From NCBI GenBank assembly GCA_964432085.1, contig CAYSME010000001.1, positions 1 to 48,026 on the forward strand: a stretch of 48,026 nucleotides of DNA, written 5' to 3'. The position numbers and the translations under genes are program-made. Numbering within the stretch: position 1 is the stretch's first letter; each line of letters opens with the position of its first letter. Shown here piece by piece: positions 1 to 48,026 of the stretch. Below the pieces are notes generated by a model. It was not told where the DNA came from. It did not search any database and was given only the letters and a program-made list of their open reading frames with translations. The stretch comes from an uncultured Gammaproteobacteria bacterium. GTDB lineage: Bacteria; Patescibacteriota; Microgenomatia; UBA12405.

Positions 1-51
1 ACAATTAAAATCATAATTAGTTTATTAGTAAACTAGTAATTAGTAATTAGG

Positions 52-414
52 TTAAGAAGAAATTTTAACCTTGGATAACAAAGAGTTTAACATTTTTGCC
101 ACTTCTATTGATAAGTTAATCAGATTATTAAACTCATTTTCAGTAATATATTCCAAATCTTTAGACAATTCTAAAAAATATTGAGTTTCTACTAATGAGC
201 CCCTGGCCTGAATCAAAAATTGACAAAATTCTTTGTTTGTCTTTCTAGCGCTGCCTTCAACTATATTTGCTGGAACAGAGCTCGAAGCTCTTCTCAACTG
301 AGATATTATCCCAAATATTTCATCTTTGGGATATTTTTTTGTAATTTTATATATATCCAAAGTATATTGATGGGCCTTTCTCCAAACTAACATATTGTGG
401 TACAACATAAACAA
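52..414 (-). CDS. four-helix-bundle protein (23S rRNA intervening-sequence protein family)
   Basis: 120-aa ORF with family hallmarks VWRKAHQ, QLRRASSSVPANIVEG and ARGSLVETQYFLEL. The track start at 414 is TTG; in-frame ATGs at 408 and 393 are alternative starts. Confidence 0.8.
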   Translation of the reverse strand: MFMLYHNMLVWRKAHQYTLDIYKITKKYPKDEIFGIISQLRRASSSVPANIVEGSARKTNKEFCQFLIQARGSLVETQYFLELSKDLEYITENEFNNLINLSIEVAKMLNSLLSKVKISS

Positions 415-446
415 TTTTACTACCTAATCAACTACTTACTAATCAA

Positions 447-1553
447 CTATTTTTCTATCCTCTCCCATGGATATTCTTCATATCCGAAATGTCCATATCG
501 TGCTGTGTTTTTGTAAATCGGCCTTTTCAAATCAAATTTTTCTAAAATGCCTTTTACTGATAAATCCATTAAATTCCAAATAAAATCTTCAATTGTTTTC
601 AAATCTTTTTTTTCAGTTCCAAAAGTTTCAAAAGATTTTGCCAATGGATCTCTTTGGCCGATAACATAAGATAATTGAACTTCACACCTGTCAGCCAAAC
701 CAGCTGCTACCACATTTTTTGCTAAAAACCTGGCCGCATAAGCCCCACTTCGGTCAACTTTTGTTGGATCTTTTCCTGAAAAACAACCACCACCGATTCT
801 TCCCATTCCACCATAAGTATCCACCACAATTTTTCGTCCAGTCACTCCGGTATCACTGGCTGGCCCACCAATTTCCCAAGCCCCAGTACCATTAAAAATA
901 AATTTATCAAAATCAATTTTTGTCAAATTATATTTTTCTAAAATTGGCAGAACAACTAATTTATATAATTCATTTTTAACATCCTCAGATTTAACATCAG
1001 GCGAAATTGGTTTAGCTAAAACTACTTGTTCAACTCCCATTGCCTTTTTATTTTCATATCTCACACTTACTTCTGATTTGCCATCAGGACGAAGATATTT
1101 TAATTCACCAAATTGTAACTCATCCATTTTTCTGGCAAATTCATGACATAAAACAATCGGCAAAGGCATCAATTGTGGAGTTTCATTACACGCATATCCA
1201 AACATCATTCCTTGATCTCCAGCTCCTTCATTATCAACCCCAACCGCAATATCTTTCGACTGTTGGTGAATCGCTACATCAAAAACAGCGTTTTTATCAA
1301 AACTAAATTCTGCTTTATCATAACCTAAATCTGTAATCACTTTCTGGGCTATACTCTTATAATCCAACTCAGAATTGCAAGTAACTTCTCCTGCCATTGT
1401 AACTTTATTTGTCGTTACCAATGTTTCCACTGCCACTCTTGAATTTTTATCAACACTTAATGCCGCATCTAATACAGCATCTGAAATCTGGTCACAAACT
1501 TTGTCGGGATGACCAGCACATACCGACTCTGATACAAAAAGGGGATAATTCAT
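447..1553 (-). CDS. metK: S-adenosylmethionine synthetase
   Basis: GHPDKVCDQISDAVLDA, GAGDQGMMFGYA, DTYGGMGRIGGGCFSGKDPTKVDRSGAY. Strong SD (AGGAGG) 5-6 nt upstream of the ATG. Confidence 0.95.
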   Translation of the reverse strand: MNYPLFVSESVCAGHPDKVCDQISDAVLDAALSVDKNSRVAVETLVTTNKVTMAGEVTCNSELDYKSIAQKVITDLGYDKAEFSFDKNAVFDVAIHQQSKDIAVGVDNEGAGDQGMMFGYACNETPQLMPLPIVLCHEFARKMDELQFGELKYLRPDGKSEVSVRYENKKAMGVEQVVLAKPISPDVKSEDVKNELYKLVVLPILEKYNLTKIDFDKFIFNGTGAWEIGGPASDTGVTGRKIVVDTYGGMGRIGGGCFSGKDPTKVDRSGAYAARFLAKNVVAAGLADRCEVQLSYVIGQRDPLAKSFETFGTEKKDLKTIEDFIWNLMDLSVKGILEKFDLKRPIYKNTARYGHFGYEEYPWERIEK

Positions 1554-1574
1554 TTTTCCTCCTGTTTAATTAAT

Positions 1575-1680
1575 AAAGAGGCTTGTCTCTTTCTATTTCT
1601 AGAAAAAAAGCACCGCGGCTCACCAATTGGTAAACTCGGTTGCTGCCCTGACTTTTAATCAGAACTCTTGACAAACTAAT
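1575..1680 (-). promoter_or_regulatory. candidate metabolite-sensing (SAM-type?) leader RNA of metK; class unresolved
   Basis: The leader has UCAAGAG ... GCAACC ... GGUGC in the order seen in SAM-I-clan riboswitches. UUUGUC (1675-1670) can pair with GACAAG (1587-1582), and it contains the terminator above. Only one hairpin separates AAGAG and GCAACC, so it is not a canonical SAM-I. Confidence 0.35.
1603..1644 (-). terminator. intrinsic terminator-like hairpin plus U7 inside the metK 5-prime leader (attenuator)
   Basis: Minus-strand RNA: A-GCAACCG-A-GUUUACC-AAUU-GGUGAGC-CG-CGGUGC followed by UUUUUUU. The helix is about 13-14 bp with one bulge and a small internal loop. It lies about 50 nt upstream of the metK ATG. 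Confidence 0.55.
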
Positions 1681-1696
1681 CCATATTAACAAAAAA

Positions 1697-2668
1697 ATGA
1701 TAAACTTTCAAAGTATGATAGAAACCCCTATTATTATTAGCGGATCAATTGCTATTGATCGTATTATGAATTTTTCTGGCCGGTATAAAGACTTAATTAA
1801 ACCAGATAAAATTCATGTTTTATCACTTAGTATTTTCTTAGAAAAATTAAAAGATACTCAAGGTGGTGTTGGTGGAAATATTTCCTATTCATTAGCATTG
1901 TTAGGAGAAAAACCTATACTGATTGGATCTGTTGGCTCAGAGGCCAAAGAATACATTGAAAAACTAAAAAAAATTGGAGTAAATGTTGACAATGTTTTTT
2001 TTAGCAAACTTCCTACAGCCTCTTTCAATGTTATGACCGATATCGAAGATAATCAAATAGGCGGATTTTATCCCGGAGCCATGTACGACAGTGATAATTC
2101 ATCTTTTAAACCATGGAAGGATAAAAATGCTTTTTTCATTATTTCACCAAATGATCCAAAATTAATGAATCGATTAGTTGATGAATGTCAAAGATATAAA
2201 TTAAGAATGCTTTTTGATTTTGGACAACAAGTCAATAATTCCCCAGCCGAATTCCTTAAAAAAGGTGTCAAAACAGCCGAAGTCATCATTGCTAATGATT
2301 ATGAGATGTCTGTTCTTTCTGAAAAAATAAAATTATCTATAAATAAAATAAAAAAAATAGTTCCAATCTGTATTACTACTCTCGGATTTAAAGGATCAAT
2401 CATAGAAGGTAATAAAGTTTCAAAACCCATTAAAATAAAAGCTGCCAAACCCCAAAATACATCCGATCCCACCGGAGCCGGAGATGCCTACAGATCAGGT
2501 TTTATTTATGGTTATGTTAGAAACTGGGACTTAAAAATTTGTGGACAATTAGGTTCCTTAGCTGCTGTTTATACTGTTGAAACCTACGGAACTCAGGAAC
2601 ATTTTTTCACTAAAAAAGAATTTATAAAACGTTATAATGAAAATTATAATCAACCATTAAATATTTAA
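1697..2668 (+). CDS. PfkB-family carbohydrate/nucleoside kinase (adenosine-kinase-like by context)
   Basis: GGVGGNISYSLALLG and the C-terminal PfkB signature DPTGAGDAYRSGFIYG. It sits between metK and ahcY. ATG at 1715 is an alternative start. Confidence 0.7.
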   Translation: MINFQSMIETPIIISGSIAIDRIMNFSGRYKDLIKPDKIHVLSLSIFLEKLKDTQGGVGGNISYSLALLGEKPILIGSVGSEAKEYIEKLKKIGVNVDNVFFSKLPTASFNVMTDIEDNQIGGFYPGAMYDSDNSSFKPWKDKNAFFIISPNDPKLMNRLVDECQRYKLRMLFDFGQQVNNSPAEFLKKGVKTAEVIIANDYEMSVLSEKIKLSINKIKKIVPICITTLGFKGSIIEGNKVSKPIKIKAAKPQNTSDPTGAGDAYRSGFIYGYVRNWDLKICGQLGSLAAVYTVETYGTQEHFFTKKEFIKRYNENYNQPLNI

Positions 2669-2674
2669 ATAAAA

Positions 2675-3976
2675 ATGACAACTAATAAAAACGATTTTAA
2701 AGTCAAAGATTTATCATTAGCTTCTTGGGGAAGAAAGGAAATTATTTTAGCCGAAAAAGAAATGCCGGGTTTAATGAGTCTTCGAAAAGAATTTAAGAAA
2801 ACCAAACCTCTAAAAGGTGCCAGAATATCCGGCTCGTTACACATGACCATTCAAACTGCTGTTTTAATTGAAACTTTAGTCGAATTGGGTGCCGAAGTTA
2901 GGTGGGCTTCTTGTAATATTTTTTCCACTCAAGATCACGCTGCTGCTGCCATTGCCAAAGCTGGCATTCCAGTTTTTGCTTGGAAAGGAGAAAGTGAAAA
3001 AGAATATTGGTGGTGTACCGAACAAACTCTAAAATTCAAAAATGGCAAAGGTCCAAACATGTTACTAGATGATGGTGGAGATATAACTGCATTAGTTCAC
3101 GAAAAACACCCCAAACTTTTACCAGAAATCAAAGGAGTTTCTGAAGAAACCACCACCGGAGTCCACCATCTTTATCAAAGATTTAAAGAAGGCACTCTTA
3201 AAATCCCTGCTATTAACGTTAATGACAGCGTCACTAAATCAAAATTCGATAACCTCTATGGTTGCCGTGAATCACTCTGTGATGGCATCAAACGAGCCAC
3301 CGATATAATGTTGGCTGGTAAGGTTGCCGTAGTTGCTGGTTATGGTGATGTTGGTAAGGGATGTGCTCAATCACTTAAATCTTATGGTTGCAAAGTTTTA
3401 ATAACCGAAATAGATCCTATTTGTGCACTTCAAGCCGCCATGGAAGGATATTCAGTAGTTACAATGGAAAATGCCGTTAAAACAGGTAATATTTTCGTTA
3501 CCACCACTGGTTGCAGAGACATTATCACCATCGAACATATGAAAAAAATGAAAGATACCGCTATCGTTTGTAATATTGGTCATTTTGATGTTGAAATCCA
3601 AGTTAAGCAACTTAATGAATTTCCTAAAATTAAAAAAGAAGAAGTTAAACCTCAAGTGGATCTTTACACCTTTCCAGATGGACACAGAATAATTCTTCTG
3701 GCCGAAGGCAGACTAGTAAATCTCGGTTGTGCCACCGGCCATCCATCTTTTGTTATGTCTTGTTCCTTTACTAATCAGGTTTTAGCCCAAATTGAACTTT
3801 TCACTAAAAAATATGATGTTGGAGTTTATCGTTTGCCTAAAAAATTAGATGAAAAAGTGGCTCAACTCCATCTGGAACAAATTGGAGTTCAACTTTCCAA
3901 ATTAAGCAAAGATCAAGCCGATTATTTGGGCATAGACAAAGACGGACCTTTTAAACCAGAATTCTATCGCTACTAA
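2675..3976 (+). CDS. ahcY: adenosylhomocysteinase
   Basis: [19 protein letters not shown] site [32 protein letters not shown] and C-terminal [14 protein letters not shown]. Confidence 0.95.
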
Positions 3977-3978
3977 TA

Positions 3979-4932
3979 TTAAATCTTTATCTTTTCTTTA
4001 ATATCTCTATTAAATAACAATAATAACCCACCAAATAAAGCATTAATCACACCTAAAATCCCCAAAAAAGTAGACATTAGTAAAACACCTTCTGGGTTTC
4101 CAAAACTGGAAAAGAAATACAAATAAAGACCTTCTCTTGGTCCAAAGCCTCCAATAGAAATCGGCAAAATCAATATTACCGCTATAATTGGCACAAAAAT
4201 AAAAATTGATAAAAAATCAATTCCTATCCCAAATTTCCAATTTATAAACCAAATTTGACACATCCATAAAAATTCACTCACCATTGATATTAATAAACAT
4301 TTAGTCATTTGCTCCCTATTTTTCCCTTTAAACAAATCAAATGCCTCATCCAATTTTCTAAAAACTTTAAATTTTGGTAAAAGTTTAGAAACATCAAAAA
4401 AATAAATCAAAACACAAATTAACAGACAAATTAATGCCAAAACCAAAAATAGATAAAAAACATAAACAGGAATTATTAATCCTATCTTTCGGCCTAATAA
4501 GCAAGAAATTAATCCCATAACCATAAAAATAGTAAATCCTATAAATCTATCCAACACCACTGACCCTAAAATTTTAGTCTTTGAAGTGTTTGGATATTTA
4601 CTGTCTATAACCAACCATTTTGCCACATCTCCCACCGCCGCTGTCGAAAAAAACAACGAATAAAAAGATGCTAAAAAACTGGCACGAGTAAAAGTCAACA
4701 CGGTTTTAAATCTGATATTAGGGAATAACAACAAGCTCCACCTGGCAGAGATGATAACTATCGACAAAAAACTTACTAATATATTCAGCAACACAAACCA
4801 AATTGGAATTTCCCTAATCTCTTTAAAAAGCTTCATCACATCAACTTTCTTAAAGGCAAAATAAATTAATACCACTGAAAATATCAATCTAAACCACTTG
4901 GAACCAAAAATTTTTTTGAATAATTCCAACAT
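3979..4932 (-). CDS. polytopic membrane protein, lysyl-PG-synthase-TM/flippase-like (UPF0104-like)
   Basis: 317 aa with about 8 hydrophobic helices. The N-terminal KKxxxxxL ... RW motif pattern is typical of LPG_synthase_TM proteins that accompany GT2 genes. The assignment is by resemblance only. Confidence 0.5.
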   Translation of the reverse strand: MLELFKKIFGSKWFRLIFSVVLIYFAFKKVDVMKLFKEIREIPIWFVLLNILVSFLSIVIISARWSLLLFPNIRFKTVLTFTRASFLASFYSLFFSTAAVGDVAKWLVIDSKYPNTSKTKILGSVVLDRFIGFTIFMVMGLISCLLGRKIGLIIPVYVFYLFLVLALICLLICVLIYFFDVSKLLPKFKVFRKLDEAFDLFKGKNREQMTKCLLISMVSEFLWMCQIWFINWKFGIGIDFLSIFIFVPIIAVILILPISIGGFGPREGLYLYFFSSFGNPEGVLLMSTFLGILGVINALFGGLLLLFNRDIKEKIKI

Positions 4933-4958
4933 AATCTACTTATTAGAATAACACGAAG

Positions 4959-4964
4959 TATAAT
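4959..4964 (+). promoter_or_regulatory. -10 box TATAAT, 11 nt upstream of the first GT4 ATG
   Basis: Exact TATAAT with no SD before the ATG at 4976. Confidence 0.35.
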
Positions 4965-4975
4965 TAATCCAGATT

Positions 4976-6268
4976 ATGAAAATTTTACTGATTAGCCATA
5001 TTTTTCCACCCGCCATTGATGGCGGTTCAAAAGTCATTCATAAACTCGGTCAATACCTCGAATCTCAAAATCATCAAACTCTTTATCTCTCGTCAAACTG
5101 TTCCAGCACTGATGATTTTGTCAAATCTAAATTTAAAATTTCCCTTTTTAAGGGAAAAACCGGTTTATCCGGAAAGGATTTTATTAAAATTCCAGTTTAC
5201 CATCATCTCCGTCGTCCATTAAAATTAATAGAAAAAATTTTTGCCTTATTCATAAATCATAAATCATACTTCATAAATCTACTTAAAGTTTTCCAAAAAG
5301 GCCCTATCTTTAAAGTTTTTCCTTTTATAAAAACTATTTTTATAATTCTAAAATTTAAACCAGATTTAATCATTGCTGGCCCACTTCCAACAACTGTAAT
5401 TATTTATGCGTTATGGTTAAAGAATTTAGTTAATAAATTAAGAGGTGGATTTTGCCAACTTTTAATTAATGCTTCTTTTCACCCCACTGACCCAGATTTT
5501 CACAAAAAACCACTTATTAACACCTTAAAAAAGGCAGATTTTTTATGGACCCTAACTCAATTCGAAACCGATTATTTCATAAAAAATTTTAATATTGATC
5601 CTCAAAAAATAATTCTCGCCGGCAACGGAGTTGATCTAAAATTTCTTAAAAAAGAAAATAAAATTTCCCTTTTTAAGGGAAAAACCGGTTTATCCGGAAA
5701 GGATTTTAACATCTTATTTATCGGTTCTCTTGCCGCCCACAAACGTGTTGATCTTCTTATTAAATCTTTTTCTGATTTAATTATATCCTCCCTTCATCAA
5801 GGGAGGACCCCGATTCATCGGGAGGTGGGTTTAACCATCGCTGGACAAAAGACATTGTTTTATCCCCAAATTGAAAAACTTATCAATTCTCTTAATCCAA
5901 AAATAAAATCTAAAATAAAATTTGTTTTTAATTTTAAATCCAAAAATTTATCAAAACTAATAGATAATTGTTCGGTCTTAGTTTTACCTTCTGTTCAGGA
6001 AAGTTTCGGATTGGTAGTCATCGAAGCCTGGGCTCGACAAAAACCGGTTATTTGTGCCGATATTCCAGCCTTAAAAGAATTAGTTAAAAATTCAGATGGG
6101 GGATTGTTGTTTAAGGTTGACGACCAAAATGATTTAACTAAACAAATCAAATTTATTCTAGATAACCCCAAAAAAGCAGATCAAATGGGATTAAATGGTT
6201 TTAATTATGTTAAAAATAATTACACTTGGAATAAAGTTGGAAATAAAATATGCCAAAAAATATTATGA
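4976..6268 (+). CDS. glycosyltransferase family 4 (GT-B), carrying three in-frame hairpin-element inserts
   Basis: N-terminal MKILLISHIFPPAIDGGS and C-terminal E-x7-E region PSVQESFGLVVIEAWARQKPVICADIPALKELV. The peptide ISLFKGKTGLSGKDF occurs twice, and SSLHQGRTPIHREVG occurs once. Confidence 0.85.
   Translation: MKILLISHIFPPAIDGGSKVIHKLGQYLESQNHQTLYLSSNCSSTDDFVKSKFKISLFKGKTGLSGKDFIKIPVYHHLRRPLKLIEKIFALFINHKSYFINLLKVFQKGPIFKVFPFIKTIFIILKFKPDLIIAGPLPTTVIIYALWLKNLVNKLRGGFCQLLINASFHPTDPDFHKKPLINTLKKADFLWTLTQFETDYFIKNFNIDPQKIILAGNGVDLKFLKKENKISLFKGKTGLSGKDFNILFIGSLAAHKRVDLLIKSFSDLIISSLHQGRTPIHREVGLTIAGQKTLFYPQIEKLINSLNPKIKSKIKFVFNFKSKNLSKLIDNCSVLVLPSVQESFGLVVIEAWARQKPVICADIPALKELVKNSDGGLLFKVDDQNDLTKQIKFILDNPKKADQMGLNGFNYVKNNYTWNKVGNKICQKIL
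5134..5183. repeat. GC-rich double-hairpin mini-element, copy A (exact 50-bp duplicate of 5659-5708)
   Basis: taaaaTTTCCCTTtttAAGGGAAAaaCCGGtttatCCGGaaaggatttta. Hairpin 1 is 8 bp with a 3-nt loop; hairpin 2 is CCGG/CCGG. It is in frame in the GT4 CDS. Confidence 0.85.
5659..5708. repeat. GC-rich double-hairpin mini-element, copy B (exact 50-bp duplicate of 5134-5183)
   Basis: Identical 50-mer lying 525 bp (175 codons) downstream of copy A in the same reading frame. Confidence 0.85.
5787..5830. repeat. GC-rich double-hairpin mini-element, copy C
   Basis: CCTCCCTTcatcAAGGGAGG-ac-CCCGATtcATCGGG-aggtgggt. It has the same two-hairpin layout, lies in frame in the GT4 CDS, and is closely similar to copy F. 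Confidence 0.65.
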
Positions 6269-6708
6269 TTATAATCACTTTTGTTTTGGTTATTACTGCC
6301 GGCGTCTTAACCTGGCGTCTTTTTTTTCATCTTCCAACACCAAACACCGTTAAAATTAAAATCAATAACACCAACTATCAAATAGAATTAGCCAAAACTA
6401 CCGCCCAAAAAATAAAGGGGTTATCTAATAGAACCGAACTTTGTAAAAATTGCGGCATGCTTTTTATTTTTGGATTTGAAGGTAATTTGCCATTCTGGAT
6501 GAAAGACACCCTTATTCCTCTCGATATGATCTGGATCAACAAAGACGGAAAAATTGTCGACATTCAAACGATTACCGAAATCAGTTCTAATAAAATTTAT
6601 CAAAATCAAACTCCAGCCCAATACGTTCTAGAGTTAAATGCTAATGATTGTCAAAAAATCAACCTAAAAATAGGGGATATAATTGACTTATCTAAAATTG
6701 GTGAATAA
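6250..6708 (+). CDS. DUF192 domain protein with N-terminal membrane anchor
   Basis: MLFIF ... FWMKDTLIPLDMIWINKDGKIV ... YVLELN, typical of DUF192/COG1430. Confidence 0.7.
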   Translation: MPKNIMIIITFVLVITAGVLTWRLFFHLPTPNTVKIKINNTNYQIELAKTTAQKIKGLSNRTELCKNCGMLFIFGFEGNLPFWMKDTLIPLDMIWINKDGKIVDIQTITEISSNKIYQNQTPAQYVLELNANDCQKINLKIGDIIDLSKIGE

Positions 6709-7789
6709 TAAAAATATTAAAAAGAAAAAAAAGCAGAGCCACGCCCTGTCAAGGGAGGGGATTGGGGAGGGTTTTGGTTTTTCCATTATAATTCCAAATT
6801 ACAACGGTGCCAGATTTCTGGTTGATTGTTTAAAATCACTTCATCAAGCTATAATTAATTGTCCAAAATCCCAATTTGAAATAATCCTCGTTGATAATAA
6901 TTCCTATGATAATAGCCTGGAAATTTTTGAAACCATAATTCCCAAAAATTTTAATTATCGGATTTTATTAAATTCCCAAAACAAGGGATTTGCTCCGGCA
7001 GTAAACCAAGGCATCAAAAAGGCCAAATATGATTATGTTGTCTTATTAAATAATGATCTAAACATGGAACCAGATTGGTTTCAGTTAATTTCTGATGAAA
7101 TTAAAAAAAACTCAAATTCCAAAATAGCCACTTTTTTTGGTACTGTTTTAAACAAAAATGGAACTCATTTTGAATCTCAAGGCTTCAAATTTTATCCCGA
7201 AGGTCGGGTTGAAAATATGTCCAATAGAAAGATTTTTACCCCATCCTTGTCAAAGGAGGGGGTTGGGGGTAGATTGATTTGGGGTGCTTCCGCCTCACTT
7301 ATTGTCTATAATAAAAAAATTATCAATAAAATTGGATTATTTGACCAGGATTTCTTCGCCTATTGTGAAGATGTTGATCTTTCACTTCGCCTTCACAATT
7401 TAGGTTATCAGACTCTTTATATCCCAAATGCTATTTCTTACCATCTTGGCGGTGGAACCAGCAATCGAATGAAAAATATCCGAAGTCGTTTGTCATATCG
7501 AAACTGGTTTTTCATTATTTTAAAAAATTATTCAACCAAAGATTTTTTAATCAATTTTCATAAAATTTTTACAGAAAGACTCCATAACTTTTCATATTTC
7601 TTAAAAGAAACAATCTCTATTTATAAATGGAAATCTGTCATTTTCTTTCCTTTTGACCTTCTAAAAACTTGGTTTGAAATTTTAATCTATTTTCCTAAAA
7701 TGTTTAAAAAGCGAAAAGAAATCCAAAAATTGCTTGCCCGACATAGCTTTATAAGCGAAGGCGGGGTAAAATTACATAATAAAATATGA
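6683..7789 (+). CDS. glycosyltransferase family 2
   Basis: SIIIPNYNGARFL, ILVDNNSYDNS, and the ED motif region YCEDVDLSLRL. The start is uncertain (TTG 6683, TTG 6698 or GTG 6701). It carries elements D and E in frame. Confidence 0.85.
   Translation: MTYLKLVNNKNIKKKKKQSHALSREGIGEGFGFSIIIPNYNGARFLVDCLKSLHQAIINCPKSQFEIILVDNNSYDNSLEIFETIIPKNFNYRILLNSQNKGFAPAVNQGIKKAKYDYVVLLNNDLNMEPDWFQLISDEIKKNSNSKIATFFGTVLNKNGTHFESQGFKFYPEGRVENMSNRKIFTPSLSKEGVGGRLIWGASASLIVYNKKIINKIGLFDQDFFAYCEDVDLSLRLHNLGYQTLYIPNAISYHLGGGTSNRMKNIRSRLSYRNWFFIILKNYSTKDFLINFHKIFTERLHNFSYFLKETISIYKWKSVIFFPFDLLKTWFEILIYFPKMFKKRKEIQKLLARHSFISEGGVKLHNKI
6744..6773. repeat. hairpin mini-element, tgtcaa subfamily, copy D
   Basis: CCCTgtcaAGGGaggggattggggaggg. 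By eye about 20 of 28 positions match copy E. It is translated as ALSREGIGEG at the GT2 N-terminus. Confidence 0.45.
7239..7270. repeat. hairpin mini-element, tgtcaa subfamily, copy E
   Basis: TCCTTgtcaAAGGAgggggttgggggt, translated as PSLSKEGVGG inside the GT2 CDS. A possible degenerate further copy lies at about 7746-7770 (SFISEGGV). Confidence 0.45.
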
Positions 7790-8922
7790 TCATTGGCATT
7801 GATATCTCCACTATCCCCTACAAAACCGGTGTCAGCAATTATACTCTCAACCTCATCCGCAACTTAGTAAAAATCGATAAAAATAACAAATATAAACTCT
7901 TTTATTCATCGATGAGACTACCGCTACCTAAAGAAATAATAGAACTCCAAAAAAGACATAATAATATAAAAATTTACCAATTCAAACTACCGCCAACTTT
8001 CCTGCAAATTCTTTGGAATAAGTTTCGGCTTTTTCCAATTGAGTTTTTTATTGGTAACTGCGACATTTTCCACACTTCAGATTGGACTCAACCACCAACC
8101 ATAAAAGCCAAAACCATCACTACTGTTCACGACCTTACTCCTTTCCTGCATCCGGAATGGCATCACCTGAAAGTCATTAAAGCTCATAAAAATAAAATGA
8201 AAATAGCCACCAAAAAATGTTCTAAATTCATTTGTGTTTCTCAAAGCACCAAAAATGATTTGCTAAAAATTTTTCCCAAAATCAACATGTTAAAAATCGA
8301 AATCATCTATGAAGCTGCCGAAGATAAATATCAAAAATTTTTAAAATTATCCAAAGAAACTCAGCAAAAGAAAAAGGAAGCCATTAAAAAACAATATGAC
8401 CTCGATAAATTTATTCTGGCTCAAGGAACCAGAGAACCACGAAAAAATCTAAAAAGATTAATTGATGCTTTTGTTATTTTTAAAAAAAACAATCCCGGTT
8501 GTAAAGTTGATTTAGCTATAGCTGGCAAATATGGTTGGGGTCAGGATGTTGATGGAGCCAAAGACCCGTCTGTAAAAATTCTTGGATTTATACCAGAAAA
8601 AGACATGGTAGCTCTTCATGCCAGCGCTATTTGTCTGGTTTATCCATCCCTTTATGAAGGTTTTGGTTTACCTCTTATTAAATCATTAAAAGTTGGCACT
8701 CCCATTATCACCAGTAATGTCTCTTCGATGCCCGAAGTTGGAGGAGATGCCGCTCTTTATATTAATCCAAATTCTACTCCAGATTTAACCAAAGCCATCA
8801 CCAAAATAATTAAAATATCTACAGTTCGTAAAAAATTAATTCTCAATGGCTTAACTCAATCTAAAAAATTTAGTTGGTTAAAAACCGCCGCTCAAACTTT
8901 AGAAGTTTATAAAAAAATATGA
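7786..8922 (+). CDS. glycosyltransferase family 4
   Basis: MIIGIDIS start and PSLYEGFGLPLIKSLKVGTPIITSNVSSMPEVGGDAALYINP. ATGA overlap with the upstream gene. Confidence 0.85.
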   Translation: MIIGIDISTIPYKTGVSNYTLNLIRNLVKIDKNNKYKLFYSSMRLPLPKEIIELQKRHNNIKIYQFKLPPTFLQILWNKFRLFPIEFFIGNCDIFHTSDWTQPPTIKAKTITTVHDLTPFLHPEWHHLKVIKAHKNKMKIATKKCSKFICVSQSTKNDLLKIFPKINMLKIEIIYEAAEDKYQKFLKLSKETQQKKKEAIKKQYDLDKFILAQGTREPRKNLKRLIDAFVIFKKNNPGCKVDLAIAGKYGWGQDVDGAKDPSVKILGFIPEKDMVALHASAICLVYPSLYEGFGLPLIKSLKVGTPIITSNVSSMPEVGGDAALYINPNSTPDLTKAITKIIKISTVRKKLILNGLTQSKKFSWLKTAAQTLEVYKKI

Positions 8923-10034
8923 TTATTGGTATCGATGGCAACGAAGCTAATATAAAAAATCGAGTTGGTGTAGGTCAATATGCCTTCAATCTTCTAAAAA
9001 ATATTTATTTGTTGGATCAAAAAAACCAATATATCATTTATCTAAAAGACCAACCATTACCAGATTTACCAAAAGTTAGGCATAATTGGCAATATAAAGT
9101 TTTTGGGCCTCAAAAACTTTGGACGAGATTTACGCTGCCCTTTCATCTGTTTACAGAAAAAGTAGCCCTAAATCTTTTTTATTCTCCTAGTCATTATTCC
9201 CCTCAATTTGCTCCTTGCCCAACCATCCCTACTATCCATGATCTTGGTTATCTACAATTTCAAAATCAATTTACTCCAAAAGACCTCTATCAATTAATTA
9301 ATTGGACTAAAACATCCATCAAAAAAGCAACTCATATCATCACAGTTTCTAATTTTTCTAAAACCGAAATCGAAAAAATATACCAAATTGATCCTCAAAA
9401 AATAACCATTGCTTACAATGGTGTTGAAGAGCCATTAAAAATTGATGATAAAAAACAAAAAGAAATTTTAAAATTTTACGATTTACAATCTAAATCCTAC
9501 TATTTATATTTAGGTACCTTAAAACCCAATAAAAACATTCCCTTTTTAATTAGATCTTTTGCTCAATTTTTAAAAATAACTGATCAAGAAACCAAATTAG
9601 TCATCGCTGGTAAAAAAGGTTGGCTTTTCGATGAAATTTTTGCCACCATTAAAAAAGAGGGAATAGAAGACAATATTATTTTTACCGATTTTATTGATAA
9701 CTCTCAAAAAACTGTCTTATATCAAAATGCTAAAGCTTTAATTATGCCTAGCACTTACGAAGGATTTGGTATTCCCGTCATTGAAGCTATGAAACTAAAT
9801 ACCCCTGTAATTTCCAGCAATATTTCACCATTAAAAGAAGTAATTGAAAACAACGGTTTTTATTTTGACCCTACCAATCAAGAAGAATTAATTCATCAAT
9901 TAATTAATTTTGAAAAGCTTAATTCAAAAGAAATTAAAAAGATAACAGATAAGGCCAAAATCCGAGCTGATTTTTTCACTTGGAAACAAACCGCTCAATC
10001 CGTCCTTTCCGTTTTTGAAAAATTTAAAAAATAA
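8919..10034 (+). CDS. glycosyltransferase family 4
   Basis: MIIGIDGN start and PSTYEGFGIPVIEAMKLNTPVISSNISPLKEV. ATGA overlap with the upstream gene. Confidence 0.85.
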   Translation: MIIGIDGNEANIKNRVGVGQYAFNLLKNIYLLDQKNQYIIYLKDQPLPDLPKVRHNWQYKVFGPQKLWTRFTLPFHLFTEKVALNLFYSPSHYSPQFAPCPTIPTIHDLGYLQFQNQFTPKDLYQLINWTKTSIKKATHIITVSNFSKTEIEKIYQIDPQKITIAYNGVEEPLKIDDKKQKEILKFYDLQSKSYYLYLGTLKPNKNIPFLIRSFAQFLKITDQETKLVIAGKKGWLFDEIFATIKKEGIEDNIIFTDFIDNSQKTVLYQNAKALIMPSTYEGFGIPVIEAMKLNTPVISSNISPLKEVIENNGFYFDPTNQEELIHQLINFEKLNSKEIKKITDKAKIRADFFTWKQTAQSVLSVFEKFKK

Positions 10035-10038
10035 GACT

Positions 10039-10087
10039 TCTCCCTTTCTTTAAGGGGAGATGTCCCGATTCATCGGGACAGAGGGGT
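10039..10087. repeat. GC-rich double-hairpin mini-element, copy F (intergenic)
   Basis: CTCCCTTtctttAAGGGGAG-at-GTCCCGATtcATCGGGAC-agaggggt. It lies between the GT4 stop (10034) and the likely acetyltransferase start (10111). Confidence 0.65.
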
Positions 10088-10110
10088 TTAAATCTGATAA
10101 AATTTACAAT

Positions 10111-10704
10111 ATGAAAGACCGTACCGGTAAAAATTTAAATTCACCAGAAATTTCTCAAAAAATTATTAATCGCATCAAAACTATTTGTCTTGAATTTTGG
10201 CTATTAGTTTTACGAATTGTTGGAATCATTCCTCTTCATTTCATTAGAAAAATTTTCTATATTGCCTCTGGGATCAATATGCCATGGAATTCCACTATTC
10301 ATATCGGTGCTAATTTTTTTAAACCTTCCAATATTAAAATCGGCCACGACACCATCATTGGTGATCATTGTTTCTTAGACGGCCGAGCCAAACTAACCAT
10401 CGGAAACCATGTCGGCATTGCCAGTCAAGTTTTGATCTACAATGACGAACATAATATTCATTCTGATAATTATGAAAATTCTTTTGGTCCAGTTGAAATT
10501 GGAGATTATGTTTTTATCGGCCCCCGAGCCATAATTTTACCCAACATAAAAATTGGTAAAGGCGCCGTTGTTGCCGCCGGAGCTGTTGTTACCAAAGATA
10601 TTCCTGATTTTGAAATTTGGGGTGGAATTCCTGCCAAAAAAATAGGGGATAGAGAAAACAAAAAACCAAATTATAAACTTGGTCGTGCCATGTTATTTCA
10701 GTAA
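10111..10704 (+). CDS. hexapeptide-repeat (left-handed beta-helix) O-acetyltransferase
   Basis: IGHDTIIGDHCFLDG, IGNHVGIASQV, IGDYVFIGPRAIILPNIKIGKGAVVAAGAVVTKDIP and WGGIPAKKI. The start was moved from 10060 to ATG 10111 because the first 17 track codons translate repeat element F. Confidence 0.75.
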   Translation: MKDRTGKNLNSPEISQKIINRIKTICLEFWLLVLRIVGIIPLHFIRKIFYIASGINMPWNSTIHIGANFFKPSNIKIGHDTIIGDHCFLDGRAKLTIGNHVGIASQVLIYNDEHNIHSDNYENSFGPVEIGDYVFIGPRAIILPNIKIGKGAVVAAGAVVTKDIPDFEIWGGIPAKKIGDRENKKPNYKLGRAMLFQ

Positions 10705-10705
10705 T

Positions 10706-11251
10706 ATGATTAAAAAAATATTAATTGTTTTATTTTGTCTTTTTAATATTTTTAGTATTGTTTATTTGATCAGTCCAATTCCAACTCCTCCATATTTAGT
10801 TAACAGCGTCAAATCAGATCTACCCGGCGACACCACTCAAAGGAAAAATATTTCCGCCTACTACACCAACATGACCAGAACCGAAGTTATGAATTTTTAT
10901 AAAGCTTACTATAGTGGTCCATTCAGAATTATTCTTAATCATCCTCCTGAAAAAGCTAAGGACATAATTGTTGACACAATCCAAACTTATTATTTTGAAG
11001 AATATATCTTACCTTTCAAAGAATCTCTTTTTATTAATGGTTTTGAATGGGAAAATGATGTTTTTACTAAACCGGAAAAAAGAATTGTCAACAAACTTCT
11101 TTTTAAAGGCAAAGAATACAAAGCCAAAATCACTATCAAAACTGTACCTACCTCTAAAACTAAACGTATTACTGCTTTTTTATTCTCCGAAATTTCGGTT
11201 ATTTTAATAATCTGTGTTTATAAATCATTTTTAAAAAAGAAATATGAATAA
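10706..11251 (+). CDS. hypothetical membrane protein (N- and C-terminal TM helices)
   Basis: No recognisable family. The start was set to ATG 10706 (MIKKILIVLF), directly after the upstream stop. Confidence 0.5.
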   Translation: MIKKILIVLFCLFNIFSIVYLISPIPTPPYLVNSVKSDLPGDTTQRKNISAYYTNMTRTEVMNFYKAYYSGPFRIILNHPPEKAKDIIVDTIQTYYFEEYILPFKESLFINGFEWENDVFTKPEKRIVNKLLFKGKEYKAKITIKTVPTSKTKRITAFLFSEISVILIICVYKSFLKKKYE

Positions 11252-12194
11252 TCCAATTCTCTCGATAATTATCCTATCGTTTAATACCAGCCAAATAACT
11301 ATCGACTGTCTCCGATCTATTTTCCAAGACAAGGGCCTTAAAGAAATTCCTTTTGAAATCATTATCATCGACAATGACTCCAAAGATGATTCTATTTCTC
11401 AAATCAAAAAATTTAAAAAATCATTAAAAAGTGAAAATTGTGAAATAAAAATTATAGAAAATAAATTCAATGGTGGTTTTGGTAAAGCCAATAATCAAGG
11501 CATAAAAATTGCCAAAGGCAATTATATTTTATTATTAAATTCTGACACCATCATTCTTCATTCTGCTATTAGTCAGTCATTAAACTGGCTCTGTTCTCAC
11601 CCCGAAGTTTCTGTTTGTACCGCTCAGCTATTAAACAAAGACAAAACCATCCAGGCTTCAGGTGGTTTTTTTCCAAATCTTTCGAATATTTTTGCTTGGT
11701 GTTTAAACTTAGACGATTTACCCTTTTTTAATAAAATCATCAAACCTTTTCATCCCCACACTCCTAATTTTTACACCCACGACAAATTTTTTCTAAAAGA
11801 CCATCAACAGGACTGGGTTACTGGTGCTTTTATGTTGATTCGCGCCTCACATTTAAAACCAACTGGTGGTTTTGATGAAAATTATTTTATGTATGGCGAA
11901 GAGGTTGAACTTTCTTATCGCATCAAAAAACAAAACCCTGAATTCCAAACTTGGTATTTAATCGGTCCTCAAATTATTCATCTAGGTGGAGCTTCAGCTC
12001 AAAACAGAATTGATCCCCTAATAAACGAATATCGAGGAGTTTTATCTTTCTTTAAAAAACACAAAAGCGATTTCCAATATAAAATTGTCAAACATTTAAT
12101 CAAATTCAATGCTTTTAGCCGCGGCATTATATACTCTTTAAGAGGTAATAAAAACACTGCCTCTCTTTACTTCCAAATATGTTCAAAAATATAA
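11244..12194 (+). CDS. glycosyltransferase family 2
   Basis: LSIIILSFNTSQITIDCLRSI, IIIIDNDSKDDS, LLLNSDT and MYGEEVELSYR. Confidence 0.85.
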   Translation: MNNPILSIIILSFNTSQITIDCLRSIFQDKGLKEIPFEIIIIDNDSKDDSISQIKKFKKSLKSENCEIKIIENKFNGGFGKANNQGIKIAKGNYILLLNSDTIILHSAISQSLNWLCSHPEVSVCTAQLLNKDKTIQASGGFFPNLSNIFAWCLNLDDLPFFNKIIKPFHPHTPNFYTHDKFFLKDHQQDWVTGAFMLIRASHLKPTGGFDENYFMYGEEVELSYRIKKQNPEFQTWYLIGPQIIHLGGASAQNRIDPLINEYRGVLSFFKKHKSDFQYKIVKHLIKFNAFSRGIIYSLRGNKNTASLYFQICSKI

Positions 12195-13591
12195 AGATAA
12201 ATATTTTTCGACCAATAATTGCCATTTTAATTTTATTTATTCCTTTATATCCCAAATTTCCTTTAACTAACGTTGATGGCACTTATGTTGCCATTCGTCT
12301 TGACGACATCGTCATCGCCCTAACTATTTTAATTTGGTGTATTTATCAAATTATTCACAAATTTCCCGTTTTTAAATTAAAAATAACAAAATTATTTTTA
12401 GCCTATTTTATAGCCATAATTGCCAGTTTTGTCACTGCTTTTTTAGTCTATCAAATCGACTCCACTAATCTATTAATCCTTCATCTTGCCCGACGTTTTG
12501 AATATATTTCCCTATTTTTCATTGCTCTTCAGAGTTTCAAAACAAAACAAGATTTAAAATTTAGTTACATTTTTCTTTTAATTTCTACCTTTTTTATTAG
12601 TGTCTACGGTTATGGTCAAAAATATTTCCATCTCCCAGTCATTTCCACTATGAATGAAGAATTTTCCAAAGGTCAACTTCTTCAAATGAGCACTTGGACC
12701 CGTATCAGCGCCACTTTCGCCGGACACTACGATTTAGCCGCTTTTCTAAGTGTAGTTTTAATAATCATCGCTGTTGTTTTTATTTTGAATAAAAATAAAT
12801 GGATTAAAATATCAAGTTTTATAGTTTGGATAGTTACTTATCCGATTCTTACTTTTACTGCATCCAGAGTTTCTATTTTTGCTTTTTTGGGTGGAATTGT
12901 ATTCACTCTTGTTGCTCTAAAAAAATATTTTTGGACTATACCTTTTGTTATTATCGTAATTTTCAGTATGTTCAATTCTGATGATTTAAGTCAAAGACTC
13001 CTAGCCACCATTCCTGCCTTCAAGCAACAAATATCCAAAACTACCAATCCATCAATAACTCCCACTGCCACTCCAACTCCAACAACTGCACCAATTGCCA
13101 TAATATCTCAAAGTCCTATTTCTCAAAAATTAACCCCCACTCCCACAATTATCCGCCACACCTCTACTGAGGTTTATCCCACTGTCGATGTTGACGCTGG
13201 TGTTGCTCGTTCCGGAGAAATTCGTTTTAATGTTGAATGGCCCAGAGCTATCAGAGCTTTTAAGAAAAACCCCCTAACCGGAACCGGACTCGGCTCCATT
13301 ACTCTTGCCACCGATAATGATTATCTCCGTGCTTTAGGTGAAAGTGGTATTTTAGGTTTCATAACTTTTACTATAATTCAATTATTTTTTATAATAAAAA
13401 CTGTTCCTTTTATTTTTAAGAAAAAACAAACATCTCAACAACAAATTTCTATCTTATTTTTAGGCTGTCTTTTAACCACCTTAGCCAACGCTATTTTTAT
13501 AGACGTTTTTGAAGCCTCAAAAACTGCTTATCTTTTTTGGATAATGATGGCTTTCTATTATCAATTGCTAAATTTAAAAAATGAAAAATAA
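12179..13591 (+). CDS. O-antigen ligase / Wzy-like polytopic membrane protein
   Basis: More than 10 TM helices, a central loop after FTASRVSIFAFLGG, and a GTGLGS motif near the C-terminal helices. Contains a Thr/Pro-rich linker (TPTATPTPTTAP ... TPTPT). Confidence 0.6.
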   Translation: MFKNIKINIFRPIIAILILFIPLYPKFPLTNVDGTYVAIRLDDIVIALTILIWCIYQIIHKFPVFKLKITKLFLAYFIAIIASFVTAFLVYQIDSTNLLILHLARRFEYISLFFIALQSFKTKQDLKFSYIFLLISTFFISVYGYGQKYFHLPVISTMNEEFSKGQLLQMSTWTRISATFAGHYDLAAFLSVVLIIIAVVFILNKNKWIKISSFIVWIVTYPILTFTASRVSIFAFLGGIVFTLVALKKYFWTIPFVIIVIFSMFNSDDLSQRLLATIPAFKQQISKTTNPSITPTATPTPTTAPIAIISQSPISQKLTPTPTIIRHTSTEVYPTVDVDAGVARSGEIRFNVEWPRAIRAFKKNPLTGTGLGSITLATDNDYLRALGESGILGFITFTIIQLFFIIKTVPFIFKKKQTSQQQISILFLGCLLTTLANAIFIDVFEASKTAYLFWIMMAFYYQLLNLKNEK

Positions 13592-14792
13592 AAGAAAGAT
13601 TTTAATGATTACTCCTTATCTCCCTCGTCGGGCTCAATCTGGAGGTCAAAATAGTTCTTATTATTCAATAAAATATTTAGCCGATGAAAACGATATCACT
13701 TTAATTTGTTTTAGTCGTGACCAAGAAGGCCTAGAAGAAATCAAACCTTTTTGTAAAAAAGTTATAGTGGTTAAACGTGGTAAAACCTGGGATTTTAAAA
13801 AAATTCTTTACACTGGTTTTAGCACCTATCCATTCCTTGTTACTAACTATATCAGTAAAGATCTTAATCAAACTATTAGTCAAGAATTAAATAATGATAA
13901 ATACGATTTAATCCATTGTGAATGTTTCTATTTAATGCCTAACATTCCAAAAACTAAAATACCTATTGTTCTTGTTGATCAAACCATAGAATTTGCAGTC
14001 TATGAACATTATATAAAAACAGTTAAAGGTATAAGAAAGATTTTGTATCCATTTTTATGGTTCGACGTTTTAAAACTTAAACACTGGGAAACATATTATT
14101 GGAAAAATACCCATACTGTTGTTGCCTTTGGAGAAGAAGATCAAAAAATAATTGCCAAAATTACCGGTAGAAACGACATAAAACTTTTTGATAATGGCGT
14201 TGATAATAAATATTTTGAGTCAAAACCAAAAACATCAAAAAGTGAAACCCCTTCAATCCTTTTTGGTGTTTCTAATATGAAATGGATGCAAAACCGAGAA
14301 TCTGTTGAAATGATCATAAAAGATTCTTGGCCGGAAATTAAAAAGGCAATTCCCGATTGTAAACTCTATATCATCGGACGATTAGCGCCAGATTACTATG
14401 GACATTACCGTTCAAAAGATGTCATAGTAGAGGAAGCTGATTTTGATGGAAAACCCCACGACCCCATGTATTACTACCAATATTGTTGGATCTTGGTTGC
14501 CCCAATGGGCAGTGGTGGAGGTAGTCGCAATAAATTTTTGGAAGCTATGGCTTGTCGTCTTCCTATTATCACCACACCAGAAGGTATGGGTGGAATTAAA
14601 ATTGAAAACTACAAACAATCAATCGTTTGTAAATATGAAGATGTTGCCAAAAACACCATTGATCTTCTGAAAGATAATAAAAAAAGAATCACTATGGGTA
14701 ACGAAGCTAATAAGCTTATTAGTGGTAGATATTCCTATCAAAATAGTGTTAAAGGTCTAAATCAAATTTATAAAGAAATTAACAAAAAATAA
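13581..14792 (+). CDS. glycosyltransferase family 4-like (GT-B)
   Basis: ILMITPYLPRRAQSGGQNS at the N-terminus and GSGGGSRNKFLEAMACRLPIITTPEGMGGI at the C-terminus. Confidence 0.75.
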   Translation: MKNKRKILMITPYLPRRAQSGGQNSSYYSIKYLADENDITLICFSRDQEGLEEIKPFCKKVIVVKRGKTWDFKKILYTGFSTYPFLVTNYISKDLNQTISQELNNDKYDLIHCECFYLMPNIPKTKIPIVLVDQTIEFAVYEHYIKTVKGIRKILYPFLWFDVLKLKHWETYYWKNTHTVVAFGEEDQKIIAKITGRNDIKLFDNGVDNKYFESKPKTSKSETPSILFGVSNMKWMQNRESVEMIIKDSWPEIKKAIPDCKLYIIGRLAPDYYGHYRSKDVIVEEADFDGKPHDPMYYYQYCWILVAPMGSGGGSRNKFLEAMACRLPIITTPEGMGGIKIENYKQSIVCKYEDVAKNTIDLLKDNKKRITMGNEANKLISGRYSYQNSVKGLNQIYKEINKK

Positions 14793-14793
14793 A

Positions 14794-15705
14794 ATGGATT
14801 TATCAGTCATAATTTTAAATTATAATTCTCGTGATTATCTTAAAAAATGTCTAGAAAGCATTTCTAAATCCAATATTGGTAACTATAAATATGAAATTAT
14901 TATTGTCGATAATAATTCTTCCGATGACAGTATTGAGTCAGCAAAAACAGTCAAATCTTCAAATTTTCATTTTTTAGAACTAAAAGATAATAGGGGATTT
15001 GCTCACGGCAATAATCAAGGATTACTAAAAATAGACCCTAAAACCAGATTTGTTCTTTTTTTAAACCCCGACACTATTGTTGAAAAAGACACTTTCAAAA
15101 AAATGATCGAATTTTTTGATCAAAATAAAGATGTCGATGCCGCCACTTGCCAAATTAATTTAGCCCTCACTGGTAAAATGCAGCCAGAATGCCATCGTGG
15201 ATTCCCCACTCCTTGGAATTCCTTTTGTTATTTTTCCGGCCTATCCAAACTATTTCCTAAATCAAAAACTTTTTCTGGTTATTTTATGGGCAATTTAGAT
15301 TTAAAAACCCCTCATAAAATCGATGCTTGTGTTGGAGCTTTTCTAATGGTTAAAAAAGAAGTTGGAGACAAAGTTAATTGGTGGAACGAAAAATACTTTT
15401 TTTATGGTGAAGATCTTGATTTTTGTTATCAAATCAAGAAAAACAATTTCAATTTATATTTTAATCCAAATTGCAAAATTACCCATTTTCAAGGAGTTTC
15501 TTCCGGATTAATTTCCAAAACTAAAAAAATTTCCAAAGCCTCCCGCGAAACCAAAATCAAAGTTGCCAAAGCCAGCACTAATGCTATGAGAATTTTTTAC
15601 CAAGAAAATTTATTTTCTCAATATTCAATCATCACTAAACTTTTAGTTATGTTTGGTATTAAAATACTAGAGCTTCAAAGAATCTTCAAAGCCAAATATT
15701 TATAA
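14794..15705 (+). CDS. glycosyltransferase family 2
   Basis: LSVIILNYNSRDYLKKCLESI, IIIVDNNSSDDS, FLNPDT and FYGEDLDFCYQ. Confidence 0.85.
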   Translation: MDLSVIILNYNSRDYLKKCLESISKSNIGNYKYEIIIVDNNSSDDSIESAKTVKSSNFHFLELKDNRGFAHGNNQGLLKIDPKTRFVLFLNPDTIVEKDTFKKMIEFFDQNKDVDAATCQINLALTGKMQPECHRGFPTPWNSFCYFSGLSKLFPKSKTFSGYFMGNLDLKTPHKIDACVGAFLMVKKEVGDKVNWWNEKYFFYGEDLDFCYQIKKNNFNLYFNPNCKITHFQGVSSGLISKTKKISKASRETKIKVAKASTNAMRIFYQENLFSQYSIITKLLVMFGIKILELQRIFKAKYL

Positions 15706-15747
15706 TCTAATATCTTCTAATATGTTCTAATATGTTCTAGAATATTC
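15704..15747 (+). promoter_or_regulatory. four tandem ~10-bp repeats (TTCTAATAT-like) immediately upstream of fic; contains -10-like hexamers
   Basis: aatCTAATAT-cTTCTAATAT-gTTCTAATAT-gTTCTAGAATAT, with one-helical-turn periodicity. TAGAAT lies 6 nt before the ATG at 15750. Confidence 0.5.
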
Positions 15748-15749
15748 TT

Positions 15750-16646
15750 ATGAACGATTATAATGATCATATTATTCAAATCGAAGCCCTAAAACTTTAT
15801 TTTGAAAAACTCGACACTCATCAAACTATCAAAAAAAATATTCTCCGTAATTCTTTGTTAAAGAGTGCTAGATTTTCAAGCAAAATAGAAGGTACTGACT
15901 CAAAATTAGAGATAAATAATCTTTATAAAGCCTACGTATATGTTACTTCTAAAAAATCACCTCAAAAATTATCTTTAAATTTATTTAAAGAACTTCATAA
16001 AATTGTTTTAAAAAATATTTCTTCAGATTGTGGTAATTTTAGAACTGATCCTTGTGCCATTTATAATACTGCCGGTGTTGCTATTTATTTAGCTCCTCCA
16101 GCCCAAAAAGTCATTAAATTACTTGATGATCTAATAGAAGAAATAAACAATAGTAAAGATCATTGTTTAATTAAAGCTGCTATTTTTCAATTTAAATTTG
16201 AAAAAATTCATCCATTTTTAGATGGTAATGGCCGTATTGGTCGACTTATTTCTTATTTAATTTTATATAAAAATGGTTTTTCCTTTAACGGTTATTTATC
16301 ACCAGAAGAATACATAAACAAATACCGTGAAATTTATTATGATTGTTTAGACTCAGATAAAAATTATCAACCCTTTATTAAATTCTTTTTAGAATCCATT
16401 TTAAATCAAATCAAAATAAGTTTTAATGATTTTAAAAATCCAAGTAACCTCAATCATCTTTTACCTCGCCGCCGTGAAATTTTTGAAATAATAAAAGATC
16501 ATCCTAATTGTTCTTTTGATTTTATCAGTCGTCGTTTTACTAAAATTAACCCTAAAACACTTCACTATGACTTATCTCAATTACAAAAAGAAAAATTAAT
16601 TATGAAAGCTGGTATTTCTCGTGGTGTTACTTATGTTATAAAATAA
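15750..16646 (+). CDS. Fic family protein (class II, N-terminal inhibitory helix) with C-terminal winged-HTH-like domain
   Basis: Canonical Fic motif HPFLDGNGRIGR. N-terminal (S/T)xxxE(G/N) inhibitory motif SSKIEG at aa 43-48. The C-terminal REIFEIIKDHPN ... LSQLQKEKLI resembles a wHTH. Confidence 0.9.
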   Translation: MNDYNDHIIQIEALKLYFEKLDTHQTIKKNILRNSLLKSARFSSKIEGTDSKLEINNLYKAYVYVTSKKSPQKLSLNLFKELHKIVLKNISSDCGNFRTDPCAIYNTAGVAIYLAPPAQKVIKLLDDLIEEINNSKDHCLIKAAIFQFKFEKIHPFLDGNGRIGRLISYLILYKNGFSFNGYLSPEEYINKYREIYYDCLDSDKNYQPFIKFFLESILNQIKISFNDFKNPSNLNHLLPRRREIFEIIKDHPNCSFDFISRRFTKINPKTLHYDLSQLQKEKLIMKAGISRGVTYVIK

Positions 16647-16651
16647 AAACT

Positions 16652-17773
16652 ATGAAGTACAAAACAAAACACATCGTTATTGATGCTCGCCTTTACGGAC
16701 CAAAACACACCGGTATTGGTCGCTATACCAAAAATCTTCTTAAGGCTTTAATTAAATCTCCTGATTTCAAAAAATATAAATTTACTTTAATTATTTACAA
16801 AAATCTTGAAGAAGAAATTAAAAAAGATTTAGGAAACAATTTTAATTACTTTACTACCAATATTAAGCACTATTCCCTAAGTGAACAGCTTTTTTTACCT
16901 TTTATAATTTATAGTCTAAAACCAGATTTAGTCCATTTCACTCATTTCAATAAACCAATCCTTTATTTTCCCAAATCTGTCATAACTATTCACGACTTAA
17001 TTAAACATTTTTTTAAAGGGAAAAATACCACCACGCGAAGTCAATTTTTATATAAAATAAAATATTTTGGTTATTTAATTTTAATCCGCACCATTGTCAC
17101 CAGAAATCAAATAATTGTCCCCAGTAATTTTTGGCGTGATTTTTTAATTCAAAAATATCATCTTAAAAATTCTCAAGTTGTCACCACCCACGAAGCTGTC
17201 GATCCTATTTTTCTAGCTAAAATTAATGATGAGGCCATCGAAAAAAAACCAGAAAATTATTTAATCTACACCGGAAATTTATACCCACACAAAAATATAA
17301 TTGTCCTTTTAAGAGCCTTAAAACATTTACCAGATGTCAATCTAAAAATTATCTGTGCTCGCAGTTTTTTTAGCGAAAAATTAACTAAACAAATTAAACA
17401 TTTCAAACTAAAAAAACAAGTCGAACTTCTTGGTTACCTTGATGATAAACAGTTTAAAGAAGTCTATAAAAATGCTCTAGCTCTGGTTCATCCATCTTTA
17501 ATGGAGGGTTTTAGTCTAACCGGTCTTGAAGCCATGGCTCTAAATTGTCCAGTAATTTCATCAAATTCCAGTTGTCTTCCTGAAATTTATGGCGATTCAG
17601 TTTTATATTTTGATCCTTATAATCCTGAAGATTTAATTGAAAAAATTAACCAATTAAAAGATAATCCAGACCTGCGTCAAAAATTAATTAATCTTGGACA
17701 TCAACAACTTAAGAAATACTCTTGGGACAAAACTGCCAAATTAACCATGGCAGTTTATAAAAAATTTTTATGA
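16652..17773 (+). CDS. glycosyltransferase family 4
   Basis: PSLMEGFSLTGLEAMALNCPVISSNSSCLPEIYGDSVLYFDP. Confidence 0.85.
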   Translation: MKYKTKHIVIDARLYGPKHTGIGRYTKNLLKALIKSPDFKKYKFTLIIYKNLEEEIKKDLGNNFNYFTTNIKHYSLSEQLFLPFIIYSLKPDLVHFTHFNKPILYFPKSVITIHDLIKHFFKGKNTTTRSQFLYKIKYFGYLILIRTIVTRNQIIVPSNFWRDFLIQKYHLKNSQVVTTHEAVDPIFLAKINDEAIEKKPENYLIYTGNLYPHKNIIVLLRALKHLPDVNLKIICARSFFSEKLTKQIKHFKLKKQVELLGYLDDKQFKEVYKNALALVHPSLMEGFSLTGLEAMALNCPVISSNSSCLPEIYGDSVLYFDPYNPEDLIEKINQLKDNPDLRQKLINLGHQQLKKYSWDKTAKLTMAVYKKFL

Positions 17774-18852
17774 TTCAGCCAAAAATTGCCTTGTTTTACG
17801 ATTGGTTAAACCAATGGGGCGGCGCTGAAAAAGTTCTACTCGACTTAATCAAACTTTATCCCAACGCACCAATCTACACTTTGGTTTACGACCCTAAAAA
17901 AACTAAATGGCTTCCCAACAATACTAAAATTATAACTTCATTCATAAATAAAATTCCCTTTTTCAAAAAAAATTCTATTTTTCAAACTCCATTTTATCCT
18001 CTAGCCGTAAAACAATTTGATTTTTCCAAATATGATATTGTCATTTCCACCACTCAAATTATCGGTCACGGTTTAAATGTTCCCCAAAAAACAAAATTTA
18101 TATGCTATTTTCACAACATTAATCGTTATGTCTATCAAACCCCATCCCAGTTTAAAATTTTAAAGCCACTCTTAAATCTGTACCAAAAATTAGATTTTAT
18201 TTATGGCCAAAAACCAGACTATTTATTTTGCAACTCTAAAACAGTTCAAAAAAGAATTATTAACGCTTATCACCGGCCTTCTAAGATAATCCATCCGGGT
18301 ATTGATACCTCCTTTTTTATTCCCACAAAAACCAAACCTAAAGAAAAATATTTTTTAATTGTTTCTCGACTTGTTTCTCATAAAAAAATCGACATTGCCA
18401 TCAAAGCTTGCCATAAGTTAAATCAAAAATTATATATCGTCGGCACCGGCCGAGACAAAAATAAATTAACTAATCTGGTTAATTCTCTTAATAACTCAAA
18501 TATAAAATTTTTTGACCAAGTTGATGATAATAAATTATTAAATCTCTACCAAAACTGCCAAGCTTTAATTTGTCCCCAATTGGAAGATTTTGGCTTAACT
18601 CCAATTGAGGCTCAAGCTTGTGGTAAACCGGTTATTGCCTATAATAGGGGAGGTTTAACCGAAACTGTTATTAATGGTAAGACCGGCATCTTTTTTAAAA
18701 AACAAACAGTAAAAAGTTTAATCTCTGCTATTAAGAAATTTAATCCAAACAATTTTTCAAAAAACATCTGCCAAAAGAATGCTCAAAAATTTTCAAATAT
18801 TAATTTTATGTTAAACTTTAAAAAAGAAATAGATCTCTTATGTCATCAATAA
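17770..18852 (+). CDS. glycosyltransferase family 4
   Basis: PQLEDFGLTPIEAQACGKPVIAYNRGGLTETVINGKTGIFF. ATGA overlap with the upstream gene. Confidence 0.85.
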   Translation: MIQPKIALFYDWLNQWGGAEKVLLDLIKLYPNAPIYTLVYDPKKTKWLPNNTKIITSFINKIPFFKKNSIFQTPFYPLAVKQFDFSKYDIVISTTQIIGHGLNVPQKTKFICYFHNINRYVYQTPSQFKILKPLLNLYQKLDFIYGQKPDYLFCNSKTVQKRIINAYHRPSKIIHPGIDTSFFIPTKTKPKEKYFLIVSRLVSHKKIDIAIKACHKLNQKLYIVGTGRDKNKLTNLVNSLNNSNIKFFDQVDDNKLLNLYQNCQALICPQLEDFGLTPIEAQACGKPVIAYNRGGLTETVINGKTGIFFKKQTVKSLISAIKKFNPNNFSKNICQKNAQKFSNINFMLNFKKEIDLLCHQ

Positions 18853-19925
18853 ATCATTATATTTTCATTCTTTGCGGCGGAACAGGACCTCGTCTTTGGC
18901 CCTTATCCAGAAGAAGTAATCCCAAACAATTTCTTTCACTTTTCGATAAAAAATCAATTTTAGAACAAACCATCCAAAGATCTCAACGAATCACTGACAC
19001 TAAAAATATTTACATTGTTTCCAATGAAATTTATAAAGACAAAATCATTAAAATTGCTCAAGACTTTAAATTAACTAAAAACATAATTATCGAACCAGAG
19101 AAAAAAAATACTGCCATGGCTATTCTTTATGCCACCATTAAAATTAAACAAATTGATCCCAACGCCATTATCAGTACTTTTCCTTCAGACCATTACATTA
19201 AAAACATTGTTCAATTAAAACAAACTCTCAATAAAGCCACCACCGTGGCTAATTTAACTGACTCTATTGTTACCATAGGAATAAAACCAACTAATCCACA
19301 AACTTCATTTGGTTATATCCAACCAGACAAAAAAACCGACGATTATTATACCGTTCACAAGTTTATTGAAAAACCTAATTCTAAAAAAGCTCAAAAACTA
19401 ATCGATAATAATGCTTTTTGGAACTCTGGTATCTATACCTTCTCTATTTCAACCTTAATTTCTGAATTTGAAAAATTGCAACCAGAATATTTCAAAATAG
19501 CCATAGATTTAGAAAAAAATTTAGATTATCCCAAAAAAATAATTCAAACTTATAAAAATGCTCCAAATCTATCCATTGATAGAGCCATCTCCGAAAAAAC
19601 ATCTAATATGGCCATGATTCCTGCTACTTTTGACTGGAGCGATATTGGAGAGTGGAAATCAATCTACTACAACTTATCTAAAAAAAATGATGATATTGTT
19701 TCTTTAAATAAAGCAGAATATGTTCAAGTGAATTCTAAAAAGTGTCTGATTCACACTTCCAAAAATAAGTTAATCGGTTTAGTTGGTGTTAATAATTTAG
19801 CCATAATCGATACTCCCGACTGTTTACTCATCTGTAACATAGCCCACAACGACAGTTATCATGTTAAAGATATCGTCTCTCAAATTGTCAAAAAAGAAAA
19901 ATTAAAAAAATATTTCTTAGATTAA
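18840..19925 (+). CDS. sugar-1-phosphate nucleotidyltransferase (mannose-1-phosphate guanylyltransferase-like, no cupin/PMI domain)
   Basis: N-terminal ILCGGTGPRLWPLSRRSNPKQFL, then FPSDHYI, and DWSDIGEW near the C-terminus. Confidence 0.75.
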   Translation: MSSINHYIFILCGGTGPRLWPLSRRSNPKQFLSLFDKKSILEQTIQRSQRITDTKNIYIVSNEIYKDKIIKIAQDFKLTKNIIIEPEKKNTAMAILYATIKIKQIDPNAIISTFPSDHYIKNIVQLKQTLNKATTVANLTDSIVTIGIKPTNPQTSFGYIQPDKKTDDYYTVHKFIEKPNSKKAQKLIDNNAFWNSGIYTFSISTLISEFEKLQPEYFKIAIDLEKNLDYPKKIIQTYKNAPNLSIDRAISEKTSNMAMIPATFDWSDIGEWKSIYYNLSKKNDDIVSLNKAEYVQVNSKKCLIHTSKNKLIGLVGVNNLAIIDTPDCLLICNIAHNDSYHVKDIVSQIVKKEKLKKYFLD

Positions 19926-19926
19926 A

Positions 19927-20565
19927 ATGAAAAAAAAATTATTTGCTATTTTTAAAAGAGCTATAGATATTATTGGGTCATTATTTCTTCTAATTCTATT
20001 TTCTCCCATCATATTAATTACCATGGTTCTAATCAAAATAACTTCACCCGGCCCTATTTTTTTTAAACAAAAAAGAGTTGGTAAAAATAGTTGCCAATTT
20101 TGGATGTATAAATTTCGTTCTATGTACACTGGCGATAATGATAAACGTTTAAAAGAAAATTATCCAGAACTTTGGAAAAAATATAAAAATGATGGCTGGA
20201 AATTGCCCATGAATGAAGATCCTCGTATTACTCCGATCGGTAAGAAAATTAGATCATTAACCATCGATGAGTTCCCACAACTTATAAATGTTTTAAAAGG
20301 AGATATGAGCTTGGTTGGCCCCAGAGCCTATCGAGAAGAAGAGCTTCAAGAACAAGAAGAAAAATATCCTAAAACTAAAAAATACATCAAAATTATTCGA
20401 TCAGCTAAACCTGGAATCACTGGTGTTTGGCAAACTTCAGGACGAAATGATATCTCATTTGAACAACGTGCCAAAATGGATGCTGAATATATTCAAAAAC
20501 AATCTTTCTTTGAAGAGATTTTAATCTTGCTTAAAACTCCAGCCTCCATGTTGTCTCGCTGGTAA
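19927..20565 (+). CDS. small (PglC/WbaP-C-like) undecaprenyl-phosphate sugar phosphotransferase
   Basis: KRAIDIIGSLFLLILFSPI, KFRSM, DEFPQLINVLKGDMSLVGPRA and PGITGVWQTSGRN. Confidence 0.85.
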   Translation: MKKKLFAIFKRAIDIIGSLFLLILFSPIILITMVLIKITSPGPIFFKQKRVGKNSCQFWMYKFRSMYTGDNDKRLKENYPELWKKYKNDGWKLPMNEDPRITPIGKKIRSLTIDEFPQLINVLKGDMSLVGPRAYREEELQEQEEKYPKTKKYIKIIRSAKPGITGVWQTSGRNDISFEQRAKMDAEYIQKQSFFEEILILLKTPASMLSRW

Positions 20566-20585
20566 ATTTTGTGTAAACTGTTAGT

Positions 20586-22568
20586 ATGCTTGCCAAAAAA
20601 CCAAATCAACCAGTATCCACACCAGTCGTACCAATAAGTCCTACCGTTACTCCCTTAAGTACTCCTCAAAAAACAAACCTGAAAAAAAAGAAGATTTCAA
20701 AAACTATCCTATCAATCATTTCTGTCATTCTCATCATAATATCCGTCATTGCAGTTCTTGGATTCTTTTTCATTTTTCTTCCCGGAAAAAAATTATATAC
20801 TCAAATTTTAAAACTAAAGGAATCCGTCCCTATAATTCAACAGGCAATTAGTGATAAAGATTTAGATAAAGTAAAGGAATCAATAAATACTATTAAAAAT
20901 CAAGCCTCTTCTGTAGAAAAAAATTATAATAAATTTGTCTGGACTAAAAGTTTACCAGTAATAGGAAATTATTATAAGGATGGACAACAAGTTTTAGTTA
21001 TTGCTAAAGAAGGTATTGAAACCAGCGAAATCCTCATCACTGCCATTGAACCATATAAAGATTTTTTAGGAGTTAAAGGTAGTGCCACTAACAGTGAACA
21101 AACTACTGAAGATCGTATCACTTTTTTAACCGAATCTATTGAAGGATTAACCCCATATTTAGACCAAATCGAAAATAAAATAGCTGTTATCCAAGAGGCC
21201 GCTAATAAAATCGATGCTTCTCGTTATCCCGAAAATTTTAAAAATTATCAAATCAAATCCAATATAACCAAACTTCAAGAAACTATAGATGAAGTTTATA
21301 AATTAGTTAAAGATGGTAAGCCAATTATTGGAAAAATTTCTTGGCTTTTAGGTAAAGACAATCCCAGAAAATACTTAATAGTTTTTCAAAATGATGGTGA
21401 ATTAAGACCCAGTGGCGGGTTTTGGACTGCTTACAGTACACTAACAGTTAAAGATGGAAAAGTTACTCCGGGCACAGCCAGTAATATTTATGATCTTGAC
21501 GATAAATTAAACAGTAAAGTTGCTGCTCCTAGATTAATTAAGTCATATCACATAAATGTACCCTATCTTACCCTTCGAGACAGTAATCTTTCACCAGATT
21601 TTCCCACAGATGCCCAAATATTTTTAGAACAATATACTAAAGCCATGGGCAATAAAGACAAATTCGATGCCGTAATTGCTATTGATACTAATTTATTAGT
21701 TGATATGGTTAAAATTTTAGGAAAACTAGACACCAGGGTAGGCACTTTCACCACTGAACCGGACAAAAGATGCAATGGTTGTCCGTCAATAATTTACGAA
21801 CTGGAATGGATTTCCGGACGGCCTAGAAACTATATTGAAAAAAATCGAAAAGATTTCTTAAATCCATTAATGTCCTCATTATTAGCTAATTTAATGGGTT
21901 CAGAAAAATCAAAAGTAGGTTCCATAATTGAAACTGGTTTAAAAAATATTAACGAAAAACATGTTATGTTCTATTTTCCGGACGAAGAAATGCAAAATAT
22001 TGGAAATTTAGCCAATATTACCGGAAAAATAATCGATGTTGATAAAAGTGTCGATTATATTCACTTAAACGACGCTAATTTTGCCAGTGCTAAAAGTAAT
22101 ATTTTCATTACCCAAAAAATAAAACACGATATTTCCATCAAAGATGGAATCGCTACTCATAAAATTTCAGTTACTTACAACAATCCGGCTCCGGCTTCCA
22201 ACTGTAATTTAGAAAAAGGGGATTTATGTTTAAATGCCGCTCAATATCGTGATTTATTTAGATTCTATGTTCCCATTGGATCCAAACTTATTAAAATGAC
22301 CGGCTCTGAAGTTGAAGTTGAACCATATGAAGAATTAAATAAATTAGTTTTTGAAGGATTCTATGGTAATAAATATGCTTTAAATGCCAATTCCAATCTT
22401 AAAACTTCAATCGAATACACTTCAGGTGCCACAATTGGATCAGTTTACTCTCTAGTACTTCAAAAACAACCAGGGACTAAACCTATTGAATATGAACTAA
22501 CCATTAATGGTGAAGAACAGTCAACTTTTCAATGGTCTGCCGACAAAACCATTAAATTTTCTCTTTAA
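20586..22568 (+). CDS. DUF4012-like membrane-anchored extracytoplasmic protein
   Basis: N-terminal Pro/Thr-rich segment plus a single TM helix. The FQNDGELRPSGGFWTAYS motif resembles the DUF4012 core. It sits next to the priming transferase, as is common for this family. Confidence 0.6.
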   Translation: MLAKKPNQPVSTPVVPISPTVTPLSTPQKTNLKKKKISKTILSIISVILIIISVIAVLGFFFIFLPGKKLYTQILKLKESVPIIQQAISDKDLDKVKESINTIKNQASSVEKNYNKFVWTKSLPVIGNYYKDGQQVLVIAKEGIETSEILITAIEPYKDFLGVKGSATNSEQTTEDRITFLTESIEGLTPYLDQIENKIAVIQEAANKIDASRYPENFKNYQIKSNITKLQETIDEVYKLVKDGKPIIGKISWLLGKDNPRKYLIVFQNDGELRPSGGFWTAYSTLTVKDGKVTPGTASNIYDLDDKLNSKVAAPRLIKSYHINVPYLTLRDSNLSPDFPTDAQIFLEQYTKAMGNKDKFDAVIAIDTNLLVDMVKILGKLDTRVGTFTTEPDKRCNGCPSIIYELEWISGRPRNYIEKNRKDFLNPLMSSLLANLMGSEKSKVGSIIETGLKNINEKHVMFYFPDEEMQNIGNLANITGKIIDVDKSVDYIHLNDANFASAKSNIFITQKIKHDISIKDGIATHKISVTYNNPAPASNCNLEKGDLCLNAAQYRDLFRFYVPIGSKLIKMTGSEVEVEPYEELNKLVFEGFYGNKYALNANSNLKTSIEYTSGATIGSVYSLVLQKQPGTKPIEYELTINGEEQSTFQWSADKTIKFSL

Positions 22569-23128
22569 TGGATAAATATCAAAACACTATTGGTATTGTT
22601 ATTAATAAAAAAACAATAAAAGAGACCGATTTATTAATAACTCTTTTAACCCGTCAACACGGAAAAATAACCGCCCTAGCCAAAGGTGCCAAAAACATTA
22701 AAAGCAGTCGTTTAAGTTCTCTTCAGCTTGGAAACATTATAAAAGTTCAACTCTATAAAAAGAATGATTTTCTTTGGATTTCAGAGGCTAAAACTATCAC
22801 CCCATTTTTACAGAGTGAAAAAAAACTTACTCAAATAAATCTGTTATTTTATTTCCTAGAAATTCTAAACCGTCTTATAGCTGAAAATCAGCAAATCGAA
22901 AATATTTACCAAATTTCCCAAGAAATTATCGACGCTATTAATCAAAACCAATTAAACCGATACATTAAAAATGAAATTTTATTTTTAGAAACTCTCGGAT
23001 TTGGTGTTCCAGACGAAATTAATCAATATTTTGAAAAAAAAGACTACAAAACCACTCAACAACTAATCAAAGGTTTTTTCGAATCCATTATTGAAAAGCC
23101 ATTAGAGAGCAATAAACTTTTTAAGTAA
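22568..23128 (+). CDS. recO: DNA repair protein RecO (short form)
   Basis: N-terminal OB-fold pattern GIVINKKTIKETDLLITLLTRQHGKITALAKGAKNIKS; 186 aa. Confidence 0.65.
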   Translation: MDKYQNTIGIVINKKTIKETDLLITLLTRQHGKITALAKGAKNIKSSRLSSLQLGNIIKVQLYKKNDFLWISEAKTITPFLQSEKKLTQINLLFYFLEILNRLIAENQQIENIYQISQEIIDAINQNQLNRYIKNEILFLETLGFGVPDEINQYFEKKDYKTTQQLIKGFFESIIEKPLESNKLFK

Positions 23129-23136
23129 TCTCAGGT

Positions 23137-23142
23137 TATAAT
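23137..23142 (+). promoter_or_regulatory. -10 box TATAAT, 5 nt upstream of the glyQS ATG
   Basis: ggtTATAATattgcATG. No SD and no convincing -35. Confidence 0.3.
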
Positions 23143-23147
23143 ATTGC

Positions 23148-24470
23148 ATGGCCGAAAATAATCAAAACGAAACAGTTAGCAAAATCGTTAGTCTTTGCAA
23201 AAGACGCGGAATAATCTTTCAAAACTCAGAAATCTACGGTGGAGTCCAAGGATTTTATGACTATGGTCCAATTGGATCATTAATGAAAATGAATTGGAAA
23301 AATCTTTGGTTAAAAGATAATGTCACTAAACGTCGTGATATTGTCAATATTGATGGTTCCATAATAACTCATCCAAAAGTTTGGGAAGCATCCGGTCATG
23401 TCAAAAATTTTGCCGATGTTATGGTTGAATGTAAAAAATGTCATAAAAGGTTTCGCCCAGATTTATTAGACGATCCTTCAAAATGTCCCGAATGTGGCGG
23501 TCAATTTACTGAAGGTCGAAAATACAATATTTTATTTGAAACCGAAATTGGTGTTATCGAAGGTGAAAAACAACATGCTTACCTAAGAGGGGAAGCCTGT
23601 CAAACTATTTATCTCGATTTTAAAAACATTGTTGATTCCTGTCGAGTTAAAATCCCGTTTGGTATTGCCCAAATCGGAAAAGCCTTCCGAAACGAAATCA
23701 CTCCCAAAAATTTCTTATATCGTACCCGTGAATTTGAACAATGGGATATTCAATATTTTGTTCATCCAACTGAAATGGATAAATGGTACGAATATTGGAA
23801 AGAAAATCGAATGAATTGGTACAAAAAAATATTTAATAATCCGAAAAATTTAAGATTTCGCCAACACGAAAAAGATGAATTAGCTTTTTATGCCAAAAAA
23901 GCTTTTGATATTGAATATAATGCCCCTTGGGGCTGGTCTGAAATGGAAGGAATCCATTGGCGCTCTGATTATGATTTAACTCAACATTCAAAATTTAGTG
24001 GTCAAGATCTAACTTACTCAGATCCCGTTACCCACGAAAAATATCTACCTCACATCACCGAATGTTCAGGTGGTGTTGATCGCAGTTTCTTTTTTATGCT
24101 TCTTGATGCTTATGTCGAAGAAAAAACTGAATCAGGTGATATTAGAACCGTTTTAAAAATTAAACCCCAAATTTCTGCCTATAAAATGGCTGTTCTTCCA
24201 CTTGCTGCTAATAAACCAGAATTAATTAAAAAAGCCGAAGATATTTTTGAAAAATTAAATGAAAAATATTCTATCGATTATGATGACTCCAGCAATATTG
24301 GTAAAAAATATCGCCGCCAAGGCGAAATTGGAACTCCTTGGTGTTTAGTCGTTGATTATCAAACTCTCGAAGATAATACTGTTTCAATTCGCGACCGAGA
24401 TACCATGGAACAAATCCGCATTAAATCTGATGAAGTTGACAATTGGTTGGGAAAACAGTTAAATAAATAA
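23148..24470 (+). CDS. glyQS: glycine--tRNA ligase (homodimeric class II type)
   Basis: IYGGVQGFYDYGPIG, a CxxC...CxxC insert, motif 2 FRNEITPKNFLYRTREFEQ, and GGVDRSFF. Confidence 0.92.
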   Translation: MAENNQNETVSKIVSLCKRRGIIFQNSEIYGGVQGFYDYGPIGSLMKMNWKNLWLKDNVTKRRDIVNIDGSIITHPKVWEASGHVKNFADVMVECKKCHKRFRPDLLDDPSKCPECGGQFTEGRKYNILFETEIGVIEGEKQHAYLRGEACQTIYLDFKNIVDSCRVKIPFGIAQIGKAFRNEITPKNFLYRTREFEQWDIQYFVHPTEMDKWYEYWKENRMNWYKKIFNNPKNLRFRQHEKDELAFYAKKAFDIEYNAPWGWSEMEGIHWRSDYDLTQHSKFSGQDLTYSDPVTHEKYLPHITECSGGVDRSFFFMLLDAYVEEKTESGDIRTVLKIKPQISAYKMAVLPLAANKPELIKKAEDIFEKLNEKYSIDYDDSSNIGKKYRRQGEIGTPWCLVVDYQTLEDNTVSIRDRDTMEQIRIKSDEVDNWLGKQLNK

Positions 24471-24471
24471 T

Positions 24472-25182
24472 ATGAAAAAAATAACCAAAACTTTAAGTTT
24501 AGTAGCAATTATTATTGCATCATCTTTTTTATTATCAGCCTGTGGAAAGAAAACTACCACCGATAACACTAATACTACAAAAACCACCACTAAATCCAAG
24601 CAAATTGAATTTACATCTGAAGAAAAACCCACCATTAGTCTCACTCCAAGTGCCGATGGACACACTTTAGCTCTCAAAGTTAATGGTATCCCCACCAAAT
24701 TTAGCACCGTTGATTATGAATTAATCTACACTGCAAAAGATGAAAATATCGAAATTGAAAAAGGGGTCAGTGGCACTATTAAGCTCACTGGTGCTAACTT
24801 TGAAAAAAATGATCTTTTGCTCGGCACCGCCAGTTGTACTAACGGATGTAAATATAAATATGATGAAGGTGTTAATGGTGGAACTTTAACTTTAACTTTC
24901 ACTACTGATAATAAAGAATATGTTAGTTTTGAAACTCCTTTCGTTTTAATCAATGGTGCCAGTATTAATAAAGATAAAAAAATAAGTATTCTTCAAGAAA
25001 ACTTCACTGTTAATGGCACTGTTAATTCCAAATCTGACTTTTTTATTGCTATTAAAAATAGCAAATCAGGTTATTCCATTTTTTCTAATGGAAATGGTAA
25101 AGGTAAAATCACCTCAATTGAACCTTCCGCTATCACTAAAACCGACTTGACCTCCTTAGTTGGTGATTACACCTCTCAATAA
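24472..25182 (+). CDS. lipoprotein, unknown function
   Basis: Signal peptide ending in lipobox LLSAC, followed by a Thr-rich linker and a beta-rich body. Confidence 0.6.
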   Translation: MKKITKTLSLVAIIIASSFLLSACGKKTTTDNTNTTKTTTKSKQIEFTSEEKPTISLTPSADGHTLALKVNGIPTKFSTVDYELIYTAKDENIEIEKGVSGTIKLTGANFEKNDLLLGTASCTNGCKYKYDEGVNGGTLTLTFTTDNKEYVSFETPFVLINGASINKDKKISILQENFTVNGTVNSKSDFFIAIKNSKSGYSIFSNGNGKGKITSIEPSAITKTDLTSLVGDYTSQ

Positions 25183-26048
25183 TGGATTTCCACATTCCTG
25201 TTCTATTAAACGAAACTATTGAACTTCTTAATGTTCAAAAAAATAAAATTTATATAGATTGCACGCTAGGACACGGTGGTCACACCCTAGAAATCCTCAA
25301 AAGAGGTGGCATTGTTTATGGTATTGATCAAGACCCTAAAAATTTAGAAATTGCCACAAATAGAATTAAAGAAGCTGGTTTTGAAAAAAAATTTTTTCCA
25401 ATTCATAACAATTTTAATCAACTAGAAAAAATAGTTAAAAAAGATATTCATCAAAAAATCGATGGTCTAATAATCGATTTAGGTTTAAGTCAAAACCAAC
25501 AAACAGGACAAAATAGGGGATTTTCATTTAATGATGAAACCTCCCTCGATATGCGACTTGATCCAAAAAATCAAGAATTAACCGCCGAAAATATCATCAA
25601 TACCTATGATTATGATGAACTTTTTGAAATCTTTAGTAAGTATGCTCAAGAAATTTACAGTAAACCACTAGTTCTAAAAATAATTCGTGAACGCCAAAAA
25701 TCACCCATAAAAACAGCCACAAGATTGGCAAATATTATTAGAGACTATTACAAAGATCACCATCTAAAATCAAAAATTGACCCCAGCACCAAAATTTTTA
25801 TGAGTTTACGAATTGCCGTTAATAATGAGCTTGAAAATCTCAAATCAATCCTAAATCAAAGTTTAAATGTGGTTAAACAAAATGGTATTGTTTGTCTTAT
25901 CTCTTTTCACTCAGGAGAAGACAGAATTATTAAACAATTTATAAAAGAACATAATTTTCCATTAAAAATAAGCAAAGCTTCATTTTTAGAAACCAAAAAA
26001 AATCCTCTCTCTCGCTCAGCCACCCTAAGATCGTATAGAATAGTATAA
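25182..26048 (+). CDS. rsmH: 16S rRNA (cytosine1402-N4)-methyltransferase
   Basis: HIPVLLNETIELL, DCTLGHGGHT, DLGLSQ and SFHSGEDRIIK. First gene of the dcw cluster. Confidence 0.9.
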   Translation: MDFHIPVLLNETIELLNVQKNKIYIDCTLGHGGHTLEILKRGGIVYGIDQDPKNLEIATNRIKEAGFEKKFFPIHNNFNQLEKIVKKDIHQKIDGLIIDLGLSQNQQTGQNRGFSFNDETSLDMRLDPKNQELTAENIINTYDYDELFEIFSKYAQEIYSKPLVLKIIRERQKSPIKTATRLANIIRDYYKDHHLKSKIDPSTKIFMSLRIAVNNELENLKSILNQSLNVVKQNGIVCLISFHSGEDRIIKQFIKEHNFPLKISKASFLETKKNPLSRSATLRSYRIV

Positions 26049-26049
26049 G

Positions 26050-26307
26050 ATGTTAAATAAACCTTTTTTCTTATTTATCTTTCTTTTGATTATTATTCAA
26101 GTCGCATTCTCCTTTTTTTATTCCAGTGAAATTATTAATCAAAATAATTTAATTAATCAAAATCAAACTTCCCTTCAAACTTTAAAAATCAAAAATCAAG
26201 AATTAGAAAAAAAAATGGCTATTCTATCTTCTTTAAACACAATCGAAGCCTCAGCCAGTCAAAAAAACTATATAAATTTAAAAAAGAACTTTATTTTTCA
26301 ACCTTAA
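26050..26307 (+). CDS. ftsL: FtsL-like cell division protein
   Basis: 85 aa with one TM helix and then a coiled-coil-like segment. It occupies the canonical position between rsmH and ftsI. Confidence 0.45.
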   Translation: MLNKPFFLFIFLLIIIQVAFSFFYSSEIINQNNLINQNQTSLQTLKIKNQELEKKMAILSSLNTIEASASQKNYINLKKNFIFQP

Positions 26308-26308
26308 A

Positions 26309-27961
26309 GTGCAAAACTCAAGATCAAAAATATTATCCATCGCCTTTATTTTTTGTTTTATAATTATCTCCTGTCGATTTTTTTATTGGCAGATAATCAA
26401 AGCACCAGAGCTAAAAGAAAAAGCTAAAAGTCAAACTTACAAACTCGAAAAAATATTACCAGAACGGGGAAAAATATATTCATCCGATAATTTTCCTTTA
26501 GTTTTAAACCAAACCACATATCAACTTTCCTTTTATAAACCGAATTTTACCAAAGATTTTGATGAAATTTTAAATTTAATAGAACAGGTTTATCCCAACT
26601 TTAAATCTGAAAATTCTGAAATTATCGATAAATTTAAAAATAATTCTAGCCAAAAATGGATTACTCTTAATTCTAAATTTAACGAAGATCAAAAAAATAC
26701 ATTAAATATACCAGGAATTGAATTTCAAAAAATAGAAAAAAGATTTTATCCTGAAAATTCAATGGCTAAAAATATTCTTGGAATAATCGGTAAAAATTCC
26801 AATGGAATTCAAATTGGATATGGTGGCCTTGAAGCTTTTTATCAAAAACAATTACAAGGAAAAACTGGTTTCATTTCCGGCCCGCAAGACGCCACTGGTA
26901 AAACCATTTTAAACAAAAAAAGTTGGAGTTCTGATGCCACTAACGGTCGAGATATTTTTACCAACATAAATCGTAGTGCTCAATTTTATGTCGAAAAACT
27001 TTTACAAGAGGGCATAGATAAATTTTCAGCTGATTCAGGATCAATTACTATAATGGAGCCAAAAACCGGTGCTATTTTAGCCATGTCTTCTCTTACTGCC
27101 ACGAGTTCTGCCACTGTCAGTGGTATTCGAAATTCAGCCATCTCTGATCTTTTTGAACCAGGATCTATTTTTAAACCGCTTATTGTTTCCATGGCTCTTG
27201 ATACTGATGTTATTAACACTGATTATATTTGTACTAAATGTAATCAACCGCATATTATCGGCAAATATAGTATTAGCAACTGGGACAGTGAATTTCACCC
27301 CGATTCAAGTCTGAGAGATATTATTAAAAACTCAGATAACATTGGTATGAGTTACATCATTGGTAAACTTGGTAAAGATAATTTTTTAAATTATTATCAA
27401 AAATTGGGTCTCACTCAAAAAACTGGCATTGATCTTCAAGGCGAAGCTAAACCTACAGTCAAATCACAATGGCCAGAAATAGATCTGGCAACTGCTTCTT
27501 TTGGTCAAGGAATTGTCGTCACTCAAATTGGAATGATTCAAGCCTTTAATACCATCGCCAACAACGGTGTTTTAGTCAAACCTAAAGTTGCCAACTATTT
27601 TACAGAAGGTAATAAAATCATTAAAAACAAAAACCAAAAAGAAACACTCGTTTTTAACGCAAAAACCATAGAAGAAATAAAATCCATTTTAAAATATTCA
27701 GTTGAAAATGGCGTTACCTCTAGATTTAAACCAGTCAATTTAGAGGTTTGTGCTAAAAGTGGTACTGCTCAAGTTGCCATCGATGGCAGTTACGAAAATA
27801 ACTCCGCCACTATTGCTTCATATATTGGATTTTCTCCCTGTAACAACCCTAAATTTACCATGATTGTTACTATTAATAACCCCAAAACTTCACCCTGGGG
27901 ATCAAGCACCGCCGCTCCAATTTGGTATGAATTAGCGTCAAAATTAAATGATTTGTTATAA
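26309..27961 (+). CDS. ftsI: class B penicillin-binding protein (FtsI/PBP2-type transpeptidase)
   Basis: GTG start, N-terminal TM helix, and the SxxK (SIFK), SxN (SDN) and KSG (KSGT) motifs. Confidence 0.85.
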   Translation: MQNSRSKILSIAFIFCFIIISCRFFYWQIIKAPELKEKAKSQTYKLEKILPERGKIYSSDNFPLVLNQTTYQLSFYKPNFTKDFDEILNLIEQVYPNFKSENSEIIDKFKNNSSQKWITLNSKFNEDQKNTLNIPGIEFQKIEKRFYPENSMAKNILGIIGKNSNGIQIGYGGLEAFYQKQLQGKTGFISGPQDATGKTILNKKSWSSDATNGRDIFTNINRSAQFYVEKLLQEGIDKFSADSGSITIMEPKTGAILAMSSLTATSSATVSGIRNSAISDLFEPGSIFKPLIVSMALDTDVINTDYICTKCNQPHIIGKYSISNWDSEFHPDSSLRDIIKNSDNIGMSYIIGKLGKDNFLNYYQKLGLTQKTGIDLQGEAKPTVKSQWPEIDLATASFGQGIVVTQIGMIQAFNTIANNGVLVKPKVANYFTEGNKIIKNKNQKETLVFNAKTIEEIKSILKYSVENGVTSRFKPVNLEVCAKSGTAQVAIDGSYENNSATIASYIGFSPCNNPKFTMIVTINNPKTSPWGSSTAAPIWYELASKLNDLL

Positions 27962-27974
27962 TTAAATACTTTCA

Positions 27975-29276
27975 ATGGTTCAAAAAATAAAAAACGTCCT
28001 ATTTCACCTACCAAAAAGTTATTTTTACAATTTCAGATACGGTTTTCCCACCAGAAAATTAACTCTTATTGGTATTACTGGAACAGACGGTAAAACCACC
28101 ACTTGTACCCTAATTAACGAAATATTAAAACAATCCGGATTAAAAACTGGGTTAATCACTACCATTGGTGCCAAAATTGGCGACAAAGAAATCGATACAG
28201 GATTTCATACCACCTCTCCTGATCCAGCTCTTCTTCAAAAAGTTTTTACCGATATGGTCAAAGAGGGTATAACCCATGTTGTTTGCGAGGCCACTTCACA
28301 TGCCTTAGACCAATACCGTTTTGGCGGCTGTAAGTTTGAAATTTCTGGTATTACCAACACTTCCCACGAACATTTAGATTACCATAAAACAATGGAATCA
28401 TACATCAAAACTAAACTAAGATTATTTTTAATGTCTAAAAATGCTGTTTTAAATAAAGACGATCAATCATTTGAAACCATCAAAAAACAAATTAAAATTC
28501 CTTTTAAAACTTTTAGTATTCAAAAAACTTCAGACTATCAGGCCCAAAAAATTAAACTGGAAGCAGACACTTTAAGTTTTCATGTTAACGGTCAAAAATT
28601 CATCACCGATAGTAGTTATGAATACCAGGTTTATAACATTTTGTTAGCTACCGCCATTTGTTATAAATTAGGGGTTAAATCTGAAACAATTCAGCAAGTG
28701 ATCAAACATTTTCCAGAGGCCAAAGGTCGAAGAGAAGAATTACAAAATGATCTTAAATTTAAAACTATTATTGATTTTGCCCACACTCCAAATGCCTTAG
28801 AAGCATCTCTTTCGTCACTCAAGAAAAATAATAAAGGAAATCTTATTACTATTTTTGGTGCCACTGGTGGTCGTGATCAAACCAAAAGGCCAATGATGGG
28901 AGAAGTTGTTTCCAAATTTTCCAACATCGCACTAATTACTGCTGACGATACCAGAAATGAAAAAGTTGAATTCATTAATAAACAAATTATCAGTGGAATT
29001 GATTCCAAAAAATCAGAATTAATTGATTATCAAGAAATTAAAACTAAAAAACAAATATTAACAGTACTTGAAACTGCCAAGAAAAAATTTGTTTACTTTA
29101 ATATCCCTAACCGTCAAGACGCTTTTAATTTGGCCATAAAGTTGGCTCAACCAAACGATGTTGTTATTGCTTGTGGTAAAGGTCATGAAACCACTATTCT
29201 TCATGGTAAAACCGAATATCCCTGGTCCGAAGCTGAAGCTTTCAGAACTGCTTTCAGATTACGAAAAATAAAATAA
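27975..29276 (+). CDS. murE: Mur ligase, MurE-like (UDP-MurNAc-L-Ala-D-Glu: diamino acid ligase), short N-terminus
   Basis: GITGTDGKTTT, HTTSPDP, EATSHALDQYR and NTSHEHLDYH. DDTR stands at the position of the DNPR specificity motif. Confidence 0.8.
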   Translation: MVQKIKNVLFHLPKSYFYNFRYGFPTRKLTLIGITGTDGKTTTCTLINEILKQSGLKTGLITTIGAKIGDKEIDTGFHTTSPDPALLQKVFTDMVKEGITHVVCEATSHALDQYRFGGCKFEISGITNTSHEHLDYHKTMESYIKTKLRLFLMSKNAVLNKDDQSFETIKKQIKIPFKTFSIQKTSDYQAQKIKLEADTLSFHVNGQKFITDSSYEYQVYNILLATAICYKLGVKSETIQQVIKHFPEAKGRREELQNDLKFKTIIDFAHTPNALEASLSSLKKNNKGNLITIFGATGGRDQTKRPMMGEVVSKFSNIALITADDTRNEKVEFINKQIISGIDSKKSELIDYQEIKTKKQILTVLETAKKKFVYFNIPNRQDAFNLAIKLAQPNDVVIACGKGHETTILHGKTEYPWSEAEAFRTAFRLRKIK

Positions 29277-29277
29277 T

Positions 29278-29868
29278 ATGCCCCAATTTAATTTGAAAAA
29301 TACCAATAGTATCGATGAAAATTATAAAAACGGTTTACTCCCTCAAAGAAATAATAAAGATTTATTTTATTTTCAAACAAGCAGTAGATCAGATCTGACT
29401 AATTTCAATTTAAGTTCCGAAAATCGCCGAATTTTAAAAAAAACTCAAGATTTTACTTTTGAAAAAATACTTCTAAAAGATTTTAGTTACGATTTTAAAG
29501 TCCAAAAAGAAATATCAAACTGGGTAAAAGAACTTGGATGGGATTTCCCCGTAAGTTCAATAAAGAATATTTTCAAAAATCATATTTTTAATTATCTATA
29601 TATATGGAAAAATCAATCAAATAATATAGTTGCCTATTCCATTTGTTATTTTTCAAAAGATATTAGTCATATTGCCTATGTTTTTTATAACCCAAAATTA
29701 ACTCATGGAAATTTACCTATTCGTCTAGTTCTTCAAGTTATTATTGACAGCCATGAATTAAATCTTAAATATTGTTATCTTGGTCGTTTTTCCCAAGATT
29801 CAGGTTTTTACAAACGCAACATGCCCGGTTTTGAATATTTCAAAGAAAATAATTGGGTTAATTTTTAA
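29278..29868 (+). CDS. ATE_C/Bpt-like putative aminoacyl-tRNA-dependent transferase (GNAT/Fem fold), C-terminal domain only
   Basis: SSENRRILKKTQ, AYVFYNP ... G and YCYLGRFSQDSGFYKRNMPGFEYF ... NW parallel the bacterial Bpt/ATE_C blocks SxxQKRxL, FYTFFDP and YLGYxI...MxYKxxFxxxE. The Cys-rich ATE_N domain is absent. Confidence 0.5.
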   Translation: MPQFNLKNTNSIDENYKNGLLPQRNNKDLFYFQTSSRSDLTNFNLSSENRRILKKTQDFTFEKILLKDFSYDFKVQKEISNWVKELGWDFPVSSIKNIFKNHIFNYLYIWKNQSNNIVAYSICYFSKDISHIAYVFYNPKLTHGNLPIRLVLQVIIDSHELNLKYCYLGRFSQDSGFYKRNMPGFEYFKENNWVNF

Positions 29869-29906
29869 TAAATAAATTTTATTCATAAATCTTAATACAT
29901 AAATCT

Positions 29907-31280
29907 ATGCATATACATATACTAGGCATCGCTGGCACTATGACTGCCTCCTTAGCCATTGCCCTCAGAAAAGAAGGCCACACGGTTACCGGATCTGATC
30001 AGGAAAAAATTTATCCTCCCATCAGCACTATTCTTAAAAAGGCCAAAATTGAAATCAACAATACTAAAATCGATAAAACTATTGATTTAGCTATAGTTGG
30101 AGGGTCATTCTCTAATTTTCAAAAAACTAAAGAAGAATTTGAACAAATCAAAAAACTAAAAATCAAATATATTTCTGCCAGTGAATTTATAGCCCAAAAA
30201 CTAATCCAAGAAAATTCAATTCTAATTGCCGGAACTTATGGTAAAACCACTATTACTTCATTGATCGCCTGGATTTTTGATCAAGCCAAATTAAACCCTA
30301 ACTATATGTTTGGCGGCAAATCTGTAAACTATTTTCCATCAATTAATATTTCCCCATCAAATTGGTCCATCATTGAAGCAGATGAATCTATTCATGGTCT
30401 CGACACTCAAGCTAAATTTTTATATTACCCTGTCAAATTTTTATTACTCACTAGTGCCGATTGGGAACATAAAGACTCCTATTCGTCCGAAATTGAAAAC
30501 TTCAACGCCTTTAAAAAACTTGTCTTAAATGTTCCCAAAGAAGGTATTCTATTTATAAATTCTCAAGGCCATCAAACCAAAGAATTAAGTCTTTATTCAA
30601 AAGCCAAAATAATTAATTACAATTCACCAGATTCCAATTATTCCATCCAAAAAACAAAAATTAAAAAAAACCACACTATTTTGTTTATTAAAACACCCAG
30701 AAATATTCTTAAAATAAAAACTCAACTAATTGGTCAATTTAATTTTGAAAATATTTTAGCTTCCATCGCTGTTACAGATAGTTTAAAAATTCCTCAAACC
30801 AAAATTAAACAAGCCATTTTAAAATTTAAAGGTGTTAATCGTCGTCTTGAAAAAATTTATGATCAAAAAAAGATAATTATTTTTGATGATTTTGCCCAAT
30901 CACCCAACAGAATTCAATCTACTATAGAAGCAATTAAAATGCATTATCCTAAAAATAATATTAAAATTCTATATCATCCCCACGCTTCCTTTATTCAGCA
31001 CCAAGAAATTCTAAAAGAATTTAAAAATGTTTTTGATCTGGCTTCCGAAGTTGTTTTATCAAAATTGATATTTAGTAAAAATATTGATAAAAATAAACGC
31101 GTTACCGCCAAAGATTTTAAAGAAGCTATTGGTGATAAATTAATTTATCTTCCAATAGAAGAAGATATTTGTTCTTTTTATAAAAAAAACCTAAAAAAAG
31201 GTGACATCTTAATAAATATGAGTTCTGGTGGATACAGTGGAAATAAAATTATCAAATCTGTTATTAATTCTATAAAATAA
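29907..31280 (+). CDS. Mur ligase of the MurC/Mpl clade, Mpl-like by motif
   Basis: MHIHILGIAGTMTASLAIALRKEGHTVTGSDQEKIYPPISTILKK matches E. coli Mpl MRIHILGICGT ... GHEVTGSDANVYPPMSTLLEK. Further matches are GTYGKTT, IIEADE, FDDFAQSPN and C-terminal MSSGGYSG (Mpl has MSNGGFGG). Confidence 0.75.
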   Translation: MHIHILGIAGTMTASLAIALRKEGHTVTGSDQEKIYPPISTILKKAKIEINNTKIDKTIDLAIVGGSFSNFQKTKEEFEQIKKLKIKYISASEFIAQKLIQENSILIAGTYGKTTITSLIAWIFDQAKLNPNYMFGGKSVNYFPSINISPSNWSIIEADESIHGLDTQAKFLYYPVKFLLLTSADWEHKDSYSSEIENFNAFKKLVLNVPKEGILFINSQGHQTKELSLYSKAKIINYNSPDSNYSIQKTKIKKNHTILFIKTPRNILKIKTQLIGQFNFENILASIAVTDSLKIPQTKIKQAILKFKGVNRRLEKIYDQKKIIIFDDFAQSPNRIQSTIEAIKMHYPKNNIKILYHPHASFIQHQEILKEFKNVFDLASEVVLSKLIFSKNIDKNKRVTAKDFKEAIGDKLIYLPIEEDICSFYKKNLKKGDILINMSSGGYSGNKIIKSVINSIK

Positions 31281-31283
31281 ACT

Positions 31284-32612
31284 ATGTCTCGATATATCAT
31301 TGATGGCGGTAAGGCACTTAAAGGTGAAGTTTCAATTAGGGGAGCTAAAAATGCCAGCTTTAAACAAATAATTGCTTCCTTATTAACCGACCAAACTGTT
31401 ACCTTAAATAATGTTCCCCAAATTTCCGATGTAAAAATAACCCAAAGTATAGCCAAAAGTCTTGGATGTCAAATAATTCAATCTGGTGAACATTGCCTCC
31501 AGTTAATCACCAAAAAAATTACCAATTCTGTTGTTCCTGTTGGCACTGGCGAAAAATCTCGAACTTCTTTTATGTTCGCTGGTCCACTGCTTGCCCGAAC
31601 TGGCACTGCTATAGTTCCAATTCCAGGTGGAGATAAATTAGGTGATCGGCCTCTTGATCGTCTTTTTGATTGCTTTTCCAAAATGAATATTAAAGTTTCT
31701 AAAACTGATCACGATATTACCTTTAATACCGATAAAATTATAGGTACTCATTATACTTTTACCAAACCATCTCATACTGTCACTGAAGTCATTATTATGA
31801 CTGCAGTTTTAGCTCAAGGCGAAACCATTATTGACAATGCCGCTCTTGAACCAGAAATTGACGATTTAATCATGATGCTCAACCAAATGGGTTCCCAAAT
31901 AAAAAGAGATCCTGACAATAATAAAAGAATAATTATCCAAGGTGTTTCTAAATTGAATGGAACTATGCATGATGTCATTTGCGACCGTAATGAAATAGTC
32001 ACTTTTGCTTGCGCTGCCTTAGCCACCAAAGGTTCCGTTTCGATTTTAAGAGTCAATCCAAATATTGTTAAAAAATTTATCGATACTATCATTCAGATGG
32101 GAGCCAATGTTCGAATTGGTAATGATGAAATTTATATTGAATGGATTAAACCTTTATCTAGTATTAATATTGAAACCGGTCCAGAACCCGAATTTATGAC
32201 CGATTGGCAAGCTATTTTTTCTGTTCTATTAACCCAAACTGTCGGTTGCAACTCTATCAGCGAAAGAGTTTACCCTAACCGTTTTCAACATATTGAAAAC
32301 CTTAAAAAAATGGGTGCTAAAGTTAATTTTTTCAATCCAGAAATAGACGATCCCGACAATTATTACCAATTCAACAAAGAAAGTGACGATCCAAAATATT
32401 TTCATGGTGTTAAAATTTACGGACCAACCAAATTAAAACCGGCTGATTTTATTATTAGTGATCTTCGTGCTGGGGCCTCTGCCACTGTTGCCGCTCTAAC
32501 CGCCTCAGGTAAATCAACCATTGAAGGCGTCGAATATATAGAAAGGGGATATGAAAAACTGGCTGAACGTCTTTGGTCTTTAGGTGCTAACATAGAATAT
32601 ATAAAAAAATAA
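31284..32612 (+). CDS. murA: UDP-N-acetylglucosamine 1-carboxyvinyltransferase
   Basis: IRGAKNA and an active-site loop PIPGGDKLGDRPLD, with Asp where E. coli has Cys115. The C-terminal LRAGASATVAAL also fits. Confidence 0.92.
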   Translation: MSRYIIDGGKALKGEVSIRGAKNASFKQIIASLLTDQTVTLNNVPQISDVKITQSIAKSLGCQIIQSGEHCLQLITKKITNSVVPVGTGEKSRTSFMFAGPLLARTGTAIVPIPGGDKLGDRPLDRLFDCFSKMNIKVSKTDHDITFNTDKIIGTHYTFTKPSHTVTEVIIMTAVLAQGETIIDNAALEPEIDDLIMMLNQMGSQIKRDPDNNKRIIIQGVSKLNGTMHDVICDRNEIVTFACAALATKGSVSILRVNPNIVKKFIDTIIQMGANVRIGNDEIYIEWIKPLSSINIETGPEPEFMTDWQAIFSVLLTQTVGCNSISERVYPNRFQHIENLKKMGAKVNFFNPEIDDPDNYYQFNKESDDPKYFHGVKIYGPTKLKPADFIISDLRAGASATVAALTASGKSTIEGVEYIERGYEKLAERLWSLGANIEYIKK

Positions 32613-32616
32613 TTTT

Positions 32617-33651
32617 ATGATGCATTTATACCTAGGCCTCTTGCTCTTCTCTTTCTTAATTACCAGCATATTAGTCGTCCCTTTTATCAACCTTCTTTAC
32701 AGACTAAAATTTCAGCGACGAGTTCAAAAAACCACCGATTTTCAAAATAAAAGAGCTGCTATTTTTGATAAATTTCACAATCAAAAATCAGGCACACCAG
32801 TTGGTGGTGGCTTATTGATCATAACTTCAATTTGTATAATGTTCACCTTTTTATTCCCCATCCTTAAATTTTCTCGAATTTTCATTTCATCAAACTATGC
32901 CATTAATGCCGAAATTATTATTATCTTTTTTACTTTTATTAGTTTTGGACTGCTTGGACTTTATGATGATGTTATGAAATTTTTTGGTTTCAAAAAAACC
33001 GGATTTTTCGGATTAAAAATGTCTTATAAATTTATTTTGCAAATAATAATTTCTTTGATAATTTCATTAATGATTTATCTTCAGCTAAGAATTGATTTTA
33101 TCTACATTCCGTTTTTAGGAGCAGTTAAATTAGGTTGGTTTTTTATTCCTATTTCTGTCATTTTTATCACCGGTTTTGCTAATTTTTTCAACATCACCGA
33201 TGGTTTAGATGGCCTATCTTGTGGACTTTTAACAATTGCTCTTTTTGCTTTCTGGATTTTAGCCAGTACCTCGTTGGATACCATTCTTTCTTCATTCATT
33301 GCTCTTTGGATTGGCGCTTTAATTGCTTTTCTTTATTTTAACGTTTATCCTGCCAGAATCTGGCTCGGAGACGTTGGATCTTTATCATTTGGAGCTACCA
33401 TCGCCGTTATCGCTTTACTTTTAGGTAAAGTGGTTCCATTGGTTATTGTTGGATTTCCTTTCATAGTCGAGGGTATGTCCAGTGCTATTCAATTGCTTAG
33501 TAAAAAATATTTTAAAAAGAAACTTTTTCCAGCTGCTCCAATCCATTTAACTTTGCAAAATATCGGTTGGGAAGAGCCCAAAATTGTCTTTAGGGCTTGG
33601 TTAGCCGGGATTATATTAGCAATATTTGGACTATGGTTAGGACTAAATTAG
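32617..33651 (+). CDS. mraY: phospho-N-acetylmuramoyl-pentapeptide transferase
   Basis: GTPVGGG, NITDGLDGLS, GDVGSLSFGA and PIHLTLQ; polytopic. Confidence 0.92.
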   Translation: MMHLYLGLLLFSFLITSILVVPFINLLYRLKFQRRVQKTTDFQNKRAAIFDKFHNQKSGTPVGGGLLIITSICIMFTFLFPILKFSRIFISSNYAINAEIIIIFFTFISFGLLGLYDDVMKFFGFKKTGFFGLKMSYKFILQIIISLIISLMIYLQLRIDFIYIPFLGAVKLGWFFIPISVIFITGFANFFNITDGLDGLSCGLLTIALFAFWILASTSLDTILSSFIALWIGALIAFLYFNVYPARIWLGDVGSLSFGATIAVIALLLGKVVPLVIVGFPFIVEGMSSAIQLLSKKYFKKKLFPAAPIHLTLQNIGWEEPKIVFRAWLAGIILAIFGLWLGLN

Positions 33652-34175
33652 AACTACAACAAGAAATAGAAAAATATATCGGTCTGCCTTATAGCAAGAA
33701 TATTATTAAAGACGGAAAAATTACCAAAGAACAAGTTTTGGGAGGTAAAGGTAATTGTCTTCAACTCGCCACTGAAACTATTAGATTAGCTCAAAAACAA
33801 AATATTGATTTAACTAAATTAAATAATCAGAAATTCTACAATTTTCAAAAAAGAAATCATATTGGCATTGATTGTTCAGGTTTGGTTTCCAATTTACTAA
33901 ACTTTTATTTCGGAACAGATTTAAATCCAAGAAAAACCTCTGCTGATATGTTGACCTCATCTCCGCTTTCTAAAGAAATAAAACCAAGTGAAATTAAAAC
34001 TGGTGATTTGATTCGTCAAAAAAACGGCAACCATATTTTATTTATCATTGAAAAACAAGGCGATAAAATCATTTACGTCGACAGTTCTCGTGAAGGCAGG
34101 GGAGTAAAGTTTGGAAAAGTCGACATTACCGATAAAAATTTTCAACACCAAGGATTTTTTCGATTAACAATCTAA
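33633..34175 (+). CDS. NlpC/P60 (C40)-like cysteine peptidase without signal peptide
   Basis: IGIDCSGLVSNLL (catalytic Cys context) and GDLI ... NGNHILFII (His context). The start was set to ATG 33633, which overlaps the mraY end by 19 nt. There is no N-terminal hydrophobic segment. Confidence 0.5.
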   Translation: MVRTKLELQQEIEKYIGLPYSKNIIKDGKITKEQVLGGKGNCLQLATETIRLAQKQNIDLTKLNNQKFYNFQKRNHIGIDCSGLVSNLLNFYFGTDLNPRKTSADMLTSSPLSKEIKPSEIKTGDLIRQKNGNHILFIIEKQGDKIIYVDSSREGRGVKFGKVDITDKNFQHQGFFRLTI

Positions 34176-34180
34176 ACTAT

Positions 34181-34208
34181 GTAGAGACGTTGTACACAAC
34201 GTCTCTAC
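34181..34208. terminator. perfect GC-containing palindrome between convergent genes (possible bidirectional terminator / dispersed hairpin element)
   Basis: GTAGAGACGTTGT-ac-ACAACGTCTCTAC has 13-nt arms. There is no adjacent U/A tract on either side. Confidence 0.45.
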
Positions 34209-34225
34209 TCTCTGTATCAATAAAA

Positions 34226-34384
34226 TTACTTTTCTTCAATTAATTCTCGGTATTTCAATGGATTTAAAGATAAAATTTCCACTTCAGTCCCACATTCACC
34301 ACATTCAATAATATCTCCCACCATTGTATTCTCGGTTATTTCAATTTCTTTTTGACAATCCGGACAGATAATTTTTTCGTTCAT
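34226..34384 (-). CDS. LysW-like zinc-ribbon small protein (52 aa), not in the ORF track
   Basis: MNEKIICPDCQKEIEITENTMVGDIIECGECGTEVEILSLNPLKYRELIEEK. The CPxC-x17-CxxC layout and the GD(I)IxCxxCGxEVEI ... L.P.L pattern match LysW/ArgW carrier proteins, but the C-terminal EDWGE tail is absent. Confidence 0.55.
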   Translation of the reverse strand: MNEKIICPDCQKEIEITENTMVGDIIECGECGTEVEILSLNPLKYRELIEEK

Positions 34385-34395
34385 ATTTTAATAAA

Positions 34396-34401
34396 ATTAT
34401 A
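34396..34401 (-). promoter_or_regulatory. -10 box (TATAAT on minus strand), 11 nt upstream of the LysW-like ATG
   Basis: Plus-strand attata at 34396-34401. It mirrors the plus-strand TATAAT at 34407-34412. Confidence 0.4.
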
Positions 34402-34406
34402 AATAG

Positions 34407-34412
34407 TATAAT
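34407..34412 (+). promoter_or_regulatory. -10 box TATAAT, 11 nt upstream of the PLP-enzyme ATG
   Basis: Exact TATAAT with no SD between it and the ATG at 34424. Confidence 0.4.
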
Positions 34413-34423
34413 TAATCTATTAT

Positions 34424-35245
34424 ATGTCAAACACACCTTTAATCAAATTAGAAAATGTCTATTTCAAACGGGAAGATTTAAATGAAACTGGCTCAGCCAA
34501 AGACCGGGCTATGATTTTTCAAATTGAAAACCTAAAAAAACAAGGTTTTAAATCGGCCGTGATCTCCAGTACTGGTAATGCTGCTATCTCTGCTGCTCAT
34601 TTTTGCCATATCAACAAAATTGATTTAACTATTTTTGTTTCCCCAAAAATCAATAAAAATAAATTTGACTTACTTAAGCAAGGAGGCGGTCAAATTTTTA
34701 TTTCTAATCAGCCAATTAGTGAATCAATTAAGTTTGCTAAAAAAAATCATGCTTATCTTCTTCGTCAATCCACCGACCCCAGCGCTTTGATTGGATACCA
34801 AGAAATTGGCAAGGAATTAATGGATCAATTACCTCAAATTACCAGTGTTTTTATCCCTGTTGGCAGCGGCACAACTCTTTTGGGTATTTCTAAAAGTTTA
34901 AAACCATCAGTTAAAATCTATGCCGTCCAACCGGCTAACAATTGTCCATTATCTAAAATTTTTGACTCAAATTATCAGCCAGAAACAGAGATTATCACAG
35001 ATGCTCTCTCGGCTAAATATCTTCCTTTAAAATCTCAAATCATTACCGCTATCAAAAATAGTAACGGTTCCGGACTAGTCGTTCAAAATAATGAAATCAT
35101 GGATGCCCAAATAAAATTGTCTTCAGATCAAATAAAAACTTCTTTTGAAGGTGCTATGGCCTTCGCCGGCCTTAAAAAAGCAATTAAAAACAACCTGGAA
35201 ATAGGCGATTATCCAGTTATAGTTTTAACCGGATGTCAAAGATAA
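34424..35245 (+). CDS. fold-type II PLP-dependent enzyme, threonine-synthase-like (short, 273 aa)
   Basis: TPLIKLENVYFKREDLNETGSAKDRA (PLP-lysine context as in TGSFKDRG), SSTGNAAISAAHFC, STDPSALIGYQEIGKEL and IPVGSGTTLLG. Confidence 0.7.
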   Translation: MSNTPLIKLENVYFKREDLNETGSAKDRAMIFQIENLKKQGFKSAVISSTGNAAISAAHFCHINKIDLTIFVSPKINKNKFDLLKQGGGQIFISNQPISESIKFAKKNHAYLLRQSTDPSALIGYQEIGKELMDQLPQITSVFIPVGSGTTLLGISKSLKPSVKIYAVQPANNCPLSKIFDSNYQPETEIITDALSAKYLPLKSQIITAIKNSNGSGLVVQNNEIMDAQIKLSSDQIKTSFEGAMAFAGLKKAIKNNLEIGDYPVIVLTGCQR

Positions 35246-36345
35246 ATTTAGAATCTATCATTAATCAATCACCTTATATTTTCTTTTTTTTAGTGGTTGA
35301 TAAATTTTTAGATATAGAAATTCCCCAATTAAAAAATTTCGAAAAAATTTATCTTTCTGATTATCCTTCAATAAAAGAAAAAAATAGTGGTAAATTACTT
35401 GCCAATAAAAAAGTTATTGATTATATTTTAAAAAAATCCCAAAAAACTAATCTAATTCCAGCAATTATTCCCTTTAAACCATCAGCTAAAATTGATTTTA
35501 TTTGCAAAAAATATAATTGGATAAATATCAGTAACCCCGGACCAATCAATCGTTTTCTGGAAGATAAAATCAAATTTGCCAAACTTTGCCAAAAATATAA
35601 ATTACCAACCATTCCTTTTTCAATTGATTCTTTTTCGCAAAAAAATTTTTTAAAATACCAAAAAATTTATAGCCAAAAGCTAGTTATTCAAACTCATTTT
35701 GGTTGGGCTGGTAATAGTACATTTTCAGCCGAATCTTGGGATGAAATTAAAAATAAAATTTCTCCAGATATAATCGTCAAATATAGTCCTTTTATTCAAT
35801 CTTCCTATTCTCTATTAAACAATTGCTGTTTCACTAAATTTGGATTAATTCAAAGTCCTCCAGCACTCCAATACACCGGAATTACTCCCTACACCAAAAA
35901 TCTTTTTACTACTGTGGGTCGTCAATGGCCATCAATGGCTTCTCAAAAAATAATCAACAGGATAAAAAAAATAACCAATAATTTTGGAAAAATTTTAAAA
36001 AATGTTAACTATAAAGGTTTTTTTGGTTTAGATTTTTTAATTACCAATAATGAAATTTTTTTATTGGAATGTAATCCTCGCCTAACTGCTTCTTTCAGTT
36101 TTTATACCAAAATAGAACAAAATCAAAACATTACTCCTCTTTTTTATTTTCACCTCGCAGAATTTTTAAAGCTAAATTATCAAATTAATCTCAAAAAAGA
36201 ACAATCAAGATTTGATAATAAAAAAATTATCGGTTCCGAAATAACTCCTAAAAATAAATTTAATCACACTTATAAAAAATTAAATTTTGATTATCCTCTA
36301 TCAAAAACCACCAATCCAATTTCTATTTCTCCAAAAATTAAATGA
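35233..36345 (+). CDS. ATP-grasp family ligase, substrate unknown
   Basis: EDKIKFAKLCQKYKLPTIP, VIQTHFGWAGNSTF and YKGFFGLDFLITNNEIFLLECNPRLTASFSF (CPSase-like E-x-NPR block). Confidence 0.65.
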   Translation: MSKINLESIINQSPYIFFFLVVDKFLDIEIPQLKNFEKIYLSDYPSIKEKNSGKLLANKKVIDYILKKSQKTNLIPAIIPFKPSAKIDFICKKYNWINISNPGPINRFLEDKIKFAKLCQKYKLPTIPFSIDSFSQKNFLKYQKIYSQKLVIQTHFGWAGNSTFSAESWDEIKNKISPDIIVKYSPFIQSSYSLLNNCCFTKFGLIQSPPALQYTGITPYTKNLFTTVGRQWPSMASQKIINRIKKITNNFGKILKNVNYKGFFGLDFLITNNEIFLLECNPRLTASFSFYTKIEQNQNITPLFYFHLAEFLKLNYQINLKKEQSRFDNKKIIGSEITPKNKFNHTYKKLNFDYPLSKTTNPISISPKIK

Positions 36346-37514
36346 AAGAAACTAAGTCCCCATTATTGTTTTTAGTTTTTAGTCTGGTCTTTATCGGCCT
36401 GATTTTTATTTCCATCTCATCACTGGGTGAAGCTAGTTCATCTATTGGTGACAAGTTTTTTTATATAAAAAAACAAGGATTTTGGCTTATAGTTGGAATA
36501 ATATGTTTTTATATCACTTCTAAAATTAATATCAAAACCATTAAAAAATTTTCTTTTATCTTTTATGCTATTTCCATTCTCAGTTTAATTTTAGTTCTAA
36601 TTCCCAATCTAGGAAATGAGGCTCTCGGAGCCAGACGTTGGTTAAACTTGGGATTTACCAGTATTCAGCCTTCCGAAATTTTAAAACTAACCTCAATTAT
36701 TTATTTTCCTTTTCTATTTTCTGATCCTAAAAATCGTAATATAAAAAATCTAATTTTTTATTTAGGGTTGCCTTTTATTCTAATAATTATTGAACCAAAT
36801 CTTAGTACTGCCATTTTAATTTCCGCCATAGTTAGCTCTATTTATTACATTTCTGGAGGCAATGTGGTTCCGCTTTTTTACATTTTTTGCATTATCCTGA
36901 TAGTCAGTGTTCCTTTAGTTTTTTTATCACCATACCGATCTGCCCGGTTAAAAACATTTCTAGACCCGCAAGAAAACACCGAAACTTCCTCATACCACAG
37001 TAATCAAATAATTTTATCTCTTTCTTCCGGTGGTTTTTTTGGTAAAGGTTTTGCTAATTCAGATCAAAAATATAAATTTCTTCCCAAAATCTCTACTGAC
37101 TCTATTCTCGCCGTTATTGGTGAAGAAATTGGTTTTATTGGAATTTTTTCTGTTTTGTTAATTTATCTCTCTTTAATAAATTACCTTCTAAAATTCTCTC
37201 AAATTATAGAAGATCCGTTTCAAAGTTTATTAGTGGCTGGAAGTGCTTGTTGGATTGCCTATCAAAGCTTGATTAATATTTCTGCCATTGCCGCCCTTAT
37301 ACCTTTAACTGGGGTCCCTCTTCCTTTTATTTCTTATGGTGGATCTTCTCTGGTCACTCTTTTTATTGTAGTTGGATTAGTCAGAAATATCGAAAAAAAC
37401 CAAAAAATGCTGATATACTCAAAGAGTGACCATAACAAAAAAGACGATCATAATCACCGGAACACATCTAACCCCAGCCTTAGAACTCATTCATCAACTG
37501 AAAAACGACCATAA
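36342..37514 (+). CDS. ftsW: SEDS-family peptidoglycan glycosyltransferase FtsW
   Basis: GARRWLNLGFTSIQPSEILKL, TDSILAVIGEEIGFIG and PLTGVPLPFISYGGSS. It sits in the dcw position. Confidence 0.85.
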   Translation: MKETKSPLLFLVFSLVFIGLIFISISSLGEASSSIGDKFFYIKKQGFWLIVGIICFYITSKINIKTIKKFSFIFYAISILSLILVLIPNLGNEALGARRWLNLGFTSIQPSEILKLTSIIYFPFLFSDPKNRNIKNLIFYLGLPFILIIIEPNLSTAILISAIVSSIYYISGGNVVPLFYIFCIILIVSVPLVFLSPYRSARLKTFLDPQENTETSSYHSNQIILSLSSGGFFGKGFANSDQKYKFLPKISTDSILAVIGEEIGFIGIFSVLLIYLSLINYLLKFSQIIEDPFQSLLVAGSACWIAYQSLINISAIAALIPLTGVPLPFISYGGSSLVTLFIVVGLVRNIEKNQKMLIYSKSDHNKKDDHNHRNTSNPSLRTHSSTEKRP

Positions 37515-38502
37515 AATTGATTGGCAGATAAACTACATCGGTCGAAAAAACAATTCCAGTGTTAATAGTAATCCTTCAATCGAATCTAAAATTATTCCTA
37601 AATTAGGAATAAATTTTTACTCAATCAATGTTGGTAAATTAGATCGCCGCTGGCTTCCAAATACCATTAAAGGCCTTCCTCAAACCATTAAATCTTTATC
37701 CATATCGCTTAAATTAATAAAAAAAATAAAACCAGATATCATTGTTTCTTTCGGGGGTTATGTTTCTGTGCCGGTAATTATTGGTGGATTTTTTAAAAAA
37801 GTTCCGTCAATTACTCATGAACAAACATTAACCAATAGTTTAACCACTAAAATAAATAGTCATTTTGTTAATAAAATTGCTCTCTCTTTTGATAATCCCA
37901 AACAAAAAGCTAATCTTCCAAAAAATAAAATAGTAATCACCGGAAATCTTTTAAGACAAGAACTTTTTTACCCTCCCAAAAGTAAAATAGGGGATAATAT
38001 TGATATTTTCATAACTGCTGGAAATCAAGGTTCTCATATAATAAATTTATTAATCAAGAAAATTCTCCCCAAATTGAAAAATTATTTTATTATTCATCAA
38101 ACAGGTAAAAATGATTTTTTCAGTTTTAAAAAATTAACCAATATTTATTCTAAATATAAAGTTTTCGACTATCTAGAGTCCAACGATATTGCTCATGTTT
38201 TAAACAAAACTAATTTAATAATCAGTCGTTCTGGTGCCAACACCAGCCAAGAAATTGTTGCCTTAAATAAAAAATCAATTTTAATTCCTCTAAAAATTAG
38301 CCAACAAAACGAACAGCTATTAAATGCCTTTTGGGTCAAAGAAAAAAACCCACAAAACACCATAATAATAGAAGAAAAAGACCTCACCCAAGAAACTTTA
38401 TTAAACAGTATTAACCAGTTAATCACCAACAAAACTAAAAACAGTTTTATTAAAAATAATAATAATCTAAAACTTTTAAACTTAATTCATGAAATTATTT
38501 AA
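37426..38502 (+). CDS. murG: UDP-GlcNAc:lipid I N-acetylglucosaminyltransferase
   Basis: GTG start and a degenerate G-loop ITGTHLTPALEL (canonical GGTGGHxFPALA). Also ITAGNQGSHIIN, SRSGANTSQEI and QNEQLLNA. It overlaps ftsW by 89 nt. Confidence 0.75.
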   Translation: MTITKKTIIITGTHLTPALELIHQLKNDHKIDWQINYIGRKNNSSVNSNPSIESKIIPKLGINFYSINVGKLDRRWLPNTIKGLPQTIKSLSISLKLIKKIKPDIIVSFGGYVSVPVIIGGFFKKVPSITHEQTLTNSLTTKINSHFVNKIALSFDNPKQKANLPKNKIVITGNLLRQELFYPPKSKIGDNIDIFITAGNQGSHIINLLIKKILPKLKNYFIIHQTGKNDFFSFKKLTNIYSKYKVFDYLESNDIAHVLNKTNLIISRSGANTSQEIVALNKKSILIPLKISQQNEQLLNAFWVKEKNPQNTIIIEEKDLTQETLLNSINQLITNKTKNSFIKNNNNLKLLNLIHEII

Positions 38503-38869
38503 AATTTTTTTATTTTTAATTTTTTTATCAAGTTTGTCTTTTTCAATTTATTCATTCGTCAGTTCATCAAAATCTAAATTAGATCCAAATTCTGATAAAA
38601 ACAATTTTTATCTTCAATTAGAACATGGTTTAAAAATTGCCCAACTTGATATTGTCAAAAAATCTATTAAGGATTATCAAAATCAACTAGAATTCTATAT
38701 AATTAATGAAAGCCATCCAATCAAAATTATTTTGTCCACTCAAAAAAATCCTTATTGGCAAATAGCTTCTTTACAAGAAATCTTTAAAACAGCTAAAATT
38801 AATAATAAACAATTGCAACTAGTTGATCTGAGCATCAACCATCCATATGCAACATTCAAAAATAATTAA
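38489..38869 (+). CDS. FtsQ/DivIB-position small bitopic protein
   Basis: 126 aa with an N-terminal TM helix. It lies between murG and ftsA. There is no recognisable POTRA motif, so the call is by position only. Confidence 0.35.
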   Translation: MKLFKIFLFLIFLSSLSFSIYSFVSSSKSKLDPNSDKNNFYLQLEHGLKIAQLDIVKKSIKDYQNQLEFYIINESHPIKIILSTQKNPYWQIASLQEIFKTAKINNKQLQLVDLSINHPYATFKNN

Positions 38870-40103
38870 TATAATCGACATCGGCACTTCCAAAATTACT
38901 ACCTTGGTTGGACAATATTTTGATACTGAAGATAAATTTAATATTGTCGCCGTTTCTTCAATTCCAGCCTTAGGTTTTCGTAAAGGTCAAATAATTAATC
39001 TAGAACAAGCTTCGCAAACCATCACTCAAAGCATTGAATCTGCCGAAAGAATGGCTGGATTTCAAATAAATAATGCCCACATTTCTATATCTGCCCCATA
39101 CATCGAATCAATTAATTCTCATGGTGTTGTAGCAATCAGTAATCCAAACGGAGAAATTGATGCTAATGACATTATTCGAGTCACTGAAGCCGCCAAAGCT
39201 ATTTCTTTACCTAGTGGAAAAGAGATCATTCATATTATTCAAAGAAAATTCACTGTTGATGGACAAGAGGGAGTTATTGATCCAATCGGAATGAACGGCA
39301 TTCGACTTGAAATTGAAGCTCATTTAATCTTAGCTTCCAGTCCTGCCTTAAAAAATCTTAAAAAATGTTTTGAAGATATTGGTATTAAAATAGAATCTCT
39401 CACTTATGCTGGTTTAAGTACTGCCACCGCTGCTCTTACCGACACCGAAAAAGAACTTGGTGTTGCTCTTGTCGATATTGGTGGCTCAGTTACCAACATT
39501 ACAATTTTTGTTGAAGGTTCACCAGTTTTTTCATCGGTTATTCCCATCGGTGCCAATAATGTCACTAATGATCTGGCTATTGGTCTTCGTTTTTCAATCG
39601 AAGATGCTGAAAAAATAAAATTAAAATTAACTAAATTATCAGAAACTAAAAAATTTGAAGATGAAATTGAACTATCACACTTCGATATTCATAATGAAGA
39701 TAAAAAGAAAATTTCACTTCAAACTGCCATAAACGGCATTATTAAACCCCGACTTGAAGAAATATTTAATTTAATTTATTCTCAAATTGAAGCTAGTGGC
39801 TTTCATCAATCAATTCCTGCCGGAATTGTTTTAACTGGTGGTGGAGCTATGACAGTTAATGCCAAAGAAATTTGTAATCATATTATTCCTTTACCACTAA
39901 GAATCGCCAGCCCACCAAAAGTCGGAGGCATAGTTGATGATATTATAAATCCAGCATATACTAGCACTATTGGTCTTTTGCTTTATAATAAAAATACCAA
40001 AAAAAGCAGCGGATCAGGTTCTAAAGGAATTAAAGCCCCCAAAGTTTCTATGAGTGGATTTTTTGGTAAAGTCAAAAAAATACTAGAACCACTTTTACCC
40101 TAA
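38847..40103 (+). CDS. ftsA: cell division protein FtsA
   Basis: IIDIGTSKITTLVG, ALVDIGGSVTNITIF, IVLTGGGAM and a C-terminal amphipathic tail GFFGKVKKILEPLL. Confidence 0.9.
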   Translation: MQHSKIINIIDIGTSKITTLVGQYFDTEDKFNIVAVSSIPALGFRKGQIINLEQASQTITQSIESAERMAGFQINNAHISISAPYIESINSHGVVAISNPNGEIDANDIIRVTEAAKAISLPSGKEIIHIIQRKFTVDGQEGVIDPIGMNGIRLEIEAHLILASSPALKNLKKCFEDIGIKIESLTYAGLSTATAALTDTEKELGVALVDIGGSVTNITIFVEGSPVFSSVIPIGANNVTNDLAIGLRFSIEDAEKIKLKLTKLSETKKFEDEIELSHFDIHNEDKKKISLQTAINGIIKPRLEEIFNLIYSQIEASGFHQSIPAGIVLTGGGAMTVNAKEICNHIIPLPLRIASPPKVGGIVDDIINPAYTSTIGLLLYNKNTKKSSGSGSKGIKAPKVSMSGFFGKVKKILEPLLP

Positions 40104-40105
40104 TT

Positions 40106-41284
40106 ATGGGATTAATTAAAACTCTTACTGGACAATTTGCCAAAATAAAAGTCATCGGTGTTGGTGGCGGTGGTAATAATGCCATTAATTCAATGATTGC
40201 CGAAGATGCCATTAATGGTGTTGATTTTATTGCTGTTAACACTGATTCTCAGGCTCTACTAAATTCTCTTGCTTCAATTAAAATCCAAATCGGCGAAAAA
40301 TTAACCAAAGGACTCGGTGCCGGTGGTAATCCCCAAATGGGACAAAAAGCCGCCGAAGAGTCTAAAGAAAGAATCAAAGAAGTTTTACAAGGTACTGACA
40401 TGGTCTTTATTACCGGTGGAATGGGTGGTGGAACATGCACCGGTGCTGCTCCGATTATTGCCCAAATTGCCAAAAAAGAATTAGGAATTTTAACCATCGG
40501 TGTTGTTACTAAACCGTTTTTATTTGAAGGCACTCGTCGCATGACTAATGCCGAAGAGGGGATTTCTCAACTAAGAGAAAATGTCGACACTTTAATTGTC
40601 ATTCCCAATCAAAAAGTCATGGAAGTCGTTAATAATAAAGCTACTCTTTTAGAAGCTTTTAAAATAGCTGATTCTGTTTTAAGTAAAGGCACTAAAGCCA
40701 TCGCTGATTTAATCACTATTCCCGGGCTAATAAACCTTGATTTTGCCGATATTAAAACTGTTATGAGTAATGCCGGTTCCGCTCTTATGGGAGTCGGAGA
40801 AGCTGAAGGCGACAATAGAATTCAAAAAGCTGTTGAAGATGCTGTTAATTCTCCATTAGTTGAAGTTGATATCGAAGGAGCCAGAGGAGTTTTAATTAAC
40901 GTTACTGGTGGTCCAGATATTACCATGGCTGAAATCGAAGAAGCCGCCAGAAATATCACCGAACGAACTGCACCTGATGCCAATATTATTTTTGGTGCCA
41001 CTATTGATAAAGAATTAAAAGGCAAAGTCAAAATATCAGTTATCGCCACTGGTTTCGATTCCAATCGATCCAGTCTCTACCATCAAATTAAAAAACCACA
41101 ACCAACACTAATTAATCTTCCCAAACCCACACCGACTGAAAATCCCGAAATTAAAAAGAACACTGAACCTTCGGAATTAAATGACGATCAAATAAAAGAA
41201 TTTTTAAACACCAAAGAAGTTCCTGTCGGTATCGATATTGTCGACGAGTACGACATCCCCGCCTTTTTAAGAAAAAATAAATAA
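40106..41284 (+). CDS. ftsZ: cell division GTPase FtsZ
   Basis: GVGGGGNNAINSM, NTDSQAL, GMGGGTCTGAAP (tubulin signature with Cys at the fifth position) and a C-terminal DIPAFLRK peptide. Confidence 0.97.
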   Translation: MGLIKTLTGQFAKIKVIGVGGGGNNAINSMIAEDAINGVDFIAVNTDSQALLNSLASIKIQIGEKLTKGLGAGGNPQMGQKAAEESKERIKEVLQGTDMVFITGGMGGGTCTGAAPIIAQIAKKELGILTIGVVTKPFLFEGTRRMTNAEEGISQLRENVDTLIVIPNQKVMEVVNNKATLLEAFKIADSVLSKGTKAIADLITIPGLINLDFADIKTVMSNAGSALMGVGEAEGDNRIQKAVEDAVNSPLVEVDIEGARGVLINVTGGPDITMAEIEEAARNITERTAPDANIIFGATIDKELKGKVKISVIATGFDSNRSSLYHQIKKPQPTLINLPKPTPTENPEIKKNTEPSELNDDQIKEFLNTKEVPVGIDIVDEYDIPAFLRKNK

Positions 41285-41288
41285 AACT

Positions 41289-41540
41289 CTAATAATAAAC
41301 TTCTCTTCGATGAGCTACTTTTAGTATATAAATCTTATTTCCTTTTATTTCAAAAATGACTCGATAATCTCCAATTCGATATCTATATTCACCTAATTTA
41401 AAATTAACCAATCTTTTCGATATTTTTAATGGATCATTTCTCAGTAAAATCATTTTTTTACCAATTCTTTTTTTAACCACACTGTCTAATTTACCAATTT
41501 CTGATACCGCTTTTTTTGTAATTAAAATCTCATATTCCAC
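41289..41540 (-). CDS. RelE/ParE-family type II toxin
   Basis: 83 aa with KLGEYRYRIGDYRVIFEI ... IYILKVAHRREVY, typical of RelE/ParE. There is a 3-nt gap to the upstream antitoxin gene. Confidence 0.8.
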   Translation of the reverse strand: MEYEILITKKAVSEIGKLDSVVKKRIGKKMILLRNDPLKISKRLVNFKLGEYRYRIGDYRVIFEIKGNKIYILKVAHRREVYY

Positions 41541-41543
41541 TAT

Positions 41544-41792
41544 CTATATTTTGCCAAAAATTTCTTCAAAAGGATACACCTCACCATTTTTAATATTTTT
41601 TCGGGCCTCTTCTATATCTTTTTTATATTCAGGATTAGCCAAAGCTAATAAATCTTCCAACATATCAATATTTATAATTGCTGATTTAATTTTTCCTCGA
41701 CTAGAAATCAAAACAAAATTTTTCTTGTTCTCGACCAAATCTAATGTATCAGCTAAATTGTTTCTTAAAATTGTACTTGTTACTGTGTTCAT
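41544..41792 (-). CDS. Phd/YefM-family type II antitoxin
   Basis: 82 aa with an N-terminal TILRNNLADTLDLVENKKNFVLISSRGK pattern. It is directly upstream of the toxin. Confidence 0.75.
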   Translation of the reverse strand: MNTVTSTILRNNLADTLDLVENKKNFVLISSRGKIKSAIINIDMLEDLLALANPEYKKDIEEARKNIKNGEVYPFEEIFGKI

Positions 41793-41797
41793 ATCTA

Positions 41798-41826
41798 AAT
41801 GTACATTTTAATTGTACATTTGTCAA
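41798..41826 (-). promoter_or_regulatory. TA promoter with embedded operator repeats; predicts a leaderless antitoxin mRNA
   Basis: Minus strand: TTGACA-17 nt-TACATT, then 5 nt, then ATG. Two AATGTACA(A/T)TT repeats, each with a TGTACA palindrome (41800-41805 and 41813-41818), fill the spacer and -10 region. No SD is present. Confidence 0.55.
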
Positions 41827-41855
41827 CAAGTAATTCTAAAAAAATCCAAAAAAAT

Positions 41856-41927
41856 AGCGGCCAGGGAAAATAAAGTGTTTTGTTGATACCATCGGCACCA
41901 CACTTTATTTTTTATTCCCCGACCGCT
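41856..41927 (-). terminator. long imperfect hairpin followed by T-runs (terminator or structured RNA) downstream of the small acidic ORF
   Basis: Arms AGCGGCCAGGGAAAATAAAGTGT / ACACTTTATTTTTTATTCCCCGACCGCT give about 20 bp paired around a bulge, with a 21-nt loop. On the minus strand it is followed by ATTTTTTTGGATTTTTTT. Confidence 0.5.
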
Positions 41928-42003
41928 AATTTGCTTTGACCAAAAGCCGATTTTTTGTCGAAATTGACAATTCTCAGCTTCCAACCGTTATTTTTTGGAT
42001 AAA

Positions 42004-42150
42004 CTAGAAAATAAATTCTACTAGTTTCACCAAAAAACCTGGACCGAATACCAAAAGGACAAGAATTAATGATATGATTCCAGGACCAAATTCCTGAACA
42101 TCTTCGCCTTCGTACTCCTCTTCGTATTCCTCTTCATCTTTAGAATTCAT
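42004..42150 (-). CDS. small acidic-headed single-TM protein (48 aa), not in the ORF track
   Basis: MNSKDEEEYEEEYEGEDVQEFGPGIISLILVLLVFGPGFLVKLVEFIF. It has one of only two strong SDs seen in the window (AAAGGAG, 7 nt before the ATG). Confidence 0.45.
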   Translation of the reverse strand: MNSKDEEEYEEEYEGEDVQEFGPGIISLILVLLVFGPGFLVKLVEFIF

Positions 42151-42323
42151 TTGAATTCTCCTTTCTTTTTTTTGTACTTTTTTTATTTTAAATCAGAAGC
42201 TTACTCCTGATAAATTAAAAAATTGTATTTAGTTCAATAATTGCTTATTAAACTGTCCTATAATATCATACTTGCTATTAAAAGTCAATATCTTAAGCCC
42301 AAAAGATAGTGTAAAATACAACT

Positions 42324-45140
42324 ATGCCTAAATTCAAGAATATTCCAAATAATGTTAACTTTTCCGCTCTTGAGGAAGAGATTACTTCATTTTGGAAAGA
42401 GAATAAAATTTTTGAAAAATCAGTCGATCAAAGACCGGACGATAATGCCTACACTTTCTACGACGGTCCTCCATTCATAACCGGCCTTCCTCATCACGGA
42501 CATTTATTATCCAGCATCGCCAAAGATATCATCCCTCGTTATCAAACCATGAAAGGAAAAAAAGTTAAACGTGTTTGGGGTTGGGATTGCCATGGTCTTC
42601 CTGCCGAAAACAAAGTTGAAGAAAAACTTGGTTTAAAATCTAAAAAAGACATTGAAGCTCTTGGTATTAAAAAATATATTGATGAATGTTATGCTTATGT
42701 TCAAAACGTTTCTCAAGAATGGCCCTGGTACATTGATCATATCGGCCGTTGGGTAGATTACGAACACGCTTATAAAACTATGGATCTAAATTTTATGGAA
42801 AGCGTCATGTGGACTTTTTCCGAAATTTACAAAAAAGGATTAATTTATAAAGGCCGTCGAATTTCTCTTTATTGTCCTCGTTGTTCCACTCCGCTTTCTA
42901 ATTTCGAAATCGCCATGGATAATTCTTACAAAGATGTTGAAGATCCAGCCATTTCCATTAAATTTAAGTTAAAAGACCGAAACGCTTATATTTTGGCTTG
43001 GACCACCACTCCCTGGACTTTGGCCGGCAACTTAGCTCTTGCTGTTAATAAAGACGAAATTTACACCGAAATTAAGGTAAATAATGAAAACATTATTTTA
43101 GCTAAAGCCAGACTTGAAGCAGTTTTAGGTGATATAAAATATGAAACCGTTAAAGAATTCAAAGGCCAAGAGTTAATCAATCTTTCTTATGAACCACTTT
43201 ATAATTTTTTTGAAGTCACCGAAAGAGATTATAAAATTTACCATGCCGACTTTGTCTCCATGGCCGATGGCACCGGAGTTGTTCATGTTGCCCCGGGTTT
43301 TGGTGAAGATGATTCTAAATTAGGCAAAGAAAACAATTTATCTATCATTGATCACGTTGACGATGAAGGAAAAATAATTGATAAAGTCACTCCTTTCGCC
43401 GGACTTTTCGTTAAAAAAGCCGATCCTTTAGTCATAGAAGATCTAAAATCCAGAAAGTTACTTTTTAAACAAGATTTAATTACTCATAGTTATCCTTTTT
43501 GTCATCGTTGTGCCACTCCTTTAATTTATAAATCCCAAACCGCCTGGTATCTTAATGTTCAATCCATAAAAGATGGAATGAGAACCACTAATCAAAAAAT
43601 TAATTGGATTCCAGATCATATCAAAGATGGCCGTTTTGGGCAGGGGATTGAAACCGCTCCAGATTGGTGCCTTTCCCGTTCTCGCTATTGGGCTTCTCCG
43701 ATTCCAGTCTGGGAATGTGATTGTGGTGAAATTTATGTTCCAGAATCTATCGCCGATTTAGAAAAAAGATCCGGCAAAAAAATAACCGATCTTCATAAAC
43801 CGGAAATAGACGAAGTCACTATTAAATGTAATAAATGCGGCAAAGAAGTTCATCGAGTTCCTGAAGTGTTAGATGGTTGGTTTGAATCCGGGGCCATGCC
43901 CTATGGTGAACGTCATTATCCATTCGAAAACAAAGAACAGTTTGAAAAAGAATTCCCGGCTGATTATATCGTTGAATATATTGGTCAAACTCGTGGTTGG
44001 TTTTATACTCTTCATGTTTTATCTAATGCCCTTTTTCAATCAGAAAGTTTCAAAAATTGCGTTGTTACCGGAACTATTATGGGAACCGACGGCCGCAAGA
44101 TGAGTAAACTTTTTAAAAATTATCCTGATCCAAAAGTAGTTTTACAAAAATATGGCGGAGAAGCCATGCGTCTTTACCTAATGAGTGGCGTCATCATGGT
44201 TGGAGAAAACATGAACATGAATGAAAAAGAAATTGAAGACAAAGTAAAATTTGTCCTATTACCTCTTTGGAATTGTTTTAAATATCTCACTACCTATGCT
44301 CAAATGCACAATTGGACTCCGGATTTAAAAGTTGAAAACTCAACTAATATTCTTGATCAATGGATAATCACCAAAACAAATCAACTTACCAAAGAATTTT
44401 CCCAAGAATTGGATAAATATATTATTCCTAATGCAGTTAAATTAATAATTCCCTATATCGAAGATTTATCTCGCTGGTATATTCGTCAATCCAGAGATCG
44501 TTTTGTTAATGGTGACCAAGAAGCCCTTCAAACTTTATGGCAAGTCTTAGTTCAATTCACTAAAACCACAGCTCCATTGATTCCTTTTATTACTGAATAT
44601 TTTTGGCAAAACCTGGTTTTACCATTCAATGGTAATGCCAAAGAATCAGTTCATCTTGATTTTTATCCAAAAGTTGAAGAAATAAATCAAAAACTCCTAA
44701 ACGATATGTTAATCGTTCGTGAAATTTGTGAGCAGGGAAACATGGTCAGAAAAACTCAAAATATTAGCACCAGGCAACCCCTTTCTAAAGCTGTTATTTC
44801 TTCATCTAAAAAACTTAATTTAAATACAGATTTAATTGATATCATCAAAAATGAACTCAATGTTAAAGAAATAGAAACAATCAAAAGTAATGATAATCTA
44901 ACTGTTAATCTTGATACTGATATTACTCCAGAATTAAAAGCCGAAGGTGACGCTCGTACTTTAATTCGTGATATTCAAAGTCTTCGCAAAGAAAAACAAT
45001 TAGAATTAAAAGATAAAATTAAAATTTTTGCTCCCAAATGGCCAGAATCTTTTGAAAAAGAAATATTATCAAAAACCTTAGGAGTTAGTATTGAAAAATC
45101 AGATCATGTCGAAATCACTTTGGTTGCCAACACTAATTAG
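42324..45140 (+). CDS. ileS: isoleucine--tRNA ligase, type 2 (eukaryote-like) pattern
   Basis: FYDGPPFITGLPHHGHLL (HIGH region of the type-2 style), WDCHGLP, a CxxC ... CxC ... CxxC zinc knuckle, and KMSKL. Confidence 0.95.
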   Translation: MPKFKNIPNNVNFSALEEEITSFWKENKIFEKSVDQRPDDNAYTFYDGPPFITGLPHHGHLLSSIAKDIIPRYQTMKGKKVKRVWGWDCHGLPAENKVEEKLGLKSKKDIEALGIKKYIDECYAYVQNVSQEWPWYIDHIGRWVDYEHAYKTMDLNFMESVMWTFSEIYKKGLIYKGRRISLYCPRCSTPLSNFEIAMDNSYKDVEDPAISIKFKLKDRNAYILAWTTTPWTLAGNLALAVNKDEIYTEIKVNNENIILAKARLEAVLGDIKYETVKEFKGQELINLSYEPLYNFFEVTERDYKIYHADFVSMADGTGVVHVAPGFGEDDSKLGKENNLSIIDHVDDEGKIIDKVTPFAGLFVKKADPLVIEDLKSRKLLFKQDLITHSYPFCHRCATPLIYKSQTAWYLNVQSIKDGMRTTNQKINWIPDHIKDGRFGQGIETAPDWCLSRSRYWASPIPVWECDCGEIYVPESIADLEKRSGKKITDLHKPEIDEVTIKCNKCGKEVHRVPEVLDGWFESGAMPYGERHYPFENKEQFEKEFPADYIVEYIGQTRGWFYTLHVLSNALFQSESFKNCVVTGTIMGTDGRKMSKLFKNYPDPKVVLQKYGGEAMRLYLMSGVIMVGENMNMNEKEIEDKVKFVLLPLWNCFKYLTTYAQMHNWTPDLKVENSTNILDQWIITKTNQLTKEFSQELDKYIIPNAVKLIIPYIEDLSRWYIRQSRDRFVNGDQEALQTLWQVLVQFTKTTAPLIPFITEYFWQNLVLPFNGNAKESVHLDFYPKVEEINQKLLNDMLIVREICEQGNMVRKTQNISTRQPLSKAVISSSKKLNLNTDLIDIIKNELNVKEIETIKSNDNLTVNLDTDITPELKAEGDARTLIRDIQSLRKEKQLELKDKIKIFAPKWPESFEKEILSKTLGVSIEKSDHVEITLVANTN

Positions 45141-46101
45141 TTTAATTGTCCTTTTTTCAATTAACATTTTAATGGTTAGTTCTGTTGCTCCGAATTTAGT
45201 CTTAAAACAACTAATAGCCTGGATTTTAGGATTAATTTTATTTTTCATTGGTAAACAAATAAATTTAAAACAATTAAACTCCTATAAATGGCCAATATTT
45301 ATAACTTGTTGTCTTCTTTTGTTTCTTCCTATTGCTTTAAACAGCATCACTCGTGGTTCTCGCCGTTGGCTTTATATTGGAGGACAAACCATCCAACCAT
45401 CAGAATTTGTTAAACCTTGGCTTATGTCATTTTTAGCCAATACTAATATTCCAATTCTTCACGCCATTCCAGTAGCCATAATCATGGCTCAACCGGATCT
45501 TGGTAGTGCCATTTCTGTTTTTTTTCTAATTATTCCGGTTATTTTATACAACAAAAAACTACTTAAAATCTCAATTCTTGCCAGTATATTTTTTGTATTA
45601 ATTTCTCCTTTGGCTTATAAATATGTCCTTAAAGATTATCAACAAAACAGGATTAATACTTTCCTAAATCCTAAAGACGACCCACTAGGGGAAGGTTACA
45701 ATGTGATTCAATCACAAATCGCTATTGGCTCTGGTGGTTTTTTTGGTAAAGGTTACAAAAAGGGAACCCAAGGACAATTATTATTTTTACCCGAAAAACA
45801 CACCGATTTTATGTTTGCCACCACTGCTGAAGAGTTAGGTTTTGTTGGTATTGTAATTATTTTATTTGCTTATTATTTATTAATCGGCACCCTTTTCAAT
45901 AAAGCTTTTTCCACCAAAAATCGTCCTCTTTTTATCTTCACTTTGGGAATTGCTATTCAAATTTGGATGCAGACTTTTGTAAACATTGGTATGAACATTG
46001 GTCTTCTTCCGGTAACCGGCATTCCTCTCCCTTTTCTTTCAGTTGGTGGATCGTCCCTTATGGCTCTCCTTTTTTCTCTTGGAATTGTCTATTCTTCCTA
46101 A
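45106..46101 (+). CDS. rodA: SEDS-family protein RodA-like
   Basis: GSRRWLYIGGQTIQPSEFVK, HTDFMFATTAEELGFVG and PVTGIPLPFLSVGGSS. ATG 45106 is preferred over TTG 45091. Confidence 0.8.
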   Translation: MSKSLWLPTLISLIVLFSINILMVSSVAPNLVLKQLIAWILGLILFFIGKQINLKQLNSYKWPIFITCCLLLFLPIALNSITRGSRRWLYIGGQTIQPSEFVKPWLMSFLANTNIPILHAIPVAIIMAQPDLGSAISVFFLIIPVILYNKKLLKISILASIFFVLISPLAYKYVLKDYQQNRINTFLNPKDDPLGEGYNVIQSQIAIGSGGFFGKGYKKGTQGQLLFLPEKHTDFMFATTAEELGFVGIVIILFAYYLLIGTLFNKAFSTKNRPLFIFTLGIAIQIWMQTFVNIGMNIGLLPVTGIPLPFLSVGGSSLMALLFSLGIVYSS

Positions 46102-46112
46102 GAATCTTAACC

Positions 46113-46140
46113 TTGCCAAGTTCATTTCCTATGTTATAAT
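46113..46140 (+). promoter_or_regulatory. sigma70-type promoter of rplU-rpmA (extended -10)
   Basis: TTGCCA-16 nt-TATAAT with TGT immediately upstream of the -10. Only 8 nt separate the -10 from the rplU ATG, and there is no SD. Confidence 0.55.
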
Positions 46141-46148
46141 TCTCAAGT

Positions 46149-46463
46149 ATGAAATACGCCGTTATTGCCATCTCTGGCACCCAACATCAAATCGAAGAAA
46201 ATCAAAAAATTATTGTTGATAATTTAAATCTTAAAGAAGAAGAGAAATCTTCAACTGATCAAGTTTTATTAACCGTCAATGAAGATAAAGTTACAGTTGG
46301 TACTCCAACTGTCAAAGGTGCTTCTGTCGAATTCAAAGTTTTAAAAAATTTCCAAGGCGATAAGCTTAAAGTTTTTAAATATAAATCAAAATCTCGCTAC
46401 CGTAAAACTACTGGTTTTAGGCCGAAGTTAACAGAAATCCAAATTACTAAAATTAATTTCTAA
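46149..46463 (+). CDS. rplU: 50S ribosomal protein L21
   Basis: MKYAVIAISGTQHQIEE ... KVFKYKSKSRYRKTTGFRP. Confidence 0.9.
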   Translation: MKYAVIAISGTQHQIEENQKIIVDNLNLKEEEKSSTDQVLLTVNEDKVTVGTPTVKGASVEFKVLKNFQGDKLKVFKYKSKSRYRKTTGFRPKLTEIQITKINF

Positions 46464-46470
46464 TTAGAAT

Positions 46471-46722
46471 ATGTCACATAAAAAAACACAAGGTAAAACA
46501 AACCAAAAAGCTAACCGTCCCGGTCAAAGAAGGGGTGTGAAAAAATTTGGCAGCCAAAAAATTAATGTTGGCGAAATCATAGTTCGTCAAGTCGGTTCCA
46601 GTTTCCACGCCGGAAAAGGAGTCAAAACTGGTAAAGATTTTACCCTTTACGCTATTAAACCAGGAGTCGTTAAATTTTTCAAAAAGTTCGGCAAAAACAT
46701 CGTTTCCGTCATCAAAGGATAA
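46471..46722 (+). CDS. rpmA: 50S ribosomal protein L27
   Basis: MSHKKTQGKT ... GVKKFGSQKINVGEIIVRQVGSSFHAGKGVKTGKDFTLYA. No Prp-type N-terminal extension. Confidence 0.92.
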   Translation: MSHKKTQGKTNQKANRPGQRRGVKKFGSQKINVGEIIVRQVGSSFHAGKGVKTGKDFTLYAIKPGVVKFFKKFGKNIVSVIKG

Positions 46723-46788
46723 GATTGATTTAGTTTGAATCACTTTTGGATACTTTTTTCACAAATGTTTTCATAGTAATCTTCTACT

Positions 46789-47628
46789 ATGATGAAACAG
46801 GTAACTCAAATCCCAACTAATCAATTAGAACCAAACCCACTTCAGCCTCGAGGAATTATCAACCAGGAATCCATTGCTGAGTTAATCGAGTCTATTAAAG
46901 AGCATGGCATACTAGAACCTCTTATAGTCGCCAAAACACCAGCCGGATACCAAATAATTGCCGGAGAAAGGCGCTGGAGAGCCGCCAGAATTCTCAAATT
47001 AGAATACGTCCCTGCTATTATCAAAGAAACTAACCCTCAGCAAATGTTAGAAATGGCCATTGTTGAAAATGTTCAAAGAAAAGATCTAAATCCAATGGAG
47101 CGAGCCAAGGCTTTTCTAAGACTCAAAGAAGAATTTAACTTTGATAACAACCAGATTGCCAAAAAAGTAAGTAAAAGCGTTCCTTATGTTATTAACTGTC
47201 TTAAATTATTAACTCTCCCTGACGCTGTTAAAGATGGACTTTTATCCGGCTTAATCACCGAAGGTCACGCCCGGGCTTTATCTGGAATAGGGGACACTCG
47301 ATTAATGATAGAGGCCTATAAAATCATTTTAAAAGAAAAAGCTTCAGTCCGTCGTGCCGAAGATATCGCCAGAAGAATGAGAAAAAAAATAGAAGAAGGA
47401 GATGTCCCCATCACTAAAGAAAATTTACCACAATTTTTGAAATCCAAAATTGATAATATCAGCCAAGATTTACAGTCGATTTTTAACAAAAAAACAACCT
47501 CTGTTAAAATTGTTCAAACCAATATCTTAACCAAAGTAACATTTCAGTTTAAAGGACCGATAGACCAAAGATTCGACGAGTTGAGCAATCTCTATAAACA
47601 AATTTGTAAAAAAGAACTACAAAATTAA
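46789..47628 (+). CDS. parB: ParB/Spo0J-family partition protein
   Basis: NPLQPRG, EPLIV and IIAGERRWRAA, plus the HTH region NQIAKKVSKSVPYVINCLKLL. No parA lies adjacent. Confidence 0.88.
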   Translation: MMKQVTQIPTNQLEPNPLQPRGIINQESIAELIESIKEHGILEPLIVAKTPAGYQIIAGERRWRAARILKLEYVPAIIKETNPQQMLEMAIVENVQRKDLNPMERAKAFLRLKEEFNFDNNQIAKKVSKSVPYVINCLKLLTLPDAVKDGLLSGLITEGHARALSGIGDTRLMIEAYKIILKEKASVRRAEDIARRMRKKIEEGDVPITKENLPQFLKSKIDNISQDLQSIFNKKTTSVKIVQTNILTKVTFQFKGPIDQRFDELSNLYKQICKKELQN

Positions 47629-48026
47629 AAACTAACTTTTGGTACCAATCCAACCGATTTTAATGGCCAATATTTCAAAAACGCCTTTCCTACAATTAAA
47701 TCTTTTTTGATTGGTCCAAAGGCACGTCCATCTCTGGAGTGTTCTCTATTATCACCAAAACACAAATATTGACCCTCTGGAACCGTTAGTTCTTCTCCTT
47801 CTTTCATATAATCCTCTTCTTCCGTCACCACCCCATCAGGCAAAAACGTTTGATCGAGCAACTCTCCATTTAAATAAACCTGTCCATTTTTTATCATTAC
47901 TTTATCGCCCGGAACTCCAATTATTCTTTTAATATATTCACATTCTTCTGCCGCACAAGATTCAGTTGATGGTGCTTTAAAAACGACCACATCTCCATGT
48001 TTAGGTTCATTAAAATAGTAAGATAT
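47625..48026 (-). CDS. lepB: signal peptidase I (partial; N-terminus beyond window end)
   Basis: The frame stays open to the window edge (ISYYFNEPKHGDVVVFKAP). GDNREHSRDGRAFGPI box E motif. Its stop overlaps the parB stop (ttaa). Confidence 0.8.
   Translation of the reverse strand: MSYYFNEPKHGDVVVFKAPSTESCAAEECEYIKRIIGVPGDKVMIKNGQVYLNGELLDQTFLPDGVVTEEEDYMKEGEELTVPEGQYLCFGDNREHSRDGRAFGPIKKDLIVGKAFLKYWPLKSVGLVPKVSF

Follow-up and report, generated by a model that had tools for sequence, protein, structure and literature searches.

Our data indicate that the GC-rich mini-elements of this glycan locus belong to a dispersed, structure-defined DNA repeat family with the design of a class II (5'-Y-R-reverse-Hoogsteen-3') intrastrand purine-motif triplex, a reading to which we give a probability of roughly 0.7. 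Each element carries, in order on one strand, a pyrimidine arm (Y), a loop, a purine arm (R), a linker and a mirrored purine/T arm (R'). Y pairs with R by Watson-Crick rules, while R' repeats R in reverse order, placing G against G and either A or T against A. Judged from sequence, the arms obey the base rules for a one-strand triple helix and would be expected to fold into one. We found this arm order in all six copies within the window (the whole 48,026-nt stretch of DNA analyzed here), which span 35-51 nt. The original prediction had described hairpin 1, hairpin 2 and a G-rich tail. That layout holds for the four long copies (A1, A2, B and C), whose linker forms a GC hairpin (hairpin 2, here the clamp), but D and E lack hairpin 2 and have a linker of 2-3 nt, and the tail mirrors the 3' arm of hairpin 1 instead of complementing it. 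Every window copy has a loop 1 of 3-4 nt; loop 2 measures 2-3 nt for D and E and 15-19 nt (the hairpin) for the long copies. Since the clamp sequence is wholly different between copies having the same arms, the clamp is interchangeable. The copies and the sites around them are:

GT4 host gene, 4976..6268, + strand: family 4 glycosyltransferase of 430 aa, carrying A1, the remnant, A2 and B.
A1, 5139..5181, + strand: long form in GT4 loop site 1; Y 5139-5146 TTTCCCTT, loop TTT, R 5150-5157 AAGGGAAA, clamp hairpin 5160-5172 CCGGTTTATCCGG, third arm 5173-5181 AAAGGATTT with one G>A departure from the mirror.
Remnant, 5438..5453, + strand: linker and third arm only, in GT4 loop site 2; TTAAGAGGTGGATTTT, encoding LRGGF.
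A2, 5664..5706, + strand: element in GT4 loop site 3, directly before the ILFIG strand.
B, 5786..5832, + strand: long form at GT4 loop site 4, preceding the LTIAG strand; Y 5786-5794 TCCTCCCTT, loop CATC, R 5799-5807 AAGGGAGGA, clamp 5809-5822 CCCGATTCATCGGG, third arm 5823-5832 AGGTGGGTTT.
GT2 host gene, 6683..7789, + strand: family 2 glycosyltransferase, carrying D, E and the C-terminal indel.
D, 6739..6773, + strand: short form in the N-terminal extension of GT2; Y 6739-6747 CCACGCCCT (degenerate, 7/9 paired), loop GTCA, R 6752-6760 AGGGAGGGG, linker ATT, third arm 6764-6772 GGGGAGGGT.
E, 7239..7275, + strand: short form inside GT2; Y 7239-7248 CCCCATCCTT (1 mismatch), loop GTCA, R 7253-7262 AAGGAGGGGG, linker TT, third arm 7265-7275 GGGGGTAGATT (1 mismatch).
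C-terminal indel, 7733..7765, + strand: GC-rich, hairpin-forming stretch of 33 nt encoding LARHSFISEGG at the GT2 C-terminus.
C, 10039..10089, + strand: long form, intergenic; Y 10039-10047 TCTCCCTTT, loop CTTT, R 10052-10060 AAGGGGAGA with one T.G wobble, clamp 10062-10079 GTCCCGATTCATCGGGAC, third arm 10080-10088 AGAGGGGTT.

The six elements of the original prediction are all present, far above chance. In the window, CCCGATTCATCGGG was seen twice (0.04 expected) and CCCTT-N-AAGGG four times on the + strand (0.30 expected). The whole three-arm scan returned just the 4 long copies, all of them on the + strand (0 on -), compared to a shuffle mean of 0.33, and the 50-mers at 5134-5183 (A1) and 5659-5708 (A2, 525 nt downstream) are identical, as expected of the real repeat family that had been proposed. 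Both tails, A1 and A2, carry the G>A change, so one element is a copy of the other. A scan of the rest of the 48 kb for the three-arm layout gave no further copy; the source genome is represented by this single contig, and copy number here is per contig rather than genome-wide. A candidate seventh copy had been placed at 7746-7770. We rejected the stretch at 7733-7765 as a three-arm element since it contains no pyrimidine, purine and mirror arms and neither scanner reports a match; its fold is weak (z = -1.5). It does lie in a polymorphic indel, with 11 residues present or absent among orthologs, and pLDDT is <50 at residues 355-368.

We found that 522.5 kb of related loci contain 197 three-arm matches, compared to 2-3 in shuffles. 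Since these loci were fetched by a hairpin-only seed pattern, they give a biased picture of copy density and of the commonest clamp loops; 117 of the 197 matches are without a seed match. A test free of this circularity used 162 non-seed Y-R hairpins, of which 43 have a downstream mirrored tail matching at 8/8 positions, compared to 9 for the direct-repeat control and 0 for upstream mirrored tails, while the swap control gave 0.23 against 0.46 observed. Across about 520 kb of related loci there are 15 distinct R arms, each of which matches its own mirrored tail. The canonical triads (G*G-C, A*A-T and T*A-T) account for 1121 of 1240 (C-G*G 635, T-A*A 280, T-A*T 206), followed by T.G*G (58), C-G*A (50) and five other types totaling 11. 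Alternative Watson-Crick pairing of the tail reached 8/8 in only 2 of 96. ViennaRNA DNA folds likewise leave the tail unpaired, though ViennaRNA models Watson-Crick pairs only and a triplex falls outside its model. Within the window, B scores 8/8 for both Watson-Crick pairs and triads, and D scores 6/8 and 8/8, respectively. Two features count against the triplex design: the A-type arms are A/T-rich, with only three G*G-C triads and a third-arm mismatch in both window A copies, and the arms of D and E are degenerate. Since relaxed settings give approximately 1.5 matches per shuffled window, membership of D and E is based on perfect orthologous copies.

The strongest competing explanation, which we consider unlikely, is a palindromic mobile element of the RPE, REP or MITE type, i.e., two independent hairpins recognized by a transposase such as a RAYT or an IS200/IS605 TnpA, with a structurally idle G-rich tail. 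The behavior of the elements fits (in-frame occurrence in many genes, presence or absence at orthologous sites, genome-specific subfamilies), and each hairpin is stable whether as DNA or as RNA. However, a two-hairpin model does not predict mirror covariation between tail and purine arm over 15 arm variants, nor short forms without any hairpin 2, nor a hairpin 2 whose sequence is not conserved, and RPEs are approximately 150 bp long (PMC10969869). The window elements also have no terminal inverted repeats (their ends, TTCTCCC... and ...GGGGTTT, are not inverted repeats of each other) and no 5' GTAG, and the RAYT-like or other cognate transposase that had been suggested as a target did not turn up, as no RAYT, TnpA or other transposase is present among the window ORFs scanned. 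Flanks show A/T richness and no conserved duplication, a weak test without strain-level empty sites. With neither a target-site duplication nor terminal inverted repeats nor a cognate enzyme having turned up, we infer mobility solely from how the copies are distributed.

The hosts of the triplex-type repeat family are Patescibacteria/CPR and Bacteroidota. The copies had been described as confined to about 5 kb of the glycan locus, which is true of this window but not of its relatives, in which the repeats are dispersed and mostly intergenic, with about 30% in real genes and in both orientations. In CPR loci, 36 of 121 copies are in long ORFs, while 5 of the 6 window copies are in CDS. Related loci show no orientation bias relative to transcription: CDS copies are sense in 20 cases and antisense in 16, and intergenic copies have both flanking ORFs on the strand of the element in 21 cases and both on the opposite strand in 31. 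Antisense copies occur in genes with Pfam domains, including Wzy_C, GH18, TsaD, MetRS, DsbD_2 and others. These orientations weigh on the proposal that the elements are structured RNA (a terminator, attenuator, sRNA or protein-binding mRNA element) acting on glycan-locus transcripts. Every window copy is on the sense strand, a T run ends the tails, copy C comes after a stop codon, and among mismatches in hairpin 1 the T.G wobble is the most frequent (23 compared to 8 for C.A). Yet copies in relatives show no orientation bias (36 are sense or co-oriented and 47 antisense or anti-oriented), the tail T run does not directly follow a hairpin, and the wobble excess is due in part to selection on R/R' in the analysis. 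No Rfam family reached its gathering score anywhere in the window, and at E<=1 the interval 5000-10200 gave only below-threshold matches. Furthermore, RNA is reported not to support purine-motif triplexes, and neither promoter nor terminator activity was seen for BoxC repeats (PMC4666352). We therefore regard an RNA role as very unlikely.

The five CDS copies keep their reading frames open and encode the peptides originally listed, and AlphaFold bore out the proposed position in loops ahead of the ILFIG and LTIAG strands. The A1 peptide ISLFKGKTGLSGKDF (residues 55-69) is nearly all inside a segment with pLDDT <50 (43-66), A2 covers residues about 229-243 (pLDDT <50 at 228-241), and residues 275-283 of GT4 form a loop. 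E covers residues 186-198 of GT2 (pLDDT <50 at 189-196), and D lies in an N-terminal extension that is present in about half of aligned orthologs (pLDDT <50 at residues 1-29). GT4 orthologs are 386-465 aa long, and the four loop sites range over 16-41, 11-32, 14-43 and 7-25 aa among the 100-113 of 120 GT4 orthologs that match the anchor pattern of each site. Lineage-specific insertion had been proposed, and indeed orthologs without the inserts exist; in one 386-aa ortholog every site is empty.

The same GT4 and GT2 loop sites differ among orthologs by presence or absence of different subfamilies, as three related loci (L078, L079 and L080) illustrate. L079 is empty at all four GT4 sites. At site 1, L078 and L080 have a short-form subfamily. 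At site 2, where the window retains a remnant without the Y-loop-R hairpin, L078 is also empty and L080 has a full short form at the same codon position (TTCCCCTCCTTT cgtc AAAGGAGGGGA tta AGGGGTGGATTT). L080 has a short form at site 3 and, at site 4, the arms of B with another clamp (CCCCGCAGCAGCGGGG), while L078 has a short form at site 4. The GCCCTGTCAAGGGAGGG subfamily of D is also found at site 3 in L080 and at site 4 in L078, read in another frame. The ortholog of E is perfect in L078 (CCCCCTCCTT / AAGGAGGGGG / GGGGGTGGATT) and decayed towards AT in L079. Aligned orthologs without an element at the E site are the same length +/-1, with a few 2-3 aa longer; given this scant length polymorphism, E could be very old or could have evolved in place.

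These orthologs also bear on whether the peptides are conserved functional glycosyltransferase motifs, ancestral or selected, with the DNA repeats as a by-product. PSLSKEGVGG and ALSREG-type peptides recur in orthologs (53-75% identity), and the same four GT4 loops are occupied in many species. An ancestral origin would place homologous residues at the same positions, and many orthologs are occupied there, but by other subfamilies and in other frames, and some sites are empty. Different subfamilies, different frames and empty sites thus point to hot spots with turnover rather than an ancestral peptide, although occupancy of the same sites in many orthologs could alternatively reflect selection for peptides or DNA structures in the gene. 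The same DNA element read in two frames gives two peptides (PVKGGVRGGF and ALSREGIGEGF), family members are mostly intergenic, some are antisense in unrelated genes, some orthologs are just 386 aa, and the peptides fall in low-confidence loops. Together these make a peptide-level origin highly improbable. A G-quadruplex is similarly improbable: D (GGG A GGGG ATT GGGG A GGG) and E each contain four runs of G, but A-type copies have too few, those of the long forms are paired or split by the clamp, and a quadruplex has no need for a position-by-position mirror rule with A or T opposite A.

Copy C, the sixth, is intergenic as predicted, between the stop codon at 10032-10034 and the ATG at 10111. 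Since orthologs of the hexapeptide transferase downstream are 197 aa, the start at 10111 fits while that at 10060 does not, which agrees with the earlier view of MSRFIGTEGFK as a spurious N-terminal extension. Gene callers and annotators should be cautious of such extensions, e.g., this one at 10060. At the same site L079 is empty. L078 and L080 have a different GC element there, a separate GTAG...CTAC element.

Under the triplex design, we propose that Y and R would make hairpin 1, with R' in its major groove, whenever their strand is unwound or single-stranded, and that the repeat would act at the level of DNA in the cell. The linker would serve only as a turn, either 2-5 nt or a stable, exchangeable GC mini-hairpin clamping R to R'. 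The family would multiply and be homogenized within genomes, its copies being gained, swapped between subfamilies, partly deleted and eroded by point mutation. Coding copies would survive only where their length keeps the frame and the peptide, rich in Gly, Ser, Lys, Arg, Pro and Leu, falls in a permissive surface loop, presumably at no benefit to the host protein; in the window such places comprise four loops in a single GT4 and two to three disordered GT2 segments. Some loop insertions in these CPR proteins also find a concrete source in triplex-type repeats. The natural covariation of the repeats (15 or more arm variants and many clamps) is a ready-made mutational data set bearing on whether purine-motif triplexes have a role in cells. 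A bolder idea, which we hold as speculative and rather doubtful, is that the elements are an undescribed mobile or self-propagating class of DNA, in which the folded triplex with its interchangeable clamp is recognized by a putative host or element enzyme, and that their spread is a leading origin of lineage-specific loop insertions in CPR/Patescibacteria proteins, including those in the essential TsaD and MetRS. If so, they could also drive recombination and instability in surface-glycan loci.

Several known systems resemble these repeats in part. REP/BIME-RAYT and IS200/IS605 palindromic elements share short GC-rich hairpins, a mostly intergenic location, composite clusters and a presumed action as folded single-stranded DNA; REPs, however, have no third arm, and the elements here have no 5' GTAG or associated RAYT/TnpA among the window ORFs scanned. 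They differ from MITEs by having no terminal inverted repeats. The DHEs of Allomyces (fungal mitochondrial DNA) are small GC-rich two-hairpin elements of AT-rich genomes with intergenic and in-frame coding copies, though they are organellar and are not known to have a mirror third arm. RPEs (approximately 150 bp, ten families, Rickettsia-specific; PMC10969869) are likewise selfish-looking repeats of small AT-rich genomes that colonize many unrelated genes in frame at fold-compatible sites, and the predicted RPE-like behavior was found here; the present elements are set apart by size (35-51 nt) and description, with a three-arm mirror/complement rule, and would not be expected to be related to RPEs in sequence.

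Since the tail mirrors the hairpin 1 purine arm and hairpin 2 is interchangeable, the closest known kind, by arm layout, is the BoxC/PIT/TMECO class II intrastrand triplex motif rather than the RPE. These repeats occur in E. coli, further Proteobacteria and cyanobacteria (Hoyne et al. 2000; Holder et al. 2015, PMC4666352). After 25 years they still have no assigned function, and earlier descriptions placed them exclusively between genes. The class II definition and the A(T)AT and GGC triads come from that literature, and TMECO folds into a triplex in vitro (PMC4666352). The likeness extends to arm order on one strand (5' pyrimidine, purine, mirrored G/A/T third arm), triads (G*G-C, A*A-T, T*A-T), stems of 8-11 nt, a loop 1 of 3-6 nt, and dispersed, multi-copy occurrence with no orientation bias, no linked transposase and local instability (partial deletions, replacement). 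The second loop of the short forms (2-5 nt, including TTA) resembles TMECO type A. The TMECO/BoxC pattern itself (CCCTCNCCC-N3-6-GGGNGAGGG-N3-GGGNGAGGG) had 0 matches in the window and 80 loci. Three features are new for this kind of repeat. First, its hosts here are Patescibacteria/CPR, i.e., candidate-phyla bacteria, and Bacteroidota. Second, the long forms nest a 13-18 nt GC clamp hairpin as second loop, beyond the loop limits of both published searches (1-6 nt for ITxF and 0-10 nt for Hoyne et al.; PMC4666352) and so missed by their rules. Third, about 30% of copies are in frame in genes, as with RPEs, whereas those of E. coli (MG1655) are always intergenic. The behavior of these elements is thus RPE-like, while their structural kind is that of BoxC/PIT.

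The glycan locus lies on the + strand of the window (G+C approximately 31%) and encodes a GT4, a DUF192 protein, a GT2, two more GT4s, a hexapeptide transferase, a further GT2, and a Wzy-like protein. We found all six GC-rich elements of the original prediction at their positions, and the five copies said to be in frame within coding sequences do lie in open frames and encode the peptides quoted for them (the predicted products would include insert-spanning peptides with ISLFKGKTGLSGKDF or SSLHQGRTPIHREVG). The six elements are listed below; Y and R denote the pyrimidine and purine arms of hairpin 1, and the long forms also carry a GC hairpin (hairpin 2, or clamp).

A1, 5139-5181, + strand: long form, in the GT4 gene
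A2, 5664-5706, + strand: long form, in the GT4 gene
B, 5786-5832, + strand: long form, in the GT4 gene
D, 6739-6773, + strand: short form, in the GT2 gene
E, 7239-7275, + strand: short form, in the GT2 gene
C, 10039-10089, + strand: long form, between the stop codon at 10032-10034 and the ATG at 10111

The pattern CCCTT-N(2-6)-AAGGG matches the window four times, always on the + strand, against 0.30 matches expected, and CCCGATTCATCGGG matches twice against 0.04 expected. B and C fold much more stably than shuffled sequences, with z = -4.1 (B) and -2.3 (C) as RNA and z = -3.8 (B) and -4.9 (C) as DNA. The source genome is represented by one contig, and the window copies are the count of that contig alone. 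The orthologous transferases downstream of copy C in two syntenic loci, L079 and L080, are 197 aa, a length that agrees with a start at 10111, and thus the N-terminal extension MSRFIGTEGFK is an ORF-calling artefact, as had been suspected.

We scanned GTDB representatives (one genome per species) with a seed pattern built from hairpin 1 and hairpin 2 only. The scan returned 77 loci, while approximately 1 chance match was expected by our own composition arithmetic rather than by tool output. Going by the labels in the sequence records, most loci belong to Candidatus Shapirobacteria, Woesebacteria, Parcubacteria, or 'uncultured Gammaproteobacteria' with 34% G+C, and 17 belong to Bacteroidota. 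L001, L003, L007, and approximately 27 more loci titled 'uncultured Gammaproteobacteria' have 34% G+C and the element subfamilies of CPR loci, and this label of the MAG contigs looks doubtful. We found that the sequence 3' of hairpin 2 covaries with the 3' arm of hairpin 1, as its reverse, not its reverse complement. The purine arm AAGGGAGG is followed by the tail GGAGGGAT or GGTGGGTT, AAGGGGAG by GAGGGGTT, AGGGAGAA by AAGAGGGA, and AAGGGAAG by GAAGGGTT. Since the tail reverses R across loci, the layout is Y, loop, R, linker, and a third arm (R') that mirrors R. The mirror relation of the 'G-rich tail' to the purine arm had been missed in the first description. D and E follow the same scheme with a linker of 2-3 nt instead of hairpin 2: E reads CCCCATCCTT gtca AAGGAGGGGG tt GGGGGTAGATT and D reads CCACGCCCT gtca AGGGAGGGG att GGGGAGGGT. 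A seventh candidate at 7746-7770 is without Y/R/R' arms and drops out of the family; it is a polymorphic GC-hairpin indel.

A scanner for Y-R-R' (7-nt arms, at most one mismatch, linker 1-26 nt) returned four elements from the + strand of the window, namely A1, A2, B, and C, and none from the - strand; shuffled windows averaged 0.33 and never exceeded 2. Across 522.5 kb of fetched loci, which are pattern-seeded and hence biased in element density and clamp type, it found 197 elements, compared to 2-3 in Markov-shuffled sequence. The seed pattern misses 117 of the 197; their Y/R/R' cores include CCCCTCCTT/AAGGAGGGG/GGGGTGGATT, TCCCCCTT/AAGGGGGA/AGGGGGTT, and CCCCTCTTT/AAAGAGGGG/GGGGAGATT, and their linker hairpins are many and unrelated (e.g., CCCGCAGCAGCGGG, GTCCGAAGGAC, GTCACGAAGTGAC, and GCCCGCAGGGC). 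In a test free of circularity, 162 non-seed perfect 8-bp Y-R hairpins were chosen first and the tail was sought afterwards. A mirrored tail lay within 36 nt downstream at 8/8 for 43 hairpins and at 7/8 or better for 74; upstream, the counts were 0 and 6. Reading the downstream tail as a direct repeat of R gave a much weaker signal (9 at 8/8 and 42 at 7/8 or better), and we rejected it. Swapping tails between elements reduced the fraction at 7/8 or better to 0.23, compared to 0.46 observed, and for each of 15 distinct R 8-mers the commonest partner was its own mirrored tail. Over 155 elements, the triads are C-G*G (635), T-A*A (280), T-A*T (206), T.G*G (58), and C-G*A (50), with 11 in total for the remaining five types. 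The third arm is nearly devoid of C, and its T is nearly confined to positions opposite A-T pairs. Watson-Crick-only folds leave the tail single-stranded. A G-quadruplex fits D and E only, and a switch in which the tail pairs antiparallel with the Y arm, even with G-T allowed, fits poorly, with 8/8 for just 2 of the 96 elements.

We next considered whether the elements act as DNA or RNA. In CPR-type loci, element orientation is without preference: long ORFs hold 20 elements in sense and 16 in antisense, and intergenic copies have both flanking ORFs on their own strand in 21 cases and on the opposite strand in 31. Nine of ten antisense copies examined lie in ORFs with clear Pfam domains, namely Wzy_C (three), GH18, TsaD, methionyl-tRNA synthetase, DsbD_2/HMA/cupredoxin, DUF4012, and cytidylyltransferase. 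Rfam gave nothing meaningful at gathering scores across the window or at E<=1 in 5000-10200, and a tRNA scan of the window found none. Purine-motif triplexes are reported not to form in RNA (PMC4666352). The lack of orientation preference, the Rfam result, and this reported exclusion together favour action as DNA over RNA. Hairpin 1 mismatches are T.G in 23 cases vs C.A in 8, an excess that is suggestive, since it fits folding of the element-bearing strand, but that is confounded by R/R' selection and AT mutation pressure and was not accepted as proof of strand-specific folding. Two of the antisense hosts in relatives are essential genes: a TsaD homolog (L071) holds two in-frame three-arm elements at 218-262 and 536-586, with its Pfam match broken into three stretches, and a methionyl-tRNA synthetase (L063) holds one in frame at 1351-1383.

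The coding copies had been placed at variable loops of the glycosyltransferases, and AlphaFold agrees in putting every insert in a low-confidence, non-regular segment, although low pLDDT is partly due to gaps in the alignments used. The window GT4 (430 aa) has hundreds of orthologs at 56-72% identity and 386-465 aa, the closest at 72% in a protein search. An alignment of 28 orthologs revealed four variable loops, which we compared codon by codon with three loci syntenic with the glycan locus (L078, L079, and L080).

Table. GT4 loop sites: length range (in the 100-113 of 120 orthologs matching each site's anchor pattern), window length, and contents. All four sites are empty in L079 (GT4 of 386 aa).
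Site 1: 16-41 aa; window 23 aa, long A-type; L078 short form TCCTGCCCT gtca AGGGAAGGA ttt AGGAAGGGT; L080 same as L078
Site 2: 11-32 aa; window 17 aa, linker and third arm only (5438-5453), Y-loop-R hairpin deleted; L078 empty; L080 complete short form
Site 3: 14-43 aa; window 25 aa, long A-type; L078 GC-rich insert fitting no three-arm form; L080 short form, GCCCTGTCAAGGGAGGG subfamily
Site 4: 7-25 aa; window 20 aa, long B; L078 short form; L080 B's arms with a different clamp

D, in the GT2 of the window, belongs to the GCCCTGTCAAGGGAGGG subfamily as well and is read in a different frame (PVKGGVRGGF vs ALSREGIGEGF). A1 and A2 have the same private third-arm substitution, G>A, which indicates that one was copied from the other. 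Two identical 50-mers, at 5134-5183 and 5659-5708, form direct repeats 525 nt (175 codons) apart within one gene; recombination between them would cause an in-frame loss of most of the N-terminal domain of the GT4. The same repeat pair occurs 495 nt apart in a Parcubacteria-labelled ortholog (L073). The GT4 model has a mean pLDDT of 82, with values below 50 at residues 43-66, covering most of A1 (55-69), and 228-241, covering most of A2 (229-243); B lies in loop 275-283, which joins a helix to the LTIAG strand. In the GT2 model (mean pLDDT 79), values fall below 50 at residues 1-29 (D), 189-196 (E), and 355-368 (a C-terminal indel). Roughly half of the orthologs in the alignment carry the N-terminal extension in which D lies. 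For E, the L078 copy is perfect; the window copy has two mismatches, the L080 copy has more, and the L079 copy has decayed towards A/T. Since many orthologs have an unrelated peptide of equal length at this site, E appears to be old, and its origin was probably insertional. The GT2 gene also contains a GC hairpin, CCCGA-AGG-TCGGG, at 7196-7208 (30 nt upstream of E), a position at which orthologs show no length polymorphism.

Our data indicate a large repeat family with the three-arm rule and genome-specific subfamilies. In relatives, approximately 70% of copies are intergenic and 30% lie in genes, and fixed loop sites undergo copy turnover, partial deletion, and decay. We propose that when the strand is single-stranded or unwound, hairpin 1 would form and take up the third arm in its major groove; copies would multiply, gene conversion would exchange them, and selection would then retain only in-frame copies in permissive loops. 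Recurrence at four GT4 loops may reflect this selection filter, a target preference, or conversion between resident elements. Nothing in our data suggests that the host proteins depend on the insert peptides. Neither a transposase, terminal inverted repeats, nor a target duplication was found in the window ORFs scanned or in element ends and flanks; regarding a target-site duplication or conserved target, the flank logo shows A/T richness only, and orthologs (<=72% identity) are too divergent for exact borders. Viral contigs contain no seed match and thus give no sign of a phage vector.

Other repeats accompany the family. At the site orthologous to copy C, L078 (approximately 11905-11960) and L080 (approximately 12090-12150) carry a different GC-rich composite, GTAGGGGCGTGATTTATCACGCCC...GGGTTTGATTAATCAAACCCCTAC, with outer GTAGGGG/CCCCTAC arms and two inner hairpins, one having an ATTTAT loop, as many clamps do; three-arm elements seem to share their insertion spots with a second repeat family. 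A perfect palindrome with a 12-bp stem, GTAGAGACGTTG-TACA-CAACGTCTCTAC, lies at 34181-34208 of the window, in the spacer after the gene ending at 34175. It is not a three-arm element and, given its GTAG start and CTAC end, looks like a REP or bidirectional terminator. On the - strand, two small ORFs of an overlapping cluster (83 and 82 aa; 41289-41792) between ftsZ and ileS look, by sequence, like a RelE/ParE-type toxin with a Phd/YefM-type antitoxin, and the ORF at 52-414 matches the 23S rRNA intervening-sequence protein family (E = 4e-39), with a sub-threshold bAvd-like match too. The Bacteroidota MAG Zeaxanthinibacter sp. JTS-RE343 (L029, L048, L064, L077, and other contigs) has two high-copy three-arm families, CCTCCCTT/AAGGGAGG/GGAGGGAT and CCCCTCTTT/AAAGAGGGG/GGGGAGATT, on opposite strands approximately 35 nt apart with conserved flanks, in a unit recurring every 390 nt or so; these pairs recall the inverted type A and type B TMECO pairs of E. 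coli.

The comparison with Rickettsia palindromic elements (RPEs) holds for behaviour and fails for identity, since our elements span 35-50 nt vs approximately 150 bp for RPEs (PMC10969869). Our literature search turned up no account of comparable elements from CPR bacteria. In the long forms, the clamp is free in sequence while its stem is kept, and we therefore read it as a clamp that draws R' towards R. Loops of the type C-GAA-G and C-GCA-G, reportedly unusually stable in DNA mini-hairpins (work of Hirao, Yoshizawa and colleagues), occur in some clamps. In purine (reverse-Hoogsteen) triplexes, the third strand runs antiparallel to the purine strand and the triads are G*G-C, A*A-T, and T*A-T; in the scheme used by Hoyne et al. 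and Holder et al., the order 5'-Y-R-third strand-3' is 'class II' (PMC4666352). The E. coli BoxC/PIT/TMECO repeat, CCCTCNCCC-N3-6-GGGNGAGGG-N3-GGGNGAGGG, forms a triplex in vitro and has been linked to local genome rearrangement; MG1655 has 23 copies, all of them intergenic, with neither strand bias nor a transposase link, and no promoter or terminator activity was found (PMC4666352). Our short forms share its design, and L080 even has a TTA second loop, although the exact TMECO pattern has no match in the window or all 80 loci. Unlike TMECO, the long forms have a stable hairpin of 13-18 nt as the second loop, which exceeds the limits of two published searches (1-6 and 0-10 nt; PMC4666352). 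Judged by their sequence, the elements would structurally belong with the class II intrastrand triplex repeats (BoxC/PIT/TMECO), outside the TMECO sequence family, and what sets them apart from these repeats is the nested clamp hairpin, the hosts, and the copies in coding sequence.

Follow-up and report, generated by a model that had tools for sequence, protein, structure and literature searches.

The 48,026-nt stretch of DNA analysed here (the window) carries a cluster of peptidoglycan precursor genes in which a short open reading frame, encoding an ATE_C/Bpt-like aminoacyl-tRNA transferase homolog hereafter called ATEC, is inserted between the genes of two Mur-family ligases (Table 1). Only 1 nt separates the murE stop at 29276 from ATEC, while 38 nts lie between ATEC and the start of the downstream ligase at 29907. 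Re-reading of the coordinates confirmed the open reading frame and both spacings of the original prediction, and the motifs that it listed for the product (SSENRRILKK, AYVFYNP and YCYLGRFSQDSGFYKRNMPGFEYF..NW) were all found. The first of these is a basic helix at residues 46-55, the YLG motif occupies residues 167-169 and a catalytic-type pair is formed by Tyr178 and Lys179. ATEC is under strong constraint, since 565 homologs with 65-80% identity share 64 invariant positions. The window contains neither a tRNA gene nor a match to an Rfam family, hence there is no sign of a tRNA dedicated to ATEC.

Table 1. Genes of the ATEC cluster and its surroundings in the window.
Feature	Position	Strand	Remarks
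MurE-type ligase	27975..29276	+	433 aa; central and C-terminal domains only
ATEC (ATE_C/Bpt-like aminoacyl-tRNA transferase homolog)	29278..29868	+	196 aa; ATG start
Mpl-type UDP-MurNAc:peptide ligase homolog	29907..31280	+	457 aa
murA (EPSP_synthase family)	31284..32612	+	member of the co-directional cluster
mraY (Glycos_transf_4)	32617..33651	+	directly upstream of ATEC in Saccharibacteria-type loci
NlpC/P60-like protein	33597..34175	+	DCSG motif; signal peptide not obvious; conserved together with ATEC in different lineages
LysW-like zinc-ribbon protein	34226..34384	-	52 aa; acidic conserved tail with terminal Lys (..ELIEEK)
PLP-dependent fold-type II enzyme (PALP)	34424..35245	+	nearest to threonine synthase and Ser/Thr dehydratase; co-conserved
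ATP-grasp ligase (ATP-grasp_3)	35233..36345	+	weak PRK06524 match; not canonical Ddl; co-conserved

By sequence, the resemblance of ATEC to the ATE_C family is genuine but weak. PF04377 (ATE_C) matches residues 98-174 of the window protein with an E-value of 8.5e-5 and 23.6 bits, just missing the gathering score of 25, which some relatives exceed (32.9 bits for P0133 and 40.6 bits for P0154). ATE_C is the sole recurrent Pfam family, matched by 93 of the 109 family representatives (E<=0.01), and neither PF02388 (FemAB) nor PF03588 (Leu_Phe_trans) matches the window protein at E<=1. A search of PDB sequences with a profile of the close family returned no ATE or Fem match, and a broader family profile reached ATE1 weakly (E 0.075). 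The fold is settled by structure. An AF2 model of ATEC (pLDDT 91.7, pTM 0.89), compared with the PDB by Foldseek, has human, yeast and K. lactis ATE1 as its best matches (E 4e-9 to 1e-6, query TM-score (TMq) 0.70-0.75), followed by the aminoacyl-PG synthase domain of MprF (TMq about 0.5-0.56) and, in third place, FemX (TMq about 0.51-0.53). The modelled structure thus bears out the ATE/Bpt-type aminoacyl-tRNA transferase fold that had been read from the sequence, and ATEC is a distant ATE/Bpt relative.

The Cys-rich ATE_N domain had been described as lacking, which holds for the metal-binding Cys motif: PF04376 (ATE_N) matches 0/109 family representatives, the first Cys of the window protein is C123 and the family alignment contains no conserved Cys. 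Alignment to ATE1/Bpt nevertheless extends over the N-terminal 95 residues. The NF002346 alignment places ATEC residues 35-193 on profile positions 80-242 and Foldseek covers nearly the entire chain, hence what has been lost is the Cys motif and not the entire N-terminal half.

The broader family profile aligns to yeast Ate1 residues 239-307 (weakly, E 0.075), which puts Y178-K179 on Y303-K304. In K. lactis Ate1, this Tyr-Lys pair is essential and has F304-K305 of FemX as its counterpart (PMC9351520). In ATEC, Y178-K179 is kept in at least 90% of the sequences (109 representatives). The Arg pocket of Ate1 is lined by S255, S273, E277 and Y289 (PMC9351520), which are replaced by I132, L150, V154 and C166 in ATEC according to our mapping on the same weak alignment (E 0.075). 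The position of Glu277, which binds Arg in klAte1, is Ala or Val in relatives. Because the pocket positions are neutral, as in Bpt, Arg is an unlikely donor for ATEC as judged from the alignment. The best explanation of alignment and model is that ATEC belongs to the ATE/Bpt lineage and is competent to catalyse aminoacyl-tRNA-dependent transfer.

The ATEC family is confined to Patescibacteria, where it comprises 2244 protein clusters and occurs in at least 528 GTDB stretches. In all informative GTDB species loci (77/77), the next gene after ATEC encodes the same Mpl-type ligase, and the pairing is also seen in further metagenome loci. With identities of 25-80%, the pair is kept in genomes that range from Shapirobacteria through Dojkabacteria and the Nomurabacteria type to Saccharibacteria. 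In the P0122 lineage, ATEC and the ligase form one 645-aa open reading frame with a Pro/Ser-rich linker. An assembly artefact was ruled out, as the identical fusion and linker occur in four independent assemblies produced with different assemblers. The upstream neighbor varies: translational coupling of ATEC to murE (1-nt gap or overlaps) is seen in Microgenomates and Dojkabacteria, and mraY, not murE, lies immediately upstream in Saccharibacteria-type loci. Linkage to peptidoglycan genes is therefore not due to chance, since the ATEC-ligase pair is present in every informative locus and is fused in one lineage, but the gene that accompanies ATEC most constantly is that of the downstream ligase and not murE, the adjacency of which was emphasized in the original prediction and is lost in Saccharibacteria.

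These data bear on the possibility that ATEC is an ordinary Bpt, serving the N-degron pathway as a leucyl/arginyl-tRNA-protein transferase and lying in the dcw cluster without functional significance. Relatives bear JGI homology names such as "arginyl-tRNA--protein-N-Asp/Glu arginylyltransferase" and "leucyl-tRNA--protein transferase", and together with weak NCBIfam arginyltransferase matches these names speak for such a function. However, the matches reach 18-34 bits, far below the equivalog cut-offs of 170-358, the ATE_N Cys motif is found in 0/109 representatives, and neither ClpS nor ClpA is encoded among the annotated open reading frames of the window. Synteny across phylum-level divergence and the fusion to a Mur-family ligase also argue against this reading, which is extremely unlikely. 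ATEC does share with ATE1 and Bpt its top structural match, the ATE_C domain, a YLG...YK signature falling on Tyr303-Lys304 and the neutral donor pocket of Bpt. At about 200 aa, it is smaller than Bpt (about 240 aa) and ATE1 (about 500 aa) and, unlike them, lacks the Cys4 metal motif (C23, C26, C95 and C96 in klAte1) and a PF04376 match; the Arg-binding Glu of ATE1 is also absent. Its gene differs further in belonging to the dcw/mur cluster, in its single known fusion with that of an Mpl-type ligase and in its restriction to Patescibacteria. Hence ATEC is best explained as serving cytoplasmic peptidoglycan precursor synthesis in Patescibacteria and not the N-degron pathway, and it is probably an aminoacyl-tRNA transferase of the peptidoglycan pathway.

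A separate fusion, in P0182, joins ATEC to PPDK_N/PEP-utilizer domains. This fusion and the second rank of the MprF aminoacyl-PG synthase domains among the structural matches would suit a different acceptor, such as a hydroxyl (as for MprF) or an amino sugar, or else a function in tRNA deacylation or as a structural subunit of the ligase. Against this, the conserved Tyr-Lys pair and the basic helix speak for a true aminoacyl-tRNA transferase and the neighborhood contains no pointer to a lipid or sugar-hydroxyl acceptor, which makes any of these functions improbable. L/F-transferase (Aat) and the MprF domain belong to the same aminoacyl-tRNA transferase fold group as ATEC but, unlike them, ATEC has neither a PF03588 match nor a membrane domain, and a lipid acceptor is unlikely.

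The constant partner is the only Mur-family ligase of the cluster with the N-terminal PF01225 domain, and its best PDB match is PaMpl (3hn7). Mpl enzymes are marked by a loop, (S/T)AFFDKRSK, absent from MurC-F, and by a Gly-rich loop that contains a bulky residue (PMC3060825). The Mpl-specific loop is present in 85/85 partner ligases with the consensus E.DE..SI.GLD..AKF and a length of 18-20 residues, compared with 19 in E. coli Mpl and 12 in E. coli MurC. Similarly, the Gly-rich loop reads GIAGTM, against GICGTF in Mpl and GIGGAG in MurC, and the 85 ligases share the YPPxST, DDFA and MSSGG motifs with E. coli Mpl. The PHRFTR segment of E. coli MurC is replaced by PHASFI in the window ligase; in our mapping, this segment falls on the L-Ala-binding residues H376/R377/R380 of HiMurC. 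Whole-profile scores conflict with these signature motifs, as the window ligase is nearer to MurC (TIGR01082, 244.9 bits, cut-off 335.1) than to Mpl (TIGR01081, 185.6 bits, cut-off 388.7), both scores being below threshold. The earlier designation as a MurC/Mpl-type ligase can thus be narrowed, the signatures being those of Mpl and not MurC, although the whole-profile scores rank MurC higher. Judged by its signatures, the partner ligase is of the Mpl type, predicted to attach preformed peptides. No MurC-type ligase was found within 8-10 kb around the gene in about 90 loci with ATEC.

Mpl of E. coli serves in salvage, acts alongside MurC and MurD and is encoded outside the dcw cluster. The partner ligase resembles it in the Mpl loop, the GIxGT(bulky) motif, YPPxST, DDFA and MSSGG, and the proposed joining of a preformed peptide to UDP-MurNAc is the Mpl mode of action. 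Unlike E. coli Mpl, it is encoded within the dcw cluster and paired with a predicted tRNA-dependent transferase.

The other ligases of the cluster are also unusual. The N-terminal UDP-binding domain of MurE is missing in 80/80 loci, at most 66 residues (median 31) preceding the central domain, and the window enzyme has the motif DDTR where E. coli MurE has DNPR. Locus L095 contains a fuller cluster (murE, ATEC, mpl-like, murB, murA, ddl, murF and mraY), in which MurF likewise lacks the UDP-binding domain and begins at a point equivalent to about position 92-116 in solved structures of MurF. ATEC could be thought to stand in for the missing N-terminal domain of MurE, which is ruled out by its ATE/GNAT fold, its conserved dyad and the fact that its constant partner is the ligase. 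Neither murC nor murD was found within 8-10 kb of ATEC in L095 and the fuller clusters. Both genes may be absent genome-wide, but absence from the cluster does not equal absence from the genome, since murB, murF and ddl also lie outside the ATEC cluster in the lineage of the window. In Saccharibacteria-type loci, a full-length MurD with its N-terminal domain is encoded a few genes from ATEC, which implies a UDP-MurNAc-L-Ala intermediate in these bacteria. Three further loci (L084, L094 and L096) combine the same core with separate true FemAB genes (E 1e-34).

A specific reaction can tentatively be proposed from the weak Ate1 alignment (E 0.075), by analogy with ATE1/Bpt and from the gene content of the cluster. 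The amino acid taken from tRNA by ATEC would be small, neutral and of the L-form, with L-Ala as the most plausible candidate, and would be transferred to D-Glu or a peptide containing gamma-D-Glu, at the alpha-amino group. This acceptor is suggested because the amines that ATE1/Bpt modify adjoin a carboxylate. A peptide with a complete N-terminus would result, which the Mpl-type ligase would then attach to UDP-MurNAc, and MurE and MurF without their UDP-binding domains would lengthen a free peptide and not a UDP-linked one. In this order of reactions, ATEC would make the bond normally made by MurD, while the Mpl-type ligase would replace MurC. Against it, extension of free peptides is not known for any Mur ligase, and no dedicated tRNA is encoded near ATEC. 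This reaction is possible, though its chances are somewhat below even. As a universal role, the bypass of MurD cannot hold unless the pathway differs between lineages; replacement of MurD in all carriers of ATEC is ruled out by the true MurD of Saccharibacteria loci.

The original prediction was that ATEC may have been recruited as a Fem-like enzyme adding branches to peptidoglycan precursors. Recruitment to peptidoglycan synthesis is well supported, but a role in branching is less likely than one in building the stem peptide. As a branch enzyme, ATEC would aminoacylate the diamino acid at position 3 on its side-chain amine, in UDP-MurNAc-tri/pentapeptide or lipid II, and so start a cross-bridge. 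ATEC resembles FemX, FemABX and MurM in its GNAT-derived fold class, in the aromatic residue preceding the catalytic Lys, in its linkage to mur genes and presumably in the use of aminoacyl-tRNA for wall precursor synthesis. The common fold superfamily and catalytic Lys, the coupling to murE in Microgenomates and Dojkabacteria, and the fact that a UDP-linked precursor offers its first free amine at position 3 are all consistent with branching. In addition, FemX of Weissella uses a soluble UDP precursor as its substrate (PMC2655667). However, Saccharibacteria-type loci have no murE adjacency whereas adjacency to the Mpl-type ligase is never lost, and branching leaves both the Mpl signatures of the ligase and the absent UDP-binding domains of MurE and MurF unexplained. 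Cross-bridges on DAP are uncommon, and MurE retains the Arg of the DAP-type motif (DDTR). ATEC also has a single domain of 196 aa, compared with two GNAT domains in Fem enzymes (335 aa in Weissella FemX), at a TMq of about 0.5. Because L084, L094 and L096 already possess genuine FemAB genes, branch addition is supplied there by other enzymes, which suggests that ATEC acts at a different step from FemABX. Hence the stem role is favored, given a constant partner that is Mpl-type, the loss of domains from MurE and MurF and the presence of FemAB, and a Fem-like branch is rather unlikely.

Downstream of the core, the ATP-grasp, NlpC/P60-like and PALP genes recur with ATEC in rearranged orders. The LysW-like gene is present in 58 loci, including those of Dojkabacteria (L080) and Saccharibacteria (L082, L083 and L086), and always adjoins the PALP gene. 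The NlpC/P60-like and LysW-like proteins may both belong to the pathway. It could be envisaged that the substrate aminoacylated by ATEC is the LysW-like protein, the tail of which reads ..EEK or ..DEGK, or an intermediate that this protein carries, in a route of the amino-group-carrier type that would involve the ATP-grasp, PALP and NlpC/P60-like proteins and make or deliver an unusual amino acid or peptide for the wall. ATE/Bpt enzymes modify protein amines beside acidic residues, the terminal Lys of the LysW-like protein is conserved, its gene is constantly associated with PALP, and the three other genes co-occur with ATEC whatever their order. However, ATEC never adjoins the LysW-like gene except through the ligase, and L095 combines ATEC with a complete Mur set and has no PALP/ATP-grasp_3 module within 10 kb. 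Modification of a carrier protein by ATEC is thus doubtful.

A broader version of stem-peptide building is that the whole stem peptide is built off the nucleotide sugar on an assembly line, perhaps with the LysW-like protein (tail ..EEK) as carrier. ATEC would supply the tRNA-activated residue, the domain-less MurE and MurF and the ATP-grasp enzyme would add the remaining residues, the PALP enzyme would make an unusual diamino acid and release of the product would fall to the NlpC/P60-like enzyme. The finished peptide would then be put on UDP-MurNAc in one step by the Mpl-type ligase. Such an assembly line has little likelihood.

The original prediction knew of no such role for the ATE_C family and, likewise, full-text literature searches on Patescibacteria/CPR that covered peptidoglycan, arginyltransferase, ATE_C, Mur ligases, LysW, amidoligases, murein peptide ligase and the dcw cluster returned no description of the ATEC family or of a role of this kind. 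The gene is not mentioned in publications on Saccharibacteria genetics and the TM7x transcriptome.

The cytoplasmic Mur pathway, in which MurC, MurD, MurE and MurF act on UDP-MurNAc, is held to be near-universal in walled bacteria and is a paradigm for drug targets, while the Patescibacteria radiation accounts for a major share of bacterial diversity. In a large part of this radiation, an additional enzyme from the N-degron transferase family is conserved in a wall operon and linked with an Mpl-type ligase and with Mur ligases lacking their UDP-binding domains. Even on a conservative reading, about 2200 protein clusters that at present are called hypothetical or wrongly annotated as arginyltransferase are thereby given a role. 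If part of the stem peptide is indeed drawn from aminoacyl-tRNA, this would be the first tRNA-dependent step in the main chain of peptidoglycan synthesis and a second, non-proteolytic function for the ATE/Bpt family. It would also link wall synthesis directly to the pool of translation substrates, in bacteria that rely on hosts for amino acids. Should the carrier-based assembly line prove true, it would constitute a third route to wall peptides, the other two being the classical Mur pathway and that of pseudomurein.

The ORF predicted between murE and a ligase gene was confirmed at 196 aa with every quoted motif present; its product, an ATE_C/Bpt-like aminoacyl-tRNA transferase homolog, is called ATEC here. 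The predicted spacing was exact, with gaps of 1 nt to murE and 38 nt to the gene for a 457-aa Mpl-type UDP-MurNAc:peptide ligase homolog (hereafter the ligase). The window is AT-rich and, after the NCBI names of the closest ATEC homologs, represents a genome of the Candidatus Shapirobacteria (Patescibacteria) type. No murC-type gene, murD, murF, murB or ddl was found within its 48 kb. A large envelope-glycan block also lies in the window and encodes ten glycosyltransferases, a Wzy-like polymerase, a hexapeptide acyltransferase, a nucleotidyl transferase and an isolated MprF-type transmembrane protein (LPG_synthase_TM) without the synthase domain. Two short ORFs in an overlapping operon near ftsZ look, by eye, like a putative RelE/ParE-type toxin and Phd/YefM-type antitoxin.

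Features of the window and of compared loci (L-numbers) that carry ATEC relatives
Locus	Feature	Position	Strand	Remarks
Window	Envelope-glycan block	3979..20565		
Window	Fic-domain protein	15750..16646		Inside envelope-glycan block
Window	rsmH	25182		First in gene order; then ftsL, ftsI
Window	murE	27975..29276		Directly 5′ of ATEC
Window	ATEC	29278..29868	+	Between murE and ligase
Window	Ligase	29907..31280	+	Then murA, mraY, NlpC/P60-like gene
Window	NlpC/P60-like, PALP and ATP-grasp genes	33597..36345		
Window	Small zinc-ribbon gene	34226..34384	−	After NlpC/P60-like gene; then PALP enzyme, ATP-grasp, ftsW, murG, 126-aa ORF, ftsA, ftsZ (last listed)
Window	ORF pair, 83 and 82 aa	41289..41792	−	Between ftsZ and class I tRNA synthetase gene
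L084	MraY-family (Glycos_transf_4) gene	14115..15143		Two such genes in cluster
L094	MraY-family (Glycos_transf_4) gene	16613..17641		Two such genes in cluster
L096	MraY-family (Glycos_transf_4) gene	17946..18974		Two such genes in cluster
L090	ATEC-family fusion protein P0182	10001..12430		809 aa
L095	MurF homolog	15464..16669		401 aa

A single-sequence search with ATEC returned 565 proteins, a profile search 2244 clusters (E ≤ 1e-5) and a representative library 232 ATEC-family clusters (E ≤ 1e-3), while among GTDB species, each represented by one genome, at least 528 stretches encode a relative. The organism names on the matches are, without exception, Patescibacteria lineages (Shapirobacteria, Woesebacteria, Microgenomates, Dojkabacteria, Nomurabacteria and Magasanikbacteria), and the proteins are currently labelled hypothetical or, by homology, arginyl-/leucyl-tRNA-protein transferase. 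Many MAGs titled ‘uncultured Gammaproteobacteria’ (L008, L012, L013 and others) carry Shapirobacteria-type dcw clusters, 60-85% identical to the window; towards the Shapirobacteria clusters they show 60-80% identity and full synteny, hence these titles were taken as placeholder taxonomy. Full-text literature searches found no description of the family.

Neighbourhoods were read by using the proteins of the window as queries against every ORF in the fetched loci. The gene after ATEC is a homolog of the window ligase in all 77 of the 79 GTDB loci with sufficient downstream sequence, one of them in fused form. This order is likewise kept in metagenome loci at 25-37% identity, with one variation, a 195-aa methyltransferase gene inserted between the two in L096. 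In one groundwater lineage, a 645-aa protein (P0122) joins ATEC to the ligase through a Pro/Ser-rich linker, and this ORF recurs in four assemblies (L005-L007, L065). The proposed linkage to murE held in part: murE lies directly 5′ of ATEC, often overlapping by a few bases, in Microgenomates-type loci, and directly 5′ in two Dojkabacteria loci (L078, L080), but 4.6 kb upstream in L076, and mraY takes its place in Saccharibacteria-type loci. Because the ligase follows ATEC in every informative GTDB locus and is fused to it in one lineage while murE varies, the constant partner of ATEC is the ligase. The pattern is broken in L090, where P0182 fuses an ATEC-family domain to ATP-binding (PPDK_N) and swivel (PEP-utilizer) domains, a second and different fusion partner with no Mur ligase adjoining. 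In L091, a Mur-family ligase lies 5′ of ATEC and the contig stops just 3′ of it.

The claimed ATE_C resemblance was borne out at E 8.5e-5 in Pfam, with a score just under the gathering score. Seven NCBIfam arginyltransferase models give 18-34 bits, far under their cut-offs, one of them placing residues 35-193 on profile positions 80-242 of 247, and the FemAB and L/F-transferase profiles do not match ATEC. At the sequence level, the evidence is weak but consistent. An alignment of 55 close homologs contains 64 invariant columns and yielded an AlphaFold model with pLDDT 91.7 and pTM 0.89. Its top Foldseek matches in the PDB are human, yeast and K. lactis ATE1 (E down to 4e-9, TMq [query TM-score] 0.70-0.75), followed by MprF aminoacyl-phosphatidylglycerol synthase domains (0.50-0.56) and Weissella FemX (0.51-0.53), all aminoacyl-tRNA transferases of GNAT-derived fold.

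Built from 27 diverse family members, a profile aligns weakly with yeast Ate1 239-307 (E 0.075), in register with the fold, and places ATEC Y167-L168-G169 on YLG and Y178-K179 on Y303-K304. Mutating either residue of the pair in K. lactis Ate1 (K304A, Y303F) abolishes activity, and K304 is the counterpart of the FemX catalytic K305 (PMC9351520). Among 109 family representatives of 50%-identity clusters, conservation is 90% or higher at G19, R37, S47, E48, N49, R51, position 147, Y167, G169, Y178, K179 and W193. In the model, SSENRRILKK makes up helix 47-55, which may be the tRNA-binding helix, as Ate1 and FemX bind tRNA phosphates through a basic helix (PMC9351520). The Ate1 Arg-pocket positions S255, S273, E277 and Y289, mapped from the weak profile alignment, correspond to I132, L150, V154 and C166; the pocket is thus neutral rather than acidic, like that of Bpt (A, A, Q, L). 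Given the fold, the catalytic motif and this pocket, ATEC looks active and probably takes a neutral amino acid rather than Arg as its donor.

Judged by fold and catalytic motif, ATEC works like both ATE1/Bpt and FemX; by membership tests, it is a regular member of neither, because it falls under the ATE_C threshold, lacks the Cys-rich metal site of ATE1/Bpt and the arginine-binding residue of ATE1, has no FemAB match and is a single domain. The absence of the Cys-rich ATE_N, noted originally, was upheld: the first Cys is C123, and ATE_N occurs in 0 of the 109 representatives, against 93 with ATE_C. A conventional N-degron role is considered highly improbable.

The best PDB match of the ligase is Psychrobacter Mpl (3hn7), with MurC structures close behind. 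Mpl is distinguished by the loop (S/T)AFFDKRSK, absent from MurC-F, and by a Gly-rich loop that contains a bulky residue (PMC3060825). When the ligase was aligned with the genuine MurC and Mpl of E. coli MG1655, and then all 85 ligases together, the Mpl-specific loop was present in 85/85 (18-20 residues against 12 in MurC; consensus D..AKF). The ligases read GIAGTM in the Gly-rich loop (Mpl GICGTF, MurC GIGGAG), YPPxST (Mpl YPPMST), DDFA (Mpl DDFAHHP, MurC DDYGHHP) and MSSGG (Mpl MSNGG). In HiMurC, L-Ala is held by H376, R377 and R380 (PMC3060825); the E. coli MurC segment mapped here onto these residues, PHRFTR, is PHASFI in the window ligase. Contrary to these signatures, murC (245 bits) outscores mpl (186 bits) when whole profiles are compared, with neither reaching its cut-off. 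The ligase is thus called Mpl-type on account of its signatures and is not proven to be an Mpl.

MurE lacks the N-terminal UDP-binding domain in all 80 loci checked, where at most 66 residues (median 31) of the stop-to-stop ORF precede the central domain. Its Pfam matches are Mur_ligase_M and Mur_ligase_C only, and the window MurE aligns from residue 22 with E. coli residue 101, with DDTR in place of DNPR and the Arg tied to DAP specificity retained. The L095 MurF homolog, also missing the UDP-binding domain, has a start that corresponds to roughly residue 92-116 in solved MurF structures, and PF01225 is kept by the Mpl-type ligase only. The L095 cluster (mraZ, rsmH, ftsL, ftsI, murE, ATEC, ligase, murB, murA, ddl, murF, mraY) covers all cytoplasmic steps save a MurC-type ligase and MurD. 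The clusters of L084, L094 and L096, which like L095 show no murC or murD within 8-10 kb of ATEC, contain PALP, ATP-grasp, NlpC/P60-like, mraY, one or two true FemAB, DegT aminotransferase and MurF-like ligase genes, followed by murE, ATEC, ligase, murB and murA; the FemAB and DegT genes and an alpha/beta hydrolase gene lie between mraY and murE.

ATEC is probably a peptidoglycan-pathway aminoacyl-tRNA transferase, as originally suggested. Since aminoacyl-tRNA is an activated carboxyl, the acceptor must be a nucleophile. The predicted Fem-like branch role, in which ATEC would aminoacylate the residue-3 side chain, the first free amine on UDP-linked precursors, is nevertheless unlikely, because the Mpl-type partner, the MurE and MurF without UDP-binding domains, the clusters without murC and murD and the separate FemAB genes in some clusters fit a stem-building reaction better. 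Tentatively, we propose the latter: ATEC would transfer L-Ala from L-Ala-tRNA to a free substrate, either D-Glu or a gamma-D-Glu peptide, at the alpha-amine, forming the bond normally made by MurD. Such an acceptor, a Glu amine adjacent to a carboxylate, is recognised by ATE1/Bpt too. The gamma-D-Glu peptide could come from truncated MurE and MurF or from salvage from a host, and the Mpl-type ligase would then join the peptide to UDP-MurNAc, giving three enzymes for three amide bonds. Saccharibacteria-type loci (ATP-grasp, NlpC/P60-like, mraY, ATEC, ligase, LysW-like on the minus strand, PALP, murD on the minus strand) encode a full-length MurD, N-domain included, a real counter-example to a universal stem-building role.

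The zinc-ribbon protein is LysW-like (52 aa, CPDC..CGEC), and Lys is the last residue of its acidic tail (..YRELIEEK; ..VDEGK in Saccharibacteria). Canonical LysW carriers end in Glu, so the Lys-ended protein looks like a distinct carrier type. Its gene occurs in 58 fetched loci, adjoining a PALP gene every time; a carrier-protein role for ATEC is improbable. The NlpC/P60-like (DCSG, apparently cytoplasmic), PALP (threonine synthase/dehydratase-like) and ATP-grasp (not Ddl-like) genes co-travel with ATEC, ligase and mraY across Patescibacteria in rearranged order, and may serve to provide or process an uncommon amino acid of the wall.

ATEC is an ATE/Bpt-lineage transferase firmly built into the wall operon across a major bacterial radiation. 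Its presence may point to a peptide-first, tRNA-dependent variant of the Mur pathway, an idea testable in cultivated Saccharibacteria.

Follow-up and report, generated by a model that had tools for sequence, protein, structure and literature searches.

Gene Content of the Locus

The window (the whole stretch of DNA analysed, 48,026 nucleotides long) carries a dcw cluster in which four genes occupy the murD slot, between mraY and ftsW (Table 1): an NlpC/P60-family gene, a LysW-like zinc-ribbon ORF on the opposite strand, a fold-type II PLP enzyme and a divergent ATP-grasp ligase. An earlier note on this DNA had described the small ORF, the 39-bp spacer and the overlapping PLP/ATP-grasp pair with coordinates and sequences that we find unchanged, but it counted three genes, overlooking the NlpC/P60 gene between mraY and the small ORF. 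It also passed over the conserved -EEK tail of the small protein and the adjacency and fusions to MurD in other lineages. Its observation that murD, murF, murB, and ddl are missing from the cluster extends to the whole 48-kb window, where Pfam and NCBIfam profiles and tblastn found none of the four. A separate ATE_C/Fem-like gene lies between murE and murC.

Table 1. Features of the murD slot and its flanks
Feature	Coordinates	Strand	Remarks
mraY, left flank of the murD slot	32617..33651	+	Orthologues in L001 and L003 are called Glycos_transf_4
Cytoplasmic NlpC/P60-family cysteine peptidase/amidase, fourth module member	33597..34175	+	Pfam NLPC_P60 26.1 bits (gathering score 23)
Perfect hairpin, 12-bp stem and 4-nt loop	34181..34208		Flanked by the NlpC/P60 and LysW-like genes, which converge
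LysW-fold zinc-ribbon protein, 52 aa, candidate carrier	34226..34384	-	Cys7/10/28/31; C-terminal ...E-E-K
Divergent intergenic spacer, 39 bp	34385..34423		TATAAT 11 nt before each ATG
Fold-type II PLP enzyme, threonine-synthase lineage by sequence, 273 aa, N-terminally shortened	34424..35245	+	PALP 161.9 bits
Divergent ATP-grasp ligase, 370 aa	35233..36345	+	ATP-grasp_3 32.2 bits; AF2 pLDDT 94.6
ftsW, right flank of the murD slot	36342..37514	+	FTSW_RODA_SPOVE 303 bits

The NlpC/P60 ORF overlaps the end of mraY; translation probably begins at the ATG at 33633, and the sequence shows no hydrophobic signal at the N-terminus. Residues D80-C81-S82 and H134 do not vary among 37 orthologues. The protein is no more than a distant relative of solved family members such as Spr/MepS (E about 0.1); the bond typical for the family is gamma-D-glutamyl-Lys/DAP. 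The hairpin that follows the gene is very stable (-19.3 kcal/mol, z = -4.6, with none of 200 shuffles folding as well) and is probably a bidirectional terminator. The pair of TATAAT boxes described earlier in the divergent spacer does lie 11 nt before each ATG, and orthologous spacers, 14-86 bp long, again contain a similar box; however, shuffling the region yields about as many promoter-like sites (14.6 versus 14 in the real sequence). The ATP-grasp gene is translationally coupled on both sides, to the PLP-enzyme gene upstream (13-nt overlap) and to ftsW downstream, whose start overlaps its stop codon by 4 nt.

The LysW-Like Protein and Its C-Terminal Tail

The 52-aa minus-strand ORF is a genuine gene under strong purifying selection (median dN/dS = 0.07) and no chance ORF. 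Its homologues are 69-88% identical, whereas the ATP-grasp proteins of the same genomes are only 53-60% identical. The assignment to LysW-like zinc ribbons, made earlier from the cysteine pattern, is borne out by profile and structure: the ORF scores 46.5 bits with Pfam PF21344 (Zn_ribbon_LysW, gathering score 27), phmmer against the PDB retrieves LysW 3wwl (E = 7e-7), and the best six Foldseek matches of the AF2 model (pLDDT 85.7) are all LysW (TM 0.71-0.76), with 24-44% identity to LysW structures. Residues C7, C10, C28, and C31 are invariant in the homologue alignment. The protein is small and very acidic and ends in a flexible C-terminal tail (pLDDT 65 in the model).

Canonical LysW and ArgW have the acidic tail EDWGE, and the gamma-carboxyl of its terminal Glu bears the cargo. 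EDWGE is indeed not there, as had been pointed out, but in its place stands another conserved tail, about five residues shorter, which ends in Lys instead of Glu. This Lys of the C-terminal E-E-K is kept in ~270 homologues. EEK terminates 118 of 120 database homologues; a terminal K is found in all 75 species-level loci and in 71 of 74 further loci, the remainder being two EEKG and one sequence ended by the contig end. The Glu positions vary (EQK, ETK, EAEK, EVEK), and the terminal Lys is the sole universally conserved residue of the tail.

The protein misses the equivalog cut-offs of both TIGR01206 (38.7 versus 53.2 bits) and NF041070 (37.9 versus 75), the last nine positions of these models, which correspond to the tail, being unmatched. 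Distant members of the family (L085, L086) fall below the same cut-offs. The public label of the small ORF, from PGAP and JGI, is "lysine biosynthesis protein LysW"; some NCBI and JGI records carry the name, and others (L173, L088) leave the ORF uncalled. Both the name and the LysW fold would suit an ordinary carrier of lysine or arginine biosynthesis. Yet the two cut-offs are missed, the tail ends in Lys, and enzymes of the LysZ, LysY, LysJ, and LysK types are absent from the window and from ~170 related loci, as is LysX from those loci, which have a dcw or murD context instead. This context effectively refutes an ordinary LysW/ArgW identity, to which we leave a negligible probability.

The PLP Enzyme and the ATP-Grasp Ligase

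The PLP enzyme is placed by its sequence in the threonine-synthase (ThrC) lineage. Its best NCBIfam matches are archaeal-type threonine synthases, far under their cut-offs (top score 103.7 bits versus 358), and its profile scores about equally with threonine dehydratase, serine racemase, and ThrC in the PDB. Long forms of the family (L092, L173) bear the ThrC N-terminal motif W..LLP...L.L.EG.TP, by comparison with Bacillus subtilis ThrC. The PLP lysine, K26, is invariant, and the family has the motif S-S-(T/S)-G-N-A-A. In a tentative hand alignment, the phosphate-binding Arg of ThrC (N-P-x-R-x-E-G-Q) is at the position of a near-invariant Ala121, and a separate Arg114 is conserved. The earlier note called the enzyme racemase-like, an activity that it may have, but the lineage is that of ThrC, and we know of no Glu racemase in the ThrC family. 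Serine and aspartate racemases have their second catalytic base, a Ser, in the asparagine loop just ahead of G-N; at this site 40 sequences of the family have Thr and 10 have Ser, which is not diagnostic of a racemase, because Ser or Thr occurs there in ThrC and CysK too.

The ATP-grasp protein has the three-domain fold, its model having 607 Foldseek matches to ATP-grasp proteins in the PDB (E <= 1e-3), and it belongs to a family of 232 clusters at E < 1e-30. The Mg/ATP-binding Asp...Glu-x-Asn is represented by D267, E279, N281, and R283, all invariant; the other two module enzymes likewise have invariant catalytic residues. Structurally the ligase comes closest to biotin carboxylase, PurK, and PurT (TM 0.55-0.62), and neither LysX, RimK, nor Ddl is found among the 50 best structural neighbours. 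The NCBIfam models of LysX and RimK give no match at E <= 1, and Ddl profiles fall short in Pfam (Dala_Dala_lig_C, 14.4 bits versus 24) and in NCBIfam (TIGR01205, 14.8 versus 245). The ligase is thus neither LysX/RimK-like nor Ddl-like, and the LysX/ArgX-type partner expected earlier for the zinc ribbon has to be given up. A remote homologue of the ligase adjoins MATCAP (L089).

Conservation of the Module and Its Association with MurD

The NlpC/P60, LysW-like, PLP-enzyme, and ATP-grasp genes form a conserved module, of which we found no description in the literature searched. Its synteny is kept in ~170 related loci, in three layouts. In the first, that of the window and of Shapirobacteria and Woesebacteria, the module lies between mraY and ftsW. 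The second keeps this slot; its clusters have murA, murB, murC, murE, and murF and lack murD, and at least six of these loci also have a canonical ddl (EINTIPGLT motif) beside the module (L108, L114, L122, L123, L133, L142). In the third, found outside dcw in ~25 loci, including those of Candidatus Gottesmanbacteria, CPR3, and two other lineages, the order is nlpC-murD-lysW-like-PALP-ATP-grasp. The position of the NlpC/P60 gene is kept in ~75 of 84 loci, and no recognisable NlpC/P60 was found at the module locus in some lineages (L085, L090); we count it as a member because of this kept position and of its fusions to the ATP-grasp and to MurD.

Natural fusions chain all the module enzymes and MurD: PALP to ATP-grasp (P0395), ATP-grasp to NlpC/P60 (P0298, P0318, P0351, P0375), and NlpC/P60 to MurD (P0450, P0476, P0504). 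The functional tie between the small ORF and the two enzymes proposed in the earlier note is sustained by the ~170 syntenic loci and the PALP::ATP-grasp fusion, and the tie of the module to peptidoglycan synthesis, above all to the murD slot, by synteny and by the adjacency and fusions to MurD. The module accompanies murD and is fused to MurD, and not to murE, murF, or a fem-like gene. In these other lineages the co-occurring MurD passes the TIGR01087 cut-off, and the accompanying ATP-grasp has the same length and the same conserved residues. In the clade of the window, where no murD lies within +/-10 kb in ~90 loci, a coupling to MurD is suggested by position and by analogy with the other lineages.

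In clusters lacking murD the module could be a nonorthologous replacement of MurD, in which the ATP-grasp would ligate residue 2 to UDP-MurNAc-L-Ala, the PLP enzyme would make the D-amino acid, and the small protein and the NlpC/P60 would be accessory. The module is exactly in the murD slot of clusters that otherwise encode the full set of MurA, B, C, E, F, Ddl, MraY, and MurG, and in more than 110 such loci (the clade of the window plus the layout with murF and ddl) murD was not found within +/-8-10 kb. We nevertheless regard this replacement as unlikely: the same module occurs with a MurD that passes TIGR01087 and with NlpC/P60::MurD fusions in other lineages, the ATP-grasp has no nucleotide-binding extension, the conserved -EEK carrier would be left unexplained, and murD may be at another site in these genomes, as in Gottesmanbacteria, where it is outside dcw.

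The earlier note had proposed a side-chain or cross-bridge branch, on the logic of an ATP-grasp paired with a fold-type II PLP enzyme, or else a substitute for Ddl. In such a branch the -Glu-Lys-COOH tail would mimic the stem tripeptide, and the ATP-grasp and a PLP racemase would make a D-amino acid and put it on a Lys epsilon-amine, as the D-Asp ligase and racemase of Enterococcus do; alternatively, the pair would replace Alr/Ddl. Ser or Thr at the racemase catalytic-base position would agree with this. A replacement of Ddl is disfavoured because at least six loci of the second layout have a canonical ddl in their own cluster and because the module accompanies murD and not murF; the Dala_Dala_lig_C score under cut-off adds to this. 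The cross-bridge version has the same fusions to MurD, and not to murE, murF, or a fem-like gene, against it, and the window already has a separate ATE_C/Fem-like gene. Taken together, these alternatives are improbable.

The NlpC/P60::MurD fusions and the nlpC-murD operon might also point to salvage, a YkfC-like NlpC/P60 taking D-Glu from imported murein peptides for MurD while the other three genes re-process or re-ligate the fragments; CPR organisms are thought to be host-dependent, which counts for such a reading. However, the ATP-grasp::NlpC/P60 and PALP::ATP-grasp fusions bind the peptidase to the ligase and the PLP enzyme, not to transporters, no conserved peptide transporter occurs at the module loci, and the NlpC/P60 is only distant kin of known murein endopeptidases. 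We give salvage very little credence.

A Putative Carrier Cycle at the MurD Step

From the fold and family assignments, the conserved tail, the synteny, and the fusions, we infer a carrier role for the small protein together with an attachment site, a cargo, and the reactions of the enzymes. Tentatively, with a probability of about 0.4, the module would be dedicated to peptidoglycan precursor synthesis and run a load-modify-release cycle on the terminal Lys of the carrier, supplying or processing the residue that MurD adds at position 2 (D-Glu or an analogue). The small protein would be a carrier like LysW, but through its terminal Lys. The ATP-grasp would use ATP to tether an L-amino acid by a carboxyl to the Lys epsilon-amine, the most likely cargo being L-Glu bound by its gamma-carboxyl, which would leave the alpha-amino acid centre free. 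Fold-type II PLP chemistry requires a free alpha-amine; a carboxyl-linked cargo on a carrier amine is proposed because only such a linkage leaves it free. The PLP enzyme would then invert this centre to the D form or carry out another alpha/beta transformation on it, and the product would be released by the NlpC/P60 and joined to UDP-MurNAc-L-Ala by MurD. In the clade of the window, the module stands in the place of murD and would be co-transcribed with ftsW and murG. ATP-grasp enzymes able to acylate Lys epsilon-amines exist (PylC and the Enterococcus D-Asp ligase), and BtrI/BtrJ/BtrK provide a precedent for a gamma-carboxyl-tethered cargo with an ATP-grasp and a PLP enzyme. Against such a carrier stand the nearest folds of the ATP-grasp, which are carboxylases and formyl-transferases and not known protein-tail ligases, the ThrC-like character of the PLP enzyme, and the fact that racemisation has no obvious need of a carrier.

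Alternatively, the zinc ribbon could be a structural or regulatory subunit, for instance an adaptor by which the PLP enzyme, the ATP-grasp, and MurD are assembled or regulated, with the enzymes working on free substrates, for example as a racemase and a dipeptide-making ligase. Free amino acids would most simply meet the need of the PLP enzyme for a free amine, and the tail is unlike every proven carrier tail, five residues shorter, in a protein under the LysW equivalog cut-off. Yet an invariant C-terminal residue, on a LysW fold with a flexible acidic tail, is the hallmark of a reactive terminus, and a ligase and an amidase, fused in several lineages, suit an attach-and-release cycle, so that a noncovalent role seems to us rather unlikely.

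A bolder form of the carrier cycle, possible though doubtful, is that the stem peptide of Microgenomates is partly carrier-made, D-Glu or L-Ala-D-Glu being built on the terminal Lys of the LysW-like protein before entering the Mur pathway. In the dipeptide version, L-Ala would be added by the conserved aminoacyl-tRNA-transferase-like gene that adjoins, or is fused with, an Mpl-like MurC. The MurE and MurF of Shapirobacteria-type genomes are without the UDP-binding N-terminal domain, which would fit a carrier-made stem peptide.

Comparison with Known Systems

The LysW/ArgW carriers (Thermus, Sulfolobus, Thermococcus; AmCP in Streptomyces) share with the small protein the zinc-ribbon fold, the small size, the acidity, and the flexible tail, and their genes also adjoin an ATP-grasp ligase and a releasing hydrolase. 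They differ in nearly everything else: the tail ends in the Glu of EDWGE there and in E-E-K-COOH, about five residues shorter, here; the ligase is of the LysX/RimK clade there and not here; the hydrolase is the M20 metallopeptidase LysK there and an NlpC/P60 here; and a kinase, a reductase, and an aminotransferase in a lysine or arginine biosynthesis context contrast with a fold-type II PLP enzyme among peptidoglycan genes.

Butirosin biosynthesis, invoked in the earlier note, is still the best analogy. BtrI, BtrJ, and BtrK also combine a carrier, an ATP-grasp that tethers Glu by its gamma-carboxyl, and a PLP enzyme acting on the free alpha centre. However, BtrI is a phosphopantetheinyl ACP that forms a thioester and BtrK a fold-type III decarboxylase, the pathway belongs to secondary metabolism, and there is no homology to the module proteins. 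MurI with MurD, or MurD2/MurL in Xanthomonas, concerns the same pathway step, the module adjoining MurD, being fused to it, or filling its slot; MurI and MurL have no homology to the module, whose proposed chemistry would be dependent on ATP and a carrier.

Pairing or fusion of an ATP-grasp ligase with a papain-like cysteine amidase, both acting on one amide bond, and an acidic target tail (-EE-X) also characterise RimK-S6, tubulin tyrosine ligase with vasohibin/MATCAP, and glutathionylspermidine synthetase/amidase (CHAP), but these serve protein modification or thiol metabolism and lack a PLP enzyme, a zinc-ribbon carrier, and a link to Mur ligases. Finally, in the Enterococcus faecium D-Asp ligase (Aslfm) with its racemase, and in PylC, a Lys epsilon-amine is acylated by an amino-acid carboxyl and the ligase is paired with a maker of a D or unusual amino acid; unlike here, the acceptors are UDP-MurNAc-pentapeptide or free lysine, with no protein tail, and no close sequence relation was detected.

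Implications

Few bacterial pathways are as well mapped, or as much targeted by drugs, as peptidoglycan precursor synthesis, and we know of no protein-carrier step in it. Here a candidate LysW-type carrier with a new terminus lies among the clustered division and cell-wall genes of a large uncultured radiation, at the D-glutamate step. The module proteins are small and soluble, and in vitro reconstitution is therefore feasible without cultivation. If the carrier cycle is correct, it would be a third role for amino-group-carrier-like proteins, after lysine and arginine synthesis and secondary metabolism, and a testable answer to how D-Glu is supplied or attached in CPR lineages with apparently incomplete Mur pathways. 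It would also correct the widespread "lysine biosynthesis protein LysW" misannotation in organisms that make no lysine by that route. If, further, the carrier bears D-Glu or L-Ala-D-Glu, the Shapirobacteria-type wall would be made without murI and perhaps without murD, by the first carrier-protein-dependent step in peptidoglycan precursor synthesis, and with a new chemistry for the LysW fold, in which the terminus bears an amine on Lys where that of the known carriers bears a carboxyl on Glu.

A Fourth Gene in the murD Slot

The window belongs to a Candidatus Shapirobacteria genome (Microgenomates, CPR). Its cell-wall and division cluster runs rsmH, ftsI, murE, an ATE_C-like gene, a murC-like gene, murA, mraY, nlpC/P60, lysW-like (on the minus strand), PALP, ATP-grasp, ftsW, murG, an ortholog in the ftsQ position, ftsA, and ftsZ. 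Between mraY and ftsW, in the murD slot, 39 bp separate the LysW-like ORF from the PLP enzyme gene, the latter overlaps the ATP-grasp gene by 13 nt, and this in turn overlaps ftsW (36342) by 4 nt. The earlier note had described the ORF, the spacer, and the enzyme pair accurately, and its three named genes are present, but it missed the NlpC/P60 gene. It had also listed murD, murF, murB, and ddl as missing, and none of them is found anywhere in the 48-kb window. A TATAAT does lie 11 nt before each ATG of the divergent genes, and a similar box recurs in orthologous spacers, but promoter-like sites are no more common in the region than in shuffles, and the proposed promoters do not rise above chance. 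No Rfam family is matched within the window. The observation holds up; what it describes is larger, and more clearly defined, than the note had it.

Features of the cell-wall module and other genes in the window
Feature	Position	Strand	Remarks
23S-rRNA-intervening-sequence (bAvd-like) protein	52-414	-	adjoins the methyl-cycle set
Methyl-cycle set	447-3976		SAM synthetase, PfkB kinase, AdoHcy hydrolase
Surface-polysaccharide locus	4976-20565	+	directly upstream of the division cluster
Fic-domain gene	15750-16646		interrupts the glycosyltransferase run
MurE	27975-29276	+	murE model, 349 bits versus 257
ATE_C-like gene	29278-29868	+	196 aa
MurC-like ligase	29907-31280	+	245 bits versus murC equivalog cut-off of 335
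mraY	32617-33651
NlpC/P60 gene	33597-34175		between mraY and LysW-like ORF; Pfam, 26.1 bits versus 23
Hairpin, perfect 12-bp	34181-34208		between NlpC/P60 gene and LysW-like ORF; z = -4.6
LysW-like ORF	34226-34384	-	52 aa, MNEKIICPDCQKEIEITENTMVGDIIECGECGTEVEILSLNPLKYRELIEEK
PLP enzyme gene	34424-35245		273 aa; divergent from LysW-like ORF
ATP-grasp gene	35233-36345		370 aa
ParE-toxin/Phd-YefM-antitoxin pair	41289-41792	-	between ftsZ and ileS

The Small Protein Has a LysW Fold and a New Terminus

The small protein combines the LysW fold with a new, conserved terminus. It passes the threshold of the Pfam family Zn_ribbon_LysW (46.5 bits, threshold 27) and matches LysW of T. thermophilus with E = 7e-7. 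The six best PDB neighbors of its AF2 model (pLDDT 85.7) are the LysW proteins of Thermus, Thermococcus, and Sulfolobus (TM 0.71-0.76, rmsd 1.5-2.4 Å). The LysW equivalog cut-offs are failed (38.7 versus 53.2 and 37.9 versus 75), and the tail positions of the equivalog model are unmatched. The gene is under strong constraint, with a median dN/dS of 0.07; homologs are 69-88% identical, whereas the ATP-grasp proteins of the same genomes are only 53-60% identical.

The canonical acidic tail had been reported as missing. It is not missing but replaced, as homologs share a conserved tail ending in Lys, which is about five residues shorter than that of LysW, where the terminal residue is Glu. The ending EEK is found in 118 of 120 database homologs, the other two being longer ORFs on very short contigs. 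In all 75 species-level orthologs the last residue is K, preceded by E, Q, or T at -2 and by E at -3. Deeply diverged lineages add another 74 loci: K is terminal in 71, typically as EEEK, two finish with EEKG, and one is truncated where its contig stops. Since the variants EQK, ETK, EAEK, and EVEK occur, no single Glu of the tail is fixed, and Lys is its sole universally conserved residue. Public annotation assigns the protein to ordinary lysine or arginine biosynthesis; its tail, partners, and context argue against this canonical role, which is rejected as extremely improbable.

The EEKG allele, common to loci L127 and L153 (two samples), places one Gly beyond the otherwise terminal Lys. If real, it argues that the reactive group would be a side chain and not the α-carboxylate of the Lys. 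The ORF is uncalled in some public gene sets. In locus L173 (11379-11552, minus strand) it has a GTG start and falls in a gap of the gene calls, and in L088 (8864-9091, minus strand) the PALP call is over-extended across its antisense (374 aa versus about 310).

The Three Enzymes

The PLP enzyme is of fold-type II (PALP, 162 bits), and K26, S-S-(T/S)-G-N-A-A, K80, S116, D118, Y125, and E242 show little or no variation. Its best family matches are archaeal-type threonine synthases, far under their cut-offs; together with a ThrC-like N-terminal motif present in longer orthologs, they place the enzyme, as judged from these resemblances, in the ThrC lineage. No reaction type is assigned, because threonine dehydratase, serine racemase, and ThrC score about equally in profile searches. 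The phosphate-binding Arg of ThrC appears to be replaced, tentatively, in a hand alignment.

The ATP-grasp protein has a confidently predicted fold (pLDDT 94.6) and keeps the catalytic D267, E279, N281, and R283. Searched against PDB by sequence and by profile, it matches CPSase at the level of motifs only and has no close characterized relative, and the top 50 Foldseek neighbors are biotin carboxylase, PurK, and PurT, at TM 0.55-0.62 and 11-15% identity. None of the LysX, RimK, or Ddl models is significant in Pfam and NCBIfam searches. The best NCBIfam match is PRK06524, an uncharacterized "biotin carboxylase-like" family (100 bits, cut-off 684), and an exact look-up of the sequence returns nothing on record. 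With such motif-level and generic fold similarities, the protein was not placed in a characterized subfamily.

The NlpC/P60 protein has an invariant Cys and His and, by inspection of its sequence, no signal peptide. The solved murein endopeptidases are distant relatives, too distant for its specificity to be read from them.

Three Layouts and Gene Fusions

A scan of species-representative genomes yielded 111 relatives, and 80 loci were kept. Among these, synteny is essentially invariant: rsmH, ftsI, murE, ATE-like, murC, (murA), mraY, nlpC, lysW-like (minus strand), PALP, ATP-grasp, ftsW, murG, ..., ftsZ, ileS, and rodA. A profile search with the ATP-grasp protein among 1.84 billion representatives gave 232 clusters with E < 1e-30. 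Three layouts emerge from the contexts of the distant members and from scanning metagenomes with a profile built on those members. In Type A (about 25 loci), the order is nlpC-murD-lysW-like (minus strand)-PALP-ATP-grasp, outside any dcw cluster. This type includes a clade labeled Candidatus Gottesmanbacteria/CPR3 and two unrelated contexts (L085 and L086), and its MurD proteins pass TIGR01087 (258 and 228 bits versus 212). In Type B (about 20 loci), the order is murE-ATE-like-murC-murB-murA-(ddl)-murF-mraY-nlpC-lysW-like (minus strand)-PALP-ATP-grasp-ftsW-murG, with murF identified by NCBIfam. There, murD is the sole stem-peptide gene without a copy in the cluster, and the module occupies its slot. 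The window belongs to Type B', which resembles Type B in a cluster also devoid of murB, ddl, and murF.

Gene fusions chain PALP, ATP-grasp, NlpC/P60, and MurD to one another. PALP is fused to ATP-grasp in P0395 (782 aa), ATP-grasp to NlpC/P60 in P0298 (from Peregrinibacteria), P0318, P0351, and P0375, and NlpC/P60 to MurD in P0450, P0476, and P0504, found with a Type A MurD as query. The ATP-grasp profile matches also include a fusion with GNAT. The LysW-like gene is always divergently adjacent to the module enzymes. The data show that the four genes form a module and that this module is linked to peptidoglycan synthesis, specifically to MurD. Literature searches (LysW with peptidoglycan or MurD, amino-group carriers, CPR mur genes, D-glutamate with ATP-grasp) returned no description of it; one of them led only to a paper on Saccharimonas MurI.

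One could take the position in the murD slot to mean that the module replaces MurD in clusters lacking murD, but this is unlikely, as elsewhere the two co-occur and are fused. With a Gottesmanbacteria MurD as query, the 120 matches listed (8000 candidates scored) include no MurD from Shapirobacteria or Woesebacteria and none on a contig as long as that of a murD-less locus, which is not evidence of absence. A role in a cross-bridge branch, or as a substitute for Alr or Ddl, is quite unlikely: a canonical ddl (motif EINTIPGLT) lies beside the module in at least six Type B loci, and the linkage is to murD, not murF. On the same grounds the Ddl substitute proposed in the earlier note is rejected. 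Neither MurI nor Alr turned up when 2.43 Mb of loci were scanned by motif; these loci span ±8-10 kb only, so the scan is uninformative for whole genomes.

More distant ATP-grasp relatives lack the rest of the module and stand in unrelated amidoligase settings: L089, where MATCAP and FGase occur, and L091. In L089, the context of P0329, the relative (493 aa) belongs to another kind of cluster, which also encodes a second ATP-grasp (ATPgrasp_ST), MATCAP, N-formylglutamate-amidohydrolase-like, Ddl-like, GNAT, and 7TM-transglutaminase proteins. This cluster resembles a system for modifying peptides or tails.

Neighboring Genes

The match of the window MurE to its model begins at position 75. The protein lacks the N-terminal UDP-binding domain, and its orthologs have 400-455 aa throughout. 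The match of the Type B MurF likewise begins at model position 73 (further sites for the shortened proteins are L088:142-1332 and L088:5867-7114). Given the missing N-terminal parts, MurE and MurF may bind the nucleotide substrate differently or use another acceptor. The ATE_C-like gene, weakly similar to arginyl-tRNA-protein transferase, separates murE from murC in every Type B and B' locus, and in L087:3331-5268 it forms a single 645-aa protein with MurC; it may encode a tRNA-dependent aminoacyl transferase of stem-peptide synthesis. The MurC-like ligase has substantial similarity to Mpl (186 bits), and its substrate may be other than plain L-Ala.

Since the corresponding interval of related loci measures only about 180 bp, the ParE/Phd-YefM pair appears to have entered the cluster in this strain alone. 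The surface-polysaccharide locus encodes a long run of glycosyltransferases (GT4 and GT2) with a Wzy-like O-antigen ligase/polymerase, a hexapeptide acyltransferase, a nucleotidyltransferase, and a Bac_transf priming enzyme; the Fic-domain gene interrupts this run, and a DUF4012 protein follows. Many Microgenomates MAG records (L007, L008, L012, and others) are titled "uncultured Gammaproteobacteria bacterium". Their content and synteny are Shapirobacteria-like, and the titles look like placeholder or erroneous names.

Proposed Role

By analogy with LysW, the fold, the flexible acidic tail, and the invariant terminal residue suggest a carrier function for the small protein, with its terminus as the reactive group. 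That the zinc ribbon is instead a non-covalent subunit or regulator seems improbable. Butirosin BtrI/J/K provides a precedent for the logic of a carrier, an ATP-grasp, and a PLP enzyme, and the acylation of Lys ε-amines by ATP-grasp enzymes has its precedents in PylC and the Enterococcus D-Asp ligase. Fold-type II PLP enzymes require a substrate with a free α-amine. Because Lys is the only universal residue of the tail, acylation of its ε-amine would be the most economical scheme. The ATP-grasp enzyme would attach an amino acid to the carrier Lys through one of its carboxyl groups, leaving the α center free, the PLP enzyme would transform this center, and the NlpC/P60 amidase would release the product.

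NlpC/P60 enzymes typically cleave γ-D-glutamyl-Lys/DAP bonds, and the ancestral cargo of LysW-type carriers is Glu or aminoadipate. As the amidase is also co-transcribed or fused with MurD, the most likely product would be D-Glu or a position-2 analog. The pathway would then offer a route other than MurI, driven by ATP and mediated by a carrier. This composite model, from carrier loading to a D-Glu-type product, is tentative, and we give it somewhat less than even odds; that the module salvages D-Glu from murein peptides is very unlikely. The broader reading, in which a module of carrier type serves peptidoglycan synthesis at the MurD step, has a probability near 0.75. In conclusion, the module would be a new form of the amino-group-carrier principle, set in a cell-wall cluster at the MurD step, and it spans a large CPR radiation.
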